Assembly (NCBI GenBank): GCA_035403785.1
Contig: DAONFW010000005.1
Span: 3,045 to 67,044, forward strand
Origin: Minisyncoccota bacterium
GTDB lineage: Bacteria; Patescibacteriota; Minisyncoccia; Phycocordibacterales; UBA9973
Direction: 5' to 3'
Length of the DNA stretch: 64,000 nucleotides
The notes beneath the pieces are model-generated. The model did not search any database and was not told the origin of the DNA. It saw only the letters and a program-made list of their open reading frames with translations. Position numbers and translations under genes: made by a program. Each line of letters starts with the position of its first letter. Positions within the stretch are counted from its first letter, which is position 1. Below, piece after piece: positions 1 through 64,000 of this stretch.

Positions 1-456
<456 letters not shown>

Positions 457-523
457 TTATCATATTTTTCCCCATTTTAATAACATATTTAATAACTTTC
501 ACAACTTCCACCATTTTTTCTTT

Positions 524-1939
524 ATGTTAGAATTGCTTTACATGGCAAATAATAATAAAAGAAAAAATGATCTACGTGTTCCACCTCAACACATAGATTC
601 AGAAAAAGCAGTTTTGGGTTCTATCATGTTACGCAAAGACGCAATGCATGAAGTAGAAGATATTTTAAATCCAGATTCTTTTTATGTAGAAAAACATAAA
701 ATAATTTTTAGAGTTATGCTCGAGCTTGCTTCAAAAAACGAACCAATCGACATGCTTTCTGTTTCTACAAAATTGAGTGAGCAAAAATTATTAGAAGCGA
801 TTGGTGGTAATCAGTATCTTGCAGAAATTGTAAACCTCGTGCCATCTTCTACTAACGTAAAATATTATGCTGATATTGTTTTGAAAAAATCTGTTTTGAG
901 AAATTTGATAGAAGCAGCTGATTTTGTTTCTGAATTAGCATTCGAAGAAAGCGACGATCATCTTGATGATATTTTAGATATTGCAGAAAAGAAAATGTTC
1001 AGTGTTGTTTCTTCGCCTAAAAATCAAAAATTTAGAAGTTTGAAAGAAGAATTACCCGAAGCTTTTGAAAGATTAGAAAAACTTCATGAACGCAAAGGTG
1101 AACTTCGTGGAATTCCAACAGGATTTAGAGATCTTGATATGTTGCTTTCTGGTTTGCAAAAATCTGATTTGATAATTCTAGCCGCAAGACCATCTGTCGG
1201 TAAAACAACACTTGCTCTTGATATCGCCAGAATGGCAGCAACACTACACGACAAAGCTGTCGGTATCTTTTCACTCGAAATGTCTTCACAGCAATTAGTA
1301 GACAGGTTGCTTGCCGCAGAATCACGAGTGAACGCTTTTAATTTGCGAACAGGAAAACTTTCAACAGATAAAGAATTTTCACAACTTCGCGACTCTTTGG
1401 ATAAATTATCTAAAGCAAAAATTTATATAGATGACCAGCCTGGAAGCTCTATCGTCCGCATGAAAGCTGTATCAAGAAGATTAAAAGCAGAAAAGGGCTT
1501 GGATTTAATTATCGTAGACTACTTGCAGCTCATGACCACTTCAAAAAATTACGATTCAATGGTGAACCAAGTGACTGAAATTTCAAGATCATTAAAAGGC
1601 TTAGCTAAGGAATTAAACGTGCCGGTTTTGGCTCTTTCACAGCTTTCTCGTGCCGTTGAATCTCGTGGCGGAAAACCAAGACTTTCAGACTTGCGTGACT
1701 CTGGATCTATCGAACAAGACGCAGACGTTGTAATGTTTATTCACAGAGAAGACAAAGGTAAAGACGAGTCAGAACGCACAAATATAGCTGAAATTTTGAT
1801 AGAAAAACACAGAAATGGACCAACGGGAAAAGTTGATTTGTATTTTGATGAAAAAACTACAACATTCTTGAGTTTAGAAAAAAGTAGCGTGAGCGAATTT
1901 GCTCCTTCTAAACCAGAAGACGATTTAGCAAATTTTTAA
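524..1939 (+). CDS. dnaB: Replicative DNA helicase DnaB.
   Basis: A 471-aa ORF with the DnaB N-terminal domain and a RecA-like core. The Walker A motif is AARPSVGKTTLALDIA, followed by LSQLSRAVE and an arginine-finger region. Confidence 0.9.
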   Translation: MLELLYMANNNKRKNDLRVPPQHIDSEKAVLGSIMLRKDAMHEVEDILNPDSFYVEKHKIIFRVMLELASKNEPIDMLSVSTKLSEQKLLEAIGGNQYLAEIVNLVPSSTNVKYYADIVLKKSVLRNLIEAADFVSELAFEESDDHLDDILDIAEKKMFSVVSSPKNQKFRSLKEELPEAFERLEKLHERKGELRGIPTGFRDLDMLLSGLQKSDLIILAARPSVGKTTLALDIARMAATLHDKAVGIFSLEMSSQQLVDRLLAAESRVNAFNLRTGKLSTDKEFSQLRDSLDKLSKAKIYIDDQPGSSIVRMKAVSRRLKAEKGLDLIIVDYLQLMTTSKNYDSMVNQVTEISRSLKGLAKELNVPVLALSQLSRAVESRGGKPRLSDLRDSGSIEQDADVVMFIHREDKGKDESERTNIAEILIEKHRNGPTGKVDLYFDEKTTTFLSLEKSSVSEFAPSKPEDDLANF

Positions 1940-1977
1940 AATTAAAAAGATAAATTAAACAGAAAGAAAAAATTTAC

Positions 1978-2613
1978 ATGGACACGATAGAAAAATTAAC
2001 AGAAATATTTAAAGAGTTTCCTGGCATTGGTGAAAGACAAGCGAAAAGATTTGTTTATTTTTTAATGTATAAAAATCCAAATTATGCAGAAAATTTATCT
2101 AATTTAATTTTAGAATTAAAAAAAGAAGTCGCACAGTGTCCTGAGTGTTTCAGATTTTTCTTGAAATCAGAAAACAAAAACAAAATCTGTGATATCTGTG
2201 TTAATCCAAATATAGAAAATTCTACTTTGATGATTGTTGAAAAAGATTCTGATTTAGAAAGTGTTAGAAAAAGTAGAGTTTATCGCGGAAAATATTTTGT
2301 GCTTGGTGGGCTTGTACCGATAGTAGAGAAAAATACAAAAAGCAGAGTTCGTGTTGAAGAATTAATTAAAAAAATTTCATCCGCCTCTGGCGGGAAAAAA
2401 AATACAGAAAATAATTTAGAAGAAATAATTTTAGCTTTCTCTTTAAATCCACAAGGCGACCACACTGATTCTTACATTCGCGGACAGATTAAAAATATTT
2501 GCGAAGAAAATAATATAAAAATTTCATCACTTGGCCGCGGACTTTCCACCGGCACAGAACTGGAATATTCAGACAATGAAACCCTAAAGAACGCACTGAA
2601 AAATAGGCAATAA
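1978..2613 (+). CDS. recR: Recombination protein RecR.
   Basis: A 211-aa ORF. The N-terminal HhH motif is FPGIGERQAKRF, the zinc finger is CPECFRF...CDIC, and a Toprim-like segment follows. Confidence 0.85.
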   Translation: MDTIEKLTEIFKEFPGIGERQAKRFVYFLMYKNPNYAENLSNLILELKKEVAQCPECFRFFLKSENKNKICDICVNPNIENSTLMIVEKDSDLESVRKSRVYRGKYFVLGGLVPIVEKNTKSRVRVEELIKKISSASGGKKNTENNLEEIILAFSLNPQGDHTDSYIRGQIKNICEENNIKISSLGRGLSTGTELEYSDNETLKNALKNRQ

Positions 2614-2624
2614 AAATACAAATA

Positions 2625-2653
2625 AAAAAAAACCGCTCTCGCGGGTTTTTTTA
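2625..2653. terminator. Bidirectional intrinsic terminator between the convergent recR and rplU genes.
   Basis: An A-run, then the hairpin ccgc-tctc-gcgg, then a T-run (aaaaaaaaaccgctctcgcgggttttttt). Confidence 0.5.
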
Positions 2654-2654
2654 T

Positions 2655-2972
2655 TTATTTTATAGAAAGTATTTTTACTTTGAAGAATGGCTGTCTGTGT
2701 CCGTTTCTCTTCAAGTATCTTGATTTCTGTTTATATTTTACAACTAGCACTTTTCTTGTTCTGCCGATTTCTACTATCTCTGCTTCTACTTTTGCGCCAG
2801 AAATAACTGGAGTTCCAATTGTTGTATCTTTCCCATCATCAACTAATAAAACTTGATCGAAAACAACTTTGTCTCCTACTTTATAATCGCCTTTAATTTT
2901 CTCAATACGAACAAGGTCTCCTTTTGAGACTTTGTACTGTTTTCCTCCTGTTTTTATTACTGCGAATTCCAT
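2655..2972 (-). CDS. rplU: 50S ribosomal protein L21.
   Basis: A 105-aa ORF starting MEFAVIKTGGKQYKVSKGDLVRIEKI, which is the L21 family signature. Confidence 0.85.
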   Translation of the reverse strand: MEFAVIKTGGKQYKVSKGDLVRIEKIKGDYKVGDKVVFDQVLLVDDGKDTTIGTPVISGAKVEAEIVEIGRTRKVLVVKYKQKSRYLKRNGHRQPFFKVKILSIK

Positions 2973-2993
2973 AAAGACTATATTATCAAAATT

Positions 2994-3022
2994 TTGAGAA
3001 AATGCAAGTATTTTGCTATAAT
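2994..3022 (+). promoter_or_regulatory. Sigma-70-like promoter (TTGAGA-N17-TATAAT) placed for a leaderless start at ATG 3029.
   Basis: The -35 is ttgaga at 2994-2999 and the -10 is tataat at 3017-3022. The second in-frame ATG at 3029 lies 7 nt downstream of the -10. Confidence 0.4.
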
Positions 3023-3028
3023 TTCTCT

Positions 3029-4054
3029 ATGCAAACAAAAAGTTTAGAAAGGTATTTCTTTTTCGGCCTTTTATTATTAACCTTAATTTTCACGTTTTTT
3101 ATATTTAAACCGTTTTGGATAGTTATAGTATTGGGAGCTTCTTTTTCAGTTGTTTTAGCTCCTATACACAAATGGCTTTTACAGGAAAAAGTTCCAAACT
3201 GGCTATCTGCTTTTCTTACTACTTTATTTTTCTTTTTAATAATCTGCTTACCGTTGTTCGGCTTAGGAACTTTAATTTTTGATCAATCCCAAGATCTTTA
3301 TTACCAAATAATAAGCGGCCAAAAAATTATACCAACGGCTGATTCTATAAACAGTTCGATAAACTCTTACTTGCCTCACGGTTTAAGTTTTGACATAAAC
3401 GAAAAAGCTTCTAGCTTTGTTACTTTTATAACAAATAACGTGTCAAAAATATTCAGTACTACCCTTTCAACTTTATTCTCTTTTATTTTAATTCTTTTGA
3501 GTATTTTTTATTTCTTAAAAGATGGAGAAAGATGGGAAAGAGCTTTGGTTAAATTAAGTCCACTTTCTGATTCTGACGACAAAAAAATAATTCACAGATT
3601 ATCTCAAACAATTAACGGAGTGATAAAAGGTTATATTCTAATTGCTCTTATTCAAGGACTTTTGATGGGACTAGGACTTTATTTCTTCGGTGTGCCAAAT
3701 CCAGCATTTTGGGGAGTTGTCGCAGCAATAGCATCTTTGATTCCATCAATCGGAACGGCGCTTATTTCTGTCCCAGCAGTATTATATTTGTTCTTAGGAG
3801 GACATTTAATTCCAGCAATAGGTTTAGCAATTTGGGCAGCAGTATTAGTTGGTCTAATAGATAACTTACTAAGTCCATATATCGTAAGCAGTAAAATAAA
3901 AATTCCTGCCTTCTTAATTCTATTTTCAGTACTAGGTGGCGTTGTTCTGCTAGGTCCTGTGGGAATTTTGATTGGTCCACTTGCTATGAGTTTGTTATTT
4001 ACTCTAATTTCTATTTACCGAAACGAATTTAAAAATGATATTTTAATCAAATAA
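3029..4054 (+). CDS. AI-2E / PerM-like (UPF0118) family membrane transporter. The ORF track starts it at 3002, but that ATG lies inside the putative promoter, so 3029 is preferred.
   Basis: A protein of about 340 aa with multiple transmembrane segments. The length and hydrophobicity pattern fit the AI-2E transporter family. The start was chosen from the promoter geometry. Confidence 0.45.
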   Translation: MQTKSLERYFFFGLLLLTLIFTFFIFKPFWIVIVLGASFSVVLAPIHKWLLQEKVPNWLSAFLTTLFFFLIICLPLFGLGTLIFDQSQDLYYQIISGQKIIPTADSINSSINSYLPHGLSFDINEKASSFVTFITNNVSKIFSTTLSTLFSFILILLSIFYFLKDGERWERALVKLSPLSDSDDKKIIHRLSQTINGVIKGYILIALIQGLLMGLGLYFFGVPNPAFWGVVAAIASLIPSIGTALISVPAVLYLFLGGHLIPAIGLAIWAAVLVGLIDNLLSPYIVSSKIKIPAFLILFSVLGGVVLLGPVGILIGPLAMSLLFTLISIYRNEFKNDILIK

Positions 4055-4065
4055 TTTAACTAAAA

Positions 4066-5445
4066 ATGCCCTTAAAATTTTACAACACACTGACTAGAAA
4101 AATAGAAGAATTCACGCCAATAAAACCTGGCGAAGTAAAAATGTATTCTTGCGGCCCAACTGTATATAATTACGCGCATATTGGAAATTTACGCGCTTAT
4201 GTTTTTGCTGACATTTTACGCAAGACTTTAAAATATAATAATTTAAAAGTCACGCAAATCATGAACATTACAGACATCGGGCATCTTTCTAGCGACGCAG
4301 ATTCTGGTGATGACAAAATGACAAAAGGCCTACTGCGCGAAGGAAAAGAATTGAATCTAAAAAACATGCGCGAGCTTGCAGAATTTTATGCTGAAAAGTT
4401 TAAAGAAGACATAACTACGCTAAATATAAATTTACCAGACGGAATGTACTACGCGAGTGATTATGTGCAAGAAGATATTGATTTGATAAAAAAATTAGAA
4501 GAGAAAAATTTTACTTATAAAACTTCTGACGGAATTTATTTTGATACTGCAAAAATGCCAGACTATGGCGTACTCTGGAGTGGTAAAAGAGTTCATTCAG
4601 AAGAAGACTCAAGAATTGCAAAAAATGCTGAGAAAAAAAATCCAGAAGATTTTGCGCTTTGGAAATTTAATAATCAAATCGGCTTTGAATCCCCATTTGG
4701 AAAAGGCTTCCCTGGTTGGCACATAGAATGTTCTGCCATGAGTATGAAATTTCTTGGCGAGCAATTCGATATTCACACGGGTGGCGTAGATCATATTTCA
4801 ATTCATCACACAAATGAAATAGCTCAATCAGAATGCGCAACTGGAAAAAAACCATTTGTTAAATTCTGGCTGCATAATGAATTCGTAGATATCGGCGGTG
4901 CAAAAATGGCAAAATCTGACGATAATTTCTTAAAATTAAGTAGTTTAAAAGAAAAAAACTTTAACCCGATCGCCTATCGATTTTGGCTTTTAATGGCTAA
5001 TTACCGTACAAAAGTTAATTTCAATTGGGAAGCCTTAGAGGGCGCAGAAACGGCTTTAAAACGTCTTTTTAGGCTTTATATGAGCCTTGGAGAAGCTATT
5101 GGAAACATAAATACTGAATATCAAAAAAAGTTTAAAGAATATATATCAGATGATTTAGACACACCAAAAGCTCTGGTTTTGCTTTGGGATTTAATAAAGG
5201 ATGATAACATTTCTAATCCAGACAAAAAAGCTACTATTCTAGATTTTGATAAAGTTCTAGGCTTAGGTTTTGCTAATTTAAAAGAAGAAAAAATTCCAGA
5301 AGAAATTTTGAAATTAGTAGCAGAGCGTGAAGAAGCTCGCAAAAATAAAGATTTTAAAAAATCAGACGAGTTAAGAGACAAAATAATTTTACTTGGTTAT
5401 GAAATAAAAGATACTCCTGAGGGATACAAAATAGAAAAAATATAA
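4066..5445 (+). CDS. cysS: Cysteinyl-tRNA synthetase.
   Basis: A 459-aa ORF with the HIGH motif in CGPTVYNYAHIGNLRAY and the KMSKS motif as KMAKSDDN. Confidence 0.9.
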   Translation: MPLKFYNTLTRKIEEFTPIKPGEVKMYSCGPTVYNYAHIGNLRAYVFADILRKTLKYNNLKVTQIMNITDIGHLSSDADSGDDKMTKGLLREGKELNLKNMRELAEFYAEKFKEDITTLNINLPDGMYYASDYVQEDIDLIKKLEEKNFTYKTSDGIYFDTAKMPDYGVLWSGKRVHSEEDSRIAKNAEKKNPEDFALWKFNNQIGFESPFGKGFPGWHIECSAMSMKFLGEQFDIHTGGVDHISIHHTNEIAQSECATGKKPFVKFWLHNEFVDIGGAKMAKSDDNFLKLSSLKEKNFNPIAYRFWLLMANYRTKVNFNWEALEGAETALKRLFRLYMSLGEAIGNINTEYQKKFKEYISDDLDTPKALVLLWDLIKDDNISNPDKKATILDFDKVLGLGFANLKEEKIPEEILKLVAEREEARKNKDFKKSDELRDKIILLGYEIKDTPEGYKIEKI

Positions 5446-5451
5446 AAATTT

Positions 5452-6537
5452 TTACTCCCCTAATTTCTTCACCAGATTATAACTATTCGCATGACTAAAA
5501 TGTCCAAAATAAGACTTTATCATAGGAATACTATCTATAGAAAAAAGACCGTCTTTATTATTTCTTTGTTCATATAACTTTTTCTTGAATCTCTTTACAA
5601 CTTTCTGCCTTACAAGTGTATGCGTAGTTTTTATATAATATCCCAAAAAATCTACTCCCATCCTAGTTTCTTGTAACACAATCTTCCTCGGGTGAATTTT
5701 TAAACTAAGATTTATTTGTAAAAAATTATCTATAATTGGAATAACAGACTTAAGTTTATCTTTTGAATTATCAATAATAATAAAGTCATCTACATATCTT
5801 ATATAATTATCATATCCGAGATTTTTAGTTACAAATTGATCAAGTTCATTAAGATATATATTTGCAAAAAATTGAGAAGTTAAATTGCCTATTGGCAAAC
5901 CTAATTCCCCAGAATAAAATAGTGATTTACTTTTAGGAATTGAGTTTTTTAAAATAGTCTTTCCTTTATAAACAAAATTCTTCGTTGGATTGTTAAAAAT
6001 AATCATCTTTATTAACCATAAAATATCAGACTCCCACTCTATGGAATTTTCTTTTATAGAACTACTACATTTTATTTTCTCTTCCAAAAGATTATATAAA
6101 ATACTTTTATTAATAGATCGAAAGAAACTCTGTATATCTAATTTTAAATACCACTGTTTACTATTCCATAATTTTGTTTGTCTCATATTCTCTCGAAGTT
6201 TATTCACAGCACTGTGAGTTCCCTTATCTATTCTATTAGCATATGAATCAGAAATAAAATCAGAATCAAAAATATTATATAGTTCTTTATATACTAAATG
6301 GTGTACTATTCTATCTCTAAAATCAGCTGCGAATATTTCTCGAGCTGTTGGAACAGTTGTTATAAAATAAATATATCTAGATATTTTATATTGTCTTGTT
6401 TTTAAATCATTTAAAAGTTTCAACAAATTTTTTTCTCTATCAATTTCAAAAGTTAAAGCATTGTGAGTATTCTTTTTACCTTTTTTACATTCATTATAAG
6501 CAACATAAAGTTTTTCTAGTGTAAAAATAGAAGACAT
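5452..6537 (-). CDS. Reverse transcriptase of a diversity-generating retroelement (DGR).
   Basis: A 361-aa ORF with three hallmark motifs: FITTVPTAREIFAADFRDRIVHHLV (the R.I.AA.FRDRVV motif of DGR reverse transcriptases), LPIGNLTSQFFANIYLNELD (an SQ-type motif 4, not the SP of group II introns) and the YVDDFIIID catalytic box. The gene lies immediately 3' of the template repeat on the same strand. Confidence 0.8.
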   Translation of the reverse strand: MSSIFTLEKLYVAYNECKKGKKNTHNALTFEIDREKNLLKLLNDLKTRQYKISRYIYFITTVPTAREIFAADFRDRIVHHLVYKELYNIFDSDFISDSYANRIDKGTHSAVNKLRENMRQTKLWNSKQWYLKLDIQSFFRSINKSILYNLLEEKIKCSSSIKENSIEWESDILWLIKMIIFNNPTKNFVYKGKTILKNSIPKSKSLFYSGELGLPIGNLTSQFFANIYLNELDQFVTKNLGYDNYIRYVDDFIIIDNSKDKLKSVIPIIDNFLQINLSLKIHPRKIVLQETRMGVDFLGYYIKTTHTLVRQKVVKRFKKKLYEQRNNKDGLFSIDSIPMIKSYFGHFSHANSYNLVKKLGE

Positions 6538-6567
6538 AAAATAAAACGAGGGCTAGAGGTGGGAGTG

Positions 6568-6701
6568 CTTGGACGCAACGAATATTATTGTTGTTGTTCT
6601 TATTGTTGTTGTTCGTGTTGCCATTCGACAAATTGACTTTCCATGCATTGTTAGCATTGTTCGAATTGGTAGTAGCGGACCAATAATTGCGGTCAACTCT
6701 T
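6568..6701 (-). repeat. DGR template repeat (TR).
   Basis: A 134-bp copy of 7344-7477. On the minus strand it reads ...AAC AAC AAC AAT AAG AAC AAC AAC AAT AAT ATT CGT TGC GTC CAA G. Of 23 differences from the variable repeat, 22 fall where this copy has A on the minus strand. Confidence 0.8.
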
Positions 6702-6834
6702 CAACATTAAAAGTTTCTGACTATCCATAAATCATATACATCTATCCTCTACCTTAAAATAGAGAGCAGAAACTGAATTCCCAAATCCACACTTTTTCAT
6801 TCGCAAATGAAAAATTCTGGGGAGGTATTATTGT

Positions 6835-7188
6835 TTAAATAACACTTTTCCTCCAGCCCTCGGCTTGCTTTGAAAGAGCCACAGATTTCTCTACTAAATA
6901 CAGATAGCTTTTCTCTCCACCCAATTGTTTCAATTCGTTCGCAATTCTTAAATTTATAATTATAGATTCAGACAACCATATTAGATTATCAAGTAATTCT
7001 TTTCTGATTTTTAATTCTCTATTATTATTTATTTCAAGAATAAGTCTTATTATTTCTATATTTGATTTTATTATTTCCCCACCAAGTAAATATTTATATT
7101 GCTTTCCAAATTTTGGTATCCTTTCGTACATTTCTCGAAGTAAACTAAATGCTGTGTTGTATATCGGCAAGTGAGAATATTGAGCCAT
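6835..7188 (-). CDS. avd: DGR accessory variability determinant (Avd)-like four-helix-bundle protein.
   Basis: A 117-aa basic helical protein (…LLREMYERIPKFGKQYKYLLGGEIIKSNIEIIRLILEI…). It sits between the target gene and TR-RT, as in canonical DGR cassettes, and its size and pattern fit the four-helix-bundle family that includes bAvd. Confidence 0.55.
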   Translation of the reverse strand: MAQYSHLPIYNTAFSLLREMYERIPKFGKQYKYLLGGEIIKSNIEIIRLILEINNNRELKIRKELLDNLIWLSESIIINLRIANELKQLGGEKSYLYLVEKSVALSKQAEGWRKSVI

Positions 7189-7262
7189 TTTATATTAAAA
7201 TTTTATTTTAATTAATAATATTAAACTAAACTATCCAAATCTAATTTAATCTTTAAAATTCA

Positions 7263-7295
7263 CTTCCCTTTTTCTCCTATGGTAGAAAAAGGGAA
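7263..7295 (-). promoter_or_regulatory. Hairpin with an 11-bp stem downstream of the DGR variable repeat and target gene. It could be a terminator or a cruciform that assists retrohoming.
   Basis: cttccctttttc-tcctatggtag-aaaaagggaag. It lies about 50 nt 3' of the variable repeat end on the minus strand. Confidence 0.4.
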
Positions 7296-7338
7296 GGAAT
7301 TCCCAAAGATTCAAATAACCAAATAACCAAATCACAAA

Positions 7339-8295
7339 CTATTCTTGGACGCAACGAATAACCCTGCTGTAGTACTTACCGTTGCTGCCCGTGTAGCCAT
7401 GCGACAAATAGACTTCCCATGCATCGTTAGCATTGTACGAACTGGTAGTAGCGGACCAATAAAGGCGGCCAACTCCTTGGGGTTCCAAGTTACCATACGA
7501 TCCATCAATGTAAGCTTGCATAAGTTGCTTCTGATGAGGGAGTGACCACCCAGCATGAGAAGAACAAAGCTCGTAAGCTGTTTTACCATTATTATCTGAT
7601 TTTGAATTATCCCAAGAGTAGTATGTATCTGTGTTCCAATAAGCACAGTCACCATCAGCAACACATCCTGCTGTTAGAGTTGCTGAGTTGGTTTCAGTAT
7701 CCCAAGATGCCCCACCGAGTCCAGTAAGAGGATAACTCCAAACTAAACCGGTAGCTTCGTCTTTTGCATTTGCTCCTGCATCACCTGTTCCACAATAATT
7801 ATTTCCAAGATTACAAGTTATCCAGGTAGTTTCATATCTACCTGCTGGTGGAGTTTGAGCTAGATTACCAGTTGTATCATAGTTGGCATCATCTATTCCT
7901 CCTTGTGCTTGAGTTCCTCCAGGAAATTCACTGCCACCAGGACAAGCTGCACCAATAGTACAAGAACCGTTAAACATATTAGATAAATCAACACCACCCA
8001 CTGAAGCTAGTGCCGTCTCCACCGCTTCATAAACTTGAGTAAGAGTTACTCCAGTTTCAGAAAGAGCAGGGGTTGTTTCTATGGTTCCACTCCCTTCAGT
8101 GGCAGGGGTGCCACTAGTTGCTAAATCATAAATATCTTGGAGACTGTACATAGTATCAGCTACAGGACCGGGTGGTACAAGTTTAGATGCAGCATAGGTT
8201 ACCGTTACTCCCACTAATACAGCAATCACGAGATATGGAATATATTTAATCCCGAACGAAATTTTGTTTTTTAAGATTGTTTTAATTTTATTCAT
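7339..8295 (-). CDS. DGR target (variable) protein. It has a signal or anchor at the N-terminus and a C-terminal DUF1566 / FGE-sulfatase-like C-type-lectin-fold domain that carries the variable repeat.
   Basis: A 318-aa ORF with an N-terminal hydrophobic segment (YIPYLVIAVLVGVTV) and a Thr/Gly-rich middle. The C-terminus reads …WSLPHQKQLMQAYIDGSYGNLE…WSATTSSYNANDAWEVYLSHGYTGSNGKYYSRVIRCVQE*. The last 44 codons coincide with the variable repeat. Confidence 0.75.
   Translation of the reverse strand: MNKIKTILKNKISFGIKYIPYLVIAVLVGVTVTYAASKLVPPGPVADTMYSLQDIYDLATSGTPATEGSGTIETTPALSETGVTLTQVYEAVETALASVGGVDLSNMFNGSCTIGAACPGGSEFPGGTQAQGGIDDANYDTTGNLAQTPPAGRYETTWITCNLGNNYCGTGDAGANAKDEATGLVWSYPLTGLGGASWDTETNSATLTAGCVADGDCAYWNTDTYYSWDNSKSDNNGKTAYELCSSHAGWSLPHQKQLMQAYIDGSYGNLEPQGVGRLYWSATTSSYNANDAWEVYLSHGYTGSNGKYYSRVIRCVQE
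7344..7477 (-). repeat. DGR variable repeat (VR), which forms the 3' end of the target gene.
   Basis: A 134-bp near-copy of the template repeat. All mismatches except one lie at template-adenine positions, and the repeat ends exactly at the stop codon at 7339-7341. Confidence 0.8.
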
Positions 8296-8325
8296 ATAAT
8301 ATATTAATTAATTTTTAATAATTTA

Positions 8326-8353
8326 ATCCCGTTTGTTAAATTTCTAACGGGAT
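8326..8353 (-). repeat. Minimal copy of the 'atcccgtt…aacgggat' palindromic element. It forms a hairpin downstream of gene 8357-8977 and upstream of the DGR target gene.
   Basis: atcccgtt-tgttaaatttct-aacgggat on the plus strand. The minus strand reads atcccgttagaaat ttaac aaacgggat. The same half-sites occur at 53163/53429 and 59426/59503. Confidence 0.5.
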
Positions 8354-8356
8354 AAG

Positions 8357-8977
8357 TTATTTTTTTTCATTATTAAGTTGATTAATAATTCCTCTGGTAA
8401 TGGGACCGACAATACCATCGGGTTTTAATTTGTTTTTAGTTTGGAATGCTTTGACTGCTTTGTCAGTAAGTTTTCCAAATAATGTGGTTTCATGTCCTGT
8501 TGAACCAAATCCTGTTTGAGTTAGTGAAAAGCCATGAGTGTTTAAGAATACTTGAAGTGCTTTAACATCAGTTCCTATCATTTTGAGTTTTAAAGTTCTT
8601 TCGAGTAATGGTGGTGTTACTGTTGATGTAGGATTTTCTGTAGGAGTAACTACTGGAAGATTTGCTTTTGATCCATAACCTGGCAAATAACTACCGGAAG
8701 AAGTGTGGTGAGTTCTAGTACTGGCTGGTCTCCAGTCAGTGGTTACTATGTTTGTATTATCTTTATCAAAAGTGATCCAACCGATGTTTTCACCATAAGC
8801 GGCTCCGGTGAAGTAACCATGGTTGTCTATGGTAACATTTGAGAAGTCTACCCAACCTATGTTTTCACCCCAAGCGTAACCGGTGACAGTTCCGTTAGTG
8901 GTAGAAGCGAAAGCTTGAGTGGAAATGATTAGAAATGAGAATAGAAAGATTGTTAGTAATGTTAGTTTATTTTTCAT
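8357..8977 (-). CDS. Secreted protein with GENIGW repeats and a C-terminal peptidoglycan-binding (PG_binding_1-like) domain.
   Basis: The signal peptide is MKNKLTLLTIFLFSFLIISTQAFA. The repeats are GYAWGENIGWVDF and AYGENIGWITF. The C-terminal …VKALQVFLNTHGF…PDGIVGPITRGIINQL matches the PGBD consensus and is similar to the C-terminus of gene 62177-64000. Confidence 0.55.
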   Translation of the reverse strand: MKNKLTLLTIFLFSFLIISTQAFASTTNGTVTGYAWGENIGWVDFSNVTIDNHGYFTGAAYGENIGWITFDKDNTNIVTTDWRPASTRTHHTSSGSYLPGYGSKANLPVVTPTENPTSTVTPPLLERTLKLKMIGTDVKALQVFLNTHGFSLTQTGFGSTGHETTLFGKLTDKAVKAFQTKNKLKPDGIVGPITRGIINQLNNEKK

Positions 8978-9054
8978 AATTACATAATCTTTAAATCCAC
9001 ACTTTTAGTGGGACAAGTTAATTGATAATATTTGTAACTAAATACATTATAACC

Positions 9055-9076
9055 TATATATATATATATATATATT
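9055..9076. repeat. (TA)11 dinucleotide microsatellite.
   Basis: tatatatatatatatatatata lies 78-100 nt upstream of the ATG of the minus-strand surface-protein gene 8357-8977. Confidence 0.9.
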
Positions 9077-9095
9077 CAAAATAGACTGGGGATAA

Positions 9096-10043
9096 CTATT
9101 TGTCCCAACTAAATCCCCTACCAAAATGGCCCCATTTTGAAGTTTCAGCAAATTTTACTTCATCTAATTTAAGTAAGTTTTTTATACCAGCTGGCGTTAA
9201 ATCATATTTTTCTAAATCTATTTTTTCTTCTTTTCCATCTAGAACAGTCACAGCCATGACTGGTTCTGGTTTACCAATGCAATAAGCTAATTTTACAAAA
9301 GCTTCTTTTGCTTTTCCTGATTTTACAAAATCAACTGCAATCTTTCGAGCAACATAAGCGCCAGATCTATCTACTTTCGTATAATCTTTTCCCGAAAAAG
9401 AACCCCCACCGATTGGAACTTCTGGACCATAATTATCTATTATTAATTTTCTTCCAGACAAACCTGTATCAGCGTCAAAACCACCAACATTCCATTCACC
9501 TGACTGATTAATTAAATATTCTTCAGAATTTATTAAACTTTTTACTAAATCTAATAATTCTGCATTTTTAGTATTTTGAAAACTCACAACTACTGTTTTT
9601 ACTTCTTCGTTTTCTAATGTAACCTGAACTTTCCCATCGTATGGATATTTTTCATAAATTTTCATACACAAATTTCTCGCCAGATCATATTCTCTCGGCA
9701 TCATACTTTCTGTTTCAGAAGTTGCATAACCTTTCATGATTCCTTGATCTCCCGCACCGCCAGTATCAACTCCTCGCGAAATTTCGAAACTTTGCTTTAC
9801 TAAATTTATTTTTACTTCAAAATCCTGATTGACTATTTTTTTTACCAAACTTTCTAAATCTGGATTTCCTAAACTTGTAATCTCGCCATTGATTGTAATC
9901 AAATTGTGTCCACCCATTACTTCTACTGCAACTCTGCTGTTCTTGTCTTCTTTCAAATACGCATCTAAAATAGAATCTGCGATAAAATCACAAATCTTAT
10001 CAGGATGCCCAGGACTAACAAATTCTGCTGTTTTTGTACTCAT
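9096..10043 (-). CDS. metK: S-adenosylmethionine synthetase, a compact 315-aa form.
   Basis: It carries the GHPDKICD motif and GGGSFSGKDYTKVDRSGAYVARKIA, the MetK signature GGGAFSGKDxTKVDRS, and ends in …GHFGRGFSWDK. Confidence 0.85.
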   Translation of the reverse strand: MSTKTAEFVSPGHPDKICDFIADSILDAYLKEDKNSRVAVEVMGGHNLITINGEITSLGNPDLESLVKKIVNQDFEVKINLVKQSFEISRGVDTGGAGDQGIMKGYATSETESMMPREYDLARNLCMKIYEKYPYDGKVQVTLENEEVKTVVVSFQNTKNAELLDLVKSLINSEEYLINQSGEWNVGGFDADTGLSGRKLIIDNYGPEVPIGGGSFSGKDYTKVDRSGAYVARKIAVDFVKSGKAKEAFVKLAYCIGKPEPVMAVTVLDGKEEKIDLEKYDLTPAGIKNLLKLDEVKFAETSKWGHFGRGFSWDK

Positions 10044-10059
10044 AATTTTTGTAATAAAA

Positions 10060-10212
10060 AATCTCTAAATATTTAGAGAAAATGTTTTTCACGTGGACTA
10101 GACGTAAACATATCTCTCCAGTTTTTTAAAACTGGTTGGATTTAGCACCTTACTTTTGCAGGTTGCTGAGCGAGTCATAAAGCCAAATCTCTCGTCGCTC
10201 TCTTGATAACTA
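10060..10212 (-). ncRNA. SAM-I (S-box) riboswitch in the metK 5' leader, with a terminator-type expression platform.
   Basis: The minus strand reads GUUAUCAAGAGAGCGACGAGAGAUUUGGCUUUAUGACUCGCUCAGCAACCUGCAAAAGUAAGGUGCUAAAUCCAACCAG…CUGGAGAGAUAUG. This matches the S-box consensus (cUCUUAUCAAGAGaGG…AUGA…GCAACC…AAGGUGCUAAAUCCaGCAg…GAGAGAU). It is followed by the hairpin UCUCUAAAUAUUUAGAGA plus a U-run ending about 18 nt before the metK ATG. Confidence 0.75.
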
Positions 10213-10310
10213 TTAACTTGTATATAAATACTACTATTATTTAGCATATTTTGCAAATAAATTAAATAAATTTTTACTTTAAAAATTTAACGTGCTACTA
10301 TTTTAATAAC

Positions 10311-11192
10311 ATGATTAAATCAATAATAAACACAAAAAATACAAAAGATGCAGACGTTGTCATTTTATCAGCGCCGTATGAAAAAACGGCTTCTTCTCGA
10401 AAAGGCACAATCAATGGTCCAAAAGCTATTGTAAAATGTCTTGAAGAAAAATTAGAATTTTTTGACAGACAGTTCAAAGTAGAAACAATAGATTTTGTAA
10501 AAATAGCGCATGAAGAATTAAAAAATATCAGCAAGCTATCTCCTGAAAAAGCTGTTCAAAAAATTAAAGACAAAACATTAAATTTATTAAATCAAAATAA
10601 ATTTGTATTTTTGTTTGGCGGTGAACATTCTGTCTCTATTGGTGTTTTTGACGCGCTAAAAGAAAAATATAACCCAAAAGACGTAACTATCTTACATATA
10701 GATGCGCATTGTGATTTGCGAGACAGTGACGCTGATTATAGTAAAAAACCAACAAAGTTTGCTCATTCTGCTGTAATGCGTAGAGCTTCTGAATTTGGAT
10801 TTAATTTAGTGCAAGTTGGTATTAGAACTTACGACAAAACAGAATATGCATATTTTTCTGATCCAGAAAATAATGTTCGCGTTTTTGAATGGAAAAGAAA
10901 AATCCCTGAAATTTCAGAAATTTTAGAATCTATCAAAACAAAATATATTTATATTTCAGTAGACGTAGACGGATTTGACCCAAGCTTTATGCCCGGCACA
11001 GGTACTCCGGTACAAGGCGGACTTGATTGGTGGTATGGATTAGAACTTATAGAACGCGCAATTTATGAAAAAGAACTAATCGGCGCAGATATTGTAGAAG
11101 TTTCTCCACAAAAAGATTCTGTTCTAACAGAATATGGCGCAGCGCAAATATTTTATTCTGTAATTACACACAAATTTAAGAATAGATTTTAA
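10311..11192 (+). CDS. Arginase/agmatinase-family ureohydrolase.
   Basis: A 293-aa ORF with the metal-binding motifs GGEHSVSIG, ILHIDAHCDLRD and SVDVDGFDPSFMPGTGTP, which fit the agmatinase/arginase fold. Confidence 0.75.
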   Translation: MIKSIINTKNTKDADVVILSAPYEKTASSRKGTINGPKAIVKCLEEKLEFFDRQFKVETIDFVKIAHEELKNISKLSPEKAVQKIKDKTLNLLNQNKFVFLFGGEHSVSIGVFDALKEKYNPKDVTILHIDAHCDLRDSDADYSKKPTKFAHSAVMRRASEFGFNLVQVGIRTYDKTEYAYFSDPENNVRVFEWKRKIPEISEILESIKTKYIYISVDVDGFDPSFMPGTGTPVQGGLDWWYGLELIERAIYEKELIGADIVEVSPQKDSVLTEYGAAQIFYSVITHKFKNRF

Positions 11193-11785
11193 GAAATTTT
11201 TGTTTCTTTTATTCTAAAACATTTTCTAGATATTAAAAATATTTCAAAAGTATTGGCTAAAATTAAGTAAACTGGGAAAGCATAAATGGCAAATTCCCAG
11301 TTCTTTATTATTAATAAAGCAAGAATATTATTTATAATACCACCTAAAAAAATTAAAGTATTTTCTGTTTCTGGAAATTTATAAGTCTTTATCATGATCG
11401 GAATGTAAGCGAGAAAATCAGCCAAAACAGCGAACAAAATAGAAATTCCCAATTTGTGTGTAATTATATATAAAATTAAAGAAAAAATAGCAAAGGAACA
11501 ACATACAATATCAAGTAAATTGATTTTCCAAAATGCTTCTTTTTTAAAAATTAGAGAAATAGTTAAAACCAAAAACGGCCCGAATCCGGCCATAAAAGTA
11601 CCCAAAACAGAAAGATTTGCTCCAGCTTTTATTTGCAAAAACACCCCAACAGCTGGTGCAAGAGTCCAAACAAACCAAGAAATTGGGTTTGGTTTTGTTT
11701 TATTTTTAAAAATACTTCGAACGTACAGAATAGTAAAAAATAAATTTAATACAACTCCGATAAAAATTATGTTTTCTGGTAACAT
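11189..11785 (-). CDS. Hypothetical integral membrane protein.
   Basis: A 198-aa ORF, strongly hydrophobic with about six predicted transmembrane segments. No family was recognised. Confidence 0.3.
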   Translation of the reverse strand: MLPENIIFIGVVLNLFFTILYVRSIFKNKTKPNPISWFVWTLAPAVGVFLQIKAGANLSVLGTFMAGFGPFLVLTISLIFKKEAFWKINLLDIVCCSFAIFSLILYIITHKLGISILFAVLADFLAYIPIMIKTYKFPETENTLIFLGGIINNILALLIIKNWEFAIYAFPVYLILANTFEIFLISRKCFRIKETKIS

Positions 11786-11798
11786 TTTGATTTAAAAA

Positions 11799-12461
11799 TT
11801 AAATTCCTTCTTTTTTAAGCTCTTCTAGTAATTCTTTTGCTTTTTTAGAAAGTTTACTTGGCGTTTTAACTTTTATTCTAATATACAAATCACCTGATTT
11901 GCCATTTTTTATTTCTTCACCGTAACCTGTCATTTTGAGAGTCTGCCCATTCACGATACCAGCTGGAATTTTTATTTTTACTTCTTTTTTACCGCCGATT
12001 ATTATTTTCTTTTCTGTTCCGAGAATAGAATCAGTTAGAGAAATATTTAACTCTGTTTCCATGTCTCTGCCTCTTGGTGTTCTTTTGTAAAATCCCCCAG
12101 ATCTACTACCACCACCAAAAAATTCAGAAAAAATATCATTCAAATCAAATTCCATACCTCCAGTACCATTTTGTCCAAAACCAGAAAAATCGAAACCGCC
12201 GAAGCCACCAAAACCTCCTTGTTGCGCACCTCCGAATCCTCCTTGCATGTTTTCAAAACCAGCTCCATATTGGTCATATTTTGCCCTCTTTGAGTCATCA
12301 GAAAGAACCTGATAAGCTTCGTTTACCTCTTTAAATTTCTTTTCATCTCCATCTTTTTTGTCAGGATGATATTTGTGTGCGAGTTTATAAAAAGCCTTTT
12401 TAATTTCGTCTTTTGAGGCGTTTTTATTAACTCCTAATGTTTCATAGTAATCTTTTTTCAT
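11799..12461 (-). CDS. J-domain protein (DnaJ-like) with a G/F-rich linker and no CxxCxGxG zinc finger.
   Basis: The J domain reads [32 protein letters not shown] (HPD motif), followed by a GGFGG-rich region. The zinc-finger repeats are absent. Confidence 0.7.
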
Positions 12462-12512
12462 AGCGTCAAATTGTTATTATAATTCGTTCTAAAATTCAGT
12501 CAAGTTTTATTT

Positions 12513-14012
12513 TTAAATCATCGGTTCTGCTTCGATATTTTCTTCATCCTCAGAATCTTCTTTATTTCCAACGTAATTTTCTTCTTCAACCTCTTCTGTT
12601 TTTTTACTTTTCTTTCCTTCAATAATAGCTTTTTCTTCTGCGCTTCTAATAATACTTGCTTCTTCTTCGGCTATTAATTTTGCTGCAGCATCTTTTGGAA
12701 TTGTGTATTTTTTTCTAGAAGCTGCTATTATTTCGTCTCTTAAAGATTCATGAGTCGGCGGTAAAACTTTCAAAGTTTCTGCAGAAAACGGATCGTAAGA
12801 TTCTCCATCGATAGTCATTTTTACATACATTTCACCAACCGCTAAGTTAATCATATCTTTCACGCCGAATATCGGATCAAATTCTGGTTTTAATTTTACG
12901 GCATCTTCTCCACCAACTCTAAAGCAAATTACACTTCCGACGTTTCCGAGCACTGCTTGATGAACTTTCGGTAAAATTTGCCCAACATATTGATGCGCCA
13001 TTGTTAAATTTAAACCGTACTTTCTGGCTTCCGATAAAATATTTTCAAAAGTCTGCGTAACGACATTTTGGAACTCGTCTACATATAGATAAAAATCTTT
13101 ACGTTGAGATTCCGGAATTGCTGCACGTTCCATTCCTGCTTGCTTAATTTTTGTTAGAAAGATAGAACCCAAAAAGCTAGAATTTTCTTCACCCAATCTT
13201 CCTTTTGACAGATTAATCAAAATTATTTTCTGCTCGTTCATTAATTTATTGATATCTATTTTATTTTCTTTCTGACCGAAAATATTTCTAAGCAACGGAT
13301 CTGACAAAAATTGTCCCAATTTGTTAACAAGTGGGATAATAGCGTCGTTATCAAATTTTTCAGACCAATCAGCGAATTCTATTGCGAAGAATCTTTTTAC
13401 CATATCATCCTGAATATATTCAACAACTTTTTGTCTGTAATTTCTGTCTGTCAGCATAGAAATCATGCCTCTCATCGTCGCATACGGATAATCCAAAAGC
13501 GCAAGACAAGTGAATCTAAAAACGTGTTCAAGTCTTGGTGTCCAGTTTGCGCCAAATTGTTTTTGAAAAACTTCTATCAATCCCTGCGTAAGTTGGAATT
13601 TAAACATCGGGTCAACGTTGGAAAGCGGATTGAAAGAAGCTGGAAAATTTATATCAGCTGGATCGATTATGCAAACGTCTTCAATTCTCTCTTTTGGAAT
13701 ATAATCCAAAATAGCATCTACTACGTCACCGTGCGGATCTATCAAACACAATCCATGACCATATGTTATATCCTGACGAATAAAAAGCTCAAGAAGCTTC
13801 GTCTTTCCTACTCCAGATTTTCCAATGATATAAAGATGGCGTTTTCTGTCTACCCTTTTTACGCCGAAAATGAATTTCTTTTCTTCAAGAGCAGCAACAT
13901 AGTTGGTTCTTCCAATGAAAGAAACTTCAGCTGGATCAACCTTGCCAAAAACCGGTAATTCCGGTGGTGGTGGAGCATATTTAACTATTTGTACTCTGTT
14001 TTCTCGAGCCAT
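12513..14012 (-). CDS. Soluble VirD4/TraD/TrwB-like (type IV coupling-protein family) P-loop ATPase, paralog 1.
   Basis: A 499-aa ORF. The Walker A motif is YIIGKSGVGKT and the Walker B motif is FYLYVDEFQNV. The C-terminal motif ARKYGLNLTMAHQYVGQI resembles the RKxG…Q motif of VirD4/TraG. There is no N-terminal transmembrane segment, and it is paralogous to 15780-18020. Confidence 0.55.
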   Translation of the reverse strand: MARENRVQIVKYAPPPPELPVFGKVDPAEVSFIGRTNYVAALEEKKFIFGVKRVDRKRHLYIIGKSGVGKTKLLELFIRQDITYGHGLCLIDPHGDVVDAILDYIPKERIEDVCIIDPADINFPASFNPLSNVDPMFKFQLTQGLIEVFQKQFGANWTPRLEHVFRFTCLALLDYPYATMRGMISMLTDRNYRQKVVEYIQDDMVKRFFAIEFADWSEKFDNDAIIPLVNKLGQFLSDPLLRNIFGQKENKIDINKLMNEQKIILINLSKGRLGEENSSFLGSIFLTKIKQAGMERAAIPESQRKDFYLYVDEFQNVVTQTFENILSEARKYGLNLTMAHQYVGQILPKVHQAVLGNVGSVICFRVGGEDAVKLKPEFDPIFGVKDMINLAVGEMYVKMTIDGESYDPFSAETLKVLPPTHESLRDEIIAASRKKYTIPKDAAAKLIAEEEASIIRSAEEKAIIEGKKSKKTEEVEEENYVGNKEDSEDEENIEAEPMI

Positions 14013-14054
14013 AATATCTTTATATTTTAATACATTTTTTGTGTTTTTTCAATC

Positions 14055-15779
14055 CTAGTATATTTCTCTCTTATAACAATCATCGCAATAAGGTTTATAA
14101 CCTTCCAAAGTAGCATGACTACTCAAAATTTCCAAACCACACTTAAAACATTTATCTTTAAAAACCTTAAAATTATTCAAATATTTGAATCTTTCAACTA
14201 TTCTTTCGTATGGAGCAAAAGATGGAATTGCAATGTTTTTTCTTTTATAAAATTCAAATTCTTCTTTTACTATTCTAAAAGGTTTACTCAACGACTCACT
14301 CATAATTCCGACATTTAAAATCTCATCAGAAATATCTTTAATATCATTTTCTATTTCATTAAGATTAATTATTTTTATTTCACTCGATAAGTCAGAATTC
14401 TGATCATACCACCATCCATTCAAATTCAAAACTTCTTCTTTAGAAATATTATATATGATGTTAGAAAGTGAAGCATTATAAGGAAAAGGACTTATAGAAA
14501 AAGAAAAAAATTCTCCATATTCACCATCTGCAAGCATTTTTGATTTTATTTCATCTACTAATTTCCAATACCCTTCTTCTGTATACTGTTTGTTAAAAAC
14601 ACAATATTTAGCATTTACAAGCCCAATACAACCAAAACAATACTGACAATTTTTGCAGTTCATTGTGTACTCACAATCTCTAATTTCTCTACCAAAACTA
14701 GAAAATTTAACATTAAAACAATTATTTCCTACGCCAGAGGTTGCATACAAACTTTCAGCATTTGCCGAAATTGTACAATCATAGCAGTCATTCAATTTTA
14801 TAACAAAATCAACATTCATTAAATTTTCACAATACATCGCCCATGTTGTATTGAAACAGTTTTTAGAGTTTACTAAATAATTTCCAGAAATATTCTGAGA
14901 ATGTTCATTACGAAGAGCTTTGATTGGAAGACTTTTTACTAAATCAGAAAAATTAATTTTGCATTTTTTTAATTCATTTCTGTTACCTAAATTTATTTTA
15001 GAAATTTCTTCAAAATATTGTTCTTTTGTATATTGTTTATTCCAAATGCAATATTTTTTATTTCTTAAATTAACACAACCAAAACAATCATTACAATTTC
15101 TACAATCATAAATAAAACTGCAATCTAGACAATCTTTAGAAAAATAAACAAAATTGCAATTATAACAATTTTCTGGGTAAACTCCTTCGTATATTAAATT
15201 TGTATTTACTGAAACAAGAATATCTAACGAATCTTTTGTTTCCATTGGCCACATACTAAACATTACATTTTCGGCTTTCATTCCACCAAAAACATAAAAA
15301 CAGTTTTTTAACTGGATACCATAAGAAGTATATTGGCTATTTATACTTTCTGGGTTACGGGTCAATGCTGGTTGTGGAGATTTTAAAAAAAGTTTTTTAA
15401 ACTGATCAGAAAAAGAGCCCGAGAAATCGAAATCTACGCCATAATCATTTCCATTTCTATCCCCGTGCCAATAATAATCAAAATCAAAAACAGAAAATTC
15501 TGTTTTTTCTGGTATAGAAGAAATAATTTTCTCGGTATGATTTGGGACATCGCACGGTCTTTTAAATAAAGTTGTATAGTTTACGAACGCCAAGCGTCTT
15601 TGCCTGCGACAGTCATAACACATTTTTGGCTCTGGCACTTTAAATTTTTTAAAAAACTTAATATCATTTTCTGTTATTTCAAATTCATTTTTACATTGAA
15701 CACAATTTTTAAAATGTGGTTTTAAATCAACCAATAAAGATTCAATAGCTTTATCAAATTTAGGAGTCTTAGAAATCAT
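14055..15779 (-). CDS. Cysteine-rich repeat protein with terminal zinc-ribbon-like CxxC pairs. Function unknown.
   Basis: A 574-aa ORF. The N-terminus has CVQC…CYDC and the C-terminus has CFKC…CDDC. There are two internal repeats of the form C.NC..CFGC..L.N.KYC..NKQYT.E.Y. Its start abuts the stop of the upstream ATPase (15779/15780), suggesting translational coupling. Confidence 0.5.
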   Translation of the reverse strand: MISKTPKFDKAIESLLVDLKPHFKNCVQCKNEFEITENDIKFFKKFKVPEPKMCYDCRRQRRLAFVNYTTLFKRPCDVPNHTEKIISSIPEKTEFSVFDFDYYWHGDRNGNDYGVDFDFSGSFSDQFKKLFLKSPQPALTRNPESINSQYTSYGIQLKNCFYVFGGMKAENVMFSMWPMETKDSLDILVSVNTNLIYEGVYPENCYNCNFVYFSKDCLDCSFIYDCRNCNDCFGCVNLRNKKYCIWNKQYTKEQYFEEISKINLGNRNELKKCKINFSDLVKSLPIKALRNEHSQNISGNYLVNSKNCFNTTWAMYCENLMNVDFVIKLNDCYDCTISANAESLYATSGVGNNCFNVKFSSFGREIRDCEYTMNCKNCQYCFGCIGLVNAKYCVFNKQYTEEGYWKLVDEIKSKMLADGEYGEFFSFSISPFPYNASLSNIIYNISKEEVLNLNGWWYDQNSDLSSEIKIINLNEIENDIKDISDEILNVGIMSESLSKPFRIVKEEFEFYKRKNIAIPSFAPYERIVERFKYLNNFKVFKDKCFKCGLEILSSHATLEGYKPYCDDCYKREIY

Positions 15780-18020
15780 TTATTCCAATATCTTTCTTAA
15801 TACATCTTCCGGCACTTCTCTGACCGTTCCCGTTGGAGAAACTGAAGGCTGTGCTTGCGTCTGTGTTTGCGGGGCTGTAGGCGGAGTTTGTTTTACTTCC
15901 TCTTTTTCGGGTTCTTCTTTCAAAATCTTCTCCCTCGGCTGTAGCCCACCTACGGGCGAAGCTTCCTTTTTTGTTTCTACTTCTGGAACTTCTATTTTTT
16001 TATTTACAATATTCTCTTTCTTGGAGATTAGATCTTTCAACTTATTCATCTCCTCTGCCGGCGCTGCTCTGTCTTTCAAATTTATATTTGCAACAGGAGT
16101 TGGTTTTGAGGTTTTTAATTCGTTTAAAGAAACAGCTGAAATCTCTGCTTTATTTTTTTCTTCTTCAGAAATTTTTGCTTCTTTTTTTGTTTCTACTTCT
16201 ACATTTTTTTCTGGGACTTTTTTTATTTCCTGTTTTATTTCAGTCTTTTCTTTGTCTTTGTCTTTGTCTTCCAAAACTTTGTTTTCATTAAGAGTCTTGT
16301 TTAAAATTTCTTTCAAAGCTAAATTTTCTCCCATTATTTTTGGACTCTTTTCTTTTTGTTTATTATTTACAAAAACGCCTTTTATTTTAGAGAAAACATT
16401 TTTCTTTTCATCTCTTTCTCTTTGCACTTGTCTTTGTCCTGCTTCAAATTTTGGTTTACCTTGTTGAAAAGGCATAGTGTCTTTCTGTCCAAATTCAATC
16501 CCTAGGTCAGCTAGTGGTTTAAAATATTTTGACTCGTCATTTCTAATCTGCCTCATCGTACCTTTTACTGGCTTTATTTCACCTGATTTTATTTTTGTTA
16601 TACAGTCTTTACAGTAAACTGGCCTTCCTGGCTCTGGTTTAAATGGGACTTTTGTTTCTTTTGCACAAATAGAACAAACAGCTGTAAATTTTTCAGCGTC
16701 TTCATCTCCAATATTAGATCCACTCCAAGCATTAATTTCCCTTTCTACATCTTCTCTTTTTTTACAATATAAAGCTCTGGAAGACTCGATAACTTGCTTT
16801 TCAATCTCTGGATTCCCCTCAGCCATTGGTGGAAGAGTTTTTGCAGAAAAAGGTCTAGAAGTAATACCGTCTATCATAAGCTTCAAATAAATTTTGTAGT
16901 TTGGCAAAGCAACGATATCCTGCGGGGTAAATTCTGGGTCAAATTCTTTCTCCAAAAAATCAGCGTCTTCTGCACCACACCTGAAAACAACCATCGTTCC
17001 AACGTTTCCGAAAACTGCATCTCGAACAGCAGAACTTTTATCTGAAACAAGCTGCGCTGTATATTGGTGAGCAACAGTAAGATTGAGTCTATATTTTCTA
17101 GCTTCTGAAAGAATTGACGCAAAAGAATCTGTAACGAAATTTTGGAACTCGTCGACATACAAATAAAAGTCTTTACGTTCGTCTTCCGGAATACGCACAC
17201 GCTCCATAGCAGCCAACTGAATTTTTGTAATAATCATACCTCCAAGCAAAGCTGAGTTGTCTTCTCCGATTCTTCCTTTTGAAACGTTAACCAAGAAAAT
17301 TTTCTTTTCATTCATTAAGTCAAAAATATTTATCGTACTTTTTGACTGGCCAACAACGTTTCTTATTATTGATGAAGAAAGAAACTGTCCAACTTTGTTT
17401 TGGATCGGAGCAATAGCTTCATTTCTGAATTTATCTTGCCAAGCTTCATATTCGTGCACCCAAAAAGATTTGATAACCGGATCTTTCAAATTTGAAATAA
17501 TTTTTTGTCTGTAATCCTTGTCTACAAGCAATCTTGGAATACCGAGCATCGTCGTTCCTGGAGTATCAAGTAAAGCTAAAATAGCATTGTTCAAAATGTA
17601 TTCCATTCTGGCTGACCAAGCATTTGCCCAAATTTTAGTAAAAATTCCCATCAAGCCGGAAGCGACAAGATGTTTATATTTCGGATCTGCAATTTCTAAA
17701 ACGTTAAAACCAATATGATAATCTGGATCTGCTGGATTAAAATAAACAACATCTTTTACTCTTTCTGGTGGAATTGCAGAAAGAACAGCTTCTACGTTTT
17801 CTCCATGCGGATCGACTAAACAAACACCATCACCATTTTTGATGTTCTGAATAATCATATTAAACATAAACACAGATTTACCGGTACCAGATTTTCCGAG
17901 AATGTAAACATGTTGGCGTCTGTCTTTACGTTTAATACCAAATAGCTGGTTCTTGTCACGATATGTAGCAAGCCCAAGATACGTAATGTCTTTATTTTGC
18001 GGTATATTTACCGGATTCAT
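15780..18020 (-). CDS. VirD4/TraD-like P-loop ATPase, paralog 2, with a C-terminal zinc ribbon and a Lys/Glu-rich low-complexity tail.
   Basis: A 746-aa ORF. The Walker A motif is YILGKSGTGKS, the Walker B motif is FYLYVDEFQNF, and ARKYRLNLTVAHQYTAQL follows. It then has CSICAKETKVPFKPEPGRPVYCKDC and a KDKDKDKEK / PTAPQTQTQAQP tail. Confidence 0.55.
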   Translation of the reverse strand: MNPVNIPQNKDITYLGLATYRDKNQLFGIKRKDRRQHVYILGKSGTGKSVFMFNMIIQNIKNGDGVCLVDPHGENVEAVLSAIPPERVKDVVYFNPADPDYHIGFNVLEIADPKYKHLVASGLMGIFTKIWANAWSARMEYILNNAILALLDTPGTTMLGIPRLLVDKDYRQKIISNLKDPVIKSFWVHEYEAWQDKFRNEAIAPIQNKVGQFLSSSIIRNVVGQSKSTINIFDLMNEKKIFLVNVSKGRIGEDNSALLGGMIITKIQLAAMERVRIPEDERKDFYLYVDEFQNFVTDSFASILSEARKYRLNLTVAHQYTAQLVSDKSSAVRDAVFGNVGTMVVFRCGAEDADFLEKEFDPEFTPQDIVALPNYKIYLKLMIDGITSRPFSAKTLPPMAEGNPEIEKQVIESSRALYCKKREDVEREINAWSGSNIGDEDAEKFTAVCSICAKETKVPFKPEPGRPVYCKDCITKIKSGEIKPVKGTMRQIRNDESKYFKPLADLGIEFGQKDTMPFQQGKPKFEAGQRQVQRERDEKKNVFSKIKGVFVNNKQKEKSPKIMGENLALKEILNKTLNENKVLEDKDKDKEKTEIKQEIKKVPEKNVEVETKKEAKISEEEKNKAEISAVSLNELKTSKPTPVANINLKDRAAPAEEMNKLKDLISKKENIVNKKIEVPEVETKKEASPVGGLQPREKILKEEPEKEEVKQTPPTAPQTQTQAQPSVSPTGTVREVPEDVLRKILE

Positions 18021-18052
18021 TACTTTTAATTATACCAAATCAAACAAAATAT

Positions 18053-18115
18053 AAAAAGCGTTTTTCGAGTAGTCTGGTGAATTTACCCCAGGACCAAAGA
18101 AAAACGCTTTTTATT
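18053..18115 (-). terminator. Intrinsic terminator downstream of dnaK.
   Basis: The arm aagcgttttt pairs with aaaaacgctt 36 nt downstream, followed by a U-run on the minus strand. Confidence 0.45.
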
Positions 18116-18138
18116 TTTAGTTTTATAATTTATTCTTT

Positions 18139-20037
18139 TTATTCTGCTTTGTCGTTTTTGTCTTTATCTTCAGCAACTTCAGCTTCTTGAATTTCTGGTT
18201 CTTGAGCTTCTGCTGTTGTTGAACTTGAAGTTTGACCGGCCTTACTCATAGCTTCGCCAATTTTAGACATTTCAGAAGATAGCTCTTCTGTTGCTTTCTT
18301 GATGGCTTCTAGATCATTCCCTTCTTTCACCGTTTTCAAATTAGAAATTTTAGAAGTTACTCCAGTTTTTACATCTTCTGGAATCTTAGTCTCATTTTCT
18401 TTTACAGATTTTTCAGCTGTGTACAAAATCATTTCAGCTGTATTTTTCACTTCAATCAATTCTTTCTTCTTCTTATCTTCTTCAGCATGAAGTTCAGCTT
18501 CTTGTTGCATTCTCTTGATATCTTCATCTTTCAATCCAGAACTTGCTTCTATTCTGATAGACTGCACTTTTCCTGAAGCTTTATCTTGAGCTTTTACGTT
18601 TAAGATTCCGTTTGCATCAACATCGAAAGTAACTTCAACTTGTGGCATGCCTCTTGGTGCTGGTGGAATTCCATCCAAAATAAATCTTCCAAGAGATTTG
18701 TTATCATTTGCCATTGGTCTTTCACCTTGCGTTATGTGAATTTCCACAGAAGTCTGATTATCTGCCGCAGTTGAGAAAACTTGAGACTTAGAAGTTGGAA
18801 TTGTAGTATTCTTTTCTATCAACTTAGTTGCTACACCTCCCAAAGTTTCTATTCCAAGAGAAAGCGGAATCACGTCTAGTAACAAGACATCTCGCACATC
18901 TCCTTGCAAAACTCCAGCTTGCACCGCTGCGCCCAATGCAACTACTTCGTCAGGATTGATAGAAAGATTTGGAAGTTTTCCAAATAATTTTTCAACAGCA
19001 CTTACAATCGCTGGCATTCTTGTCTGTCCACCAACCATTATGATTTCATTTATTTCATTCATTTTGAATGGTGATGCTTCAAGTGCACGTTTCGTGATTT
19101 CAATAGATCTATCTATGTATTCTTTTGCCAAACTTTCTAAAGTTGCTCTGGTCATTCTCATCAACAAATGTTTTGGTCCAGTAGCATCCGAAGTAATAAA
19201 CGGAATATTTATTTCAGCTTCCAAAGTAGTAGAAAGTTCATGTTTAGCTTTTTCTGCTGCTTCTTTCAATCTCTGGTGTGCTAGCGGATCTTTTGTAACA
19301 TCAATTCCAGATTCTTTTTTAAATTCTTCTGCAATCCAATTTATAACTTTTCTATCAATATCGCCTCCACCCATGTGTGAGTCTCCGTCTGTAGATTTCA
19401 CTTCTATTACATCATCACCGATTTCAAGCACAGATACGTCAAAAGTTCCACCTCCGAAGTCATACACAACTACTTTTTCGTTTTTCTTTTTATCAAAACC
19501 GTAAGCAAGCGCTGCGGCTGTCGGCTCGTTGATTATTCTTTTTACATCAAGTCCGGCAATTAAACCAGCGTCTTTTGTAGCTTTTCTCTGCGCATCATTA
19601 AAGTAAGCCGGCACTGTGATAACAGCTTCTGTAATTTTTTCTCCAGTTTTTGCTTCAACATCTGTTTTAATTTTTTGCAAAATCATTGCAGAAATTTCTT
19701 CTGGTCTGTAAAATTTGTCAGCCATTTTTACTTTCACGCCACCGTCTTCGCCTTGCTCAATCTTGAACGGCGCAGAAGTTTTGTCTTTCTGAACACCCGG
19801 ATCATCAAATCTGTGACCCATGTATCTTTTCATTTCTGACAAAGTATTTTCTGGATTTGTCACTGCCTGTCTTTTTGCTAATAATCCAACTATTCTGTCG
19901 CCATTTTTTGTGGTAGCAACAACAGATGGCGTTGTTCTGTTTCCTTCAACGTTTTCAACTATTTTCGGAGAACCTCCTTCAATAATTGCAACTGCTGAGT
20001 TTGTTGTACCCAAATCTATACCTATTATTTTACTCAT
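18139..20037 (-). CDS. dnaK: Chaperone DnaK (Hsp70).
   Basis: A 632-aa ORF starting [22 protein letters not shown], with [10 protein letters not shown]-type motifs throughout. Confidence 0.95.
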
Positions 20038-20111
20038 ACTTTTTATATTTTTTTATTTATTTTATTTTCATTTCCCGAACTCGACTTTCGGGGTTTGTAA
20101 TTTAATGGATC

Positions 20112-20354
20112 TTAAAAATTTCTTAAACATCTAACATATTCATTTGTATAAGAATCAGTATATTGTTTCAATAAATCTGTGCTAGAATTTTCTTCCTTAT
20201 AATTCATTAAATGACCTAAAACACCTTCTTGTATTGCTTGATCTCTACAAAAAAACATTCTGTATTCTTTTTGATATTTAATATACCCGAAAATAAAAAT
20301 CAATAAGATAATTATAATAAATATATAAAATTTTTTGTCTGTTATTTTTGACAT
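20112..20354 (-). CDS. Hypothetical small membrane protein.
   Basis: An 80-aa ORF with one transmembrane segment (FYIFIIIILLIFIFGYI). Confidence 0.25.
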   Translation of the reverse strand: MSKITDKKFYIFIIIILLIFIFGYIKYQKEYRMFFCRDQAIQEGVLGHLMNYKEENSSTDLLKQYTDSYTNEYVRCLRNF

Positions 20355-20461
20355 ACATTTTTTAAATTAATCCACACTTTTGCGGGCAGCTGATAATTAA
20401 TACTCCCATTATATACTCCCCTATCTTTTTTGACAAGTATTTCGTGGTCGCAAAATACTTG

Positions 20462-20490
20462 TTGATATTATAATCATCTTTTGTTATAAT
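20462..20490 (+). promoter_or_regulatory. Sigma-70-like promoter TTGATA-N17-TATAAT upstream of gene 20613.
   Basis: The -35 is ttgata at 20462-20467 and the -10 is tataat at 20485-20490. Just upstream, at 20434-20461, is a 9-bp inverted repeat, caagtattt…aaatacttg. Confidence 0.4.
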
Positions 20491-20612
20491 GCAAGCGTTA
20501 GTCCCGTACTAAATTTTTGGTTAAAAAATATAAGGATTAAAAAGAAAAAACACAAAAAATAGTAAGTAAAATAATAATTAAGTTTAAAATTTTAGTACTG
20601 GGATATCTAAAT

Positions 20613-21146
20613 ATGCAAGAAAAAAACGCTAAAAAACCCAATATTCAGAAAGATATTTTGAAAATATTAGACGGCAAACCGGCTGTTTCTGTTAAATCTT
20701 TAAAACATGGAAAAGATCAAAAGACAAGCTATGCGATAGCTCGTTCAATAAAAAATCTAGTAGATTCTGGTTGCGCAGAAATGATAAATTCTGACAATCA
20801 GAGTTATGTTAAACTCACACAGAAAGGAAAAAACAAATTAAACAACATTCGCCTACTTGCAGACGATGCACTTGTTTCTACAAACTGGGACGGTTTTTGG
20901 CGAATCGTAATTTTGGATTTACCAGAAGAAAGAAAATCCGAACGTGAAGCTCTAAGATATTTACTCAAGAAAGCAAATTTTATTTGTATAAAAAATACGG
21001 TTTGGATCTCGCCATTTCCATATGAACATCTTTTTACTAATATCAAAAAAGATTTGAATTTCACCACAGAAATCATGATTATAGTTTCTAACAAATTAGA
21101 TCCAGAAACAAATCTTGCTTTCCTTGAAGCAGTAAAAAATCAGTAA
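20613..21146 (+). CDS. Winged-helix transcriptional regulator, PaaX-like.
   Basis: A 177-aa ORF. The N-terminal wHTH reads ILKILDGKPAVSVKSL…ARSIKNLVDSG. The C-terminal WDGFWRIVILDLPEERKSEREALRYLLKKANFICIKNTVWISPFP resembles the WDGxW…VWI motif of the PaaX C-terminal domain. Confidence 0.35.
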   Translation: MQEKNAKKPNIQKDILKILDGKPAVSVKSLKHGKDQKTSYAIARSIKNLVDSGCAEMINSDNQSYVKLTQKGKNKLNNIRLLADDALVSTNWDGFWRIVILDLPEERKSEREALRYLLKKANFICIKNTVWISPFPYEHLFTNIKKDLNFTTEIMIIVSNKLDPETNLAFLEAVKNQ

Positions 21147-21155
21147 GAAATAATA

Positions 21156-22934
21156 TTAAATATTTTTCTTAAATCCTTTTGCTTGAAGTTCCCAAAGTTT
21201 TTTATAAATTCCAGAATCTTTTTGAGTAAGTTCTTCATGCGTGCCATCTTCTACTATTTCTCCTTTTTCTATCACTACGATTCTGTCCATTTGTCTGATA
21301 GTAGAAAGTCTGTGTGCAATCACAATAGTAGTCTTGCCTTTTATTAATTTCTGCAACGCATCTTGAATCAAAGCTTCTGATTCAGAATCAAGAGAAGAAG
21401 TGGCTTCGTCTAATACAAGAATCGGCGCATTTTTCAAAATAGCACGTGCAATTGCCACTCTTTGCCTTTCTCCACCAGAAAGCTTAATTCCCCTTTCGCC
21501 AACATAAGTCTGGTAACCTTCCGGTAATAAATCTATAAATTTATCACAGTGCGCTAAGTGCGCAGCTTCTTTTACTTCTTCATCTGTAGCATCACGTCTG
21601 CCGTATCTGATATTTTCTAAAAGAGTTCTGTGAAATAAAATCGGTTCCTGTGGCACGAAAGATATATGATTTCTTAGATCTGCTTGGCTGACGTCTCTGA
21701 TATCTATACCGTCTATCATAATACTCCCATTTTTGATATCAAAAAGTCTCATCAAAAGTCTTACAAAAGTAGTTTTTCCAGCACCAGAAGAGCCAATAAT
21801 CGCAACTTTCTGACCTGGTTTTATATTAATAGAAAATCTGTCTAATAATTTATTTTTATTATTTTCATAACTATAAGTCACAGCATTAAAAGTGATATCC
21901 CCGTTAACTTTTTCTAATTTTTTTGTTGACTTGTCTTGTATTTCATGAGGTGTATTCAAAATATCTGCCATTTCTTTTGCGTCCGCAAAACTTTCATAAA
22001 AAGTACGAATAATATTTCCAAAACCCCATAAAGTTTCTATTAATCTAATTAGATAACTTTGAAACAAAACAATTACTGGTAGAGTAATCAATCCAAGAGA
22101 CCAATCTTTTATTACTAGCCAAAAAATTAAAAATTCTATACCTAAAGAATAAAAACTAGAAATAGCACCCAAACCTTCCCATAAACACCAGTTTGTAAAA
22201 GTTGTTTTTCTTTGTTTTTGAACAACTTCACCTACTAATTCTTTTTCGTGTTCTTGTCCAGAAAATAACTGTACTGAAGCATGGTTGCCAATAGAATCCG
22301 CAATTGCCCCAGTAGTTTTTGAGTCAGCTTCAGCTGAGAGAATATCATATTTTAATTTAAATCTAATATAAACGAAAGTAGTAATTAAGAAAATTACACA
22401 AAATATACTTAAAATTAAAGCGTATTTAGGAAACATAGTATAAATAGCAAAAACAGTTCCTCCTGTTGTAACAAGTAGTGGCAAAGCATCTATTACCAAA
22501 CGATCGGTTAGTTTTTCAAAAGCTCGAGCGTATCTGCTAATCTTTTGTGTCAAAGAACCACCAAAATTATTAGCAAAAAATGTATGAGAATGGTAAATCA
22601 AATATCCAAAAGATTGCTCACGTAAACCAGCCATAGCGCTAGATTCAAAATAACTTAATGTAAATCCAGTTGTTCTTCTTGTAATCCATCTCAAAAAATT
22701 TAAAATCAAAATCCACAAGACAAGAGACCTCGCTGCAGCAAAAGAAGAAAAATCGTTTGCACTCAAAATATTCCAGAGCTTCAAATATTGCAAAGGAATA
22801 TAAACACCAAGACCAGCTACAATAACTGTGCCAATAATAACTACAAAAAAAGAAATCTTATATTTTTTGGCAACTCGCCAGAAAGATTTCAAAACTAGTT
22901 TTTTATTCAACTTTTTCTTGTTTTCTTTATTCAT
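21156..22934 (-). CDS. ABC transporter with fused permease and ATPase (MsbA-type exporter).
   Basis: A 592-aa ORF. Its N-terminal half has six transmembrane segments. The C-terminal half has GSSGAGKTT, the signature LSGGERQRVAIARAIL, and the Walker B motif ILVLDEATSSLD. Confidence 0.85.
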   Translation of the reverse strand: MNKENKKKLNKKLVLKSFWRVAKKYKISFFVVIIGTVIVAGLGVYIPLQYLKLWNILSANDFSSFAAARSLVLWILILNFLRWITRRTTGFTLSYFESSAMAGLREQSFGYLIYHSHTFFANNFGGSLTQKISRYARAFEKLTDRLVIDALPLLVTTGGTVFAIYTMFPKYALILSIFCVIFLITTFVYIRFKLKYDILSAEADSKTTGAIADSIGNHASVQLFSGQEHEKELVGEVVQKQRKTTFTNWCLWEGLGAISSFYSLGIEFLIFWLVIKDWSLGLITLPVIVLFQSYLIRLIETLWGFGNIIRTFYESFADAKEMADILNTPHEIQDKSTKKLEKVNGDITFNAVTYSYENNKNKLLDRFSINIKPGQKVAIIGSSGAGKTTFVRLLMRLFDIKNGSIMIDGIDIRDVSQADLRNHISFVPQEPILFHRTLLENIRYGRRDATDEEVKEAAHLAHCDKFIDLLPEGYQTYVGERGIKLSGGERQRVAIARAILKNAPILVLDEATSSLDSESEALIQDALQKLIKGKTTIVIAHRLSTIRQMDRIVVIEKGEIVEDGTHEELTQKDSGIYKKLWELQAKGFKKNI

Positions 22935-22960
22935 TATTTTGTTTTTAAAACTAAAGAGAA

Positions 22961-23584
22961 TTATTCTCCTTTATATTCAAAAACATTCACTCTAGCAGCA
23001 CGAATCACTCTTTCACCGAGTTTGTATCCTTTTTGAGTTACTTCAGCAATTTTGTGATCGTTTTCTTTTTTGTCAGTTTGTACCATTTCGATAGACTGAT
23101 GAATGTTATGGTCAAAACTTTCACCAACTTCTCCAACTGGCTTAACTCCAAACTCTTCCAAAACAGATTTCATTTGAACGTAAATATATTCAACTCCTTT
23201 CCGCCAATTTTCATCAACTTTTTCCCAAGCTGATTTATTAGCGAAAGCCATTTCAAAACTATCCATTACAGTCAAAAAGCGCATTATGATTCTCTCACGC
23301 ATTGCTTCAGAAAAGTTGGCTTTTCTTTCTTCTTCTTGTTTTTTATAATTAACAAATTCAGCTCTTTCTTTTTGCCAGCCTGTTAGATATTCTTCTTTTT
23401 CTTTCTTGCACTGCTTCAAATCAGCTCTTAATTTCTTAAGCGTTTTTTTCAAATCTTCCTCTCCGTCTTCGTTAAATTCAAATTCAACGACTTCTGTGTC
23501 GTCTTCTTCCGGAATTTCTTTATTTTCAGGCATTTTAAGCTCTAAATCTTCGGTTTTTTCTTCTTTTTTGTCTGATTTACTCAT
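22961..23584 (-). CDS. grpE: Nucleotide exchange factor GrpE.
   Basis: A 207-aa ORF with an acidic N-terminus, a coiled coil (…YLTGWQKERAEFVNYKK…) and a C-terminal beta domain (GYKLGERVIRAARV). Confidence 0.8.
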   Translation of the reverse strand: MSKSDKKEEKTEDLELKMPENKEIPEEDDTEVVEFEFNEDGEEDLKKTLKKLRADLKQCKKEKEEYLTGWQKERAEFVNYKKQEEERKANFSEAMRERIIMRFLTVMDSFEMAFANKSAWEKVDENWRKGVEYIYVQMKSVLEEFGVKPVGEVGESFDHNIHQSIEMVQTDKKENDHKIAEVTQKGYKLGERVIRAARVNVFEYKGE

Positions 23585-23624
23585 ATATTTTATATTATCA
23601 TAACTTTCGAATAAATAAAATCTA

Positions 23625-23656
23625 AAAATCCCCTGCCTTGTGAGCAGAGGATTTTT
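23625..23656 (-). terminator. Intrinsic terminator after rpsI.
   Basis: The hairpin aaaatcctctgc-tcacaagg-caggggatttt is followed by a U-run on the minus strand. Confidence 0.45.
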
Positions 23657-23660
23657 GTTT

Positions 23661-24077
23661 TTAACGTTTTGACCACTGTGGAGCCTTTCTAGCTTTCTTG
23701 AGTCCGAATTTTCTTCTTTCTTTTGCTCTTGGATCTCTCTTAAGATATCCGAGAGTTTTTAATTTTCCTCTCATTTCGTCATCTGTTCCAGTCAAAGCTC
23801 TTGCTAAACCGTGTCTTACAGCCTCTGCTTGAGAATGAATTCCTCCGCCAGTTACTTTTACTTCTACTGAGTATTTAGCTCCTGGTTTTCCCTTAATTAT
23901 TGGATCTTGCACCAAAGCTCTTTGATCTTCTGTTTTGAAGTAATCTTTTGCATCTACTCCATTCACAATAAAGCTAGGCTTTGTTGTCTTATGAATTCGA
24001 ACTCTAGCAGTTGAAGTTTTTCTTCTTCCGATAGCTTCGATATACTTTTCTTTTGTTGTCTTTTTTTCCGTTTCCAT
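23661..24077 (-). CDS. rpsI: 30S ribosomal protein S9.
   Basis: A 138-aa ORF ending in the S9-typical basic C-terminus …GLKKARKAPQWSKR. Confidence 0.9.
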   Translation of the reverse strand: METEKKTTKEKYIEAIGRRKTSTARVRIHKTTKPSFIVNGVDAKDYFKTEDQRALVQDPIIKGKPGAKYSVEVKVTGGGIHSQAEAVRHGLARALTGTDDEMRGKLKTLGYLKRDPRAKERRKFGLKKARKAPQWSKR

Positions 24078-24081
24078 ATTT

Positions 24082-24441
24082 TTAATCTTCTATTTTTAAG
24101 TTTTTCATCATTTCTTTTCTAATCTTGTTCCCAGGCAACATTTGGTATACAGCAAGTCTTACCAATTCTTTCATTCCTTCTTTTTCTGCTGTCTCAGTAC
24201 CTTTTATAATTCTAAGACCACCTCTGTAGCCAGAATATCTAGCGTGAAAAATTTCTGCTAATTTTTTGTTTGAAATGCGAATTTTTGAAGCATTAACAAC
24301 TTTTACTGGAAAACCAGAAAAAATATTTCTCTGGAATTTTGCTGAAGTTTTTCCCATCAAATGCATAGCAACTTCAGCTGCTACTCTTCCCAAACTTCTT
24401 CCTGTTGCATCAATTTCAATTGTTTTAATTTGTTTTTCCAT
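24082..24441 (-). CDS. rplM: 50S ribosomal protein L13.
   Basis: A 119-aa ORF starting MEKQIKTIEIDATGRSLGRVAAEVAMHLMGK. Confidence 0.85.
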   Translation of the reverse strand: MEKQIKTIEIDATGRSLGRVAAEVAMHLMGKTSAKFQRNIFSGFPVKVVNASKIRISNKKLAEIFHARYSGYRGGLRIIKGTETAEKEGMKELVRLAVYQMLPGNKIRKEMMKNLKIED

Positions 24442-24464
24442 ACTCGTTACTCGTTTATTAAAAA

Positions 24465-24818
24465 TTATACAAACTCTATGACAGCCATTTTTGCGCCATC
24501 AGATTTTCTTACCCCTAATTTAATCACTCTAGTATAACCGCCCTTTTTTGTTTTATACTTAGGTGCAATAACTTCAAAAAGTTTCTTTGTTTCTCGCTTT
24601 CTGTTTGAAAGTTTAGAAGTAACAAATTTTCTTGAAGCTAAAGTGTCAGTCTTTGCTCTTGTAACTATTTTTTCAATAAAAGGTCTTAATTCCTTTGCTT
24701 TTGGTTCTGTTGTTTTTATTTTTTCTCGGATGATCAAGTTAAGAGCCAAAGAATTCATCAGTGCGTTTCTTTGATTTTTTGTTCTTCCGAATTTTCTTTT
24801 GTTATTATGATGTCGCAT
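24465..24818 (-). CDS. rplQ: 50S ribosomal protein L17.
   Basis: A 117-aa ORF starting MRHHNNKRKFGRTKNQRNALMNSLALNLI. Confidence 0.9.
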   Translation of the reverse strand: MRHHNNKRKFGRTKNQRNALMNSLALNLIIREKIKTTEPKAKELRPFIEKIVTRAKTDTLASRKFVTSKLSNRKRETKKLFEVIAPKYKTKKGGYTRVIKLGVRKSDGAKMAVIEFV

Positions 24819-24851
24819 CTCAGTTAAAACTTATTTTAATAATTAATCTTA

Positions 24852-25832
24852 TTAATCTTTAAGACTAAGTCCGAATTTTACTAGGACTTTCTTAATTTCA
24901 TTAATACCTTTATCTCCGATCCCTTCTACCTCAAGCAAATCTTCGATTTTCTTTCGTGCCAAACCTCCAAGTGTTCTTATGTTAGCAGCGGTTAAGGCGT
25001 TCAATGTTCTTGTAGACAAATCGAGACTATCGATACGTGTCTTCAAAACATCAACGAAATCTTCTTCGTTTGCTTCTTCTTTAACTTCTTCTTTTTCTGT
25101 CTTTGATTCTTTCTTTTCTATTTTTGCGATTTCTTCTTCTGGTTCTTTGAAATCAATCACAGCTTTCAACTGATTTATCATTATTTCAATTGATTTTGAA
25201 AGCGCTTCGCGAGGACTTAATGTTCCGTCTGTTTCAATAGTTATTCGTAATCTGTTATGGTTAGTTTTATCTCCGACACGCATGTTTTCAACCTCATAAG
25301 CCACTCTTCTGATTGGTGTGAAAATAGCATCAACAGCAATAGTGCCGATGTCTACTTTTTCTTTTTGTAAAATTTCTTTTGGAATAAATCCAAGTCCTTT
25401 TTCAATATGTAATTCAATATCCAAATTTACTTTTCCTGTTACTTCTGCGATATACATTTCTGGATTCAAAACTTCAACTTGTCCAGTTGTTTTTATATCT
25501 GCAGCTGTAACAACTTTTGGTCCTTTAATAGAAAGAGTAATAGTTTGTGGCTCGTCAGAAGCCATTTTGAATCTAACTTTCTTTAAATTCAAAATCATAA
25601 CAATAACATCTTCTTTTACTCCGTCGATAGTAGAAAATTCATGAGAGACTCCGTCAATTTTTATAGAAGTAAGACTAGCACCAGGCAAAGAAGATAGAAT
25701 AATTCTTCTAAGAGTGTTTCCTAGAGTATGACCGTAGCCAGGGTATAAACCATCAATTTCAAATACTCCTTTATTTTCCTTCTCTAACACAACACGAGGT
25801 TTTGAAGGCACAATTATTTTATATTCAGGCAT
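24852..25832 (-). CDS. rpoA: DNA-directed RNA polymerase alpha subunit.
   Basis: A 326-aa ORF. The N-terminal dimerisation domain reads …FEIDGLYPGYGHTLGNTLRRIILSSLPG…, followed by a C-terminal domain. Confidence 0.9.
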   Translation of the reverse strand: MPEYKIIVPSKPRVVLEKENKGVFEIDGLYPGYGHTLGNTLRRIILSSLPGASLTSIKIDGVSHEFSTIDGVKEDVIVMILNLKKVRFKMASDEPQTITLSIKGPKVVTAADIKTTGQVEVLNPEMYIAEVTGKVNLDIELHIEKGLGFIPKEILQKEKVDIGTIAVDAIFTPIRRVAYEVENMRVGDKTNHNRLRITIETDGTLSPREALSKSIEIMINQLKAVIDFKEPEEEIAKIEKKESKTEKEEVKEEANEEDFVDVLKTRIDSLDLSTRTLNALTAANIRTLGGLARKKIEDLLEVEGIGDKGINEIKKVLVKFGLSLKD

Positions 25833-25916
25833 ATCTCTTTTTTATATTTAACCGCTTGCGCGGAAAAAATTATTTTTAATACTTAATAATAAAAATTCAA
25901 AAATTAAAACTTAAAA

Positions 25917-26519
25917 CTAACGACTATAAAATTCAAGCACAGCGTTCAAATCAAGAAATGTTTCTGTGTTTTTTGGTTTATCCAAAACTTTTCCTTCTAA
26001 TTTCTTAACGTCAAAAGAAACCCAAGCTGGATTTATGTAATCTTTTAGCTTTTCTTCTATGTTTGCAAAAATCTTTTTACTCTTTGAACCTTCTCTGATC
26101 TTTATGATATCTCCAGCTTTTACTTGATATGAAGGGATAGTAACTTTGTGATCGCCTACAATAAAATGACCATGAGAAACCATTTGTCTAGCAGCTCTTC
26201 TACTGTTAGCTAGTCCCATTCTATATACAACATTATCTAATCTAGATTCTAGTTGCTCATAAAACTTTTCAGCTGTTCCTGTCCCTTTGAAGGCAGTTGC
26301 TTTTTTAACATAGTTAGCCAATTGCTTTTCTGACAAGCCATATGAGAAACGAATCTTTTGCTTTTCTACAAGCTGTGTTCCGTATTCAGATAAAGCCTTA
26401 GGACGCTTTGATCCTGGTCCGAACTTTCCTGAAGTTGCTGAAAATTTTGAGCTCTGACATTTGTCATAAACTCCTGGTCCTAATCTTTTACAAATTTTAA
26501 ACTTTGGTTTTGATATCAT
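25917..26519 (-). CDS. rpsD: 30S ribosomal protein S4.
   Basis: A 200-aa ORF with an S4 RNA-binding domain (…RLDNVVYRMGLANSRRAARQMVSHGH…). Confidence 0.9.
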   Translation of the reverse strand: MISKPKFKICKRLGPGVYDKCQSSKFSATSGKFGPGSKRPKALSEYGTQLVEKQKIRFSYGLSEKQLANYVKKATAFKGTGTAEKFYEQLESRLDNVVYRMGLANSRRAARQMVSHGHFIVGDHKVTIPSYQVKAGDIIKIREGSKSKKIFANIEEKLKDYINPAWVSFDVKKLEGKVLDKPKNTETFLDLNAVLEFYSR

Positions 26520-26544
26520 CTCTTAATTATTATTATTCTAATTT

Positions 26545-26979
26545 TTATACTCTTCTTGGTTTCTTTGGTTTTGGCCCATTGTGAGGAACCGGTGTTTTGT
26601 CTTTAATAGAAGTAATTTCTATTCCGTGAGCCATGAAAGCTCTAATCACTGGTTCTCGACCCGATCCAACACCTTTAACAACTACATCAGATTCTTTTAC
26701 TCCGATAGCTTCTGCTTTTTCTCCTATAACATCCCCTACTTTAGAAGCAGCAAAAGGAGTTCCCTTTTTTGCTCCTTTGAATCCTAAACCTCCAGCACTT
26801 GCCGCAAACAAAGCATTTCCTGCTTTATCTGAAAACAATACTTTTGTGTTATTGAAAGTAGCATCAATGTGAATGATTCCTGCAGTAATTTTCTTTTTTG
26901 AAGATTTAGTAGGAGCTGCCTTTGTTTCAGGAGCTGTTTCTGTCTTTTTTTCTTCAGTTGTTATTTTTGTTTTTCCCAT
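26545..26979 (-). CDS. rpsK: 30S ribosomal protein S11.
   Basis: A 144-aa ORF containing …GIIHIDATFNNTKVLFSDKAGNALFAASAGGLGFKGAKKGTPFAA…. Confidence 0.9.
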   Translation of the reverse strand: MGKTKITTEEKKTETAPETKAAPTKSSKKKITAGIIHIDATFNNTKVLFSDKAGNALFAASAGGLGFKGAKKGTPFAASKVGDVIGEKAEAIGVKESDVVVKGVGSGREPVIRAFMAHGIEITSIKDKTPVPHNGPKPKKPRRV

Positions 26980-27016
26980 TTTTTTATTTTTATAATTTAT
27001 TTTTTATTTTGCAATT

Positions 27017-27397
27017 TTATGTCTTACTTTCTTTTCTTCTTCCTGAGGCCATTGTCTTTCTAACATTTCCTCTTACTGTTCTTGAGTTAGTTTTTGTTCT
27101 TTGTCCTCTAACTGGTAATCTTCTCATGTGTCGAACTCCTTTGTAACACTTCACATCTTTCATTCTTTTTATATTTGCTGAAACTTCTCTTTTCAAATTT
27201 CCTTCTATTGTCATCCCTTCAACTATTGCACGAATTTTATTTTCTTCAGCTTCTGTAAGATCTTTAGCTTTTTTGCTTCGATCAACACCAACCTGATCTA
27301 AAATTCTACGAGCAGTTGAAATTCCAACTCCGTAAATACAAGTTAGTCCTATCTCAAGTCTTTTTTCGTTTGGTACTGTTATTCCAAGTATTCTCAT
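27017..27397 (-). CDS. rpsM: 30S ribosomal protein S13.
   Basis: A 126-aa ORF starting MRILGITVPNEKRLEIGLTCIYGVGISTARRILDQ. Confidence 0.9.
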   Translation of the reverse strand: MRILGITVPNEKRLEIGLTCIYGVGISTARRILDQVGVDRSKKAKDLTEAEENKIRAIVEGMTIEGNLKREVSANIKRMKDVKCYKGVRHMRRLPVRGQRTKTNSRTVRGNVRKTMASGRRKESKT

Positions 27398-27403
27398 ATG
27401 ATT

Positions 27404-27514
27404 TTATTGTTTTTGTTTATGTTTTGGATTTGAACAAATTACTCTTAAATGCCTTTGGCGACGAACCATTTTGCAATTACTACAAATTTTTTTTACTGAT
27501 GCTTTTATTTTCAT
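27404..27514 (-). CDS. rpmJ: 50S ribosomal protein L36. This ORF is below the 60-aa cutoff of the ORF track.
   Basis: Manual minus-strand translation gives [36 protein letters not shown] (36 aa). This is the L36 zinc-ribbon pattern, and the gene sits in the expected infA-rpmJ-rpsM position. Confidence 0.8.
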
Positions 27515-27627
27515 AAAAATTTTTTTATAACTTAAAACAACATAAAACAAGGGAAAAACCCTTATTTTTTAATGTCTGTTTTTCTTTTACAAACCGTACT
27601 TTATATAATACACTATTATTAAAAAAA

Positions 27628-27849
27628 TTACAACCTTTTTGTGATTCTTCCTTTGCCGCCGTACTGATCAAGTAAAACTTCAACAGAATCACCTATTAAT
27701 ACTTTTATTCTATGCATTCGCATTTTTCCAGACAAATAGGCTAGAATTTCTTTATCGTCATCAATCTTTACCCTGAACAAGGTATTAGGCAAAGCTTCAG
27801 TAACGAGGCCTCTGGCTGTTAAATTTTTATCATTTTCTGAATTACTCAT
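27628..27849 (-). CDS. infA: Translation initiation factor IF-1.
   Basis: A 73-aa ORF with an S1-like fold: …GLVTEALPNTLFRVKIDDDKEILAYLSGKMRMHRIKVLIGDSVEV…. Confidence 0.9.
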   Translation of the reverse strand: MSNSENDKNLTARGLVTEALPNTLFRVKIDDDKEILAYLSGKMRMHRIKVLIGDSVEVLLDQYGGKGRITKRL

Positions 27850-27907
27850 TTAGACTTTGTAATTTTAACAAAATTAAAACATTCCGTCAAATTAATTAGT
27901 GGAAAAA

Positions 27908-29305
27908 TTACGGATAATTAACAATTATTTTAATATCTTTAAATTTATCTGGGAAGGTTTTTCCCCAGACCGGCTTCACGACTAATTCCGCAGAATCAAT
28001 TCCTATATATTCTGTCAAAACTTGATTGAAATCTTTTTTATCTCTTCCAACAACTTCTTTCACCAACTTATCTGTATCTATTCTCCAGACTATTTTTGAT
28101 TCTCCTGACAAATCAAAATTTATATCTTTTACTTCGCTGAAATTTATATTGTCTTTATTGTTAAGAACAAATTTGAAACTCTTGATATCTGGAATAAAAA
28201 TATCTTCGTCTTTATATTTTTCTAAATTATTCTGGACAATTCTCTGAGTTAATTTTTTCTCGTCAAACAAAAATCCATAAAGAGTTCCTTTTACTGTAAT
28301 CGGAACTTTTTGTCCTTCTATCGCATTACCAATAGTTCCTTCGTCTGTCTGCACAAAAATCGCATCTTCATACAAAATATATCCGGTCGGAATTTGGCTT
28401 GTAGCTTTTTGTAATAATTTATCTTTTAGACCTTCTTTTAATTCAGCTATCGCATTTGTTTTTTCAACATCAGAAACACGTCTAACTTTTCCAATTAGTC
28501 CACCAGTTATATCACCAGTTGATCTTGCGTAAAATTTAGAATATTTTGGAGTTCCTTTAAATCCAAAAATAGTAAAATCGAGAGGTTTACTATTATATGC
28601 TTCACCTGCTTCAGATGCATAAATTCCAACTTCAACCGAACCTGGGGTAGAACCAGTCATACCTGGGACAACTACTGCATTTTTTGTTTTGTATATTTTT
28701 CCATTAGAACCTTCAAGTCTTGTGTTAATATCAAGTCTCTGTGTTGCAGAACTAAAAGTATTGTAAATTACTACAGTTCCAGTAGCGCTGTCTTTTGCAT
28801 CTACTTCTTCCCCGCCTTGCACTTCTTTTGTTTCATCCCCAGAAATTACAACTAAATCAAACGGCAAAATATTTGAACTAGAATCTTTTGATGCTGCGAA
28901 ATTTTCATTCAAAGAAAGATCAATTGCTTTTGGCTCTATTGTTATTTTAGCTCCAGAGAACAAAAATGATACAGCAAAAAACAAAAAAACCAACGCAATA
29001 AGCGCAACAAACCAAAGACCGTATTTTGAGCCACTGCTATTTCCGTATCCATATTCTCCGGCCTCCTCTTCTATTGTTGGCTGATTTTTAACTTTATGAA
29101 CATACTCACTACGCTTACTATTTTGAGCTTGAGTTTGAGCTGCTTGAGTGTAAGTTTGAGAGTGAGAATTAGAGGCTACGCGAGAAGTTTTATTTTTATA
29201 AAGAGAATCAAATTTAGTATCGAGATCTTCTTTAAAGTTTTCTGGCTTTTTATCGCCTAATGTTTTTTTTACTTTAACAACGTCTTGAATTAAATTTTTT
29301 GGCAT
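27908..29305 (-). CDS. Hypothetical single-pass membrane protein. It may be a PilN/PilO-like partner of the upstream PilM-like gene.
   Basis: A 465-aa ORF with a cytoplasmic region of about 95 aa, one transmembrane segment (LWFVALIALVFLFFAVSFLF) and a large extracytoplasmic domain. It is tightly linked to gene 29315-30490, with a 9-nt gap. Confidence 0.3.
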   Translation of the reverse strand: MPKNLIQDVVKVKKTLGDKKPENFKEDLDTKFDSLYKNKTSRVASNSHSQTYTQAAQTQAQNSKRSEYVHKVKNQPTIEEEAGEYGYGNSSGSKYGLWFVALIALVFLFFAVSFLFSGAKITIEPKAIDLSLNENFAASKDSSSNILPFDLVVISGDETKEVQGGEEVDAKDSATGTVVIYNTFSSATQRLDINTRLEGSNGKIYKTKNAVVVPGMTGSTPGSVEVGIYASEAGEAYNSKPLDFTIFGFKGTPKYSKFYARSTGDITGGLIGKVRRVSDVEKTNAIAELKEGLKDKLLQKATSQIPTGYILYEDAIFVQTDEGTIGNAIEGQKVPITVKGTLYGFLFDEKKLTQRIVQNNLEKYKDEDIFIPDIKSFKFVLNNKDNINFSEVKDINFDLSGESKIVWRIDTDKLVKEVVGRDKKDFNQVLTEYIGIDSAELVVKPVWGKTFPDKFKDIKIIVNYP

Positions 29306-29314
29306 GTTTATATT

Positions 29315-30490
29315 TTATCTAAGAAAATGATTAATGTAAATCGACTCAATAATAAGAAAAGCGTCTCTTGGGGTTTCTTCTTGAAAAGTTGCAATTCCAT
29401 GAAGAGCTTCCGTTCCCAAAAAGATTATTCTAAATTTTGACTCAGTCAAAGTGTACTGGTTAAACTGTTCTGTTTTAATAATTTTAGAAAAGAAATTGTT
29501 CAACTCCTGATCAACTGTCACAAAAATAGTAGCCGGAATAGAAATGTCATTTGAAAGATTTACTAGCGACTCTTGAAAACTTTTTAGCCATTTTGCTTCA
29601 AGTTTTTTCATAATTGGTTCTAGTTTGTTTTCTACTTCTTTTGCAGCGTGACCATCTTTGTAGAGAGAAATATAAGATTTTGCTTCAGCCAAAGAACAAT
29701 GCAAAGTTTCTGAAACTTCTCTAATCATGAAATTTCTACCTAACGGAAACGAAATAGAAGAACTCAAAACATCTTTTTTTACCATTGAAATATCCGTGAC
29801 TTCCCCACCAATGTCTATCAATAAAAAGCTATCTTGATGCACGAAAGTATTTCTCGCAACAGCAAAAGAAGCCATCGCAAAAGAAGAGAATTTAATTTCT
29901 TTACAACGAAAATGCATATTAATAACTTTTTCCATTGGAGATAAAATTTGTTCTGGACTCATAGAAATGAAAACTGTCATTTCGAGTGAAGTCGCCTTTT
30001 TCCCCATTGGATTTTGCACATCGTAACCATTTAAGCTAATTTTCATATTTCTAAGCTCAATCGCTCGAATTTTATTTTGCTCGTCTGAATACTGTTTCAA
30101 ATTTTCATCTTCAAAAATTTTTATTTCTTTTTGAATAAGACTATCAGCTAATTTTTGAGTAAACTCAAAAGGCGTCTCTTGAGAATATTTTATTACTCTT
30201 GTTTGAGATGCATACCAAGGTGATGCCAAAACACAAAAAACTTTTTTGGGAGCGCCAATTTTTCGAGTAGCCATTTTGTAAACAACTTTTTCCAAAGTCT
30301 TTAGCATCAATTCCAAAAATCTCTCAGGATTAATATCTTTTTCTAAGCTAATAGGCTCACGAGTTGTATAAATAATTTTTGGAACACCAGAATCAGTCGC
30401 TTTGAAAAAAGCGCCAGCAACAGAAGAAGATCCTATATCAAAGACCAACATTAAATCTTCTGTTTTTTTAGATTTTGAAAAAAATCCCAT
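29315..30490 (-). CDS. Actin-fold ATPase, PilM/FtsA-like.
   Basis: A 391-aa ORF. The N-terminal LVFDIGSSSVAGAFF resembles the PilM/FtsA phosphate-1 motif, and the size fits PilM. Confidence 0.45.
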   Translation of the reverse strand: MGFFSKSKKTEDLMLVFDIGSSSVAGAFFKATDSGVPKIIYTTREPISLEKDINPERFLELMLKTLEKVVYKMATRKIGAPKKVFCVLASPWYASQTRVIKYSQETPFEFTQKLADSLIQKEIKIFEDENLKQYSDEQNKIRAIELRNMKISLNGYDVQNPMGKKATSLEMTVFISMSPEQILSPMEKVINMHFRCKEIKFSSFAMASFAVARNTFVHQDSFLLIDIGGEVTDISMVKKDVLSSSISFPLGRNFMIREVSETLHCSLAEAKSYISLYKDGHAAKEVENKLEPIMKKLEAKWLKSFQESLVNLSNDISIPATIFVTVDQELNNFFSKIIKTEQFNQYTLTESKFRIIFLGTEALHGIATFQEETPRDAFLIIESIYINHFLR

Positions 30491-30528
30491 ATGTTAGTTT
30501 AATTATAACATACTTAGCTTATTTAAAT

Positions 30529-32175
30529 CTATTCGAGTACTGCTTTTATTCTTCTAACTCCAGCTGAGCTAGCTTCTTCTTTTTTTATTTTAAATTTTCC
30601 AAGTTCTCCAGTATTCGCAACATGTGGTCCGCCGCAAAATTCTTTAGAAAAATAGCCACCGTCTTTATTTTCTACAAAATACACAGACACAACGTCTGGG
30701 TATTTAATTCCAAATTCCATTTCGGCACCAAGCTTTTTCGCTTCTTCTATATTCATTTCTTTCCTAATCACGTTTAATTTTTCCTGAATTTTTTCATTCA
30801 CTAAATCTTCAACTTTTTTCTTTTCTTCATCTGTTAACTTTCTGTCAAAACTGAAATCTATTCGCAATCTCTCATCTGTGATATTACTGCCCTTCTGATG
30901 AATATCCTGACTAACAACTTTCTGAAGCGCAGCCAAAAGCAAATGATGCGCTGTGTGTAGTTTTATAGATTTTTCAGAATGACTAGCCAAGCCACCCTTG
31001 AACATTCCTGCAGACGCGGTCTGTGAAAGTTTCTGATGCTCTTTTAACCGCTCGTCAACTAATTCCCAATATATTGTTAATTTTTTTTCTCTTGCTAATT
31101 CTTCTATTACTTCTCTAGGAAATCCATAAGTTGTAATAAGCTGAAATACTTGTTCTGTTGGAAGGATATTATCTGTTGTTGTGCCAATAGAAACTTTTCT
31201 TATTTTCTCAAATTCTTTCAATCCGTGCTCTAAAGTTAATTTAAATTTTTCTGCTTCTTTTAAAATTTCTGGATTATTAGTTTTTAATTCTTTTTCGCCT
31301 GACATTCTAACCATGCGTCTAATCAATCTTCGCAAAACATATCCGGCACCAGTATTAGCTGGCAAAACTCCATCTTCTATCAATTTTTCAGAAGCTCGCA
31401 TGTGATCTACAATTACTCTTTCTTCTTTTATTTTTTCTCCGTTAAACAAATCTGTATCATAAACACTTTGCTTTTTCTGTACAGTCATTACTAGTCTCTC
31501 AAATCCCATCCCTGTATCAACTCCCAAAACCGGCAACTTTTCTAAGTTTGCTTCACCTTTATCAAGTTGCTCTCGTGAACCATTACAGAAATATTCATTG
31601 AAAACTATATTCCAAATTTCCACATCTTCACCCGATGCGTTCTTACAATATATTTCAGTTGTCGGACCACATGGACCAGAATTTCCAGTTGGTCCCCAGA
31701 ACACATCACTTCCTTCTTCTTTTATTATCAAATTAGAATCTATACTTTTCCAGATACTTTCAGATTCTGAGTCTTTGGGTACATTTTCACTGCCTTCATA
31801 AACAGTCACATAAGAAATTTCTAATCCCATTTCTTTTGTTATGAATTCATGTGCATACTCTATAGCCTCTTTTCTACCATAACCGCCAAAAGAAAAATTT
31901 CCTAACATTTCGAAAAAAGTTAAATGTGTGTTATCTCCAACTTCATCTATGTCCCCAGTTCTCACGCATTTTTGTACTGTTACTATATTTCTACTACCCA
32001 ATTCTTTATCTGCTAATTCTGGATTTAAATAATATTTCTTAAATTGCTGCATGCCCGCAGTGGTAAAAAGCACCGACGGATCGTTTTTTGGAATTAAAGA
32101 AGAAGAAGGCATAACCTTGTGCCCTTTTTTCTCAAAAAAATCTAAAAATTTCTGTCTAATTTCATTTCCTGTCAT
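30529..32175 (-). CDS. alaS: Alanyl-tRNA synthetase, a short 548-aa form without a C-Ala domain.
   Basis: The N-terminal core reads FLDFFEKKGH…TTAGMQQFK…VQKCVRTGD…HLTFFEMLGNFSFG. The editing HxxxH motif is HTAHHLLLAAL, and the CGGPHV motif is also present. Confidence 0.8.
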   Translation of the reverse strand: MTGNEIRQKFLDFFEKKGHKVMPSSSLIPKNDPSVLFTTAGMQQFKKYYLNPELADKELGSRNIVTVQKCVRTGDIDEVGDNTHLTFFEMLGNFSFGGYGRKEAIEYAHEFITKEMGLEISYVTVYEGSENVPKDSESESIWKSIDSNLIIKEEGSDVFWGPTGNSGPCGPTTEIYCKNASGEDVEIWNIVFNEYFCNGSREQLDKGEANLEKLPVLGVDTGMGFERLVMTVQKKQSVYDTDLFNGEKIKEERVIVDHMRASEKLIEDGVLPANTGAGYVLRRLIRRMVRMSGEKELKTNNPEILKEAEKFKLTLEHGLKEFEKIRKVSIGTTTDNILPTEQVFQLITTYGFPREVIEELAREKKLTIYWELVDERLKEHQKLSQTASAGMFKGGLASHSEKSIKLHTAHHLLLAALQKVVSQDIHQKGSNITDERLRIDFSFDRKLTDEEKKKVEDLVNEKIQEKLNVIRKEMNIEEAKKLGAEMEFGIKYPDVVSVYFVENKDGGYFSKEFCGGPHVANTGELGKFKIKKEEASSAGVRRIKAVLE

Positions 32176-32256
32176 GTTTCTAAATATAGCAAAAATTAAG
32201 CAAATAAAAAAGAGGACTTATATAAGCCCTCTCTATTCCAAATGATTTTGAAATTT

Positions 32257-32541
32257 TTAATCTTTGAACAACGGCCGCCACCAAACAAATCGTGAGCCTT
32301 TTCTCTGGGTGTTTCTAATCATCCAAATAAAGATTATTAAAAGACCAAGCAAAAAAAGAACCAACTCGGAATTAATTACTTTTTTGATAAAAAGAAAAAT
32401 TCCCACAAAAAACACAGCGAGCGCAGCCAGAGAAAATAAAAACAACAGAGCAATTCTTGTAAAAGCATAAAATCTTGGAATTCTTAATCTTTCTTCGAAT
32501 TTAGAAGCAAGATCATTTCTCTTTTTAACAACCGTCTTCAT
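32257..32541 (-). CDS. Hypothetical small membrane protein.
   Basis: A 94-aa ORF with two transmembrane segments. Confidence 0.25.
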   Translation of the reverse strand: MKTVVKKRNDLASKFEERLRIPRFYAFTRIALLFLFSLAALAVFFVGIFLFIKKVINSELVLFLLGLLIIFIWMIRNTQRKGSRFVWWRPLFKD

Positions 32542-32622
32542 TATTGTAATCCCCCATGTTTATATTTATATTTTGATTTGAACTATCAACTTACTACTCA
32601 ATATCAAATTACCAAACAAAAA

Positions 32623-32650
32623 ACAAAGAGTCAAGACTCTTTGTTTTTCA
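32623..32650 (-). terminator. Intrinsic terminator after the mgtC-family gene. It is bidirectional in appearance.
   Basis: The hairpin acaaagagtc-aag-actctttgt is flanked by an A-run and a T-run. Confidence 0.5.
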
Positions 32651-32673
32651 AAAACATAATTTATATTAACTTT

Positions 32674-33159
32674 TTATTCTAATTTATTTTCATCTTGAGG
32701 GTTACCGGAAATTGGATCAACGATTTTCTTTTCCAAGAACCACAAAATTACAAATATGAATAAAGTTAAAACTGTGGCAATCAAAGCTAGTGAATAATAT
32801 CCAAAGCCAACAGCCATTCCAATTCCTGCAGAAACCCAAAGTCCTGTCGCAGTAGTTAATCCAACCAAAGTTGATTCTTTTTTAAACATTGCACCAGCCC
32901 CCAAAAATCCAATACCGGTAATAATAGCGGCAATTACAGCAATAGGACTCATGTTTACATAAGAAAGATTGGCGAAAGAAGCAATTACTTTTGTACCAAG
33001 AATCACCAAAAGCGCCGCACCCATTGAAAGCAAAGCGTAAGTTCGCATTCCCGCAGATTTGTGCGCAATATATCTTTCAACTCCAATTGCCATTCCCAAA
33101 ACCATCGAAAGCAATAATTTAATTATAATATCTTGATTTGTTATAAAAAATTGTGTCAT
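32674..33159 (-). CDS. mgtC: MgtC/SapB-family membrane protein.
   Basis: A 161-aa ORF. The motif LLLSMVLGMAIGVERYIAHKSAGMRTYALLSMGAALLV matches the MgtC-family signature GxERxxxxKxAGxRT. Confidence 0.65.
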   Translation of the reverse strand: MTQFFITNQDIIIKLLLSMVLGMAIGVERYIAHKSAGMRTYALLSMGAALLVILGTKVIASFANLSYVNMSPIAVIAAIITGIGFLGAGAMFKKESTLVGLTTATGLWVSAGIGMAVGFGYYSLALIATVLTLFIFVILWFLEKKIVDPISGNPQDENKLE

Positions 33160-33166
33160 GTTTTAA

Positions 33167-34231
33167 TTATACTATTACTCCCCCACCCAGACAAACATTT
33201 TTATCATAAAATACACAAGACTGGCCGGCCGCCACCAAAATTTCTTTCTCAAAATTAATTTCAGCTTTATTCTTGTTTAATTTTTTAATTCTACAGTTTA
33301 AAAACTCACCGTGATATCTAATCTGCGCTGTATATTTTTTATTAACTTTCGGCATAGAGTTTATCCAGTTTAAACTTTCTAATTTATATAAGTTATTTTT
33401 TTGTGAAAGATTTTCTGGCGAGTTAGAAACATACAAAATATTTTTCTTAATATCTTTTTTAATAATATAAAAAGGCTTACTATCTGTCTTCTTTTTTGTA
33501 ATAGTAAAACCATGTCTTTCACCCAAAGTGTGAAAAACAGCGCCATCGTGAAAACCAATTTCTTCGCCTTTTTCATTCAAAACTTTGCCACGCTTTTCTT
33601 TAATATAGTGCTTCAAAAAATCTTTCAAATCTACTGCGCCCAAAAAACAAATTCCCTGGCTATCTTTCTTTTCAGCAACTGGAATCTTAAATTTACTAGC
33701 TAACTTTCTCACTTCCGTTTTATTCAAATTCCCAACTGGAAAAATAATTTTAGAAAGCAATTTTTTATTTAAAGTCCAAAGAAAATAAACTTGATCTTTA
33801 CTTGGATCTTTTGCTTTTACTAAATTATTTTTAATATTCTGTGCATAATGTCCCGTCGCCACATAGTCCGCGCCCATTTCAAGAGATTTTTTCATAAAAG
33901 CACCAAACTTCACTTCTTTGTTGCACATAACATCAGGATTGGGCGTTCTACCAGCTTTGTATTCAGAAATCATATAATCAGCCACTTGCTTCTTGTAGAC
34001 TTCTTCTAGATCAAAAGTCAAAAACGGTATGTCCAAAAAAGCAGCCACACGCATTGCGTCACGTCTTTCTTCTTCTTCATTACATTTTATAAAATTTGGA
34101 TGCCAAGTTTTGATAAAAACTCCAATCACGTCAAAACCCTGCTTTTTTAACAAAGCTGCAGAAACACTCGAATCTACACCGCCCGACATACCGACAAATA
34201 CTGTTTTTCGCTTTTTATTCATTAATAGCAA
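33167..34231 (-). CDS. mnmA: tRNA-specific 2-thiouridylase MnmA.
   Basis: A 354-aa ORF. The PP-loop motif is VFVGMSGGVDSSVSAALL, and the catalytic cysteine context (…GICFLG…) is present. Confidence 0.85.
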   Translation of the reverse strand: MLLMNKKRKTVFVGMSGGVDSSVSAALLKKQGFDVIGVFIKTWHPNFIKCNEEEERRDAMRVAAFLDIPFLTFDLEEVYKKQVADYMISEYKAGRTPNPDVMCNKEVKFGAFMKKSLEMGADYVATGHYAQNIKNNLVKAKDPSKDQVYFLWTLNKKLLSKIIFPVGNLNKTEVRKLASKFKIPVAEKKDSQGICFLGAVDLKDFLKHYIKEKRGKVLNEKGEEIGFHDGAVFHTLGERHGFTITKKKTDSKPFYIIKKDIKKNILYVSNSPENLSQKNNLYKLESLNWINSMPKVNKKYTAQIRYHGEFLNCRIKKLNKNKAEINFEKEILVAAGQSCVFYDKNVCLGGGVIV

Positions 34232-34282
34232 TATTAATATAAAGCTGTATAATATACAAATAATAACTAAAAACTTATACCT

Positions 34283-34831
34283 ATGAGAAAAAATAAATTT
34301 TTTATAATATATGGAGCAAGTGGTTCTGGAAAATCTACAATATTAAATTTTGTAAAAAACATTAAAAATGTTTCTATTCATAAAAAAGATACTTCACGCT
34401 CTTTGCGTAAAAATGAAACAAAAAATGATTCTTTAGATATAAGATTTGTAAAACAATTCAATAAAAAAGAATACGAGTTAATTTACAGTCAATGGGGAAA
34501 TCATTATGGTATAAGAAAAGACCTAATTTCAAAAGCCATAAAAAATAACGAATTTCACTTTATAATTATTGGAGATATAAAAATAGTAAAAAAATTTATA
34601 TCAAAACATAAAAATAGTGTAGTAATATATGTACATTATGATCCTTCTGAAATTCCCAATCGTTTCAAAAACAGAGACCCTCTTGAATTTAAGCAAAGAA
34701 AAAATAAAATAGAAAAACAATATTTAGATTTTATAAAAAACAATACATTGTTTAATCATGTTATCGTTAATTTTTGGGACATAAAACACTCAAAAAAACA
34801 AATTCTTAACATACTTAAATTATATAAATAA
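34283..34831 (+). CDS. P-loop kinase, guanylate-kinase-like.
   Basis: A 182-aa ORF. The P-loop is FIIYGASGSGKST. The segment DTSRSLRKNE…DIRFV resembles the TTRxxRxGE…DYxFV motif of guanylate kinases. Confidence 0.4.
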   Translation: MRKNKFFIIYGASGSGKSTILNFVKNIKNVSIHKKDTSRSLRKNETKNDSLDIRFVKQFNKKEYELIYSQWGNHYGIRKDLISKAIKNNEFHFIIIGDIKIVKKFISKHKNSVVIYVHYDPSEIPNRFKNRDPLEFKQRKNKIEKQYLDFIKNNTLFNHVIVNFWDIKHSKKQILNILKLYK

Positions 34832-35359
34832 CTACATCTCCATCAACTTTTTATAAAGTTCAAAAGTTGCACGCGCGTCAGAAAGGCCACTGTGTGGCTG
34901 CTCGTTTTTTATATCAAAACGTTTACACATTTCTCGCAAAGAAAAATGTTTTAAACTTGGATCTCTGTGAAGTTTTGCCCAAGCAATAGAAATTGTATCT
35001 AATTTGTGATAATGCAAAGTATTTTCTATACCGTATTTATTTAAATTATAATCAATAAATTCAAAATCAAATGAGACATTCTGACCAATCATGATACAGT
35101 CTTTTACTTTTTCTGAAAAAATTTTCATCGCTTCTTCTATTTCATAGCCAAATTCCCAATCTTTTTCATTATATTTATTTATTTTCAAAGCTGTCTTGTT
35201 TGCGTTTTCTATATGCCTTGGTTTTATTTTAAATTCAAATTCTTCTATTGTTTTTAATTTATGATCAGTAATTATGCAACCAATTTCAACAATCTCGTGT
35301 TCTATCACATTAAGTCCAGTAGTCTCTATATCGATGAAAGCTAAATTGTGTTTTTTCAT
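34832..35359 (-). CDS. DEDD-family 3'-5' exonuclease (DnaQ/oligoribonuclease-like).
   Basis: A 175-aa ORF with Exo I (AFIDIETTGL), Exo II (GQNVSFDFEFI) and Exo III (HSGLSDARATFELY) motifs. Confidence 0.7.
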   Translation of the reverse strand: MKKHNLAFIDIETTGLNVIEHEIVEIGCIITDHKLKTIEEFEFKIKPRHIENANKTALKINKYNEKDWEFGYEIEEAMKIFSEKVKDCIMIGQNVSFDFEFIDYNLNKYGIENTLHYHKLDTISIAWAKLHRDPSLKHFSLREMCKRFDIKNEQPHSGLSDARATFELYKKLMEM

Positions 35360-35375
35360 AAAAATTTTTTAAAAA

Positions 35376-36320
35376 TTATTTCAAATATTTAGCTTTGTTA
35401 AGTTTATGTTCTTCGAAAGTTTTTGCATAATGTATTTCCCCTTCAGTATCGTGTAAATAATACAAATACGGTGAATTTGCTGGTTTTATTGCGGCTTTTA
35501 TTGCTTCTATTCCGGGATTACAAATTGGACTTGCCGGCAAGCCTTTGTTTTTATAAGTCCACATATCAGCATCTACTTGGAGTGGCATGTGTTTTGAAAT
35601 TCTGTTCCAAAGAATTCCAGAAATTACAGCTCTATCTGAATCTCCTTTTGCTTCTTTTTCAATAATAGAAGCCATTATCAAAATTTCTGTTTGACTTTTA
35701 CCAGATGCTAAAATTTCTTTTTGCACAGTCTGTATTTTTTTATCAAAATTTTCTTGCATATAAGCTAAAACGTCTTGTTCGTTGTCTTCAGAAAAAGAAA
35801 AATAAGTATCAGGAAACAAAAATCCCTGCTTGTCTTTTGCTGCTTCTAAAAATTTTACTTCATCAAAGTTTTTAAGTTTTGATGAAAAAGTTTCAGCTAT
35901 TTCTAGATTAGTAAAACCTTCTGGAATGGTAATTTTTAATGGCGCTAAATTTCTCTCTTTCATTGCAACTCTTCTTGCCACTTCAAAAACTGGAACTTTT
36001 TCTTTAAATAAATAATCTCCAATTAAAATATGTTTTTCTCCGCCGTAAAGTATTACGAAAGTTTCAAAAACAGTACGCGAACGAATTAAGTTTTGTTCTT
36101 TAAGATTTTTTGAAACATCTCTAAGTGTATCTCCAGTATTTATACTAAACACTCCGCCAACTGGAAATTTTTTAGGTGCGCTTAAAAATCCAAAATAAAT
36201 AATCAAAAAAAAGAAAAATAAAACTACTATGTAAAAAAAGGCTTTCTTAGGCAAAGAACCTTTGTCTGAAGGAATATTAAAGTTAACAGGTTGATTGTTC
36301 TGTGTAGATAAATTTTCCAT
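35376..36320 (-). CDS. mltG: Endolytic murein transglycosylase MltG (YceG-like).
   Basis: A 314-aa ORF with an N-terminal transmembrane segment. The YceG core reads …LQVDADMWTYKNKGLPASPICNPGIEAIKAAIKPANSPYLYYLH…. Confidence 0.7.
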   Translation of the reverse strand: MENLSTQNNQPVNFNIPSDKGSLPKKAFFYIVVLFFFFLIIYFGFLSAPKKFPVGGVFSINTGDTLRDVSKNLKEQNLIRSRTVFETFVILYGGEKHILIGDYLFKEKVPVFEVARRVAMKERNLAPLKITIPEGFTNLEIAETFSSKLKNFDEVKFLEAAKDKQGFLFPDTYFSFSEDNEQDVLAYMQENFDKKIQTVQKEILASGKSQTEILIMASIIEKEAKGDSDRAVISGILWNRISKHMPLQVDADMWTYKNKGLPASPICNPGIEAIKAAIKPANSPYLYYLHDTEGEIHYAKTFEEHKLNKAKYLK

Positions 36321-36325
36321 ATGAT

Positions 36326-37603
36326 TTACATCGGTAAGTTAGTAGGCGGCGCAGCCTCTTTAGATTCAATACGTTCAAGGGTAGGAACTTTGAGCATTTG
36401 ACCTGGAAAATGCCAAATCGTGGCTAGCTCTTCTGTGTTTAAGACAAAAATCTCATGATGTCTAAATTTTGGAAAAAAAATAGATATCGGCCAAGGAATT
36501 CTAATTTTATGCCTAAGTGGCGGATAAAAGAAAGATCTTTCTCGATATTCAGTCAGAACTCTATTTTTCAATTTATACATTGAGCTAGTAGTAAATTGCC
36601 ATGGATAATCAAACTGCGTTGAATTTATACGATTAAAGCTATTCAAATACGGTGAAGTATATTGTCTAAAAACCAAACGCAAATCTTTCTGTCTTCTTCT
36701 ATTATTAGCAAAAACATCTTTCTTCGCTATATAGCAAGCTCTGATACCACAGTCAAAACCCAATTTCAACATTTTTTCTGTTACCCCATCAAGTAATGGC
36801 CCCATAAAGTCAGGAGTACGTCCAGATTTCAAAATACCTGGAGATTTATCAGCTCTTGTTTCAAATTTAGTATAAGGATATGCTATTCTTTCCAATTCAA
36901 GCTGAGATTCTTTTATCCAATCATGTGTACCTTTTACCCCTTTTGTTTTATATTTTTTCTGTGACGCTGTAACTACTATTTGCAACCACATTTGTTCTCC
37001 TTTTTGAATTGAAGCAAAAAGCTCAACCACAGGAGCGATAGGATCAATTTTGTACTCTTCGTCAGGATCTTTGTCCATTCCATAACTAGCATAAGTTCTA
37101 ATTGGATAAGCGTCAGGTTTGGTCAAACCGAATTCACAACCCCAAAGATTCCACTCACTTTTTGGTGTGATTTCATCTACTCCAAGAGTATAATCTTCTG
37201 CTACTCTCACCTGAGCTTGAGGATATTGTGCATAGATTTGAGTTTCAATTAATTGTTTAACACGAGAAGGTGTCCTGATGAAAAAATGTACTTGTCCATC
37301 TATTGATGCTATTTCAAGTGAAAACCAAAACCAAACTGCACCAATCCAATATTTTTCAAAAAGTCCTTTTTTACTCAACATGTAAAGAGCGTTGGTAAAA
37401 AACAGCTCCATGCTTTTTGGTGATTTCAAAACTTCTCTTGGTGGTACCACTTCAAGCAAAACCCATTCAATCCCGGCGATAAAATTTGTTCTTACATAAT
37501 GCACCCATAGCTTCCACGCTGTCCAACCTAAAAAAACTGTAGCCGCTATTGGCAAGAGCCACAGAATAATATTGTAAAAAAAAGTAAACAATGCATTTAA
37601 CAT
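36326..37603 (-). CDS. Hypothetical membrane-anchored protein.
   Basis: A 425-aa ORF with two N-terminal transmembrane segments and a large soluble domain. No family was recognised. Confidence 0.3.
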   Translation of the reverse strand: MLNALFTFFYNIILWLLPIAATVFLGWTAWKLWVHYVRTNFIAGIEWVLLEVVPPREVLKSPKSMELFFTNALYMLSKKGLFEKYWIGAVWFWFSLEIASIDGQVHFFIRTPSRVKQLIETQIYAQYPQAQVRVAEDYTLGVDEITPKSEWNLWGCEFGLTKPDAYPIRTYASYGMDKDPDEEYKIDPIAPVVELFASIQKGEQMWLQIVVTASQKKYKTKGVKGTHDWIKESQLELERIAYPYTKFETRADKSPGILKSGRTPDFMGPLLDGVTEKMLKLGFDCGIRACYIAKKDVFANNRRRQKDLRLVFRQYTSPYLNSFNRINSTQFDYPWQFTTSSMYKLKNRVLTEYRERSFFYPPLRHKIRIPWPISIFFPKFRHHEIFVLNTEELATIWHFPGQMLKVPTLERIESKEAAPPTNLPM

Positions 37604-37858
37604 TACTTATATTTTAATACAAAAGTAAATCAAAACCAAATAAATTGGGGATATTATTTCTCAACTTTTAAAACATTTTTAGTTGATTCTATATTTTGCT
37701 GAGAAGTGAAAAAACCTAACAACAAAAGACAGACAAATATTCCAAGCACTATTAAAAAAATATGAATTATGCCTTTATTTTTTTGCATTTTATTATTATA
37801 ACAAAAAACACCCCACTTTCGCGAGATGTTTCAAGTTTGTATTTATCAGTAAGCAGTT

Positions 37859-38887
37859 TTATACAGCTGTATAAAGTCCATTTTTATTCTTTTTGAAATA
37901 TTTAGGATTTTGAATATTTACAAGAATAGTATTTTTCTTGAAATATCTTTCTTTCATTACTTTTTCAACAATTTGTTCTTTAGATAGAGGTCCTTCTCTT
38001 TTTAGGATATCTCTAATTACATCGCGAGCAACTCCAGCCTTATAACCCCATTCTGTAAGCGCATACATTCCTCTTCCTACCAAAACGAATCTTGGATCTT
38101 TGATAAGTTCATTATGACAAGTTGCTGAATGTGTTTTTCTTCCAAAAGTTTTTGTGATTGCTTCTGCAACTTCTCTGAAATGCATAGGAGATCCATGTTT
38201 TCTCATAACCAAGAAAGCATAATCTTTTACTCCTCTTGTGTGTACGTTTGGCGAAGTTGCCTTTCCCCATTCTCCTAATGGATTTTTTGAAATTTTCTTT
38301 GACATTGCCAACCATCTTCGAGCAACTTCCTCATCTCTATATTCTTCTGTAATATCTTGCATGTGACCAAAGAAATTTTTTATCAATTCTGCTTCTGGAA
38401 TAAGATCCTCATCTTTCATATTAGTGAAAAGTTTCTTTAATGAATCATGAACTTTTCCCGCTACTTCATCATCAATACTCCAGCGAGGATGAAAATGATC
38501 GTCTTCCCTGTGCTTTTTAAAAGAATCTCCTAGTACTAGATAAAAGTGAATATGATTCTGAGTTGATTTGTCTTTTGTGATATGCCCCAAAAGATGTTCT
38601 TCACTCACAACAGAACCTAAACTTTGAATTAATTTTTTTAGTTCATCAAAAACAGCCTGTTCTGCTTTGTAAGCATCAGATTTCTTTATAGACTTTAGAG
38701 CAACATCTTCGATCTGACGAACACGTTCTCGAGTTATGTTGTACTTCTTACCGATTTCTTCAAGGGTCTTTCTTTCAGCATCAGTATTCAAACCAAAACG
38801 ACTCATTATCACATCTGAAGCTCTGTCCTGTAAATGTGAGGTGATTCTTTTGGTAACTTGTTTTGGTTTAAATGATATTGTTGACAT
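37859..38887 (-). CDS. DNA-binding protein with an N-terminal sigma-70 region-4-like HTH and a C-terminal HARE-HTH-like domain.
   Basis: The N-terminus reads …TLEEIGKKYNITRERVRQIEDVALKSIKK (region 4.2-like). The C-terminus reads …MHFREVAEAITKTF…DPRFVLVGRGMYALTEWGY, which resembles HARE-HTH. Confidence 0.3.
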   Translation of the reverse strand: MSTISFKPKQVTKRITSHLQDRASDVIMSRFGLNTDAERKTLEEIGKKYNITRERVRQIEDVALKSIKKSDAYKAEQAVFDELKKLIQSLGSVVSEEHLLGHITKDKSTQNHIHFYLVLGDSFKKHREDDHFHPRWSIDDEVAGKVHDSLKKLFTNMKDEDLIPEAELIKNFFGHMQDITEEYRDEEVARRWLAMSKKISKNPLGEWGKATSPNVHTRGVKDYAFLVMRKHGSPMHFREVAEAITKTFGRKTHSATCHNELIKDPRFVLVGRGMYALTEWGYKAGVARDVIRDILKREGPLSKEQIVEKVMKERYFKKNTILVNIQNPKYFKKNKNGLYTAV

Positions 38888-38991
38888 AAATTATTTTAAT
38901 AAAATGTTTTTTAAAATTTGTAACTATTTATAATATTTATTATACATGATTTTAGGCCAGTGTCAAACTATTTATTCTCTGTTCATTCTGT

Positions 38992-40806
38992 CTATTTTTT
39001 CTCTGAGCGACCGGCTCTAACTCTATCTAGCTCGGTCAAAAGTTTCTTACGTAATCTTACAGAATTTGGAGTAATTTCTATATATTCATCTTCATTAATT
39101 ACTTCCAAGGCACGTTCTATATTAAGGACAAAAGCGGGTTTTAATACTATTGCTTCGTCTGTTCCAGAGGCTCGCATATTTGTAAGTTGCTTGCCTTTTG
39201 TTGGGTTTACAGACATATCGTCCCCTTTAAGAACATTCCCGATAACCATACCTTCGTAAACTTCGGTTCCGTGACTTATATATAATATACCACGTTCTTG
39301 TAAATTTGCAAGAGCAAAGGCTACAGCCTTTCCGTTTACCATAGAAGTCATAGAACCATACTCTCTGCGTCTAATTTCCCCTGCATATTCTTTGAACCCT
39401 ATAAATCTAGCAGACATTATTCCTTCACCTTTAGTATCAACAATAAATTCCCCTCTATATCCCAACAATCCTCTCGTTGGAATATCAAAAATTATTCTTG
39501 CGATACCTTCTTTCTCAGACATGTTCTTCATTATTCCTCTTCTCTTGCCAATTTTTTCTATAACTCCTCCAGAAAATTCCATCGGTACATCTATTACCAA
39601 TTCTTCGTATGGCTCTTTTTGAATTCCATCTTCTTCTTTGATAATTACTTCTGGTTGAGACACCTGCATTTCAAAACCTTCACGTCGCATATTTTCTAAC
39701 AAAATAGCAATATGTAATTCTCCTCTTCCGTAAACTTTGAAAAAGCTTGGCCCAGAACTTTTTGTTCCTTGATCTGGATTAAAATCAACTTTTAACCCAA
39801 CGTTAATTTCTAGTTCTTTTTCTAATCTTTCTTTTATCTGTCTTGAAGTCACAAATTTTCCTTCACGTCCCGCAAACGGAGAATCGTTCACTAAAAAGTT
39901 TAGAGAAATAGTTGGTTCATCAATAGCAATATGCGGCATCATTTCTACACTTTCATCTTCACAAACAGTCTCACCGATATATATGTCAGCGATTCCAGAA
40001 AACAAAACTATATCTCCCGCTGTAGCTTCTTGAACTTCTTTTCTATTCAATCCTTCAAAAGTGAATAGTTTTGTAATTTTTCCAGATCTTGTGCCGTTTT
40101 CATTTTTAACAAAAATCTGACTACCTGAAACCATTTTTCCAGAGTAAATTCTAGCGACTGCCATTCTGCCTAAAAAGTTGTCATAACCCAAATTAAAAAC
40201 TTGCGCAGACATCTTGCCTTCTGACTTAGTAGAAGCTGGCGCAACTTTTTCTAAAATTAAATCTAGAAGTGGCGATAAATCTTTTGATTCATCTGTTAAT
40301 TTTCTTTTTGCAATTCCTTCTCGTCCGATAGCATAAATAGTTTCAAAATCTAACTGCTCATCTGTTGCTCCAAGCTCAATAAACAATTCAAAAATTTCAT
40401 CATGAACTCTCGCAGGATCAGCTGCTGGTTTATCTATCTTGTTAATAACAACAATCGGCTTTAAACCTAATTCTAAAGATTTTTTCAAAACAAATCTTGT
40501 CTGTGGCATTGGACCTTCTACTGCATCTACCAAAAGTAAAACAGAATCAATCGCGCGCAAAACACGTTCTACTTCAGAACCGAAGTCAGCATGCCCAGGT
40601 GTGTCTACTATGTTTATCTTAGTATTTTTGTAATAAATAGAAGTATTTTTAGAGTAAATAGTAATACCTCTTTCTTTTTCTAAATCGTTAGAATCCATTG
40701 AAACATCGTCGCCTTCAAAGACCCCATTCTGCTTCATTAAAGAATCGGTTAATTTTGTCTTACCATGGTCCACGTGAGCTATAATTGCGATGTTTCTAAT
40801 TTCCAT
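38992..40806 (-). CDS. typA: Translational GTPase TypA/BipA.
   Basis: A 604-aa ORF. The G1 motif is [16 protein letters not shown], the G3 motif is DTPGHADF and the G4 motif is NKID. Confidence 0.9.
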
Positions 40807-40973
40807 ACAGTTTTATATTATTTATAAACAAATAAAAAAGCCGCGAGGCCTTTAGATGCATAAAATAATATCACACTTTTTAAAAATAGGCAATTAAAAA
40901 TTAAAGCAATACTTTAAAAGTATAAGGTAGCTTAAAAAGCTAATCACTAAAATTATTTATTTAGCAACAAAAA

Positions 40974-41012
40974 AGCCCGTCCAAAACAAAATACGACGGG
41001 CTCTTTTTATTT
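40974..41012 (-). terminator. Intrinsic terminator after the small ORF 41038-41253.
   Basis: The hairpin agcccgtc-(12 nt)-gacgggct is followed by a U-run on the minus strand. Confidence 0.5.
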
Positions 41013-41037
41013 TCTAACAAATAGACTTAAATTCAGC

Positions 41038-41253
41038 TTATATTAATTTTTTTAATTCAGCTTCATACTTTGTCATAACTTCCATTGAAGCCTGCATTTG
41101 ATCCATACCACCTTTAACTTTTGCTTGAATTTCAGAAGCAATTGTTTTAAAAAGTTCTGGATTCTTTTCCATCATATTAATAACCATATCTATTTGAGAT
41201 TCTGGCACTCCTTGTTTTCGGAGCATTTTCTTAAGTAAAAAATTTTTAAACAT
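41038..41253 (-). CDS. Hypothetical small protein.
   Basis: A 71-aa helical ORF with a terminator immediately downstream. Confidence 0.3.
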   Translation of the reverse strand: MFKNFLLKKMLRKQGVPESQIDMVINMMEKNPELFKTIASEIQAKVKGGMDQMQASMEVMTKYEAELKKLI

Positions 41254-41322
41254 GTGCTCTATTATATTAGTTTTTTAAGAAAGCGCAAAATATATTTAAA
41301 AATGAATAATATTTCACAATTT

Positions 41323-41351
41323 TGTAAGATTTTGTCAAGTTACACGTCTTA
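41323..41351 (+). promoter_or_regulatory. ECF-sigma-type promoter motif TGTAAG-N16-CGTCTTA, copy 1.
   Basis: tgtaag at 41323-41328 and cgtctta at 41345-41351. It lies about 45 nt upstream of the small ORF 41395-41550. Confidence 0.4.
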
Positions 41352-41394
41352 ACCTATAGAACAGTACAAATTATAAATTTCAAAAAAAACAAAC

Positions 41395-41550
41395 ATGATG
41401 GAACAAAATTTAACTTTAGCTGAGAGTGCATTATTACTTGTCGCTTTCTTGGGAACAATTTGTTTATTTGTTATCCTCGAAAACAACTTCGGAAAAATTA
41501 AAAACAAGTTTTTTAATATCAAAAAAATGATTTTTCACCAGGAACAGTAA
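41395..41550 (+). CDS. Small membrane peptide (51 aa) downstream of the ECF-type promoter. It is below the ORF-track cutoff.
   Basis: Manual translation gives MMEQNLTLAESALLLVAFLGTICLFVILENNFGKIKNKFFNIKKMIFHQEQ*. A terminator follows at 41577-41616. Confidence 0.3.
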   Translation: MMEQNLTLAESALLLVAFLGTICLFVILENNFGKIKNKFFNIKKMIFHQEQ

Positions 41551-41576
41551 CAAGCTAAACACACATCAAAATAAGC

Positions 41577-41616
41577 AACCCAGACTTCCCTAACCGGAGG
41601 CTGGGTTCTTTTTTCT
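41577..41616 (+). terminator. Intrinsic terminator after the small peptide ORF.
   Basis: aacccag…ctgggtt is followed by ctttttt. Confidence 0.45.
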
Positions 41617-41652
41617 TATTTTTAAAAATGTTATTATTATATAAGGAGATTT

Positions 41653-41681
41653 TGTAAGAATTTTTGTGCTCAAACGTCTTA
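41653..41681 (+). promoter_or_regulatory. ECF-sigma-type promoter motif TGTAAG-N16-CGTCTTA, copy 2. It is directly upstream of the ECF sigma gene and suggests autoregulation with a leaderless start.
   Basis: tgtaag at 41653-41658 and cgtctta at 41675-41681. The ATG of the sigma gene is at 41683. Confidence 0.4.
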
Positions 41682-41682
41682 T

Positions 41683-42198
41683 ATGACAGGAAAAGTAAAT
41701 CAAAATTTAGAAGCATCTTTTGCTCAGTACTATGACCAGTATTCTGACGCTATTTTTAGATATTGTCTTTACCAGACTTCCAATCGTGAAAAAGCTCTTG
41801 ATCTAACTCAAGACACTTTTATTAAAACTTGGGAATATTTATCAAGTGGAAGCAAAGTGGAAAATATTAAAGCTTTTTTGTACAAAGTAGCAAATAATTT
41901 GATTATTGATTACAGAAGAAAGAAAAAATCTGAATCACTAGATCAAATGATGGAAAAAGGACTTGATATTGGAAATGGAATCAACGACATGGAGCAAGCA
42001 GAAAATATCTACGAAAAAAATACTATTTTGCAAGCCATGAATCAGCTTGAAGAAAAATATCGAGATGTTTTAACTTTGCGTTTTATAGAAAATTTAAGTG
42101 TAAAAGAAATAGCAAAAGTACTTAAAAAAACCGAAAACAATATTTCTGTGAGAATACACAGAGGTATTCAGAAATTGAAAGAAATTTTAGAAAAATAA
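41683..42198 (+). CDS. ECF-family RNA polymerase sigma factor (sigma-70 family).
   Basis: A 171-aa ORF. Region 2 reads …FRYCLYQTSNREKALDLTQDTFIKTWEYL…. Region 4 reads LTLRFIENLSVKEIAKVLKKTENNISVRIHRGIQKLKE. Confidence 0.8.
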   Translation: MTGKVNQNLEASFAQYYDQYSDAIFRYCLYQTSNREKALDLTQDTFIKTWEYLSSGSKVENIKAFLYKVANNLIIDYRRKKKSESLDQMMEKGLDIGNGINDMEQAENIYEKNTILQAMNQLEEKYRDVLTLRFIENLSVKEIAKVLKKTENNISVRIHRGIQKLKEILEK

Positions 42199-42208
42199 AA
42201 AAATTAAA

Positions 42209-43162
42209 ATGGAAGAACAATTCAACAATTTAATAACCAAAATAAGAAATGAAAAAATGACCGAAAATGAAAAAGCGGCTATTTGGTTTAGAGTTGAAAC
42301 TTTCGCAAAAAATAATCCGGTTGGTTCTTCTAAATTAGTAAAATATCCATACTTCTCTGCTCATCATTTTTTCACTGCAGGAAAAGTATTTGCTACAAGT
42401 ATTCTCCTTGTAGTTTTTGGATTTGGTGGACTTTCATATTCTTCAGCGTCTTCCCTTCCAGGAGATCTTTTATATTCAATAAAAATAAATGTTAACGAAA
42501 AAATAGAGGAAAAATTAACTTTTACTCCTGAGAAAAAAATAAATTTAAGAAAGAAAAGAATTGAAACCAGACTGACAGAAGTTGAATCTTTAATTAAAGA
42601 AAATAAAGTAACCAAAAAAAACAGAGAAATCGTAGAAAAAAACATTAAAGTAGAAAAAGAAAAAATAGAAAGTGAGCTAAAACAGATTCAAGAACAAAAT
42701 CCAGAAATAGCTGTAGCCGCTAAAGCAGAAATAGAGAATTCTATTAAAGACCATCAGGAAAAAATAGACTCTCTAATGCAAGAAAAAATTGATTCTGAAG
42801 TAACAGACGACCCAACAATAGACTCAGAAACTTCAGTTAATACAACAGAAAACACTGAAAACGAAGCAACTACAAATTCACCAGCAATTTCTAACGAAAC
42901 AGAAAATTTAAATTCAGCAGAAATTACTGAAAACCAAACTCCAATCCAGGCAACACAAGAAACTCAGCAAAATACAGCAACAGAAACTACGGCAGTTACC
43001 CAAGAAGCTGCAACAGTAGGAGTAGAAGCAAAAAAAGAAGTTAAAAATCAAGAAACTTTGCTACTCATCAACAGCCTCAAAACCATCACCGCTATCAGCG
43101 ACACTACTCTTTCTTCTGACAAAATAGATAGCGAGAGCGCCGACACACAAGAAAGCGAATAA
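42209..43162 (+). CDS. Putative anti-sigma factor / membrane protein with an extracytoplasmic coiled-coil domain.
   Basis: A 317-aa ORF, 10 nt after the sigma gene. It has a cytoplasmic segment of about 50 aa, one transmembrane segment (VFATSILLVVFGFGGL), a coiled coil, and a Thr/Glu/Asn-rich tail. Confidence 0.35.
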   Translation: MEEQFNNLITKIRNEKMTENEKAAIWFRVETFAKNNPVGSSKLVKYPYFSAHHFFTAGKVFATSILLVVFGFGGLSYSSASSLPGDLLYSIKINVNEKIEEKLTFTPEKKINLRKKRIETRLTEVESLIKENKVTKKNREIVEKNIKVEKEKIESELKQIQEQNPEIAVAAKAEIENSIKDHQEKIDSLMQEKIDSEVTDDPTIDSETSVNTTENTENEATTNSPAISNETENLNSAEITENQTPIQATQETQQNTATETTAVTQEAATVGVEAKKEVKNQETLLLINSLKTITAISDTTLSSDKIDSESADTQESE

Positions 43163-44506
43163 CCCGAAAATAAATAAATATTTACCATTAAGCCCACTCA
43201 AAATCGGAGCACTGGCTAATTTATTTTTATTTTCATTAGAGTTTTCATCTAACTCTTCTTCTCCTTCTTTTTCTGATTTTGCTTTTATTTCATCTTCTGA
43301 TTCTTGATTATTAGAATTATTATTTTCTACTCTTTTTACTGGAGCTGATTTTGAATTAAAATCATAAACAACTTCACCGTTGGGCATAATCAATTTCAAA
43401 TCTTTTTCGTCCCCTTTCATAAATCCAGAAATTCTTCCAGGTATCGTTATAAAATTTTCAGCGGTAATTACTGTGTTTTTTGGAATTGAAAAATTTTTTC
43501 CACCAGAAGATAAAATCCAATTTGAAACATCAATTTTGTAATTAGCATTGTTAGTAAGTTCAATAAAGAAATCTTTATAGTCTCCGACATTACTAATCGA
43601 AACAGTTAACGGTACAACTTTTACAACCAAATTAACTGTTATCTCTGGAATTACAGAATCTTTCTTTTTAAAATATTCTAAAGAAACATTATATTCACCA
43701 GGATAATAATAAGTGTGCGTAAATTTTTCAAAACCGCCTTCTACTTTTTTTGAATCACCATCACCAAAATTCCAAAAATATTTTCCGCAGGCGTATGTCT
43801 CGTCTCCATATTTTACATCTAAATTAAACTCAATTGGCTGACCCGCAAAAGCCAAAGTCGGAGCCAAAATATTTGCTCTAAAAGTTGGCTTAACTTTTGG
43901 TTTATCTTTTTGGGAACCAGAAGAATTAGAACTGCCACCAGAAGAACCTGAATTATTATTTGTATTTTCATTATTTTCTTCATTATTACTTCCAGAATTT
44001 TCATCACTAGAATTAGAACTATTTTGGTTCAAAGCTTTTGGCGTAGGCGTGGCTGTCACCCAGCTTGAATTAATTTTTTGAAAACTTTTTCCGTCAGTTG
44101 CTGTTCCTAGATTTGCCATGTCCATCAGATCACTCAGACTATACAAAAGAATTTGATTATTATTTGCGATAGTGTTGGAACTTGCCCAAGTTGCATCAGC
44201 TGGCACATTTCCAACATAACCATTTTCATTCACAACAAGAAAATATCCACCAGCTAGAATCGTCTTTCCTTCCAACCTGCTTGCCGCAACAAGCGAATAT
44301 TCAGCGCCAGAAGACGTTCTCTTTTTCAAAAACCAATTTGTTAAATCAATATCAGAACTGCTGTCATTGTATAATTCGATAAATTCATCAGTAGCAGAAC
44401 TTCCCCCAACTTGCACTTCGTTAATAATCACGCTGGCACCGGCGACTTTGAACGAAAAAACAAAAATAAAAAACACGAAGACAAAACTGATTTTCTTTTT
44501 TAACAT
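43061..44506 (-). CDS. Lamin-tail-domain (LTD) surface protein with a PKD-like domain and a C-terminal transmembrane anchor.
   Basis: It has a signal peptide. The LTD reads INEVQVGGSSATDEFIELYNDSSSDIDLTNWFL and the PKD-like segment reads YFWNFGDGDS…HTYYYPGEYNVSL. It ends in the transmembrane segment LFIFGLFAFLCVGALAIYFV. Confidence 0.6.
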   Translation of the reverse strand: MLKKKISFVFVFFIFVFSFKVAGASVIINEVQVGGSSATDEFIELYNDSSSDIDLTNWFLKKRTSSGAEYSLVAASRLEGKTILAGGYFLVVNENGYVGNVPADATWASSNTIANNNQILLYSLSDLMDMANLGTATDGKSFQKINSSWVTATPTPKALNQNSSNSSDENSGSNNEENNENTNNNSGSSGGSSNSSGSQKDKPKVKPTFRANILAPTLAFAGQPIEFNLDVKYGDETYACGKYFWNFGDGDSKKVEGGFEKFTHTYYYPGEYNVSLEYFKKKDSVIPEITVNLVVKVVPLTVSISNVGDYKDFFIELTNNANYKIDVSNWILSSGGKNFSIPKNTVITAENFITIPGRISGFMKGDEKDLKLIMPNGEVVYDFNSKSAPVKRVENNNSNNQESEDEIKAKSEKEGEEELDENSNENKNKLASAPILSGLNGKYLFIFGLFAFLCVGALAIYFVRRKSSVADSGDGFEAVDE

Positions 44507-44617
44507 AAATTATTTAAAAAATTTTAATATGTTATAATAATAACACTTGTCCCGTTTAAAAAATAGCGGGAAAAGCAAGAATCTAATAAATTTTATTAAA
44601 TTAATTTTTTAAATAGG

Positions 44618-45613
44618 ATGAAAAAGATAGATTTTTTAGCTATTGGTGACATGACTATTGATGCTTTCATCAAGCTAAACGATGCACACGTTCATAAAAA
44701 TATTGATAATCCAGAAAGCAACGAATTATGTTTTCGTTTTGGGGACAAAATTCCTTTTGATTCTGTAACAATCGTCTCAGCTGTTGGAAATAGTCCAAAC
44801 GCAGCAGTTGCCGCTTCTAGACTTGGTTTAAATTCTGCACTAATTACAAATATTGGAAATGACAGAGATGGAAAAGATTGCTTAGAAGTTTTAAAAAAAG
44901 AAAAAGTAAAAACAAAATTTGTAAATATAGAAAAAAATAAAAAAACAAATTACCACTATGTGCTTTGGTATGGCACAGATAGAACAATTTTGGTTAAACA
45001 CACAGAGTTTGAATATAAATTTCCAAAACTTCCAAAAGTTTCTTGGATTTATTTGAGTTCTCTCGCTGAAAATTCTTTAGAGCATCATAAACTAATAGTA
45101 GATTTTTTGGAAAGACATCCAGAAACAAAATTAGCTTTTCAGCCTGGAACTTTTCAAATGAAATTCGGCGCTGAAAAACTAAAAGATATTTATGCACACA
45201 CTGAAATATTCTTCTGTAATCTAGAAGAAGCTGAAAGAATTTTAGGCGTTCAAAATAAAAATGTTTTAGAATTATCTCAAGGAATTCATGCTTTAGGTCC
45301 AAAAATAGTTTCAATCAGTGACGGTACAAATGGCGCTTATATGTATTTGAATAACGAACTCTGGCAAATTCCAATTTACCCAGATAAAACTCCAGCGCTA
45401 GAAAGAACCGGTGCCGGAGATGCTTTTTCTTCTTCAATCACCGCTGGATTAGCAATAGGACTTTCCCCTCTCAATGCTTTTGCTTGGGGACCAATAAACG
45501 CCATGAGCGTAGTACAAAAAATCGGTTCACAAGCTGGTTTACTTTCTAGAAAAAAACTAGAAGCTTATTTAAAAACTGCGCCAGAAAATTTTAAAATTAA
45601 AAAAATAAATTAA
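44618..45613 (+). CDS. PfkB-family carbohydrate kinase (ribokinase-like).
   Basis: A 331-aa ORF with an N-terminal GD motif (LAIGDMTIDAF) and the C-terminal anion-hole motif TGAGDAFSSS. Confidence 0.75.
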   Translation: MKKIDFLAIGDMTIDAFIKLNDAHVHKNIDNPESNELCFRFGDKIPFDSVTIVSAVGNSPNAAVAASRLGLNSALITNIGNDRDGKDCLEVLKKEKVKTKFVNIEKNKKTNYHYVLWYGTDRTILVKHTEFEYKFPKLPKVSWIYLSSLAENSLEHHKLIVDFLERHPETKLAFQPGTFQMKFGAEKLKDIYAHTEIFFCNLEEAERILGVQNKNVLELSQGIHALGPKIVSISDGTNGAYMYLNNELWQIPIYPDKTPALERTGAGDAFSSSITAGLAIGLSPLNAFAWGPINAMSVVQKIGSQAGLLSRKKLEAYLKTAPENFKIKKIN

Positions 45614-45636
45614 AAAATAAAAATATTTAAAATAAT

Positions 45637-45978
45637 ATGAATAACATGGAGGGAAATAAAGAAATTATAAAAAAAATAGCAGAGGGAGAAGTTCCGTTTC
45701 AAGATATAATAAAAAAAATGGAGTTATTTTTAGACATGAAAGACGCAATAGAAGAACTTAAAGAAGTCAAAGAATTATCCGAAGACGAAGGAACATTTAA
45801 AGAGGCTGAACAACAAATATCTTTAGCAGAAGAAGATTTAGCTTGTCTAAACAAAGAAATTGCAAAATTTTTTCAGGAAGATCGAAAAGAATTATATTCT
45901 TTTGATGAAATTGGAATAAAACTAAAAGAATTGTACAAAAAACAATACGAGATAAAAAAACAAATAGACTCTAATTAA
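45637..45978 (+). CDS. Hypothetical acidic coiled-coil protein.
   Basis: A 113-aa Glu/Lys-rich ORF with no recognised family. Confidence 0.3.
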   Translation: MNNMEGNKEIIKKIAEGEVPFQDIIKKMELFLDMKDAIEELKEVKELSEDEGTFKEAEQQISLAEEDLACLNKEIAKFFQEDRKELYSFDEIGIKLKELYKKQYEIKKQIDSN

Positions 45979-46981
45979 ATTTTCTTTTCCAAACTTTTCT
46001 CACTGCATTTTTGATAGCATCTTTGTCTAAACCATAATGCTTAAGTAATTCTTTTGTTGTACCAGACTGTCCAAATTTATCTTTTACTCCAACAAACTCG
46101 ATTGGCACAGGATAAGTTTGAGACAAAATTTCTGAAACCAACGAACCAATTCCGCCGGCAACTTGGTGGTCTTCTACTGTTACTAAACATTTTGCTTCTC
46201 TTGCTAATTTTATTATTCCATCTTGATCAACAGGCTTAATAGAAGCCAGATTCATAACTTTCACTTTTAAACCTTCTTCTGCTTCAAGTTCTTTCGCAGC
46301 AAGAATCGCATGATAAAGCATTTCACCTGTTGCGATGATTCCAACTTGCGCAATACCAATTTCTGGCAACCAAAAAATTTCAGATTTTCCTAACCTGAAC
46401 GGTGTTTCTTCCGTTGTAATAATAGGTGTTTTGTCTCGAACCAATCTTAAATAAGATGGTTTTTTTGTTTTACTGATAGCCAAAGTAATTTTCTTGGCTT
46501 CTATCGCATCACACGGTGAGAAGACTTCCATATTCGGCATCACTCGCATCAAAGCAATATCTTCGAGCATCTGGTGACTTCCACCATCTGGGCCAACTGT
46601 CACGCCAGTATGACTTCCAACGATTTTCACCGGCATATCATTATATGCGATAGTAGTTCTGATTTGCTCCCAATTTCTCCCAGGCGAAAAAATTGCATAA
46701 GAACCACAAAACGGAATTTTCCCCATTTTTGCCATACCAGAAGCTGTAGTCACAAGATTTTGTTCAGCTACACCGACTTCTATAAATTTATTTTCTTTCT
46801 CAAATTTTTCTGCAAAAAAATGCATCTGCACGCTTTCTTTCAAGTCGGCACAAAGAGCCACAACATTTTTGTCTTGCTCTCCCGCTTGCACAAGGCCTTT
46901 GCCAAAACCTTCACGCGTAGAAATTTTTTCTACATCTTCGTTAAATAATTTACTGTTTAGTTTTAATTTTGGATTTAGCAT
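45971..46981 (-). CDS. Transketolase, C-terminal (pyrimidine-binding) subunit.
   Basis: A 336-aa ORF containing …FIEVGVAEQNLVTTASGMAKMGKIPFCGSYAIFSPGRNWEQIR…. Confidence 0.85.
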   Translation of the reverse strand: MLNPKLKLNSKLFNEDVEKISTREGFGKGLVQAGEQDKNVVALCADLKESVQMHFFAEKFEKENKFIEVGVAEQNLVTTASGMAKMGKIPFCGSYAIFSPGRNWEQIRTTIAYNDMPVKIVGSHTGVTVGPDGGSHQMLEDIALMRVMPNMEVFSPCDAIEAKKITLAISKTKKPSYLRLVRDKTPIITTEETPFRLGKSEIFWLPEIGIAQVGIIATGEMLYHAILAAKELEAEEGLKVKVMNLASIKPVDQDGIIKLAREAKCLVTVEDHQVAGGIGSLVSEILSQTYPVPIEFVGVKDKFGQSGTTKELLKHYGLDKDAIKNAVRKVWKRKFN

Positions 46982-46984
46982 AAA

Positions 46985-47323
46985 TTATAAATTAGATTCT
47001 AGTTTTGCTTTTTTAATCGCCTCACCAAGCTGATCAGTCATTGGCTTATACCCCCTAGCATTTCTATTATCTATCATAAGTACTTCTTTTCCACCCATTT
47101 TAATTATACTCAAACCAAAACAACCACCCGGTCTTTGGTCTTTCCCCTGCCTTAAACTTTCTTTTGTTTCTTCTATCCTGTATGAAAAATTACTATCATC
47201 TAAAGCTTTACCAACTTTCATTGCAAATTCGATCAAATCTTCTTTCTCACCAGAAACAATATAAACATCTCCGTTTTCCCTAACTTCTATATTAAATTTT
47301 GGCTTTAGTATTTGTTCTATCAT
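46985..47323 (-). CDS. Hypothetical protein encoded between the two transketolase subunit genes.
   Basis: A 112-aa ORF with gaps of 10 nt and 3 nt to its neighbours. No family was recognised. Confidence 0.3.
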   Translation of the reverse strand: MIEQILKPKFNIEVRENGDVYIVSGEKEDLIEFAMKVGKALDDSNFSYRIEETKESLRQGKDQRPGGCFGLSIIKMGGKEVLMIDNRNARGYKPMTDQLGEAIKKAKLESNL

Positions 47324-47333
47324 ATAATTTAAA

Positions 47334-48182
47334 CTATATCGGCTTATTTGTTTCTAATTCTTTCAACGCCATTTTTGCTTCTTGTTTGCTTGGCGCCTTT
47401 CCATGCCACCTGTAATCATTTTCCCAAGCTTTTACGCCTTTACCTGGAATTGTTTTCGCAATAATTACGGTCGGTTTTTCTTTGCTTTCTTTTGCTTCTT
47501 CTACTGCCTCGTTAATTTTTCCAAAATCATGTCCTGAGGTTTCTAAAACATTCCAATGAAAAGATTTAAATTTTTCTGGTAAAGATTCGAGCGGCATTAT
47601 ATCTTCAGTATTTCCACTCAACTGAATTTTGTTTCTATCAATTATTACTATTAGGTTATTTAATTTATTTTTTCCTGCCAACATGAAACCTTCCCATGTA
47701 TTTCCTTCATCTAATTCTCCATCAGATAAAATACAGAAAATTTTTCTTTCGTTATTTTTTCTATCGATTCTATCAGCCAGCGCGATCCCGACAGACTGAG
47801 ACAAACCAGAGCCAAGTGGTCCAGAAGAAGTTTCTAAAAAGTTTAAATATTCTCTATGCGGATGACCTTGAAGCCTAGAACCAAATTTTCTTAAAGTTTT
47901 TAATTCTTCTAAACCAAAATATCCAGCGTGCGCAAGAGTTGCATATAAAACCGGACAAATGTGCCCATTAGACAAAACCAAAATATCTCTATCCGGCCAA
48001 AATGGATCTTTGGGATTATGCTTCAAAATATGAAAATAAAACAAAGTAAAAATATCAGTCATGCCAAGCGCGCCAGCAGTATGTCCAGAACCTGCTTCAG
48101 CAAGCATTTTAATAATATCTTGTCTGATTTCATTAGCAATCTTTTTTAATTTTAAAATTTTATCATCTGTTAAATATGCCAT
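47334..48182 (-). CDS. Transketolase, N-terminal (TPP-binding) subunit.
   Basis: A 282-aa ORF with GHTAGALGMTDIF, GHICPVLYA and the GDG-type TPP motif SDGELDEGNTWE. Confidence 0.85.
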   Translation of the reverse strand: MAYLTDDKILKLKKIANEIRQDIIKMLAEAGSGHTAGALGMTDIFTLFYFHILKHNPKDPFWPDRDILVLSNGHICPVLYATLAHAGYFGLEELKTLRKFGSRLQGHPHREYLNFLETSSGPLGSGLSQSVGIALADRIDRKNNERKIFCILSDGELDEGNTWEGFMLAGKNKLNNLIVIIDRNKIQLSGNTEDIMPLESLPEKFKSFHWNVLETSGHDFGKINEAVEEAKESKEKPTVIIAKTIPGKGVKAWENDYRWHGKAPSKQEAKMALKELETNKPI

Positions 48183-48202
48183 ATATTTTTAGTTCTTTTA
48201 TT

Positions 48203-48330
48203 CTTGTCCCGTAGGAAGATTTGCTTTCCTTCGGGATTTTGATCATTCAAAAAAGCCATCCCAGTACTAAAATTTAAATTAATAATTTTAAACCTTTATT
48301 TATCCCGCGCTGATTTTAGTACGGGACAAG
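48203..48330. promoter_or_regulatory. Structured intergenic element with nested inverted repeats, in the divergent region between the transketolase gene and gene 48414.
   Basis: The outer inverted repeat is cttgtcccgta…tacgggacaag. An inner hairpin is cccgtaggaa…ttccttcggg. A long hairpin is cccagtactaaaat…attttagtacggg. Confidence 0.35.
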
Positions 48331-48413
48331 TTAATCTAATTATACTAAAAAAACTTTATAAAAACTATCAGAAAAGCTATAATAAGAACATTAACAAGTT
48401 TTAAATAATTATT

Positions 48414-49112
48414 ATGCAAACAAAAAATAAAATTTTAATGCAACAGGCAAAAGAATCACTGAAAGGAAAATGGTGGCCAGCTGTCGCTGTTTCTGTTGTG
48501 TATATTCTTATCACAGTAGGGGTAAGATCAATACCAACTGTTGGGCCAATTGCACAACTTATTATTACCGGACCATTTATGCTTGGTTTAACAATATTTG
48601 TTTTAAATATTTCAAAAAACCAAAAAGCAGAAGTTCCTCAAATTTTTGATGGTTTTAAAAATTTTTGGAAAGCGGTAGGAACCTATCTTCTAATGGTACT
48701 GTTTATTATGTTGTGGTCTCTTTTACTTATCGTACCAGGAATAATCGCTGGTTTTTCCTATGCCATGACTTTTTACATTCTTGTAGAAAATCCAAAAATG
48801 AAACCAATGGATATTTTACGCAGTAGTAAAAAAATGATGCGCGGCAACAAATGGAAACTATTTTGTTTAAGTTGGAGATTTTTCGGATGGGGACTTTTAT
48901 GTATTTTAACAGCAGGAATCGGATTTTTCTGGTTGATTCCTTATATGAATACAACTTTTGCAAAATTCTATGAAGACATCAAGAAAAACCCTGCGCCAGA
49001 AAAAAAGAAAAAGAAAAGCTACGATAAAGATAAAAAAGAAGAAGAGACAGTAGAAATCGAAGAAGAAATTGTTGTTATAAAAGAAAAATTCGTTCCAGAA
49101 GAGCTAGAATAA
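48414..49112 (+). CDS. DUF975-like membrane protein.
   Basis: A 232-aa ORF with four transmembrane segments and a Lys/Glu-rich C-terminal tail. The pattern fits DUF975. Confidence 0.45.
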   Translation: MQTKNKILMQQAKESLKGKWWPAVAVSVVYILITVGVRSIPTVGPIAQLIITGPFMLGLTIFVLNISKNQKAEVPQIFDGFKNFWKAVGTYLLMVLFIMLWSLLLIVPGIIAGFSYAMTFYILVENPKMKPMDILRSSKKMMRGNKWKLFCLSWRFFGWGLLCILTAGIGFFWLIPYMNTTFAKFYEDIKKNPAPEKKKKKSYDKDKKEEETVEIEEEIVVIKEKFVPEELE

Positions 49113-49126
49113 TGAAATAAAAAAAA

Positions 49127-49145
49127 GGGGCATTTGCCCCTTTTT
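49127..49145. terminator. Bidirectional intrinsic terminator.
   Basis: aaaaaaaa-ggggcatttgcccc-ttttt. Confidence 0.55.
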
Positions 49146-49443
49146 GCTACTTTTGATACATTTTACGCCTGTTGGCATAAAAAGCTTTTTCAGCTTCTGC
49201 CATGTAGGCGATATTTTTTTTAATCAAAACCTGATCTTTTTTTGAAACTTTTTCCTTTGCCATATTCTTAAATTTTAATTGGTGAGTTTTTGTAAAAGAC
49301 ACAAAATATCTACTACAAAAACTCACCAAAAACTATTTCAAAAAACAAATTTTTTCTTTTAATGATTATACAATAAAAGATACAAAATTAAATAAATTTA
49401 TTAAAAATAATAACATTAATTTTAGTAAAAGTCAAGATGTGTA

Positions 49444-50145
49444 CTATCCTAAATTTTCGAACTCGCTAATAGTCTCTCGAATATCTACTGATTTTAAAAT
49501 AGCATTTCCAGCTACTAATCTATTCACACCGGCATCTACCAATTCCTGCGCTGTGTCTAGATTTACTCCCCCATCTACTGAAATAATCAGATCAGGATAT
49601 TTTTCTTTTAGTTTCTTAATCTGCTCCAAAACTCTTTCATCAAAATCTTGCCCTTGAAAACCAATTTTTTCAATTCCCATACACTGCACGAAATCTACAT
49701 GGTTTATCAAACTCAAAACCTGCTCTGTAATTTCAGTATCTACATTGATTGCAATTCCCATCTGAATAGAATCACGAATATACACATCCATGCCTTCTAA
49801 AAAGTTTTTAAACTCATTCAAATTACCTACAGCTTCAACATGAAAAACAACTCTTTTCGGTCCAAGTTTTGTATAAATATCAAAATTTTCTACAGCATCT
49901 GCAACCATGAGATCTAATTCAAATTCTATGTCTTCCCAAAAAGGCATGCCTTCTTCTTCATTCATAATTCTGTGAAAATTCATATCATCAGCGCCACCAG
50001 TAGTAAAAGGCCAAGTTTTATTCTTTACAAAAACTCCATCACACAAATCTATCTGCACAACTGGAACAATTCCACGCACAAGCGCGATTTTGTTTTTCAT
50101 ATCTTCATAATTTTGTGACAAAACTGCCGGGATTACTTCAATCAT
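49444..50145 (-). CDS. rpe: Ribulose-phosphate 3-epimerase-like TIM-barrel protein.
   Basis: A 233-aa ORF. The N-terminus reads VIPAVLSQNYEDM…VQIDLCDGVFV. The C-terminus reads …LIISVDGGVNLDTAQELVDAGVNRLVAGNAIL. Confidence 0.55.
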   Translation of the reverse strand: MIEVIPAVLSQNYEDMKNKIALVRGIVPVVQIDLCDGVFVKNKTWPFTTGGADDMNFHRIMNEEEGMPFWEDIEFELDLMVADAVENFDIYTKLGPKRVVFHVEAVGNLNEFKNFLEGMDVYIRDSIQMGIAINVDTEITEQVLSLINHVDFVQCMGIEKIGFQGQDFDERVLEQIKKLKEKYPDLIISVDGGVNLDTAQELVDAGVNRLVAGNAILKSVDIRETISEFENLG

Positions 50146-50151
50146 ATATTA

Positions 50152-50871
50152 TTATTTATTTTCTTTTAATCTATCGAAATTTTCTTGCATATTTTTTGCT
50201 AATTCTTTTACTTGACTACGCGTTCTTTTTATTATCTCTCTTAAATCAAGTCTATCTTTTTTTGACACCCTATCTGCCATTGAAGAAGAAATTATTTCTC
50301 CACTTTTTTTATATATCCCAGACATATCTTTTCTTGCATAAATATTAGGAATTCCCCCATTCCCTATTGCATATTTTTCTAAATCAATCTCATTAATATG
50401 ATTATCTACATTACCAAAACCCAAAGTAGCAACTTTATATGAAATATTAAGCTCTTCCAATGCATTTAATAAACACTGAATAGTTCTTCCGGAACCAATA
50501 AAATCAGTGACAAGCAATACTTCTTTTGATGGATCATGTTTCAAATTTTTCATTAAATGCTCCTTTATGTCTAACTGAAATTTTTCAACATCTTTAGTTT
50601 CTCCAAGCCCCGCAATAAATAATATTTGCGGCTTTTCAACATTTTTATTTTTATACTCATTGCCGAGAAATTCATGAAAAGCCAAAGCTGGAACTCTACC
50701 AGAGACATCATCTCCGATGATTGCATCGAACTTACAATTTTCTATATCAGTCTTAACTTTTTCTAAAATATCATTAATTTTAGGACTCATACTATCTACG
50801 ATATTTTCTACATCGTCTTTATTTCCAATAGGAATTTTTTTCTTAAAATTTGGTAGTTCTATTTTAAACAT
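50152..50871 (-). CDS. Type I phosphoribosyltransferase family protein.
   Basis: A 239-aa ORF whose PRPP-binding motif is EVLLVTDFIGSGRT. Confidence 0.55.
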   Translation of the reverse strand: MFKIELPNFKKKIPIGNKDDVENIVDSMSPKINDILEKVKTDIENCKFDAIIGDDVSGRVPALAFHEFLGNEYKNKNVEKPQILFIAGLGETKDVEKFQLDIKEHLMKNLKHDPSKEVLLVTDFIGSGRTIQCLLNALEELNISYKVATLGFGNVDNHINEIDLEKYAIGNGGIPNIYARKDMSGIYKKSGEIISSSMADRVSKKDRLDLREIIKRTRSQVKELAKNMQENFDRLKENK

Positions 50872-50872
50872 A

Positions 50873-51373
50873 TTAAAATTTATTTATTCTTCTAACATGC
50901 TTTTCTTCTTCTGAAAATTTCGTGCTTAAAAATAATTCGCAAGCAAACTTAGCTTCATCTTCTGTTACAAATCTTGCACCGATAGATAAAACATTTGCAT
51001 CATTATGCAGACGTGCCAATTTCACTATTTCAAAAGTTTCAGAATTTTTATTCTCACCATTTTTCATCTCTTCCTGCCCATAAAAAACCGCAGCCCGCAC
51101 ACCTTCTGTTCTGTTAGCACACATTGCTTCACCTTGTCCTGAACCACCCAAAACTATTCCAAAACTGCCCTTATCTTTTGCAACGGCTTCAGCAACTTGT
51201 TTTACATAATCAGGATAATCGTCATCTTCTACTAAATTAAAAGCGCCGAAATCTTGAACTTCGTAACCTAATTCAAGTTCTTCCAAATACACTTTTAATT
51301 TTTCTTTTAATTCAAACCCTGCATGATCTGTGCCTATGTATATTTTCATCTTATTATTTTTTTCTATTTCCAT
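50873..51373 (-). CDS. rpiB: Ribose-5-phosphate isomerase B (RpiB/LacAB family).
   Basis: A 166-aa ORF containing MKIYIGTDHAGFELKEKL…GIVLGGSGQGEAMCANR. Confidence 0.8.
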   Translation of the reverse strand: MEIEKNNKMKIYIGTDHAGFELKEKLKVYLEELELGYEVQDFGAFNLVEDDDYPDYVKQVAEAVAKDKGSFGIVLGGSGQGEAMCANRTEGVRAAVFYGQEEMKNGENKNSETFEIVKLARLHNDANVLSIGARFVTEDEAKFACELFLSTKFSEEEKHVRRINKF

Positions 51374-52100
51374 ATGCTATATATAAAATTAAATGATAAT
51401 AAACCAAAGCGAACAATACAAAAGACACTAATGCCATCAGAGGAATTATAATTGCAACTTCTATATAATATAAAGCATTCGCTCTATAGTTTATGATATT
51501 AGCCGATAAGTTTTTTATCTCTTTAAAATCTTTATCATAAATATTTGAGTCATTTATAAAACATTTCCTAGTTGAATCTTTAAAGATTTTATCTTGCGTT
51601 ATATTACTAAAATCTTCAATATTCATAGCAATCTTTTTATAACCTAATTGATTTTTATAATCTTCATAAAAAATTTTGATTATATTATCTTGATACTTCT
51701 CTGGCGCTTTAAGGCAAAAAGATTTGCCTAAAGAATGCAAAGAAATATATTCAATTTTATTATTTAATAAAACGCCGAAACTTCCTTTCTGTTCAAAAAA
51801 TTTTGGAATAGTATTCTCATAATCTTCTCCATTGTAGTTTTCCGTGTATTTATATAAAGTATTATTTATATGTATATTATGTTTGCTTAAAAGTTCCGTA
51901 TCATTTGGATATGATATCAACATTATATAAGAACCAATGGTTATTAAAAAAAACAATACTAAAAAAATTACTTTTATTAATCTATGCCACCAATGTTTAT
52001 TAAGCTCCAAACCATCTCTAAACAACCATGCTTTTGCTTTTTTATATACGATAGTTATTTTTTTCATATTATTTAATACTTCCCCCTGTTTTAACCACAT
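51354..52100 (-). CDS. Hypothetical membrane protein.
   Basis: A 248-aa ORF with two transmembrane segments. It overlaps the ends of both neighbouring genes. Confidence 0.3.
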   Translation of the reverse strand: MWLKQGEVLNNMKKITIVYKKAKAWLFRDGLELNKHWWHRLIKVIFLVLFFLITIGSYIMLISYPNDTELLSKHNIHINNTLYKYTENYNGEDYENTIPKFFEQKGSFGVLLNNKIEYISLHSLGKSFCLKAPEKYQDNIIKIFYEDYKNQLGYKKIAMNIEDFSNITQDKIFKDSTRKCFINDSNIYDKDFKEIKNLSANIINYRANALYYIEVAIIIPLMALVSFVLFALVYYHLILYIAYGNRKK

Positions 52101-53112
52101 GATCCACTAATGTATAAGTATACCCCATTTCATTGTCATACCAGCCAAGAACTTTTACCAAATTTCCACCGACAACTCGTGTCATCTTCAAGTCAGCAAT
52201 TGACGCATGGGATTCGCCCAAAATATCTGACGAAACCAAATCTTCTTCTGTCACTGCAAAAATCTTTTCCCATCTTTTGTCTCGCGCAGCTTTTTTCAAA
52301 ACATTATTTACTTCTTCTACTGTTGTTTCTTTTTTAGAAATGAAAGTAACATCTGCAATAGAACCAGCTGGAACTGGAACTCTTAGAGAAATTCCATCGA
52401 AAAGTCCAGTTAGTTCAGGAAATGCTTTTGTCACAGCAATCGCTGCACCAGTTGAAGAAGGCACGATATTTTGTGCTGCGGCGCGACCTTCTCGGAAATC
52501 TTTTTTGTTTGGACCATCAACTATTCCTTGCGATGCAGTATATCCGTGCACTGTATTTAAAATTGCTTTTTCTATTCCTAAAACTTCGTGTAAAATTGCG
52601 ATTAGTGGTGAAGCAGCATTTGTTGTACAAGAAGCATTTGAAGTCACATCACAAGTTCCAAATTTTTCTTCGTTCACTCCCAACAAGATAGTCTCACCGT
52701 GCACACTGTCATCTCCGCCTTTTGCTGGTGCTGATATCACAACTTTCTTTGCTCCAGCTTTTATATGCGCTTCTGCTTTATCATAAGAAGTGAATAATCC
52801 AGTTGATTCTACAACCACGTCTACGCCCAAATCTTTCCATGGCAAATTTGCTGGATCTTTTTCTGCTAGAACTTTTACTTTCTTCCCGTCTATAATTATT
52901 TCCTGACCTTCAACTTTTATATCATGATTCCAATTTCTATATACAGTATCGTGTTTTAATAAATAAGCCATATTCTGAACGTCGCCCAAATCGTTTACGG
53001 CTATTATTTCAATTTCTGGTCTATCCCAAGCTACTTTCAAAAAAGCTCGGCCGATACGACCAAAACCATTAATTCCTACTTTAATTTTGTTATTTTTATT
53101 GAATAATTTCAT
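52069..53112 (-). CDS. gap: Glyceraldehyde-3-phosphate dehydrogenase.
   Basis: A 347-aa ORF with NAD-binding INGFGRIGR and the catalytic SNASCTTN. Confidence 0.9.
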   Translation of the reverse strand: MKLFNKNNKIKVGINGFGRIGRAFLKVAWDRPEIEIIAVNDLGDVQNMAYLLKHDTVYRNWNHDIKVEGQEIIIDGKKVKVLAEKDPANLPWKDLGVDVVVESTGLFTSYDKAEAHIKAGAKKVVISAPAKGGDDSVHGETILLGVNEEKFGTCDVTSNASCTTNAASPLIAILHEVLGIEKAILNTVHGYTASQGIVDGPNKKDFREGRAAAQNIVPSSTGAAIAVTKAFPELTGLFDGISLRVPVPAGSIADVTFISKKETTVEEVNNVLKKAARDKRWEKIFAVTEEDLVSSDILGESHASIADLKMTRVVGGNLVKVLGWYDNEMGYTYTLVDHVVKTGGSIK

Positions 53113-53162
53113 ACATCTATTATACCAAATACCAACAAAAATATGCTAATATAAAAACATGA

Positions 53163-53442
53163 ATCCCGTTAGAGATCATATATGTTTTATTACACTTATA
53201 TTTTAAAAAGCAAGAAAGATGGTAAAATTTACACAGGAAGTACGAGCGACTTACGGAAGCGCCTTATCCAGCATAATACTGGAAAATCTACCTACACGAA
53301 AGGAAGAGGCCCATTCATAATTATTTATTACGAAGCGTGTTTATCAGAAGAAAAAGCAAGGTCGAGAGAATTATATTTAAAATCGGGAATGGGCAGGCGT
53401 TATCTTAGAAATAGATTAGGCGCTTCCTATCTCTAACGGGAT
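53163..53442 (+). mobile_element. GIY-YIG nuclease gene embedded between the two arms of the 'atcccgttagaRat / atYtctaacgggat' palindrome.
   Basis: The left arm atcccgttagagat is at 53163-53176 and the right arm atctctaacgggat is at 53429-53442. The arms are perfectly complementary. The same arms flank a 60-bp insert at 59426-59516 and form a bare hairpin at 8326-8353. Confidence 0.45.
53182..53436 (+). CDS. GIY-YIG domain nuclease, a small stand-alone protein.
   Basis: An 84-aa ORF. YTYILKSKKDGKIYTGSTSDLRKRLIQHN matches the GIY-(x10)-YIG motif plus the conserved Arg. A downstream Glu (EEKARSRE) is also present. Confidence 0.7.
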   Translation: MFYYTYILKSKKDGKIYTGSTSDLRKRLIQHNTGKSTYTKGRGPFIIIYYEACLSEEKARSRELYLKSGMGRRYLRNRLGASYL

Positions 53443-54136
53443 GAAAATCCACAGATTTATAGACCAAAATTTTGATTTAAATAATAAAGAACTAGAAATA
53501 ACTGGTGAAATAGCGCATCAGGTTATAAAAGTATTAAAATTTGAAATTGGTGAAAAAATAGAACTTTCTGACGGTAAGGGCGCTGTTGGAATTGGAAAAG
53601 TTAAGAATTTAAGTAAAAATACTGTTTTAGTAGAAATAGAAAAAATAGAGAAATTAGAAGAAAATAAAAAAACTACACTATTCTGCGCAGTTTTGAAAAA
53701 AGAAAATTTTGAACTAGTAGTACAAAAAGCAACTGAATGCGGAATTAAAAAAATAGTGCCAATCATCACAGACAGAACGATCAAAACAGGTTTGAAATTA
53801 GATAGATTAGAAAAAATTGCAAAAGAAGCATCTGAACAATCCGGCAGAAGTATTGTGCCAGAAATTTCTGAACCAGTTAGTTTTGAAAAAAGTTTAGAGT
53901 TAATTAATAAGACAGATTTAAATATTTTATTTGATATCTCAGGTGAAAAATTTTCTGAAATAAATTTAAATGATTTTGAAAAAATAAATATTTTTATCGG
54001 ACCCGAAGGTGGTTGGACTGATAACGAAATAAAAAAAATGAAAAATTTAAATTTTAAAATTGCATCACTTGGCAAATTAACTTTGCGTGCAGAAACTGCG
54101 GCAATAGTTTCAAGTTTTTTAGTATCAAATAATTAA
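53441..54136 (+). CDS. rsmE: 16S rRNA (uracil-N3)-methyltransferase RsmE.
   Basis: A 231-aa ORF with an N-terminal PUA-like domain and a C-terminal SPOUT domain (…IFIGPEGGWTDNEI…LGKLTLRAETAAI). Confidence 0.8.
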   Translation: MKIHRFIDQNFDLNNKELEITGEIAHQVIKVLKFEIGEKIELSDGKGAVGIGKVKNLSKNTVLVEIEKIEKLEENKKTTLFCAVLKKENFELVVQKATECGIKKIVPIITDRTIKTGLKLDRLEKIAKEASEQSGRSIVPEISEPVSFEKSLELINKTDLNILFDISGEKFSEINLNDFEKINIFIGPEGGWTDNEIKKMKNLNFKIASLGKLTLRAETAAIVSSFLVSNN

Positions 54137-54218
54137 AATAAAATATTGGGAAAAAGAAATAAAAAAAAACGCGCAACAGATTCATCTGCTACGCGTCATC
54201 AATCATTGTCAACCAACT

Positions 54219-54246
54219 AGTCCTAGCAGGACTATTTCTTTTTTTT
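54219..54246 (+). terminator. Intrinsic terminator after rsmE.
   Basis: The hairpin agtcct-agc-aggact is followed by atttcttttttttt. Confidence 0.5.
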
Positions 54247-54885
54247 ACCGCCGCCACCAATTGGGATTGCATAAGTATACGACAATCCAATCTCGTAATG
54301 TTGCTTCGGAGTACTCCAATTATGTCTTGAATGTCGATCATGATATACACCAAACGGTTCTAAATACAAAGTAAATTTATGCCGGTACGGGGCGTCTCCA
54401 CGAAGCGGTATTGGAATCGAAAACTCGGTTCGTAAACCAAATGTATTTCTGGACAGAAAACTAAAACCAAAGAGGTCTCCCGTTTCAAATCCATATCCCA
54501 CACTCATGTTCTGGCCGAACGTAATGTATTCAAAAAGCCCGACACCAAACCATTTATTTGGATGATACATAGCATGAACACCCAAGAACTGCTTGCCGAG
54601 GAAATTTATACCAACATCGGCTAAAGCTGTAACCATGTGTTTGGTTGTTCCGTTAGACAACTGAATCCCAGCACCAACATTGAACGGCCTTCTAATCGAG
54701 CCAGAAAATTCAAGTGGCACACCTGTAACAGAATATCCTCCACCGCTTTTGTCAGATTTACCTGATTTTTGCGTTGTGTTTTTGGCCGTAGAACCGGCCG
54801 TTGTGTACTGTGCCATCGATACTTCCGGCACAAAGAAGCAGGCCACAAAAAGGGCCGTTGCGAAAAATAACATTAATTTTTTCAT
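54232..54885 (-). CDS. Secreted protein with a beta-barrel-like sequence pattern (small OMP-like). The gene is GC-richer than its surroundings.
   Basis: A 217-aa ORF. The signal peptide is MKKLMLFFATALFVACFFVPEVSMA. It contains alternating hydrophobic/aromatic stretches (GVGLFEYITFGQNMSVGYGFETGDLFGFSFL…TEFSIPI) and ends GGGGKKKK. By eye the GC content is clearly above the roughly 30% of the rest of the window. Confidence 0.4.
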   Translation of the reverse strand: MKKLMLFFATALFVACFFVPEVSMAQYTTAGSTAKNTTQKSGKSDKSGGGYSVTGVPLEFSGSIRRPFNVGAGIQLSNGTTKHMVTALADVGINFLGKQFLGVHAMYHPNKWFGVGLFEYITFGQNMSVGYGFETGDLFGFSFLSRNTFGLRTEFSIPIPLRGDAPYRHKFTLYLEPFGVYHDRHSRHNWSTPKQHYEIGLSYTYAIPIGGGGKKKK

Positions 54886-54923
54886 TGTTTCTGGATTTAA
54901 TGATTATTATTTATATTTATTTA

Positions 54924-54951
54924 TTGACAAATTTCGAAGGTTTGTTATAAC
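54924..54951 (+). promoter_or_regulatory. Sigma-70-like promoter TTGACA-N16-TATAAC upstream of dnaE.
   Basis: ttgaca at 54924-54929 and tataac at 54946-54951, about 75 nt upstream of the dnaE ATG. Confidence 0.4.
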
Positions 54952-55028
54952 TATACCAAATTCAAGTGAAAAGTCAAGCATTTTCTTACAAATTTTTTTA
55001 ATAACTTTTTTGTGTTATTATATGTGCA

Positions 55029-58000
55029 ATGGCCTCAAAATTTGTGCATCTTCATACACATTCGCATTATTCCCTACTAGACGGGCTTTCTAAAATTGAG
55101 AACATTGTTGATATTGCAAAAAAAAATAAAATGACTGCTGTTGCTATTACAGATCACGGCAACATGTACGGTGCAATTGAATTTTATAAACTCGCAAAAA
55201 AAGAAGGAATCAAATCTATCATCGGAGTTGAAGCATACATCGCAGAACGTGGACGAAAAGACAAAGAACCTGGCATAGATAATAAAAGATATCACTTAAC
55301 ACTTTTGGCAAAAAACAAAACGGGATACAAAAATCTAATGCGTCTTGTTACTCTTGCCAACCTTGAAGGTTATTATTACAAACCACGCATGGATAAAGAA
55401 ATTTTGCACGAATATTCTGAAGGAATTATTTGTTTGTCTGGTTGTATGGGCAGCCAACTTTCTCAAGCTGTGATTGCAGATAATTTAGAAAGAGCAGAAG
55501 AATTAATAAAAGAACATCAAGAGATTTTTGGGAAAGAAAATTATTTTTTAGAAGTACACTCACATCCTCATATTGAGAACGACAAAAAACTTCGAGATGG
55601 CATAGTAGCTCTAGGAAAAAAATTTAAAATTCCTGTAGTCGCCGGGCAAGACTCGCATTATTCTTGTATTTCAGATCAAGATGCACACAACACTTTGCTT
55701 GCGGTGAATACTGGAGTAATAAGCGGAAAAGAAGGAACGGGATTAGAATTCGGTGTAGATGATTTTTCTTTGATAGACGAAAAGACTGCTTTGAAATATT
55801 TTGAAGATGTTCCGGAAGCGGTTCATAATACAGAAATTGTTGCAAATATGTGCGAAGAGTATGATTTAGAATTGGGTAAAGCTTATTTTCCAGATTTCCC
55901 TATTCCAGAAGATACAACAGCTGACCAAATGCTAAGAGATTTGGCTTACAAAGGTTTTGAATTTCGAGGATTACCACAGACAAAAGAATACATAGACAGA
56001 CTAGAATACGAACTGCAAATTATTAAACAAAAAGGATATCCTACTTACTTTTTGGTGGTTTCTGACTTGTTAAAATTTTCTCGTGAAAATGGAATCTATA
56101 CAAATATTCGAGGATCGGTCGCTGGATCTCTAACTACTTATTTAACTGGAATTACAAAAGTTGATCCGATCGCCTATAAACTGCCTTTCGAAAGATTTTT
56201 GAATCCAGAAAGACCATCATTGCCCGATATCGATATGGACTATGCTGATAATCGTCGTGAAGATGTTATTGCTTACGCAAAAAGTAAATACGGCGAAGAC
56301 AAAGTTGCCCAAATCGGTACTTTCGGCACAATGATGGCAAAAGGTTCTATTCGTGATGTTGCTCGTGCGCTTGGTTATCCATACGCTGTTGGAGACAGAA
56401 TTTCAAGCATGATTCCCCTCGGTTCACAAGGAATGCCGATGACTATTGATCACGCGATGGAGCTTGTTCCGGAATTAAAAGAAGCATACAAAAAAGAACC
56501 AGACACAAAAAAAATAATAGATTTAGCAAAAAAAATGGAAGGCTGTGTTAGACATATTTCTGTGCATGCAGCTGGAGTTGTGATGGCACCAAAACCTCTT
56601 TATGAATTTACTCCAATTCAGTATGACCCAAAAGGTGGAAATATTATCACGCAGTATGACATGTATAGTATTGAAGACGCCGGTTTGCCCAAATTTGATT
56701 TTCTTGGAATAAGAAACTTAGCTATTTTGGCGCTTGCCGTAAAGCTTGTAAAGAAAATTTACAACATAGACATAGATATGGATAGAATTCCATTAGATGA
56801 CAAAAAAACCTTCGCTATGCTGGCAAAAGGAGAAACAATGGGACTTTTTCAACTAAACGGCGGCGGTATGACGAAAGCTTTGAAAGAGCTGAAACCAACT
56901 AACATTCATGACATAAATGTGATGGTGGCTCTTTATCGCCCCGGACCGATGGATAACATTCAGGAATACATGGACCGAAAGCATGGCAAAAAGAAACCTG
57001 AATATATGCATCCAAAAATGAAAAATTTTCTAGACACAACTTTTGGTGTGTTGGTTTATCAAGATGACTTGCTCATGACGGCTATTGAAGTCGCAGGATA
57101 TTCTTGGGGTGAAGTAGATAAATTCAGAAAAGCTGTTGGTAAAAAAATTCCAGAAGAAATGGCCAAACAGCATGTTAAATTCGTGGACGGTTGTCAAAAA
57201 CATGGCGGCCTGACAAAACAAAAAGCAGAAGAAATATGGAAGCTTTTCGAACCATTTCAAGGTTACGGATTCAACAAAGCGCACGCAGCAAGTTATGGTT
57301 TCGTTGCATATCAAACAGCATACATGAAAGCTAATTATCCAGTAGAATATATGACTGCTGTTTTGACTTCAGAATCTGGTGATGTAGAAAAAATTGCTGA
57401 AATAGTAACAGAATGTAAAAAAATGAACATAGAAGTTTTGCCACCAAACATAAACGAAAGTTTCGGTGATTTTACTATTATAAAAGGCTCTGATCACAAA
57501 GAAGGAAGAACTATTCGTTTTGGGCTCTATACTATAAAAAATCTCGGCACCGATATTGCTAATGCGATAATAGAAGAAAGAAAGAAGAACGGCAAATATA
57601 AATCAATAGAAGATTTTTTTGAAAGAGTAAATCACAAAAATTTAAACAAAAAATCCGTTGAAGCTTTGGCAAAATCAGGAGCAATGGATGATTTCGGAAA
57701 AAGAAATGATATTATTGGAAATTTAGAAAGATTGCTCGCTTTTAATAAAGAAATAAAAACTTCATCTGCTCAAACTTCTCTATTTGGTTCAGTTGGCGGA
57801 ATAAAAACAAAATTAGACTTAACTCCACAACCTGAAGAAACAAAACAAGAAAGATTGGCTTGGGAAAAAGAATTGTTGGGTTTATATATTTCAGGACATC
57901 CATTAGACAGAATTCGTGACAAATTAGAAAAGAAAGAAATAAATATCAAAAAAATCAAAGAAGAATTTGGAGAAAACAAACCGGTAACTTTTGGCGGTAT

Positions 58001-58220
58001 GATAGAAACGGTCAGACAAGTTATGACAAAAAAGAACGAACGTATGGCTTTTATAAAAATAATAGACTTGAATGACTCAATAGAAGCAGTTGCTTTTCCA
58101 AGATTATTCCAAAGTTCAGCTGATGTTTTAGTCTCAGAAAAATGCATCGCTCTGACTGGAAAAGTTTCTATCAGAAATGGTGAAAAAAGTATAATTATAG
58201 AGGGAGTGAAAGAGATATAA
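55029..58220 (+). CDS. dnaE: DNA polymerase III alpha subunit.
   Basis: A 1063-aa ORF with an N-terminal PHP domain (HLHTHSHYSLLDG), a polymerase core and a C-terminal OB fold. Confidence 0.95.
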   Translation: MASKFVHLHTHSHYSLLDGLSKIENIVDIAKKNKMTAVAITDHGNMYGAIEFYKLAKKEGIKSIIGVEAYIAERGRKDKEPGIDNKRYHLTLLAKNKTGYKNLMRLVTLANLEGYYYKPRMDKEILHEYSEGIICLSGCMGSQLSQAVIADNLERAEELIKEHQEIFGKENYFLEVHSHPHIENDKKLRDGIVALGKKFKIPVVAGQDSHYSCISDQDAHNTLLAVNTGVISGKEGTGLEFGVDDFSLIDEKTALKYFEDVPEAVHNTEIVANMCEEYDLELGKAYFPDFPIPEDTTADQMLRDLAYKGFEFRGLPQTKEYIDRLEYELQIIKQKGYPTYFLVVSDLLKFSRENGIYTNIRGSVAGSLTTYLTGITKVDPIAYKLPFERFLNPERPSLPDIDMDYADNRREDVIAYAKSKYGEDKVAQIGTFGTMMAKGSIRDVARALGYPYAVGDRISSMIPLGSQGMPMTIDHAMELVPELKEAYKKEPDTKKIIDLAKKMEGCVRHISVHAAGVVMAPKPLYEFTPIQYDPKGGNIITQYDMYSIEDAGLPKFDFLGIRNLAILALAVKLVKKIYNIDIDMDRIPLDDKKTFAMLAKGETMGLFQLNGGGMTKALKELKPTNIHDINVMVALYRPGPMDNIQEYMDRKHGKKKPEYMHPKMKNFLDTTFGVLVYQDDLLMTAIEVAGYSWGEVDKFRKAVGKKIPEEMAKQHVKFVDGCQKHGGLTKQKAEEIWKLFEPFQGYGFNKAHAASYGFVAYQTAYMKANYPVEYMTAVLTSESGDVEKIAEIVTECKKMNIEVLPPNINESFGDFTIIKGSDHKEGRTIRFGLYTIKNLGTDIANAIIEERKKNGKYKSIEDFFERVNHKNLNKKSVEALAKSGAMDDFGKRNDIIGNLERLLAFNKEIKTSSAQTSLFGSVGGIKTKLDLTPQPEETKQERLAWEKELLGLYISGHPLDRIRDKLEKKEINIKKIKEEFGENKPVTFGGMIETVRQVMTKKNERMAFIKIIDLNDSIEAVAFPRLFQSSADVLVSEKCIALTGKVSIRNGEKSIIIEGVKEI

Positions 58221-58236
58221 AAAATTGGAAAGAAAA

Positions 58237-58288
58237 AATCCACTTTGTGTAACGAAAGAGGATTTTTTCTCTTTCCACAAAGTGGATT
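58237..58288. terminator. Long inverted repeat between the convergent dnaE and gene 58297-58629. It is probably a bidirectional terminator.
   Basis: aatccactttgtg…(27 nt)…cacaaagtggatt, with U-rich flanks on both strands. Confidence 0.4.
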
Positions 58289-58296
58289 AATATTTA

Positions 58297-58629
58297 TTAT
58301 TTTTTAGGTCTCTCAATAATTGCCAGTACCAATGCAAAAAGCATCACAAAGTAAAACAAAACGCCCTGTAAAATTGTTTTACTCATTTCACCCATGGAAT
58401 TCGGCACGCCACACAAAGATATATCTATTGCAATTAATGAAATAACAGCATTTAGGAACCTCACATCGCCCGAAGAATAACCTGGAAATATTGCTATATT
58501 AACGGAAAAAGATACTAACACACTCATTATTAAAGTATTAACAAAATCCCATTCCCCACACAGCATGAAAAAAAAGAATATTGCTATAGATATCAAAATT
58601 GAAAACATTAATTTAATTAAATTTTTCAT
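58297..58629 (-). CDS. Hypothetical small membrane protein.
   Basis: A 110-aa ORF with three to four transmembrane segments. Confidence 0.25.
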   Translation of the reverse strand: MKNLIKLMFSILISIAIFFFFMLCGEWDFVNTLIMSVLVSFSVNIAIFPGYSSGDVRFLNAVISLIAIDISLCGVPNSMGEMSKTILQGVLFYFVMLFALVLAIIERPKK

Positions 58630-58842
58630 AGTTTTAAATTTAAAAATTAATAATTAGAAGATTAGTAAATCATCTTGAATTACAAAAATAAACCAAGATG
58701 ATTCACTAATCCCCATCTAAAAACTTAAAATTATGAATATATAAAAAGAGCAGTTTACAAGCTAAATAGTAGTATATTTAGATAGAAAAGTCAAGAGTAA
58801 AAAACCTTGTTAATAAAGGAAATTTTGGTAAGAAATTGTATT

Positions 58843-59427
58843 TTAATTATACAAACTCATCGCTTTTTCTTTCCCTTCTGTAAAAATAACTTCTACTATT
58901 TCTGCAATTTTTTTAGATATTTTTTTAAGCTCATCTAATTCTGGTTTCTTGAATTCTCCCATCAGAAATTTTAAAACAGCTTCTTCCCCTTTTGGTTTTC
59001 TTATTTTGCCACTCGGTGTGGTCGGAGAAACTCCAACTCTTATTCTAGTAAACTCTTCTGTCTTTAATGACTTTATTATAGAGTTAACGCCGTTATGCCC
59101 ACCTGATGATCTATTGAAAGAAATTTTTATTTTACCCAAAGGCAAATCCATATCATCATAAATCACTACAATATCTTTTAAATTTAATTTATGTTTATCT
59201 TTCACATGTGCGACTGCAACACCTGAATTATTCATGAATGTAGTAGGTTTAATATATTCAACTGGTTTACCAGAAATAGAATCTTTATAAAAGAGTAATT
59301 TTGTATGTTTGCTTCCTTGCCAGTCAACTTTTTTTCCCAACATAAAATCGAGCACAATCCAACCAGTATTGTGACGTGTATTTTCATATTCTTCTCCTGG
59401 ATTTCCCAGTCCAACAACTAATTTCAT
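58843..59427 (-). CDS. pth: Peptidyl-tRNA hydrolase.
   Basis: A 194-aa ORF starting MKLVVGLGNPGEEYENTRHNTGWIVLDFM. Confidence 0.9.
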   Translation of the reverse strand: MKLVVGLGNPGEEYENTRHNTGWIVLDFMLGKKVDWQGSKHTKLLFYKDSISGKPVEYIKPTTFMNNSGVAVAHVKDKHKLNLKDIVVIYDDMDLPLGKIKISFNRSSGGHNGVNSIIKSLKTEEFTRIRVGVSPTTPSGKIRKPKGEEAVLKFLMGEFKKPELDELKKISKKIAEIVEVIFTEGKEKAMSLYN

Positions 59428-59516
59428 CCCGTTAGAAATATGTCGCAGTCAATAATAATTAAAATACTTTCCCGTTAAAATCTGCGACTGCGATTTCTAA
59501 CGGGATTCATATTTTT
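59426..59516 (-). repeat. Nested palindromic element immediately 5' of pth. It belongs to the same family as 53163-53442.
   Basis: The outer arms are atcccgttagaaat at 59426-59439 and atttctaacgggat at 59503-59516. An inner inverted repeat is tcgcagtc…gactgcga. The pth start codon overlaps an outer arm (…ctaacgggATGaaa on the minus strand). Confidence 0.5.
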
Positions 59517-59611
59517 AATAATAACAAAATTTTATCTCTTTTTCTGGCAACTTTTAACTAGACAATATATTATATGCTTGTGTCAATAGCTTTTTGTGAT
59601 AAAATAGTAGG

Positions 59612-60199
59612 ATGGAAAATGAAAAAAATTTAAAAGCAGAGGAAAAAGTAGAATCTACTGGGCGTTCATTATGGGAATTAGCACGCTTTGCGCTTCTTGC
59701 AATTGCGATAGTTGTTCCTATAAGGATTTTTATCGCTCAGCCGTTTGTAGTGTCAGGTTCTTCTATGTTCCCTACTTTTGAAGATAAGCAGTATTTAATC
59801 GTAGATGAAATTTCTTACAAATTAGGAAACATAAACAGAGGCGATGTTGTAATTTTTAAATATCCGTTAGATACAAAAAAATATTACATAAAAAGGATCA
59901 TTGGCTTACCAAACGAAATTGTTGATATAAAGAATGGAAAAGTAACTATCACAAACGAAGAAAATCCAGAAGGATTTGAAATAGATGACTCTTTCATAAA
60001 AAATATTTCAAAAGATATCGGACATTATGAATTACAAGATGACGAATATTTTGTCCTAGGAGACAACAGAACAAATAGTTCAGATTCTAGATTTTGGGGT
60101 CCTGTTCCAAAAAAATTACTAGTCGGTAGAGCATTTTTAAGATTACTACCAATATCCAAAGTAAGCGTATTCCCAGGTGAACATACATTATTAAATTAA
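59612..60199 (+). CDS. lepB: Signal peptidase I.
   Basis: A 195-aa ORF. The Ser box is VVSGSSMFPTF, the Lys box is YIKRIIGLPNE, and box E is LGDNRTNSSDSRFWGPV. Confidence 0.85.
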   Translation: MENEKNLKAEEKVESTGRSLWELARFALLAIAIVVPIRIFIAQPFVVSGSSMFPTFEDKQYLIVDEISYKLGNINRGDVVIFKYPLDTKKYYIKRIIGLPNEIVDIKNGKVTITNEENPEGFEIDDSFIKNISKDIGHYELQDDEYFVLGDNRTNSSDSRFWGPVPKKLLVGRAFLRLLPISKVSVFPGEHTLLN

Positions 60200-60241
60200 A
60201 ATAATTTATTTTTATTATTAAAATTAGAAGATAACTAAATT

Positions 60242-61564
60242 ATGAGTAAGACAACAAAAACAACTCCTAAAAAAACAGCTAAAAAACAAGACAAAAATTT
60301 CACGACACCAAAAGGCACCCGTGACATAATGAATCAGGAATATTATAACTTCCAAGGTTTTTTTGAAAAAGCACAAGAAGTTGCAGTTTATTACGGATTC
60401 AAGCCGATAGAAACTCCAATTTTAGAACAAGAAGAAGTGTTCACTTCTGGAATTGGCGAAGGCACAGATATTGTTGATAAAGAAATATATTCTCTCAAAA
60501 CAAAAGGCGGAGATCATTTGGCATTAAGACCCGAACACACTGCCCCACTCATGCGCTCTTATATAGAGCACGGCATGCAAAATCTTCCTCAGCCAGTGTT
60601 GTTTTACCAATATGGTCCAAGTTTTAGACACGATAATCCTCAAGCTGGAAGATACCGACAATTTTGGCAATTTGATTTAGACTCTTTAGGTAGTGATAAA
60701 AGTATCATGGATGCTTTGGTAATAAAAGCCGGAGTAAGTATTTTGAAAGAAGCTGGGGCTGAAAATATTTCTATAGACATAAATTCAATTGGAGATAAAG
60801 AATGTCGTGGCGCTTACATCAAAGAGCTTGTAAGTTATTACAAAAAACATCTTAAAGATTTACCTGCTGTAGATAGAGAAAGATTAAAGAAAAATCCATT
60901 GAGAATTTTAGATTCAAAAGATCCAAAAACAAAAGAAATTAATGAAGGCGCTCCTGATTCTGTCAGCTTTTTGTGTTCTTCATGTAAGAAGCATTTCAAA
61001 GAAGTCTTAGAATATTTAGAAGAAATGGGAATACCGTATAATATAAACAAAAATCTTGTACGCGGTTTGTCTTACTACACAAGAACAGTTTTTGAAGTGA
61101 TAGAAGAAAAAGGAACAGAAGAAGGCGGACCAATAGCAATTGCTGGTGGCGGAAGATATGATTATCTCGCAAAACAACTTGGTAGCAAAAAAGATATCCC
61201 AGCTGTTGGATTTTCAGTTGGTGTAGACAGGGTTGTTGCTGCCCCTTGGTATAAAAAACTTTCTCCAAGAATTATAAAAAAACCAAAAATATATTTCATT
61301 CAATTGGGAGCAGAGGCAAAACTAAAAAGTTTAAACATTATTGAAATATTAAGAAAAGCGCACATTCCAATAGCACAATCTTTATCGAAAGACAGTTTGG
61401 GTGCACAGTTGGCAATCGCAGAAAAACTACAAATTCCATATACTCTAATTTTTGGACAAAAAGAAGCATTAGAAGATTCTGTTATTGTTCGTGATATGTC
61501 TAATAGATCCCAAAACACAGTAAAATTGGCAAAACTTTTGGATTATCTAAAAGAACTGAAATAA
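60242..61564 (+). CDS. hisS: Histidyl-tRNA synthetase.
   Basis: A 440-aa ORF. Class II motif 2 reads FRHDNPQAGRYRQFWQFD, motif 3 reads IAGGGRYDYL, and an anticodon-binding domain follows. Confidence 0.9.
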   Translation: MSKTTKTTPKKTAKKQDKNFTTPKGTRDIMNQEYYNFQGFFEKAQEVAVYYGFKPIETPILEQEEVFTSGIGEGTDIVDKEIYSLKTKGGDHLALRPEHTAPLMRSYIEHGMQNLPQPVLFYQYGPSFRHDNPQAGRYRQFWQFDLDSLGSDKSIMDALVIKAGVSILKEAGAENISIDINSIGDKECRGAYIKELVSYYKKHLKDLPAVDRERLKKNPLRILDSKDPKTKEINEGAPDSVSFLCSSCKKHFKEVLEYLEEMGIPYNINKNLVRGLSYYTRTVFEVIEEKGTEEGGPIAIAGGGRYDYLAKQLGSKKDIPAVGFSVGVDRVVAAPWYKKLSPRIIKKPKIYFIQLGAEAKLKSLNIIEILRKAHIPIAQSLSKDSLGAQLAIAEKLQIPYTLIFGQKEALEDSVIVRDMSNRSQNTVKLAKLLDYLKELK

Positions 61565-61582
61565 AAAATAACAAACAATAAA

Positions 61583-62104
61583 ATGAAAGAAATAGTTCAA
61601 AGGGAGGAAAAAGTTCTACGCGAAATAGCAAAAGAAGTTCCAGTTAAAGATATCACTTCTCCTAAAATACAAAAAATCATAAAAGAAATGTCAGAGTCTT
61701 TAAAAACCCAAGATGACGGCGTGGCTATCGCGGCTCCACAAATTGGTTATGCATTAAGAATTTTTGTTATCGCTGGAAAAATGTTCCATAAAGATTTTAT
61801 TAGGGGCGAAGGAGTCCCAAAAGATGCAGTGCTTCCAAAAGATTTAGTTTTTATAAATCCAAAAATTTCTAAACTATCTCGTGAAAAAGAATGGATGCCA
61901 GAAGGTTGTCTTTCAGTAAGATGGGCATATGGCGAAGTATATAGATCAAAAAAAGCTACAGTAACAGCCTATGATGAACACGGAAAGAAATTTACCAGAG
62001 GCGCCAGTGGTTTGCTCGCTCAAGCTTTCCAACATGAAACTGACCACTTAAACGGAGTTTTGTTTATAGACAAAGCAGAAAATGTTAAAGAAGAAAATAT
62101 TTAA
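61583..62104 (+). CDS. def: Peptide deformylase.
   Basis: A 173-aa ORF with the motifs GVAIAAPQIG, EGCLSV and HETDHLNG. Confidence 0.85.
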   Translation: MKEIVQREEKVLREIAKEVPVKDITSPKIQKIIKEMSESLKTQDDGVAIAAPQIGYALRIFVIAGKMFHKDFIRGEGVPKDAVLPKDLVFINPKISKLSREKEWMPEGCLSVRWAYGEVYRSKKATVTAYDEHGKKFTRGASGLLAQAFQHETDHLNGVLFIDKAENVKEENI

Positions 62105-62131
62105 TTAAAAAAAATTCTAAACACACTAAAA

Positions 62132-62160
62132 AACACTCAGGACTTCCTGAGTGTTTTTTG
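62132..62160 (+). terminator. Intrinsic terminator after def.
   Basis: The hairpin aacactcagga-ctt-cctgagtgtt is followed by ttttgg. Confidence 0.55.
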
Positions 62161-62176
62161 GTTAGTTTTTAAAGTT

Positions 62177-64000
62177 TTAATTATTCAAACTATTTACAAG
62201 AGCTCTAGTGATAGGACCGAAGTATCCTACAGCTGGAGAGATTTTGTTTGCTAATTGGAATTTAATTAAAGCTTTTTGAGTAAGTGATCCGAATTTAGTT
62301 GTTTCATTACCTAGTGAACCTGCTCCTGTAGTAGATACTTGATAGCCATGAGTGTTTAAGAACTTTTGAAGTTCTTTTACTTCATTGTCTATCTGTAGGT
62401 ATTTTAAGTTCTTTGTGAATGTGAATTTAGGTGTAGTTGGAGCAGATGTTGTTCCACATGCTTTTCCTGTACTTGGGCTGTATAGATATCCTGGTAGACA
62501 GTCTGTGGGTGGTACAGAAGAGGTTGGGGTTGAAACAAATGGGTTATGTCCTGCAATGTAAGAGCCGGAGGTGGTGTGGTGAGGGATGGCAGGAGCTGGA
62601 GGAACTACAGGAATTACTTCATCAGCAGGAAGAATAATTAAAATTCCCGAAGTTCTTTGTACTTTGCTTCTGTCAAAAGTGACATTATTTAAAGTATTTG
62701 TTTTATCTGTAGTATCAGTGATTGCATTGTAGATACCTGAATTAATAGAACCACCAGTTACTGTGTTACTATCTGCAGATCCAGCAAAAGAGATACCATT
62801 AGCATTATCTGTAAAAATATTCGTATTCAAAGTATTAGAAGATGAAGTTCCATCTAAAACTATTCCTGAGTATGGACCATAAGCACTGTGCACTAAGCTA
62901 GGTTCTGTGGTTGATGCTAGAGTTACAGGATCCCCATCTGTTTCCACAACTACTCCATTTACTCCATTTGTAATTCCATTGTATATCCAAGTATCTCCAC
63001 TCTTTGTTAGAACATTTTGGAGGAGGGCTTCGGCGGTGGCGCCCTCACCAAGAGCTAATTCAAGAGTAGCTAAATTGGGGATCATTCCGTGAGGAAGAGC
63101 AGCTGTAAGTGGAACCGAAATATCACCTACGTGGATAAGTCCAAAATCAAAACCTCCTGCAGCTGCTCCAGCTGCTTCGATAAAATTAGTTATTGTATTA
63201 CTGTTAGCAGAAACAAGGCTTATGTTATTTTCAAAATCAGCAGCATAAAGGATAGTCGGTATTGTTATGGCGCCACCACCGAAATTCATCCCAATAGCAT
63301 CATAAACAACATCACCATATTTCATGGTGGAAACTCCTGCTAACCAATATCCTTCAGCTACTGCTCCATGACCTGAAATATTATTGGAGGAAATTGTATT
63401 ATTACTTGCATCATTCAAACAAATACCATTCTGTAAGTTAGAAGAAATAATATTAGTTTTTATTTGACTTCCTTTTATATTACTTAAACTAATTCCGCAA
63501 CTAATGTTAGAAGAAATCGTATTTTCTTCAATTGTATTATCATCAGATTGATCTAAATAAATTCCATTTCTTAAATTATCAGAAATAGTATTATTAGAAT
63601 TTATAATATTCTCATTTGAATTATTCAAATAAATTCCATCTCTTGAGTTATCAGAAATCGTATTAGAAGTTATAATATTTTCCATTGATGAATTTCTAAA
63701 ATCAATTCCATATTCATTATTATCACTAATAGTATTCTGATCTATTTCATTCGAACTTGAGTTATCAAAATAAATCCCCTGATTACTCCCAGAAATAGTG
63801 TTCAGAGTTAAATTATTTCCTGATGCTTGATAAAGATCAATCCCTCGATATTGGTTGTTATTAATAATATTATTACTAACAACAACCCCCGTGCTATAAC
63901 CATTTCCGTTTAAATTAATTCCAGTACCATTAAGGATAATATTATCAGAACTTATATTATTACCAACTTCATCTGAATCAAAAGCTGAAAAATAAATCCC
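62177..64000 (-). CDS. Secreted right-handed beta-helix repeat protein with a C-terminal peptidoglycan-binding domain. The N-terminus continues beyond the window edge.
   Basis: The repeats have the form …NTISDNxxNGIYLxxSxxNxI… (parallel beta-helix). The C-terminus is …VKELQKFLNTHGYQVSTTGAGSLGNETTKFGSLTQKALIKFQ…, a PGBD similar to gene 8357-8977. The reading frame stays open to position 64000. Confidence 0.55.
   Translation of the reverse strand, partial: GIYFSAFDSDEVGNNISSDNIILNGTGINLNGNGYSTGVVVSNNIINNNQYRGIDLYQASGNNLTLNTISGSNQGIYFDNSSSNEIDQNTISDNNEYGIDFRNSSMENIITSNTISDNSRDGIYLNNSNENIINSNNTISDNLRNGIYLDQSDDNTIEENTISSNISCGISLSNIKGSQIKTNIISSNLQNGICLNDASNNTISSNNISGHGAVAEGYWLAGVSTMKYGDVVYDAIGMNFGGGAITIPTILYAADFENNISLVSANSNTITNFIEAAGAAAGGFDFGLIHVGDISVPLTAALPHGMIPNLATLELALGEGATAEALLQNVLTKSGDTWIYNGITNGVNGVVVETDGDPVTLASTTEPSLVHSAYGPYSGIVLDGTSSSNTLNTNIFTDNANGISFAGSADSNTVTGGSINSGIYNAITDTTDKTNTLNNVTFDRSKVQRTSGILIILPADEVIPVVPPAPAIPHHTTSGSYIAGHNPFVSTPTSSVPPTDCLPGYLYSPSTGKACGTTSAPTTPKFTFTKNLKYLQIDNEVKELQKFLNTHGYQVSTTGAGSLGNETTKFGSLTQKALIKFQLANKISPAVGYFGPITRALVNSLNN

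Follow-up and report, generated by a model that had tools for sequence, protein, structure and literature searches.

Positions 5452-8295 of the window, i.e., the whole 64-kb stretch of DNA that was analysed, very probably carry a complete, canonical chromosomal diversity-generating retroelement (DGR) of the Patescibacteria (CPR) clade, arranged in the order target(VR)-avd-TR-RT, where VR and TR are the variable and template repeats and RT is the reverse transcriptase. The DGR type is already known, since CPR/Patescibacteria DGRs with DUF1566 targets have been catalogued before. All parts are intact, including the RT, Avd, and target open reading frames (ORFs), and the catalytic residues of the RT are in place. 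The analysis shows that TR and VR differ in an adenine-specific manner, identifies the three proteins, recovers a lectin-like fold, and finds adenine-restricted VR divergence between related strains; the element has thus been active in this lineage. The same gene order and adenine bias recur in at least 15 related Patescibacteria loci. The target protein is identical to NCBI PLO44_01835, whose host is Candidatus Paceibacterota. The components of the cassette and its conserved neighbour are as follows:

5452-8295, minus strand: the complete target(VR)-avd-TR-RT cassette
5452..6537, minus strand: DGR reverse transcriptase gene, 361 aa, with Pfam RVT_1 at 8.9e-18
6538..6567, minus strand: TR-to-RT spacer, 30 nt, CACUCCCACCUCUAGCCCUCGUUUUAUUUU
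6568..6584, minus strand: IMH*-like invariant TR 3' end, UAUUCGUUGCGUCCAAG, identical to the VR end
6568..6701, minus strand: TR, 134 nt, 53 adenines, 18 AAY codons in the target frame
6835..7188, minus strand: avd accessory gene, 117 aa, four-helix bundle
7344..7477, minus strand: VR, 134 nt, the last 44 codons of the target (codons 274-318 of 318)
7339..8295, minus strand: target gene, 318 aa, with a hydrophobic helix at the N-terminus, then a linker that is predicted poorly, and a C-type-lectin-like Lcl_C/DUF1566 domain at the C-terminus
8357..8977, minus strand: conserved neighbour on the upstream side, encoding a secreted protein that has GENIGW repeats and a PG_binding_1 domain (Pfam, 8e-14)

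The two repeats, TR (6701->6568) and VR (7477->7344), were recounted base by base on the minus strand and aligned without gaps over 134 nt each, with 23 mismatches. Twenty-two of these fall at TR adenines (13 A>G, 7 A>T, and 2 A>C), and the sole non-adenine mismatch is a T>G at 6587/7363. With 53 adenines in 134 nt, the hypergeometric probability of at least 22 of 23 mismatches at A is 9e-10. The recount was identical to that of the first-pass annotation, which had described 134-bp copies with 23 differences, 22 of them adenine-directed, and had named 6587/7363 as the only rule-breaker. Differences other than A-to-N between TR and VR occur in 23% of DGRs (Wu et al. 2018, PMC5758913). The homology of the repeats breaks off abruptly at both ends. 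Substitutions are absent after index 116 despite three adenines there, and this unmutated 3' segment of 17 nt, with the GC-rich core CGUUGCGUCC, is the same in TR and VR. Translated in the target frame, the TR reads RVDRNYWSATTNSNNANNAWKVNLSNGNTNNNNKNNNNNIRCVQ; adenine is present in 29 of its codons, and the 18 AAY codons agree with its earlier description as AAC/AAT codons on the minus strand. The VR does make up the last 44 codons of the target, as had been proposed, but its end falls 2 nt short of TAG, on the first base of the final sense codon, GAA, and not precisely at the stop.

The best PDB match of the RT was bRT of the BPP-1 DGR (8ub7_A, E 1.8e-41), while group II intron RTs matched at 9e-13 and chains deposited as retron-type RT at about 1e-11; in E-value, bRT leads the other solved RTs by about 29 orders of magnitude. 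The motifs FRDRIVHH, IGNLTSQFFANIYLN, and YVDDF and the ORF coordinates given in the first-pass annotation were all found. IGNLTSQ aligns with IGSLTSQ of bRT and YVDD with YMDD, the I/LGxxxSQ signature is present in motif 4, and the catalytic aspartate in LKLD and the aspartates in YVDD line up with those of bRT. Pairwise E-values and motifs support placement of the RT in the DGR lineage. Its homologs number in the thousands and originate mostly from Patescibacteria MAGs.

The earlier suggestion of a 117-aa helical Avd-like protein is supported by both sequence and fold. The ORF 6835-7188 matched Pfam bAvd-like at E 2.5e-8 and 34.8 bits, which is under the 40-bit cut-off, and NCBIfam DivGenRetAVD at 2e-4; all but a few of 120 listed homologs carry PF22296. 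Since PDB sequence searches gave no match for the target and did not reach bAvd from Avd, either with the single sequence or with a homolog profile, folds had to be compared. The Avd model (pLDDT 94.5) matched bAvd (8ub7_E and 4dwl_C) in Foldseek at TM 0.77-0.83 with probability 1.00, as well as 2gsc and 2rld at TM 0.8-0.9.

The DUF1566/C-type-lectin-like C-terminus attributed to the target was recovered in two ways. Pfam Lcl_C (DUF1566) passes its cut-off (35.6 bits vs 34.9), and the AlphaFold model, with pLDDT mostly above 90 for residues 155-318, has C-type-lectin-like domains as the best Foldseek matches of its C-terminal domain, including Legionella Lcl (8q4e). An alignment of 10 target orthologs is conserved save at residues encoded by TR adenines. 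The hydrophobic N-terminal segment noted before is a helix at residues ~18-35, ending in VTYAA, and no lipobox cysteine was seen in the target. We propose that the target is a secreted or membrane-anchored C-type-lectin-like protein; the hydrophobic helix and the Candidatus Paceibacterota host suggest that it may be displayed on the surface and serve an episymbiotic lifestyle. Homologs of the PG_binding_1 neighbour lie directly upstream of the target in four related loci (L004, L005, L015, and L034); this protein is a possible partner of the DGR.

Additional elements were found in the spacer between avd and TR and downstream of VR:

6709..6826, minus strand: conserved structured RNA 5' of TR, containing CCCCAGAAU, H1, GGGAAUUC, H3, and H2
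6793-6814, minus strand: hairpin H1, 9 bp, UGCG loop
6775-6782, minus strand: GGGAAUUC, 5' strand of the TR-bracketing pairing
6767-6774 with 6712-6719, minus strand: stem H3, enclosing H2
6760-6765 with 6746-6751, minus strand: hairpin H2, within H3
7309..7332, minus strand: 8-nt motif in tandem, immediately after the stop codon, AUUUGGUU AUUUGGUU AUUUGAAU, with CUUUGG on to 7303
7263..7296, minus strand: strong hairpin 48 nt 3' of VR, with a 13-bp stem and the loop ACCAUAGG, followed by a weak T run

The structure 5' of TR was revealed only by comparative analysis: single-sequence folds were no better than shuffles (z -0.8 for the avd-TR spacer and +1.8 for the whole RNA). The covariation set comprised 11 loci and is small because scans with the RT yielded few close relatives (8 loci from genomes and 16 from metagenomes). 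RNAalifold predicted 28 pairs in these loci, of which 26 were tested and 20 had compensatory changes. In the tested pairs 92.3% of cells were paired, compared to 74% in shuffled alignments and 45-60% with slid partners, and none of 500 shuffles reached the observed pairing score. A covariance model (R1) built from it recognised all loci of the clade, with E-values from 1e-14 to 1e-24, but gave only weak matches in DGR loci farther away (L025 at E 1e-3; L007, L026, and L027 at E 0.08). The RNA model in its present form is specific to the clade. An Rfam search of positions 5200-8600 at E <= 1 found no real match, the miRNA-like ones reflecting a long hairpin at 7241-7321. No conserved pairs were predicted by RNAalifold in the TR 3' end plus 150 nt, which extends into the 5' coding region of the RT. 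The covariation in the clade points to an RNA scaffold located 5' of TR, and H1 is similar to the Avd-binding stem-loop of other DGRs, which has 9 bp and a tetraloop cap; by analogy, a similar role is suggested.

The pairing that brackets TR joins GGGA (6779-6782) with UCCC (6561-6564, at the start of the 30-nt spacer) and has just 4 solid base pairs. Double changes from G-C to A-U were observed at two of the four pairs, in 4/11 and 2/11 loci, with the pairing unbroken; extended to 8 bp, it is 77% paired. UAGAGG (6746-6751) might instead pair with CCUCUA, located immediately 3' of TR; this pairing competes with H2 and has 85% of cells paired but only one compensatory pair. When the alignment was inspected by eye for a primer strand, UGGAY (~6722-6726), which could pair with RUCCA at the 3' end of TR, fitted seven loci but failed in three to four and was rejected, so that no primer strand was identified.

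Downstream of VR, the pattern ATTTGR-NN-ATTTGR was found only here, 3' of the target stop codon, in 245 kb of sequence (the window and the related loci). Chains of TTG in the 8-nt register follow VR in 10/18 loci and have three or more units in 8/18, against background rates of 3.4% and 0.27%, respectively, and follow TR in 0/18 loci. The hairpin came from a scan for terminator-like structures and is AT-rich; the intergenic region has a fold z-score of -3.8. A hairpin is present at the same place in all relatives, with differing stems and a loop kept in the window, L011, and L013. This strong hairpin lacks a counterpart after TR, and at 48 nt from VR it could equally be a terminator; it could represent the DGR target-site inverted repeat, the terminator of the target gene, or both.

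By the BPP-1 paradigm, the element would act by cis-primed reverse transcription and homing. The RT-Avd complex would bind a transcript spanning the avd-TR spacer, TR, and the start of the RT gene, and the RT would copy TR into cDNA, misincorporating opposite template adenines. The cDNA would then replace VR, i.e., the last 44 codons of the target, so that up to 29 codons could be rewritten, giving at most ~10^28 protein variants with the scaffold residues fixed. The GGGA:UCCC pairing across TR may take the role of the avd:Sp "cPRT Stop" duplex of BPP-1. Since the last 17 nt are identical in TR and VR, the recipient would be recognised via the VR 3' flank only, through the ATTTGR tandem and the hairpin. 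These roles of the RNA elements and the VR-flank motif are suggested by analogy and position. Taken further, the DGR RNA of this clade may be rearranged relative to BPP-1, with the scaffold (H1 and H2/H3) placed 5' of TR, a short pairing bracketing TR, and donor and recipient told apart by the clade-specific ATTTGR tandem and hairpin and not by IMH/IMH* differences; we put this forward tentatively and consider it possible but somewhat more doubtful than not.

Could the cassette be something other than an active cellular DGR? The DGR may have decayed or been domesticated, having formerly been active, with the present VR now a fixed allele. The only near-identical assembly (L002, JGI 3300025867) is independent of ours, comes from the same population, and is identical in VR; in addition, the target's 90%-identity cluster consists of one sequence, and the T>G mismatch could be an ordinary mutation acquired since the last homing. 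However, assemblies collapse population variation, and identical consensus VRs therefore say little. The intact ORFs and catalytic residues, the 18 AAY codons retained in TR, and the conservation of the flanking RNA structure and the VR-flank motif also argue against decay. In L001, a 91%-identical ortholog from another metagenome, 36 of 134 VR positions differ, compared to 53 of 870 outside VR. Thirty-one of these 36 differences occupy TR-adenine sites, i.e., 31 of 53 such sites (58%), whereas only 5 of the 81 non-adenine VR sites do, about 6%, which equals the background. This implies homing after the strains split, and the comparison of sequences indicates that the DGR has been active in the lineage. 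Decay is accordingly an unlikely explanation.

Two further readings concern the nature and the location of the element. A retron or group II intron type RT might simply lie beside an ordinary diverged duplication of the target 3' end: the top NCBIfam models for the RT are a group II intron RT/maturase (120 bits, cut-off 300) and a retron RT, and public records label its homologs "reverse transcriptase/maturase" or "retron-type". Both models are, however, far under their cut-offs, and NCBIfam has no DGR RT model. With the adenine bias, its repetition in relatives, the presence of an Avd gene, bRT as by far the nearest solved relative, and no intron RNA domains or retron msr/msd RNA in the Rfam search, this reading is effectively refuted and has a negligible chance of being correct. 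Residence on a prophage or other mobile element, where the cassette would diversify a phage receptor-binding protein as in BPP-1, might be suggested by the variable gene on the RT side, which is cysS here, ddl in L031, pemK in L033, and an ABC transporter in L003 and L014, so the position of the cassette is not fixed. Against this, housekeeping genes are present on both flanks (CysRS, AI-2E transporter, L21, RecR, MetK with a SAM riboswitch, arginase, and DnaJ), and GC content is uniform, which together indicate a chromosomal location. No phage genes were noticed near the cassette, the target N-terminus is signal-like, the neighbour with the peptidoglycan-binding domain is conserved, and the CPR clade is almost entirely cell-encoded (Roux et al. 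2021, PMC8144416). We regard a phage or mobile location as very improbable. An adenine-masked scan of both strands with the full TR and three sub-fragments found no second VR or remote target in the 64 kb, and a tblastn search for paralogs of the three proteins was likewise negative.

To our knowledge, the DGR RNA of BPP-1 is the only one characterised. As the first-pass annotation stated, the gene order here is that of BPP-1 (mtd-avd-TR-brt). The two systems also share a TR of 134 nt, adenine-specific TR-to-VR differences, a VR at the C-terminus of a C-type-lectin-fold protein, an RT whose best solved relative is bRT, and a four-helix-bundle Avd. BPP-1 (Handa et al., bioRxiv 10.1101/2023.10.23.563531) has an inverted repeat 3' of VR but none 3' of TR, to which the hairpin found here only after VR may correspond, and the short pairing of the sequences flanking TR may be the counterpart of its avd:Sp cPRT Stop duplex. 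In contrast to BPP-1, which resides in a phage and diversifies a tail-fibre protein, the cassette is chromosomal in a Patescibacteria genome and diversifies an Lcl_C/DUF1566 protein whose N-terminus is signal-like. The BPP-1 Sp between TR and RT is a structured spacer of 140 nt that carries the primer and stop strands and the stem-loops bound by Avd and by RT; here only 30 nt separate TR and RT, no such structure is predicted 3' of TR, and the conserved structure lies 5' of it. IMH and IMH* are identical here over 17 nt, and the hairpin differs in being AT-rich, 48 nt from VR, and preceded by an 8-nt tandem motif.

In Legionella, a Gram-negative pathogen, the DGR target LdtA is a lipoprotein that carries a TAT signal. 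The target described here is like LdtA-type targets in that it is short, bears an export signal, and ends in a lectin-like domain that is diversified, and the C-terminal domain of Legionella Lcl, the namesake of the Pfam Lcl_C family, is among its top fold matches. Overlap between VR and a DUF1566-type domain, as found here, is also seen in the Legionella pneumophila DGR, which is of category "d" and the CLec2 VR class (Wu et al. 2018, PMC5758913). Unlike LdtA, however, the target has the N-terminal helix ending in VTYAA with no lipobox cysteine seen, and the RT belongs to the CPR group and not to the Legionella lineage.

Patescibacteria are the most DGR-rich bacterial group, with thousands of DGRs known, which are thought to diversify surface proteins for host attachment. 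The value of the present cassette is that of a clean, complete chromosomal example whose parts are intact, whose target is recognisably lectin-like and bears an export signal, and whose peptidoglycan-binding neighbour is conserved. The covarying 5' RNA offers a testable handle on how RT-Avd engages and primes on RNA outside the Bordetella phage model, and the VR-specific tandem motif on how VR is told from TR when IMH is identical. If the rearranged model proposed above holds, priming and target recognition in this group would depart from the textbook model. No description of the 5'-of-TR RNA or the VR-flank tandem motif was found in Roux et al. 2021 (PMC8144416) or Wu et al. 2018 (PMC5758913). 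The host and the RT homologs suggest membership of DGR clade 2 (Roux et al. 2021, PMC8144416), and, like that clade and the CPR set of Wu et al. 2018, the cassette is cell-encoded, has a single adjacent target, and includes Avd. According to Roux et al. 2021 (PMC8144416), CPR targets typically carry neither transmembrane nor conserved domains that can be recognised, whereas the target described here combines a hydrophobic helix at the N-terminus with an Lcl_C domain that Pfam recognises.

The cassette lies on the minus strand in the order target(VR)-avd-TR-RT, where TR and VR are the template and variable repeats of a diversity-generating retroelement (DGR). It is very probably a DGR with a history of activity in this lineage; the DGR interpretation made in the first-pass annotation is supported by the TR/VR signature and by the identities of three proteins. 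The features are:

7339-8295, minus strand: target gene; Pfam Lcl_C (DUF1566) match above the cut-off
7344-7477, minus strand: VR, at the 3' end of the target gene
7309-7332, continuing to 7303, minus strand: ATTTGR tandem motif with an 8-nt period, 7 nt past the stop codon
7263-7296, minus strand: strong hairpin 3' of VR
6835-7188, minus strand: Avd ORF; Pfam bAvd-like, NCBIfam Avd and fold matches
6709-6826, minus strand: structured RNA in the avd-TR spacer, with covariation
6568-6701, minus strand: TR
5452-6537, minus strand: reverse transcriptase (RT); Pfam RVT_1 match

This is the commonest DGR architecture, and the element is ordinary for its phylum. DGRs are abundant in CPR/Patescibacteria, where they make up a clade whose members are mostly cell-encoded (Roux et al. 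2021, PMC8144416). The targets in this clade usually have no recognisable domain or hydrophobic N-terminus (Roux et al. 2021, PMC8144416), whereas the target found here has both. In the public record, the cassette is not annotated as a DGR. The parts deserving specialist attention are the clade-wide RNA scaffold 5' of TR and the motif flanking VR.

Base-by-base alignment of TR and VR on the minus strand, with the region 5200-8600 re-read, gave a gapless match of 134 nt with 23 mismatches. TR has A at 22 of them (13 A>G, 7 A>T and 2 A>C), the only other mismatch being T>G at 6587/7363; this recount agrees exactly with the earlier one. With 53 A among the 134 nt of TR, the hypergeometric P for the adenine bias is 9e-10. 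Among DGRs, 23% show lone non-A-to-N differences (Wu et al. 2018, PMC5758913). The similarity stops sharply at either edge, the substitutions are confined to indices 1-116, and the final 17 nt, UAUUCGUUGCGUCCAAG, are the same in both repeats despite three adenines there. The repeat was thought to end exactly at the stop codon, but its end is the first base of the last sense codon. Translated in the target frame, TR reads RVDRNYWSATTNSNNANNAWKVNLSNGNTNNNNKNNNNNIRCVQ, with 18 AAY codons and A in 29 codons, and permits at most about 10^28.6 protein variants. An adenine-masked scan revealed no additional VR in 64 kb, and no paralogs of the target, RT or Avd were found. Some TR codons contain adenine and are nevertheless invariant or nearly so in the VRs of all orthologs, namely AAG (K307, 7374-7376), TAT (Y279) and ACT/ACC (T283/T284). 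The data suggest that selection preserves scaffold residues such as K307 in spite of mutagenesis.

Among all solved structures, the best match of the RT was the Bordetella phage DGR enzyme (8ub7_A, E 1.8e-41), as against 9e-13 for group II intron RTs and about 1e-11 for retron-type chains. NCBIfam has no DGR RT model, and its group II and retron models scored far under their cut-offs. The RT had been assigned to the DGR type by its motifs, and these indeed align with those of the BPP-1 enzyme, bRT, its closest solved relative (IGNLTSQFFANIY with IGSLTSQLFANVY, and YVDD with YMDD). Several database RT entries (P0128, P0150, P0152, P0215) match both RVT_1 and Lcl_C. These are an annotation artefact typical of the clade, because the ORF is called from within TR, which adjoins the RT start.

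The Avd ORF matched the Pfam bAvd-like profile with E 2.5e-8 and 34.8 bits, under the 40-bit cut-off, and the NCBIfam Avd model with 2e-4. PF22296 is present in nearly every database homolog of this ORF, some of which are titled 'four helix bundle protein'. Sequence searches of PDB did not reach the BPP-1 protein bAvd. Modelling with 38 homologs gave a four-helix bundle (pLDDT 94.5) that fits the pentameric 2gsc/2rld family (TM 0.8-0.9) and the bAvd chains 8ub7_E and 4dwl_C (TM 0.77-0.83, probability 1.00). The proposed Avd-like nature of this ORF is therefore borne out by the profile matches, one of them sub-threshold, and by the superposition on the bAvd fold.

In the model of the target, a helix covers the hydrophobic N-terminal stretch IPYLVIAVLVGVTVTYAA, the middle part is poorly predicted, and the C-terminal domain is confident (residues 155-318, mostly pLDDT >90). 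Its top Foldseek matches were C-type-lectin-like domains without exception, including snake-venom lectins (7e-4), Legionella Lcl (8q4e, 1e-3), Bdellovibrio Bd2740 and CD94/NKG2A. The predicted structure and the Lcl_C match support the expected DUF1566/C-type-lectin-like C-terminus. VRs of the DUF1566 type form category 'd', or CLec2, of which the Legionella DGR is an example (Wu et al. 2018, PMC5758913). The gene immediately upstream of the target (8357-8977, minus strand; paralog at 62195-62581, minus strand) encodes a secreted protein that carries GENIGW repeats and, at its C-terminus, a PG_binding_1 domain. Since this upstream position is kept in four relatives' loci (L004, L005, L015, L034), the protein may work with the diversified one at the cell wall.

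Relatives retrieved by RT comprised loci of Patescibacteria MAGs and metagenomes, and the VR-avd-TR-RT order with adenine-biased mismatches was present in at least 15 non-redundant loci. The JGI contig L002 (Ga0209098_1008956) represents the same population, with 0 substitutions over 6.8 kb, VR included. The contig differs from the window only in the RT fingers region (…YNIFDSDFISD…; 6261-6275, minus strand), by a 15-nt indel that keeps the frame and lies inside short direct repeats; polymorphism in the population or a slip in assembly could account for it. The Logan contig L001 carries a target ortholog with 91% DNA identity. Its VR differs from that of the window at 36 of 134 positions, compared with 53 of 870 outside VR. 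Of these 36 differences, 31 fall at adenine sites of the window's TR, affecting 31 of 53 such sites, while non-A sites differ at the background rate (5/81). Ten aligned orthologs show high conservation of the protein save for the segment YWSATTxSxxAxxAWxVxLSxGxTxxxxKxxxxxVRCV, in which x corresponds to the AAY codons of TR. Such a footprint would be expected from repeated mutagenic homing after strain divergence. Downstream of the target in L001 (1003-2190) come a hairpin of its own and then the gene for ribosomal protein S8, not avd; the target could be non-adjacent, or the Logan contig chimeric.

In BPP-1, a 140-nt spacer (Sp) after TR wraps RT and Avd, serves as the primer source and, by pairing with a stretch of avd on the upstream side of TR, forms the cPRT Stop duplex (Handa et al., bioRxiv 10.1101/2023.10.23.563531). 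The RNA layout here departs from this one, with the conserved structure being 5' of TR. In the window and nearly all relatives, TR stops only 30 nt short of the RT start codon, and RNAalifold predicted no conserved pairs from the TR 3' end through the next 150 nt. On the contrary, the 133-nt avd-TR spacer is conserved and shows strong covariation in the window and ten relatives' loci (L003, L004, L005, L011, L013, L015, L024, L032, L033, L034). It consists of CCCCAGAAU, hairpin H1 (9-10 bp, mostly with tetraloops such as UGCG), GGGAAUUC, and stem H3 around hairpin H2. Compensatory changes were found in 20 of 26 pairs, and 92.3% of cells were paired over the 11 loci, compared with 74% in column shuffles and 45-60% when partners were slid by 1-3 columns; none of 500 shuffles reached the observed covariation. 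The covariance model recognized every clade locus (E 1e-14 to 1e-24) and was weak beyond the clade. No match was found in Rfam, and no description of this RNA in the open-access literature searched.

The GGGA just 5' of H3 could pair with UCCC directly 3' of TR; two of these four pairs switch jointly from G-C to A-U, in 4 and 2 loci, with no breaks. An upstream:downstream duplex has been reported across 207 DGRs (Handa et al., bioRxiv 10.1101/2023.10.23.563531), and the GGGA:UCCC pairing would be its counterpart, the remaining scaffold lying on the 5' side. Avd-binding stem-loops have about 9 bp and a tetraloop (Handa et al., bioRxiv 10.1101/2023.10.23.563531); H1 resembles them in shape but is located upstream of TR rather than just downstream. 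Both putative roles are assigned by position and shape. No primer strand was identifiable.

With TR and VR sharing their final 17 nt, donor and recipient must be told apart by sequence further 3'. Identical ends have been noted for some DGRs (Wu et al. 2018, PMC5758913). Two features, the ATTTGR tandem motif and the hairpin, are present 3' of VR and absent 3' of TR. The motif may mark the recipient site. It is shared at the equal position by nine relatives' loci (L004, L005, L011, L013, L015, L016, L022, L024, L033), and ATTTGR-NN-ATTTGR was found only at the VR-flank position in 245 kb (window and loci), the pattern being not significant when tested within the window alone. TTG chains in the 8-nt register follow VR in 10 of 18 loci (at least three in 8 of 18) and TR in none of 18, against background rates of 3.4% and 0.27% (binomial P about 1e-16). 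An extra AUUUGGG copy lies within the RNA 5' of TR (6779-6785). The hairpin is present at its position in every relative; its stems vary, and the closest three share the loop ACCAUAGG. The hairpin may double as a terminator of the target gene. No descriptions of the VR-flank motif and hairpin were found in the open-access literature searched.

Identical target and Avd proteins are encoded by a Candidatus Paceibacterota MAG (PLO44_01835 and PLO44_01830). One flank of the cassette contains genes for CysRS, an AI-2E transporter, L21 and RecR, and the other a SAM riboswitch with MetK, an arginase-family enzyme and DnaJ. The GC content is about 32% across the window, with no anomaly in the cassette. 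Given these housekeeping flanks and the uniform GC, the cassette is chromosomal and not obviously phage-borne. The gene beyond RT varies, being cysS in the window (4066-5445) and ddl, a pemK toxin or an ABC transporter in relatives (L031, L033, L003/L014); therefore, the chromosomal position of the cassette is not conserved among close relatives, although no mobility genes were seen. The SAM riboswitch (RF00162, 62 bits; 10107-10212, minus strand) is located upstream of an S-adenosylmethionine synthetase gene (9096-10043) whose product is short, 315 aa.

Follow-up and report, generated by a model that had tools for sequence, protein, structure and literature searches.

What are two paralogous VirD4/TraD-like ATPases and a cysteine-rich protein doing between dnaK and a J-domain gene in a Patescibacteria genome? 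The block lies in a 64,000-nucleotide stretch of DNA that was analysed as a whole (the window). An initial annotation of its sequence had offered three possibilities: a translocation or secretion motor, the remnant of a conjugation-like element, or a chaperone-linked machine. The three open reading frames on which it rested are all present on the minus strand, and the features used below are as follows.

11799..12461, minus strand: short DnaJ-like protein, 220 aa, downstream neighbour of the block (domain matches)
12513..14012, minus strand: ATP2, paralog of ATP1, 499 aa (identity to ATP1, Pfam, phrog_5156)
14055..15779, minus strand: CYS, Cys-rich cytoplasmic protein, 574 aa, 31 Cys
14076..14150, minus strand: C-terminal CxxC-x17-CxxC finger of CYS, C544, C547, C565 and C568 (homologue alignments)
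15609..15704, minus strand: N-terminal zinc ribbon of CYS, C26-x2-C29 ... C54-x2-C57-R (homologue alignments)
15780..18020, minus strand: ATP1, T4CP-like P-loop ATPase, 746 aa (Pfam, phrog_5156, motifs)
16593..16694, minus strand: zf_Tbcl_2 / TIGR04272 zinc finger of ATP1, aa 443-476 (profile matches)
18021..18138, minus strand: dnaK-ATP1 intergenic region with an inverted repeat, a T-run and TGGTATAAT (direct sequence reading)
18139..20037, minus strand: dnaK, upstream neighbour of ATP1
36326..37603, minus strand: partner, 425 aa, one N-terminal membrane helix (about aa 1-30) followed by a cytoplasmic domain
37859..38887, minus strand: F6, sigma-70 region 4 and HARE-HTH protein (Pfam)

As had been described, the block stands between dnaK and the J-domain gene, and the ATG of CYS at 15779 abuts the TAA of ATP1 (15780-15782). 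The two ATPases are indeed paralogs (46% identity across 413 aa, E 3e-135) and the reported motifs were found in both: Walker A (GKSGTGKS at aa 42-49 of ATP1, GKSGVGKT at aa 64-71 of ATP2), the Walker B stretch FYLYVDEFQN (aa 285-294 and 307-316) and ARKYxLNLTxAHQY (aa 307-320 and 329-342). ATP1 is composed of an ATPase domain (aa 1-430), a treble-clef zinc finger of the form CxxC-x17-CxxC and a K/E/P-rich tail of 266 aa; ATP2 lacks the finger and ends in an acidic C-terminal tail. The Pfam family TrwB_AAD_bind matched both proteins above its gathering score (ATP1 39.9 bits, ATP2 27.8 bits), as did DUF87 and TraG-D_C, and T4SS-DNA_transf did so for ATP2. The E-values for ATP1 were 3e-10 (TrwB_AAD_bind), 7e-9 (DUF87), 5e-6 (TraG-D_C) and 1.9e-13 (zf_Tbcl_2). 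Among the other profiles proposed as a check, those of HerA matched and FtsK_SpoIIIE did not. The finger was recognised by PF23477 (50.3 bits, cutoff 27) and TIGR04272 (52.2 bits, cutoff 36), and homologues of ATP1 retain its domain set.

The nearest solved sequence relative of the ATPases is TrwB, and by their profiles and motifs both appear to descend from conjugation coupling proteins (T4CPs). Like VirD4, TrwB and TraD (PF10412, PF02534, PF12696), they combine a P-loop domain with Walker A and B, an RK..L....Q motif and a TraG-D_C region, and the insert of some 240 residues between their two Walker motifs aligns with TrwB_AAD_bind. Unlike T4CPs, they have no N-terminal membrane domain, score far under every NCBIfam TraD/VirD4 cutoff, and are duplicated chromosomal core genes conserved at the level of DnaK with no relaxase or T4SS genes nearby; ATP1 has in addition its zinc finger and low-complexity tail. 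No well-characterised family with a known stand-alone function was found to which they could be assigned. Between T4CP and VirB4, the sequence profiles favour T4CP (TIGR00929, with a cutoff of 643 bits, gave only 18.6, and CagE_TrbE_VirB did not match).

The ATPases had also been called soluble. This holds in so far as no transmembrane segment was found in 19-residue windows (hydropathy maxima of 1.13 for ATP1, 1.22 for ATP2 and 0.86 for CYS), but a homologous, membrane-anchored domain is encoded by the partner gene, 18 kb from the block in the same window. The top structural match of the partner's cytoplasmic domain was a VirB4 chain, and the partner aligns with the N-terminal extension of a fused ATPase (L056:14283-16514, E 9e-14). 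The best profile match of both ATPases was phrog_5156 (7e-60 for ATP1, 8e-54 for ATP2), a profile of 824 positions; the partner matches its N-terminal part (1e-4), and thus a different part from the ATPases. In phrog_5156 are Bacillus phage proteins, namely phage G gp156, a 906-aa 'VirD4 component-like protein' of SP8 and those of CampHawk, CP-51, JL and Shanette. Unlike the window genes these are phage-encoded and apparently fused, and SPO1-like phages probably carry the fused N-domain/ATPase form; no CYS homologue was found in any phage record.

A fused form is also present in Peregrinibacteria/Gracilibacteria-type loci and in the Bacillus plasmid pBM69, next to a relaxase gene. The ATPase of the 833-aa pBM69 'DUF87 domain-containing protein' has ~26% identity over 92% of ATP2 (E 9e-25), and its N-domain is homologous to the partner (hhalign 92.7%, E 4e-7), with which it has an ...EE.A.I..P... 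end motif in common. The order of N-domain and ATPase is that of the Peregrinibacteria-type fusion. The gene lies directly upstream of a replication-relaxation (Replic_Relax, relaxase-family) gene, with conjugal-transfer genes and another ATP-binding protein downstream. Whereas pBM69 encodes a single fused polypeptide within a conjugation gene set, the window has two genes 18 kb apart, on a chromosome and without conjugation genes.

In most of the distant lineages the two halves are neighbours. The partner gene was directly upstream of the ATPase gene in 33 of 41, the order F6-partner-ATPase was kept in 28 of 57, and eight loci found with CYS as seed had the partner adjacent to and upstream of an ATPase. 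We therefore predict that the partner is the anchor and the N-terminal-domain half of a split ATPase. Stand-alone partners possess an N-terminal transmembrane helix; none was found in the fused ATPases of Peregrinibacteria/Gracilibacteria-type loci, so that membrane anchoring is not universal. Together, partner and ATPase rebuild the two-domain layout of VirB4/TrwK (about 800 aa), although the ATPases have no VirB3, VirB6 or VirB8 neighbours. For TraJ of pIP501, a T4CP, membrane anchoring via a separate small protein, TraI, has been proposed (PMC12857230). That cytoplasmic T4CP with a separately encoded anchor is comparable in architecture; TraI is small and has two transmembrane domains, unlike the partner, and TraJ/TraI serve plasmid conjugation.

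The gene between the ATPases belongs to a Patescibacteria family that falls into 4,666 clusters when grouped at 50% identity, and for which no Pfam or PDB relatives were found. CYS proteins have about 33 Cys each. The one in the window starts with a zinc ribbon, continues with two beta-solenoid segments (12-residue rungs with CxxC ladders) and ends in a C-terminal finger. The four Cys of the ribbon are invariant among 64 homologues, and so are all four of the C-terminal finger in the homologue alignments. The ribbon motif resembles PF13451 zf_Tbcl (CxxC...CxxCR), which also matches the C-terminal region of a CYS paralog with a score below threshold, and PF23477 is annotated (precomputed) in the homologue P0028. 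The finger is of the CxxC-x17-CxxC type common to CYS and ATP1; aa 443-476 of ATP1 clearly belong to the zf_Tbcl_2/TIGR04272 treble clefs, and the CYS C-terminus has their exact spacing. These zinc modules cover <15% of the protein, and no known relative was found for the remainder (two solenoids of 12-residue rungs, a GEYGEFF motif). The paralogs, which usually stand in co-directional tandem arrays, form orthologous groups that are ancient and constant in length: for 152 of 168, a copy from a different genome is closer than every copy from the same locus, a pattern unusual for secreted effectors. Some arrays are interrupted by ORF6N-domain and nucleotidyltransferase genes, and a gene for CutA1 (divalent-cation tolerance protein) recurs beside ATP2 and CYS arrays.

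An ATPase gene was present in 31 of 80 CYS-seeded loci, where about 2 would be expected by chance if a genome of ~1 Mb has two ATPase genes, an enrichment of about 15-fold. In 22 of these loci CYS and ATPase were directly adjacent. All neighbouring ATPase-CYS pairs were co-directional (28/28, median gap 52 bp), as were all CYS-CYS pairs (107/107, median gap 1 bp), and the linkage occurs in loci labelled Paceibacteria-type and Gracilibacteria/Peregrinibacteria-type despite their different ATPase architectures. The block, seen at first as an insertion between dnaK and a J-domain gene, is not isolated: the arrangement recurs in many genomes, and the block is one copy of a module spread across much of Patescibacteria.

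Conservation of the full trio is looser. Orthologous loci have anything from no CYS gene to five or more of them between or around the ATPases; the close relative L082 has the order dnaK-ATP1-ATP2-dnaJ with none between the ATPases, and in 17 distant loci no CYS gene was found beside the ATPase (at least 4 kb on both sides, flanks up to 9 kb). Conversely, more than half of the CYS-seeded loci had no ATPase within the fetched flanks, and many CYS genes lie away from ATPases at fixed housekeeping positions, several beside RuvX, IleRS or PilM genes. Those observations favour a purely positional linkage, in which the ATPases and partner would act alone, for example as the coupling protein of a Patescibacterial T4SS, and CYS would do something unrelated in the cytoplasm, for instance bind or store metal, or be a family of enzymes or scaffolds. 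The recurrence of CutA1 and the high Cys content fit as well. We regard this as unlikely in view of the enrichment, the direct, short-gap and co-directional adjacency in differently labelled groups, and the finger type common to CYS and ATP1.

Between the same genome pairs, ATPase-domain identity was 81-89% for ATP1 and 86-90% for ATP2, and that of DnaK 76-86%; ATP2 orthologues in other genomes have 69-90% identity. The ATPase domains are thus conserved at least as strongly as DnaK. The genes around the module are housekeeping genes, no relaxase, VirB4, pilus, integrase, transposase or T4SS genes were found nearby, and no composition shift was found at the block. The module looks like core cell machinery and not like a leftover mobile element. 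The suggestion of a conjugation remnant is left unsupported by these results, and the pilus or secretion genes looked for among the neighbours were not there.

It is accordingly highly improbable that the ATPases were left behind by an integrated conjugative element, or that they belong to an anti-phage defence with CYS proteins as diversified sensors. Both ATPases do match PADLOC mad8 (1e-13) and HerA profiles, some arrays contain the ORF6N-domain and nucleotidyltransferase genes, and ATPase homologues occur in phages and plasmids. The mad8 score, however, is not above generic P-loop domain matches; the positions are stable, the distribution is uniform and core, and the CYS paralogs are not fast-diversifying.

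In Patescibacteria, 5,713 VirD4-like homologues have been counted in 2,918 genomes, only 148 of them near virB4, and the authors raised the possible exaptation of such orphans (PMC12102498). That work only counts orphan T4CP homologues, and no description of the ATP1/ATP2/CYS trio as a system was found, in agreement with the initial impression that the arrangement was not a described system.

A translocation or secretion motor stays the most plausible type of function. The version that we prefer, tentatively and as something short of probable, is a membrane-docked, split motor of T4CP origin that has the CYS proteins as clients. On the observed homologies, split and fused architectures, gene linkage and strong conservation we would build the following scheme, in which the oligomers, their docking, the role of CYS as client, and the identity and direction of whatever is moved are all putative. 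The ancestor would have been a monoderm conjugation coupling ATPase with a VirB4-NTD-like N-terminal domain followed by a T4CP-type ATPase, a form that the Bacillus plasmid protein and the Peregrinibacteria/Gracilibacteria-type ATPases still have, as SPO1-like phages probably do. In the window lineage it would have split into the membrane-anchored N-domain protein (36326-37603) and a cytoplasmic ATPase, whose duplication would have given ATP1 with its zinc finger and charged tail and ATP2 with its acidic tail. By analogy with other T4CP/VirB4 ATPases, both could form a ring motor on the anchor at the cytoplasmic membrane. The zinc-ribbon/beta-solenoid CYS proteins (~575 aa), co-transcribed, would be cargo or cargo adaptors, possibly recognised via the treble-clef finger common to CYS and ATP1, and the output may pass a T4SS-like channel encoded elsewhere in these genomes. 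The ATPase loci without CYS, the CYS genes remote from ATPases, the fused ATPases without a transmembrane helix and the constancy of the ancient CYS paralogs count against this scheme. So does Southlakia, in which the T4CP homologue was reported to be non-essential for epibiotic growth, unlike other T4SS genes (PMC12102498).

Type VII secretion has a membrane-associated FtsK-like ring ATPase, EccC/EssC, encoded beside arrays of paralogous substrate genes. The likeness to our module, an FtsK/HerA superfamily ATPase beside paralog arrays, would be functional only, the module having no known homology to Esx/WXG100 substrates, EccB, EccC or EccD.

Two further points weigh on the client scheme: zinc-bound folded domains make CYS an awkward cargo for an unfolding translocase, and conservation of the ATPases at DnaK level is easier to reconcile with a universal substrate, nucleic acid for example, than with a varied set of protein clients. 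T4CPs and FtsK/HerA relatives are DNA pumps, and partner and ATPase could form a housekeeping DNA or RNA translocase, serving for example to take up DNA as a source of nucleotides, to segregate chromosomes or to clear them at division. The finger and charged tail of ATP1 would then bind nucleic acid, and CYS proteins would be nucleic-acid-binding accessories or DNA mimics, not cargo. The ATPase finger detected even in distant lineages (38 of 57 loci) argues for this, as do the conserved upstream neighbour F6, a DNA-binding protein, and the two or three treble-clef zinc modules and mildly acidic solenoid (pI about 6.2) of CYS. Weak NCBIfam matches to CedD, an archaeal DNA-translocating ATPase, point the same way but are limited to the Walker A region and far under cutoff. 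With no FtsK_SpoIIIE or gamma domain, no competence genes nearby, and the many ancient CYS paralogs of a reduced genome left unexplained, we hold this alternative to be rather doubtful, if a serious one.

There remains the chaperone neighbourhood. The 220-aa J protein has a J domain, a G/F region and a partial DnaJ_C domain; the domain search did not match the DnaJ zinc finger, as had been noted, and within the window, the scope of the claim that it is the only J-domain protein, it was the sole J-domain match. The ATPases could be an unfoldase or disaggregase working with DnaK, GrpE and this zinc-finger-less DnaJ, CYS supplying the missing zinc-dependent substrate holding. The interleaving of ATP1, ATP2 and CYS with grpE, dnaK and dnaJ, with CYS copies between grpE and dnaK and also dnaK and dnaJ (L046, L053, L067, L085, L086, L101), speaks for such a machine. 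This synteny is limited to the window's clade, among close relatives whose ATP1 identity is 81% or more; outside it the partner gene precedes the ATPases, and the arrays have different neighbours. Between dnaK and ATP1, moreover, lie a hairpin with arms at about 18112-18099 and 18066-18053, a T-run behind it, and TGGTATAAT, a consensus-level match to a -10-like element at 18037-18029, 8 nt ahead of the ATP1 ATG, although promoter-like sites are not enriched relative to shuffles. A terminator or attenuator and a separate promoter may lie in this spacer. A CIRCE element was looked for and not found, the CYS motif CxxCxxCFGC differs from the DnaJ CxxCxGxG repeat, and we know of no chaperone in the T4CP/VirB4 clade. 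The chaperone-linked machine is thus only weakly supported and, in our estimate, very unlikely: the placement between dnaK and dnaJ is a gene order particular to this clade, and the proposed split motor does not need it.

On the minus strand the genes follow the order dnaK, ATP1, CYS, ATP2, DnaJ-like gene and polytopic membrane ORF, where ATP1 and ATP2 are ATPases resembling type IV coupling proteins (T4CPs) and CYS is a Cys-rich protein. These genes, and the separately located gene of a membrane-anchor protein called here the partner, are as follows.

18139-20037, minus strand: dnaK
15780-18020, minus strand: ATP1, 746 aa
14055-15779, minus strand: CYS, 574 aa
12513-14012, minus strand: ATP2, 499 aa
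11799-12461, minus strand: DnaJ-like gene, 220 aa
11189-11785, minus strand: polytopic membrane ORF, 198 aa, 13 bp after the DnaJ-like gene
36326-37603, minus strand: partner, 425 aa

The ATG of CYS directly abuts the stop codon of ATP1, and the two ATPases are 46% identical over 413 residues (E 3e-135) and share the Walker A, Walker B and ARKYxLNLTxAHQY motifs. The initial annotation, which had described two paralogous P-loop ATPases without N-terminal transmembrane (TM) segments around a 574-aa Cys-rich protein, was accurate on each of these points: the maximal 19-residue hydropathy was 1.13 for ATP1 and 1.22 for ATP2, and no membrane-spanning hydrophobic stretch was found by hydropathy in ATP1, ATP2 or CYS. 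At the domain level ATP1 and ATP2 belong to the T4CP family, with scores of 39.9 and 27.8 bits for TrwB_AAD_bind (Pfam gathering score 20.5), 26.8 and 22.7 for TraG-D_C (cutoff 22) and 36.6 and 26.7 for DUF87 (PF01935, cutoff 23.2), as well as 27.6 bits for T4SS-DNA_transf in ATP2 (cutoff 20.1). None of the curated NCBIfam cutoffs for TraD, VirD4 or VirB4 was reached, the scores being far below them (SXT_TraD 44-54 bits against 366, conju_CD1115 32-47 against 250, TraD_Ftype 23 against 521), and the closest solved sequence was TrwB, a weak match (E 6.5e-5). The ATPases differ from VirB4 (TIGR00929 18.6 bits against a cutoff of 643, no match to PF03135, CagE_TrbE_VirB), and neither the FtsK_SpoIIIE motor nor the gamma domain was matched in Pfam or NCBIfam at E <= 0.01. 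They have the central DUF87 domain of HerA-type helicases, a domain-level feature common to T4CPs and VirB4, but no nuclease partner such as NurA was found among the recurrent neighbours of 80 CYS-seeded loci and the N-domain of the partner resembles VirB4/EccE and not the HAS barrel. Residues 443-476 of ATP1 form a CxxC-x17-CxxC treble-clef finger (TIGR04272, 52.2 bits, cutoff 36; PF23477 zf_Tbcl_2, 50.3 bits, cutoff 27), followed by a K/E/P-rich tail of 266 residues; ATP2 ends in an acidic tail.

Both ATPases also matched PADLOC mad8 at 1e-13, which would place them in the MADS system or among defence HerA proteins. This membership was rejected, since the context is one of housekeeping genes and no accompanying defence genes were found; CYS and the neighbours had no PADLOC match. 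A defence or mobile-element role ranks low. In the PLSDB search the plasmid-borne protein closest to ATP2 is encoded on a Sulfitobacter mediterraneus plasmid (NZ_CP081110.1, 99994-101181), is 38% identical over the ATPase domain only (E 3e-84), and is surrounded by transposase and recombinase genes on this alphaproteobacterial replicon; it may reflect horizontal transfer.

A T4CP carries an N-terminal TM domain that anchors the hexamer, whereas ATP1 and ATP2 lack one and the TM helix is supplied by the separate partner gene. In 8 of the CYS-seeded loci a protein of about 450 aa with an N-terminal membrane helix is encoded just before ATP1 or ATP2 (gene order secD-secF-F6-partner-[small ORF]-ATPase); the F6 protein combines sigma-70 region 4 with a HARE-HTH domain. 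The partner of the window has one TM segment (about aa 1-30) and 4,273 homologues, 56% to 87% identical among the best 120, which carry the precomputed tag PF26449. It had no match in NCBIfam or in Pfam (in a version without PF26449), its alignment found nothing in a profile search of the PDB, tblastn found no match among 72,556 plasmids, and no mention of PF26449 was found in the literature. In Peregrinibacteria/Gracilibacteria-type loci a single ATPase of about 745 aa bears a 290-aa N-terminal extension homologous to the partner, which is why ORF clustering joined the ATPases to the partner proteins; residues 106-424 of the partner align to 52-299 of one such fused ATPase (L056:14283-16514, E 9e-14). 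Split and fused N-domain/ATPase architectures both exist.

Matches to phage and plasmid proteins fit a protein that has been split. The two ATPases align with positions 382-804 of phrog_5156, a phage profile of 824 positions (E 7e-60 for ATP1, 8e-54 for ATP2), and the partner matches positions 79-201 (E 1e-4); its members include gp156 of phage G and a 906-aa 'VirD4 component-like protein' of SPO1-like Bacillus phages. Plasmid pBM69 of Bacillus methanolicus encodes an 833-aa 'DUF87' protein with a related ATPase domain (26% identity, E 9e-25) and an N-domain homologous to the partner (hhalign 92.7%, E 4e-7) that ends, similarly to the partner's, in an ...EE.A.I..P... motif. Directly after its gene comes a replication-relaxation (relaxase-family) gene, and conjugal-transfer genes and another ATP-binding protein are encoded downstream; pLS20-type relaxases have been described in Firmicutes (PMC5313138). 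The fused extension and the phrog_5156 and pBM69 matches show the ATPases and partner of the window to be the counterpart of a coupling ATPase of monoderm conjugation, divided between an anchor/N-domain gene and an ATPase gene. According to a 2025 review, a separately encoded anchor has been proposed for the pIP501 coupling protein TraJ, held at the membrane by TraI (PMC12857230).

SPO1-like phages and phage G encode phrog_5156 proteins of 800-900 aa (in Bacillus phage SP8 at 99766-102486), so that a coupling-protein-like ATPase, under a profile spanning both the partner-like N-domain and the ATPase, is kept by lytic phages. In four loci an ORF of 170-257 aa without Pfam match lies between the partner gene and ATP2, with no detectable homologue in the window:

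L016:2052-2573
L028:2174-2686
L058:1498-2271
L070:1933-2520

CYS had no match in Pfam, NCBIfam or PADLOC, none by tblastn among 50,697 phage records, and only chance LIM-like matches (E >= 0.06) when 64 homologues were used in a sequence-profile search of the PDB. It is identical to a protein from a Candidatus Paceibacterota metagenome-assembled genome and has more than 4,500 homologues in a 90%-identity protein database; the best 120 are nearly all 570-585 aa long, all names are 'hypothetical' except one 'CxxC-x17-CxxC domain-containing protein', and the sources are Paceibacterota or other Patescibacteria without exception. A profile search of 1.84 billion cluster representatives (50% identity) gave 4,666 clusters at E <= 1e-3 and 2,022 at E <= 1e-30. 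In alignments of 21 and 64 homologues, C26, C29, C54 and C57 of an N-terminal ribbon and C544, C547, C565 and C568 of a C-terminal CxxC-x17-CxxC finger are invariant, and a [DN]CxNCxxCFGC[VI]xL motif, present twice, and a GEYGEFF motif are conserved. The finger has the exact spacing C544-x2-C547-x17-C565-x2-C568, but CYS did not match the TIGR04272 or PF23477 profiles at E <= 0.01, and a paralogue reached 21.3 bits with the CxxC-x17-CxxC profile, under the cutoff. The AlphaFold2 model was confident (pLDDT 85, pTM 0.86) and places two beta-solenoid segments between the terminal zinc modules. Cysteines recur every 12 residues (205/217/229, 208/220/232/244 and 369/381/393), which points to narrow 12-residue rungs with CxxC ladders. 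Foldseek returned nothing at E < 0.2 and generic solenoids only; the fold combination is thus without a characterised relative.

To survey the family, 80 loci were fetched from one-genome-per-species contigs with the CYS alignment as query, and genes were counted by tblastn and ORF clustering. As in the second survey below, these are the best-scoring 80 of several hundred, so that the counts describe samples and not the phylum; ORFs were called mechanically with table 11, under which Gracilibacteria-type recoding could break some. Taxon labels, taken from record titles (a few look like mis-binning), were Paceibacterota, Nomura-, Giovannoni-, Kuenen-, Gribaldo-, Staskawicz-, Lipton-, Sungii-, Brenner- and Moraniibacteria, Gracilibacteria, Peregrinibacteria, Peribacteria and others. 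Within 1.08 Mb there were 224 CYS genes, with at least two copies in 54/80 loci, at least four in 24/80 and up to nine in succession. An ATPase was found in 31/80 loci, against about 2/80 expected by chance if a genome of about 1 Mb has two ATPase genes; both types occurred in 11/80, and an ATPase gene directly adjoined CYS in 22/80. Neighbouring pairs were co-directional without exception (107/107 CYS-CYS, median gap 1 bp; 28/28 ATPase-CYS, median gap 52 bp). The linkage of CYS arrays to ATPases is strong and phylogenetically broad, and the block noticed in the initial annotation is both real and, over the two sets of 80 loci, more general than first reported. No other gene family recurred in more than 9 of the 80 loci, whose neighbours include IleRS, RuvX, NUDIX, CutA1, a DedA-like protein, PilM, SecDF and glycosyltransferases.

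The paralogues are ancient. Recent tandem duplication was rejected, as 152 of 168 CYS copies are closer to a copy at another genome's locus than to any copy of their own locus (median best identity 53% across loci, 41% within). Some hold fixed positions away from ATPases (RuvX-CYS-CYS-tRNA_bind-DedA-PilM; ...-CYS-IleRS). The window CYS's own orthologues in loci L001 (70% identity) and L002 (62%) do not adjoin an ATPase, so the paralogue found between the ATPases is not fixed.

A second set of 80 metagenome loci, fetched with the ATP1/ATP2 alignment and screened with the proteins of the window only, separates close relatives (ATP1 at least 81% identical) from 57 distant loci at 53-63% identity. 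Upstream sequence was long enough in 41 of the distant loci, and in 33 of these the partner gene immediately precedes the ATPase; F6 is present in 28/57, the ATPase zinc finger was detected in 38/57 and ATP2 was seen once; this pattern points to an old core of (F6)-partner-ATPase with zinc finger. Of the 17 distant loci flanked by 4 kb or more on either side, none held CYS; of the loci of at least 63% identity with large flanks, 7/8 did. From these counts, ATP1/ATP2 duplication and CYS arrays go together in Paceibacteria-type lineages, and in Gracilibacteria/Peregrinibacteria-type loci the fused ATPase, too, occurs with CYS arrays. In every comparable genome pair, conservation of the ATPase domains equals or exceeds that of DnaK (ATP1 81-89%, ATP2 86-90%, DnaK 76-86% identity), and the ATPases behave as core genes.

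The close relatives have the chaperone operon interleaved with the ATPase/CYS module, as do the CYS-seeded loci L023, L046, L053 and L067:

L082: dnaK-ATP1-ATP2-dnaJ, no CYS between
L083: ATP1-CYS-CYS-ATP2-dnaJ
L085: CYSx3-PaaX-dnaK-ATP1-CYS-ATP2-dnaJ
L086 and L101: grpE-CYS-PaaX-dnaK-...-ATP1-...-ATP2-...-dnaJ

Conservation of the trio, proposed as a check in the initial annotation, is seen in a recurrent CYS-ATPase adjacency but not in L082, where the ATPases have no CYS between them. The flanking J protein has a DnaJ domain (aa 4-63) and a partial DnaJ_C (aa 134-214), with nothing else detected (TIGR02349 181.9 bits against a cutoff of 377); as noted from the sequence, its CxxCxGxG zinc-finger domain was not detected with Pfam or NCBIfam. 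The 198-aa polytopic membrane protein had no Pfam or NCBIfam match. A chaperone-linked machine had been suggested: the dnaK link is present, but it is limited to close relatives, so the embedding is confined to the window's clade and this reading ranks low.

As a whole the module is a variant, so far unexplained, of the coupling ATPase, a known machine part, and is linked to a very large family of uncharacterised proteins. It is no remnant of conjugation, and its DnaK link is local. The suggestion of a conjugation-like remnant does not agree with core-gene behaviour in a housekeeping context; relaxase and T4SS genes (VirB4 and others) were found neither in the 64-kb window nor among the gene families that recur in the 80 CYS-seeded loci. 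On the favoured reading, which is inferred, ATP1 and ATP2 would form a ring on the membrane-anchored N-domain protein, with CYS proteins as clients, that is cargo or adaptors, recognised via the treble-clef finger common to CYS and ATP1; the output would be transport across the membrane, possibly through a T4SS-like channel encoded elsewhere. Several points count against this reading. The fused ATPases have no TM helix. ATPases occur with no CYS gene nearby in distant lineages and in L082, and many CYS genes for their part have no linked ATPase. The constraint on CYS length and sequence is atypical of effectors, and a nucleic-acid substrate would suit the extreme conservation of the ATPases. 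Two rivals are therefore taken seriously: that the ATPases are a nucleic-acid motor, which that conservation suits, and that the CYS-ATPase linkage is without direct function, which the unlinked CYS genes and the CYS-free ATPase loci favour. We consider it improbable, at odds well short of even, that Patescibacteria have a hitherto unrecognised export or delivery pathway in which a split, T4CP-derived ATP1/ATP2 motor on a VirB4-NTD-like membrane anchor recognises the CYS family and hands it to the cell surface or, through the essential T4SS-like channel, into the host; were that the case, the cargo long sought at the epibiont-host interface would be the CYS family.

Patescibacteria account for a large part of bacterial diversity; their genomes are tiny, and they live mostly attached to host cells, with which they exchange material. 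The module bears on their orphan VirD4-like ATPases. A 2025 census counted 5,713 VirD4-type homologues in 2,918 Patescibacteria genomes, 148 of them near virB4, with about two VirD4-like genes per genome unlinked to the T4SS; their role was left open and exaptation 'cannot be ruled out' (PMC12102498). In Southlakia the T4CP homologue was not essential and other T4SS genes were (PMC12102498); the genetics paper on Southlakia makes no mention of T4CP, cysteine or zinc in its main text. No description of the CYS family, the CYS-ATPase linkage or the split anchor, nor of an ATPase plus Cys-rich system in Patescibacteria/CPR, was found in the literature, in line with the earlier remark that the arrangement was not recognised as a described system. 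New for the orphan ATPases are the separately encoded membrane-anchor half, the DnaK-level conservation and the tight link to a predicted zinc-binding solenoid family of about 575 aa without annotation, Pfam model or structural relative. Up to nine CYS genes per locus and two ATPases in reduced genomes probably mean a central role, and the module gives a concrete protein set for the few cultivable Patescibacteria.

The gaps within the block (ATP1-CYS 0 bp, CYS-ATP2 42 bp, ATP2-dnaJ 51 bp) would fit co-transcription. The 118-bp dnaK-ATP1 spacer (18021-18138, minus strand) has a long-loop inverted repeat, AAAAAGCGTTTTTC...GAAAAACGCTTTTT, then a T-run, and a TGGTATAAT match 8 nt before the ATP1 ATG that would give a nearly leaderless transcript. 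These suggest a terminator or attenuator and a separate promoter, as consensus-level matches only, promoter-like sites not being enriched over shuffles. No CIRCE heat-shock operator was found in the window. GC content in the window is low (about 30-36%) and shows no break, and horizontal insertion of the block was rejected on this flat composition; further CYS or ATPase copies were not present elsewhere in the window. Its large ORFs encode DnaB, CysRS, AlaRS, HisRS, Pol III alpha, BipA, YceG, an ABC exporter, an AI-2E transporter, an LTD/PKD surface protein and a NosD-like beta-helix protein with a peptidoglycan-binding domain, and two (27908-29305 and 29315-30490) have no Pfam match; the pilus or secretion neighbours that had been considered were not found among the large ORFs scanned. 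The only Rfam match was a SAM riboswitch (RF00162, 62 bits, 10107-10212, minus strand), outside the block and upstream of a metK-like gene (9096-10043, minus strand).

A CutA1 gene (divalent-cation tolerance, PII-like) recurs directly beside ATP2 or within CYS arrays (L016, L028, L030, L037, L044, L073, L076; e.g. L006:4110-4451) and may be relevant to how the Cys-rich proteins handle metal. In Gracilibacteria/Peregrinibacteria-type arrays, CYS genes are separated in places by ORF6N-domain genes on the opposite strand and, in one case, by an MNT-like nucleotidyltransferase gene; these look like small mobile or toxin-antitoxin-like insertions:

L048:7432-7977, minus strand
L055:1586-2167 and 14819-15418, minus strand
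L062:3715-4050, minus strand
L065:3379-3921 and 5684-6229, minus strand
L056:11534-12136

The downstream neighbour of CYS in several genomes is an IleRS-like gene (L034:11671-15264, 1197 aa) with a His_Phos_1 (histidine-phosphatase) domain inserted in the catalytic domain. Beside dnaK, on the opposite strand, lies a PaaX_M gene (Cas2-like fold; 20613-21146, plus strand), kept there in L046, L053, L067, L085, L086 and L101 and also found upstream of ATP2 in L041 and L047. The interval between grpE (22961-23584) and dnaK is filled in the window by an ABC exporter gene (21156-22934, minus strand) and holds CYS genes instead in L053, L067, L086 and L101.

Follow-up and report, generated by a model that had tools for sequence, protein, structure and literature searches.

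A 278-bp mobile element with a single predicted GIY-YIG nuclease gene at the start codons of host genes in Patescibacteria

Background

In a 64,000-nucleotide stretch of DNA (hereafter the window) from a Patescibacteria (Paceibacteria) metagenome-assembled genome (GCA_964410415.1, about 32% G+C), a gene for an 84-residue GIY-YIG protein lies exactly between two perfectly complementary sequence arms directly at the start of rsmE, and similar arms recur elsewhere in the window without the gene. The initial annotation, which pointed out this arrangement, offered two readings, namely a palindromic repeat family used as an insertion or homing site by the endonuclease, or a family of regulatory stem-loops, one of which acquired a gene in its loop. 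The question is therefore what the arms are, whether they preceded the gene or arrived together with it, and what the small nuclease has to do with them. The comparative analysis reported below indicates that the arms are the ends of a mobile element, which belongs to a widespread and apparently undescribed family in Patescibacteria that also leaves gene-less miniature copies.

Results

Structure of the rsmE locus

The observation made in the initial annotation was confirmed: the 14-mer ATCCCGTTAGAGAT is found at 53163–53176 and its exact reverse complement at 53429–53442. Five copies of the arm with at most 1 mismatch are present in the window, compared to 0.26 expected, and none of 100 shuffled sequences reached 5. 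The 84-aa ORF between the arms is a GIY-YIG domain (Pfam PF01541, E-value 3.5e-17, covering residues 3–68, with no other domain found), its TAA stop codon lies inside the right arm, and the ATG of rsmE is at 53441–53443. Some details required correction. The inverted repeat is exactly 13 bp in all 88 elements analyzed here and position 14 is not complementary, hence the outermost A/T of the 14-mer belongs to a flanking 4-bp direct repeat, TGAA. At the second locus, for which arms at 59426–59516 around a 60-bp insert had been given, the arms are at 59426–59439 and 59493–59506, and delimit a 79-bp element with 53 bp between the 13-bp arms. At 8326–8353, which had been described as a bare hairpin, the left arm is truncated to ATCCCGTT. 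The features of the three loci are as follows.

53144–53152, + strand: extended -10-like box TGcTAATAT of the host (rsmE) promoter, inferred from the sequence; it ends 6 nt before the relic ATG, so a leaderless transcript is predicted.
53159–53163, + strand: relic of the original rsmE start, ATGAA, of which 53160–53163 is the upstream copy of the 4-bp target-site duplication TGAA; this ATG opens only a 15-codon out-of-frame ORF that ends at TAA 53204–53206.
53164–53176, + strand: left terminal inverted repeat TCCCGTTAGAGAT (5' strand of helix 1).
53182–53436, + strand: gene of the 84-aa single-domain GIY-YIG nuclease, the only ORF of the element.
53255–53264, + strand: 5' strand of helix 2, GGAAGCGCCT, inside codons R-K-R-L.
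53418–53427, + strand: 3' strand of helix 2, AGGCGCTTCC, one nucleotide from the right arm.
53429–53441, + strand: right terminal inverted repeat ATCTCTAACGGGA (3' strand of helix 1), which contains the TAA stop codon (53434–53436) of the nuclease and whose last A is the A of the rsmE ATG.
53442–53445, + strand: downstream copy of the target-site duplication TGAA.
53441–54136, + strand: host gene rsmE (16S rRNA methyltransferase; PF04452, E-value 3e-44, and PF20260), intact and starting at the rebuilt ATG.
59427–59505, - strand: 79-bp gene-less miniature (MITE-like) copy with arms TCCCGTTAGAAAT/ATTTCTAACGGGA, inserted at the pth start codon; the target-site duplication TGAA is on the minus strand (59423–59426 and 59506–59509).
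58843–59427, - strand: host gene pth (peptidyl-tRNA hydrolase; PF01195, E-value 2.7e-53), whose ATG (59427–59425) uses the terminal base of the miniature element.
8326–8353, strand not assigned: 28-bp remnant hairpin composed of the truncated left arm ATCCCGTT, a 12-nt loop and the full right arm ATTTCTAACGGGAT; it lies just after the stop codon of the gene at 8357–8977 (- strand) and not at a start codon, and its interpretation as a decayed copy is an inference.

A family of elements with terminal inverted repeats and a target duplication

Eighty genome loci (designated below by L numbers) that encode relatives of the nuclease (54–94% identity) were retrieved and analyzed together with the window. 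In 62 of these 81 loci the gene is bounded by the same arms with at most two mismatches and by a direct repeat, and the resulting unit is 275–282 bp long, with a mode of 278 bp. In a total of 1.22 Mb, 88 arm pairs were found, of which 64 delimit full elements (267–329 bp, mode 278 bp) and 24 delimit gene-less copies of 48–179 bp; because the loci were found through the nuclease gene, the ratio of full to miniature copies is biased. The direct repeat immediately outside the arms is 4 bp in 29 of the nuclease-gene loci, 3 bp in 8 and 5 bp in 6, and 43 of the 88 elements have a perfect 4-bp repeat, while others have repeats of 3 or 5 bp or differ by 1–2 mismatches, i.e. the length varies more than is usual for a transposase. 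The repeat is almost always TGAA or TGGA and is preceded by A, and the target logo is A|TGRA and nothing else. The layout is therefore A-TGRA-TCCCGTTAGAGAT ... ATCTCTAACGGGA-TGRA, in which the last A of the element plus the duplicated TG form the start codon of a real host gene; examples of hosts are rsmE, ruvX, rpiB, topA, ftsH, recR, trmD, tsaD, murG and pheT. Nearly all of the full and gene-less elements sit at A|TGRA of a host start codon. Two insertions away from any ATG (L040 with the repeat CTAA and L014:530 with TTGA) show that the repeat is a genuine 4-bp duplication and not a part of the element. The upstream copy of the ATG is sometimes decayed to ATT, CTG or ACG, as expected for a redundant relic. 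Five genomes carry 2–3 copies each.

Orthologous sites without the element

Whether empty sites exist, and whether the palindrome occurs beyond the three loci of the window, had been set as tests of the original readings. Empty sites do exist, and the arms occur at dozens of other loci in other genomes. Six relatives (L086–L091; RsmE 73–90% identical) share the gap-rsmE-dnaE synteny but have neither the element nor an arm at the rsmE start, which is a plain ATGAAA... sequence. L091 reads aaatatgctagtataaaaat|ATGCCTAAAATACAT, L086–L089 read ...|ATGAAAATCCA/TTCAC, and the window reads aaatatgctaatataaaaac-ATGAA, followed by the 278-bp element and TGAAAATCCACAG. In L091, aaatatgctagtataaaaat is directly followed by the ATG, i.e. 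the putative -10 region is kept in the empty orthologue. Likewise, two relatives (L093 and L094) have an empty pth start (...ATGAAATTAGT...), where the window has ATGAA, the 79-bp element and TGAAATTAGT. The gap-rsmE and pth-lepB junctions of such syntenic relatives, with no arms at all, read ...ATGAAAAT... and ...ATGAAATTAG..., respectively. The empty target can be written as AAAAACATGAAAATCC and the reconstructed empty junction as TATAAAAACATGAAAATCCACAG, while a circle or tandem junction would read CTAACGGGATGAATCCCGTTAG. Among the retrieved loci, rpiB, a 609-aa gene, the MQFKVPQF gene and the hosts of L020, L039 and L043 are each filled in some genomes and empty in others, and the window is the empty allele for three of them; most of these empty sites also lack an arm, except that L048 keeps a degenerate right-arm remnant. 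The arms therefore travel with the gene as its terminal inverted repeats, and no palindrome pre-exists at the target. An exact look-up of the RsmE product of the window, intended to identify within-species empty alleles, returned no record.

Miniature copies

Most of the 24 gene-less copies exhibit the same ATG/TGRA layout, including the one at 59427–59505 in the window. Their size classes recur: 79 bp four times (the window, L014, L021 and L030), 119 bp three times and 48–50 bp three times. The 48–50-bp class shares its interior (GCGAGCCCTCGC) between L014 and two sites in L030, and two 101–102-bp copies in L054 share their right halves, which indicates amplified families and not only decay in place. 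Four short copies keep the subterminal TTCCT of the full element beside the right arm, so they are deletion derivatives. Short copies away from ATG sites, similar to the remnant at 8326–8353, occur in L014 and L030. Elements also sit head-to-tail and share a single TGAA (L034 and L067) or are nested (L058), and an element next to another element's end was found also in L073. The 79-bp copy folds as a long hairpin as RNA or as DNA (z -5.5 and -6.5).

The GIY-YIG nuclease

Fifty-five of the 64 full copies have an intact ORF under simple criteria. The positions conserved across these copies include the tyrosines, arginine, histidine/asparagine and glutamate that form the active site of the GIY-YIG fold. 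For 32 gap-free copies the median pN is 0.08, pS 0.49 and dN/dS 0.106, indicating purifying selection. Copies inside one genome are old (pS 0.34–0.51), hence there is no sign of a recent burst. At sites occupied in several genomes, pS of the nuclease (0.13–0.50) is below that of the adjacent host gene (0.60–0.86) in all 12 same-site pairs, which means either horizontal replacement or an extra constraint on synonymous sites, part of which is accounted for by the helix described below. Comparison with proteins of known structure identified members of UPF0213 as the best matches (BH0048, 1zg2 in the PDB, E-value 3.1e-10; EF2693; 1ywl in the PDB, E-value 2.7e-4). The wider family comprises 8,047 clusters at 50% identity with E-value <= 1e-3 and 939 with E-value <= 1e-10.

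A conserved fold of the element

The 23 nt at the right end are almost invariant, including third codon positions, and they stay conserved even in subfamilies that read them in another frame, where the stop codon is a TGA overlapping the host ATG. The reason is a second helix, in which AGGCGCTTCC (53418–53427) pairs with GGAAGCGCCT (53255–53264). A search for pairing partners in the 64 elements revealed that every variant of one strand is matched on the other, for example AAGCGTTTCC with GGAAACGCTT and AAACGTTTCC with GGAAACGTTT. RNAalifold applied to 62 elements returned only the arm helix and this helix as long-range pairings, plus one isolated local pair. In pair counts, 98.8% of cells are paired, with 47 double-change cells compared to 11.2 in shuffles (0 of 500 shuffles reach the observed value), whereas slid controls pair in at most 48% of cells; three pairs of helix 2 covary (GC45/AU13, CG52/UA9, CG42/UA18). 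In the arms, positions 1 and 11–13 change on both sides together, especially in miniature copies. Mismatches in the helices do not favor the sense strand (6 G:U pairs against 12 A:C pairs). More distant subfamilies of the nuclease carry different arms of 13–17 bp (ACCCTGTTAAATA, TTTGACGGGGTTTG, ACCCCGTCAAATTGGCT).

Position relative to promoters and genes

Across 82 insertion sites, TANNNT hexamers peak 10–12 nt before the element end, i.e. 5–7 nt before the ATG; this holds for 40 sites, 14 of them with an upstream TG of the extended -10 type. The box at 53144–53152 was not called by a consensus promoter scan because there is no match to a -35 element. In this genome motifs of the Shine-Dalgarno type are nearly absent (1 of 62 predicted genes) and 22 of 62 gene starts have a -10 box 5–8 nt upstream, therefore leaderless transcripts seem common, and insertion is at about +5/+6 of the transcript. 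ATGRA occurs 381 times in the window: 25 times at gene starts, 32 times in intergenic DNA and 324 times inside genes. If only intragenic insertions were purged, about 44% of the survivors should be at gene starts, yet about 95% of the full elements with a downstream ATG precede a long ORF, and the miniature copies show the same bias. All full elements are co-oriented with the host gene. These data suggest either targeting of single-stranded DNA in open promoter complexes or strong selection for a harmless, transcribed position, and the start-codon bias could be partly due to selection rather than targeting.

Relationship to known systems

The closest described system are the Ssn nucleases with NTS/SRM hairpin repeats (Chenal et al. 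2025, Nat Commun, PMC11893778), 94-aa single-domain GIY-YIG enzymes that bind hairpin repeats and cut only ssDNA. In both cases a single-domain GIY-YIG protein of about 85–95 aa (below the 150-aa limit used for Ssn) is encoded by a gene flanked on both sides by inverted-repeat DNA that also occurs elsewhere in the genome, a folded single strand is implicated (here by covariation, there by ssDNA-only binding and cleavage), and the repeats carry a TCCCG...CGGGA core; the authors of that study themselves remark that NTS-ssnA-NTS looks like an insertion sequence. Here, however, the two arms pair with each other across the whole gene, rather than each flank carrying its own local hairpin, and there is a defined 278-bp unit with a 4-bp duplication, empty orthologous sites and start-codon targeting, none of which is reported in that paper, which also does not mention Patescibacteria. 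The published SRM motif HGTCWYN(0-2)YYVSBRHN(0-5)WNVSBRGN(0-2)RNCYNB, which matched the NTS control, gave no match in the whole window and none within 500 bp of the gene in all 80 loci; the flanking inverted repeats found here have a different sequence and geometry. Literature searches on GIY-YIG proteins in connection with CPR bacteria, transposons, MITEs, target duplications and hairpins found no description of this element, and only the Ssn paper is close.

By sequence, the protein is nearest to the small single-domain UPF0213/COG2827 proteins of the same size (YazA, YhbQ, BH0048), and hits in the plasmid database were a YazA orthologue and YhbQ-like genes. The YazA and YhbQ-like examples retrieved sit in ordinary gene neighborhoods, YazA between trmN6 and rsmI, and mobility is not known to have been reported for them. 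With insertion sequences and their MITEs (for example the Correia elements of Neisseria) the element shares terminal inverted repeats, a short target duplication, presence/absence polymorphism, gene-less miniature derivatives in recurrent size classes and insertion next to genes so that the element is co-transcribed. It encodes, however, only a GIY-YIG domain and no transposase of any established class (DDE, DEDD, HUH, serine, tyrosine, Cas1), at 278 bp it is far smaller than any autonomous IS known to us, and its arms show strict compensatory pairing in addition to the internal helix. IS200/IS605 and REP/RAYT systems likewise link a small nuclease gene to hairpin-forming repeats that it is thought to act on as ssDNA, with repeat copies scattered in the genome and, in REP/RAYT, a gene bracketed by inverted repeats. 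Those enzymes are HUH (Y1) tyrosine transposases that form covalent intermediates, their catalytic fold is different, and IS200/IS605 elements make no target duplication and have no terminal inverted repeats. Free-standing GIY-YIG homing endonucleases (I-TevI, Seg proteins) also have a GIY-YIG catalytic domain in a selfish, horizontally spreading gene, and here the same sites are occupied in diverged genomes and the nuclease gene looks younger than its neighbors. Yet homing enzymes carry a long DNA-binding domain (I-TevI is 245 aa), while the protein analyzed here consists of the catalytic domain only and scores 26.9 bits against the TIGR01453 cut-off of 56.05, so it is not an I-TevI-type enzyme; moreover, homing elements lack inverted repeats and target duplications and do not colonize many unrelated genes. 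The element can be thus regarded as working like an Ssn/hairpin pair packaged as an IS-like unit with MITEs.

Discussion

The interpretation proposed in the initial annotation is only partly supported: a mobile GIY-YIG gene and a repeat family are indeed linked and gene-less copies exist, but both specific readings fail. What the analysis demonstrates is that positions 53164–53441 are a 278-bp insertion with 13-bp terminal inverted repeats and a 4-bp target duplication, which landed between bases +5 and +6 of rsmE and, owing to the terminal A of its right end and the TG of the duplicated target, rebuilt the start codon and left rsmE intact, that the 79-bp copy at the pth start is a gene-less member of the same family, and that this family is widespread in Patescibacteria, present or absent at orthologous sites, and carries a predicted nuclease under purifying selection. 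What remains inferred is that the functional form of the element is a folded single strand, either strand and either DNA or RNA, in which the two arms pair and the second 10-bp helix stacks next to the right arm, both helices being maintained by compensatory substitutions, including at synonymous codon positions (two independent double-stranded binding sites would not need such compensation). Inferred are also the nuclease activity itself, its binding to the fold and its cleavage of ssDNA: by analogy with the Ssn nucleases, we propose that the protein recognizes this fold in ssDNA and cuts at its base and/or at the target A|TGRA, while host repair or replication would complete the insertion, because a hydrolytic GIY-YIG enzyme is not known to rejoin DNA and the nuclease cannot be a complete transposase. 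Mobile insertion with miniature derivatives is very likely, whereas action of the nuclease on the folded single-stranded ends or target is a tentative proposal, somewhat less likely than not; the explanation as a whole is held with moderate confidence. The direct repeat, which varies from 3 to 5 bp and is nearly constant in sequence, fits a short recombination core or microhomology as well as it fits a staggered cut. More speculatively, the position downstream of -10 boxes suggests that the target is the single-stranded non-template strand of open promoter complexes at leaderless genes. After insertion the host promoter would drive a two-gene transcript, and the nuclease stop codon, which lies 4 nt before the host ATG, would allow translational coupling.

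Alternatively, the arm-bounded units could be non-autonomous elements moved in trans by an unlinked host or IS recombinase (for example a DDE or IS110-type enzyme, or a Xer-like enzyme acting on a short ATGAA core), with the GIY-YIG gene as cargo or a domesticated passenger. Inverted repeats with a short direct repeat are the classic footprint of a transposase or a site-specific recombinase, and the nearly constant TGAA/TGGA as well as the single TGAA shared by tandem copies are expected for a recombination core. However, the nuclease is the only ORF in all 64 full copies and is under strong purifying selection, the arms change together with the nuclease subfamily, the strict arm-to-arm compensation and the covarying helix inside the gene are not expected for two independent double-stranded sites, and no candidate recombinase was identified in a non-exhaustive search of the genomes; this possibility appears unlikely, though not excluded. 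Similarly unlikely, but not excluded, is that the helices act in the mRNA, through RNase III processing or stabilization or by control of translation of the nuclease and the host gene, with the spread occurring mainly by homing-type break repair between related genomes and not by transposition of a folded DNA strand. In this view the element is always co-transcribed with the host gene at the 5' end of the transcript, the arms plus helix 2 would form a helix of about 23 bp in RNA (the whole element folds with z -3.8), the short distance between the nuclease stop and the host ATG, the occupation of the same sites in diverged genomes and the lower pS of the nuclease gene would find an explanation, and CPR bacteria retain RNase III (PMC12641178). 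On the other hand, homing cannot create new sites with 4-bp duplications in unrelated genes, short copies occur at non-genic sites away from any ATG, G:U pairs show no excess over A:C on the sense strand, and no Rfam 15 family matches the element (the only hit in the window is a SAM riboswitch at 10107–10212). An RNA role and DNA mobility are not mutually exclusive.

The original readings are both very unlikely. A resident palindrome serving as the homing site could be suggested by the bare hairpins and short copies and by elements adjacent to another element's end, but it is contradicted by the absence of arms at the empty rsmE and pth sites and most of the others, and by the target logo. A regulatory stem-loop that captured a gene could be suggested by the real and conserved stems in the 5' regions of genes, but the gene-bearing form is the conserved, recurrent unit, helix 2 lies inside the coding sequence, the short forms have heterogeneous interiors, some of them with subterminal sequence of the full element, and relatives function without any stem-loop at these genes.

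All established classes of DNA transposons use DDE/DEDD, HUH, serine, tyrosine or Cas1 enzymes, so a 278-bp element that carries only a GIY-YIG domain would be the smallest autonomous-looking mobile element and would point to a new mobility chemistry. Perhaps it is the autonomous form of a new class of prokaryotic mobile elements whose only protein is a minimal GIY-YIG nuclease (UPF0213/Ssn-like) acting on its own folded single-stranded ends, inserting into the single-stranded initially transcribed region of leaderless genes and rebuilding the start codon as it does so, and the mobile ancestor that explains why Ssn genes elsewhere are bracketed by hairpin repeats; this possibility is tentative and more likely wrong than right. 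The target duplications, empty sites and miniature derivatives provide the first comparative evidence for the idea, so far raised only as a hypothesis, that small GIY-YIG nucleases paired with hairpin repeats (Ssn/NTS) descend from mobile elements. The rebuilding of the start codon and the position just downstream of -10 boxes make the family a natural marker of leaderless promoters in uncultured Patescibacteria, and the many nuclease/arm variants are candidate sequence- or structure-specific ssDNA nucleases for biotechnology. With respect to annotation, these elements explain hundreds of "GIY-YIG nuclease" ORFs that sit directly upstream of housekeeping genes in CPR genomes, and some mis-called N-terminal extensions.

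Other roles of the element were considered and rejected. A reading of the hairpins as intrinsic terminators is not supported, as no terminator-like site was found at 53050–53500 and no U-run follows the hairpin at 59427–59505. An outward promoter in the right end is not supported, since TATCTC/ATCTCT are poor matches to the -10 consensus. In-frame read-through from the relic ATG is ruled out, because although the two ATGs are 282 nt apart and in frame, a stop follows after 15 codons. A phage vector is not supported either: the exact 20-mer of the right end has 0 hits in IMG/VR, and protein searches of the phage and plasmid collections found only distant UPF0213-like genes. Finally, no tRNA was detected in the window and integration linked to tRNA genes was dropped for this family, although two distant homologues do abut tRNAs.

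The 79-bp miniature copy contains a third, internal arm-like motif (TTTCCCGTTAAAAT, positions 59466–59479 of the window), and the 79-bp copy in L021, one of the loci retrieved with relatives of the nuclease, has such a motif at the same position. In L039 (3940–3960), another locus of this set, compared with window position 41253 (minus strand), the upstream relic at the filled site reads ATGTAAAAGAA rather than a 4-bp repeat of the host start (ATGTTTCAAAAT), which hints at a longer, decayed duplication or a different insertion event. In L048 (6180–6243), an otherwise empty start of the gene encoding the 609-aa protein is preceded by ...gatctgcttctaacgag|ATG, a degenerate right-arm-like remnant, which may be a footprint of a lost element.

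Among the more distant homologs of the nuclease, the subfamilies at 54–62% identity represented by loci L077, L078, L081, L082 and L083 are bracketed, around the nuclease gene, by other inverted repeats (TTTGACGGGGTTTG, ACCCTGTTAAATA, ACCCCGTCAAATTGGCT, TTCATCCTGTTAAATAA), and in L082 the repeat again abuts the host ATG (that of a prs-like gene). The more distant homologs in L070 (5635–5900) and L072 (1414–1680), which exhibit 57–61% identity, lack the arms and end immediately upstream of tRNA genes. A different insert was found in L090 (1079–1201), the closest rsmE relative, where the rsmE promoter region carries a 75-bp palindromic sequence (cccagtagtgaattttggcaa...ttgccaaaatctactacgggg) flanked by a TGCTA direct repeat. 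This insert is absent from the otherwise near-identical rsmE relative L091, and it looks like a second, unrelated MITE-like family.

The analysis of the genomic context revealed that the GC skew changes sign from negative to positive at about 52000–55000 of the window and that the gene orientation flips at the gap(-)/rsmE(+) junction, exactly where the element sits. This could mark a replication origin or terminus, or perhaps it simply reflects coding-strand composition. In the whole window (62 predicted genes), Shine-Dalgarno-like motifs are almost absent upstream of the predicted starts (1 of 62), while about a third of the starts have a -10-like hexamer 5–8 nt upstream, which suggests widespread leaderless or SD-independent initiation in this organism. 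Elsewhere in the window, a SAM riboswitch (RF00162, 62.1 bits, E-value 5e-12) was identified at 10107–10212 (minus strand), directly upstream of a metK-like ORF (9096–10043, minus strand).
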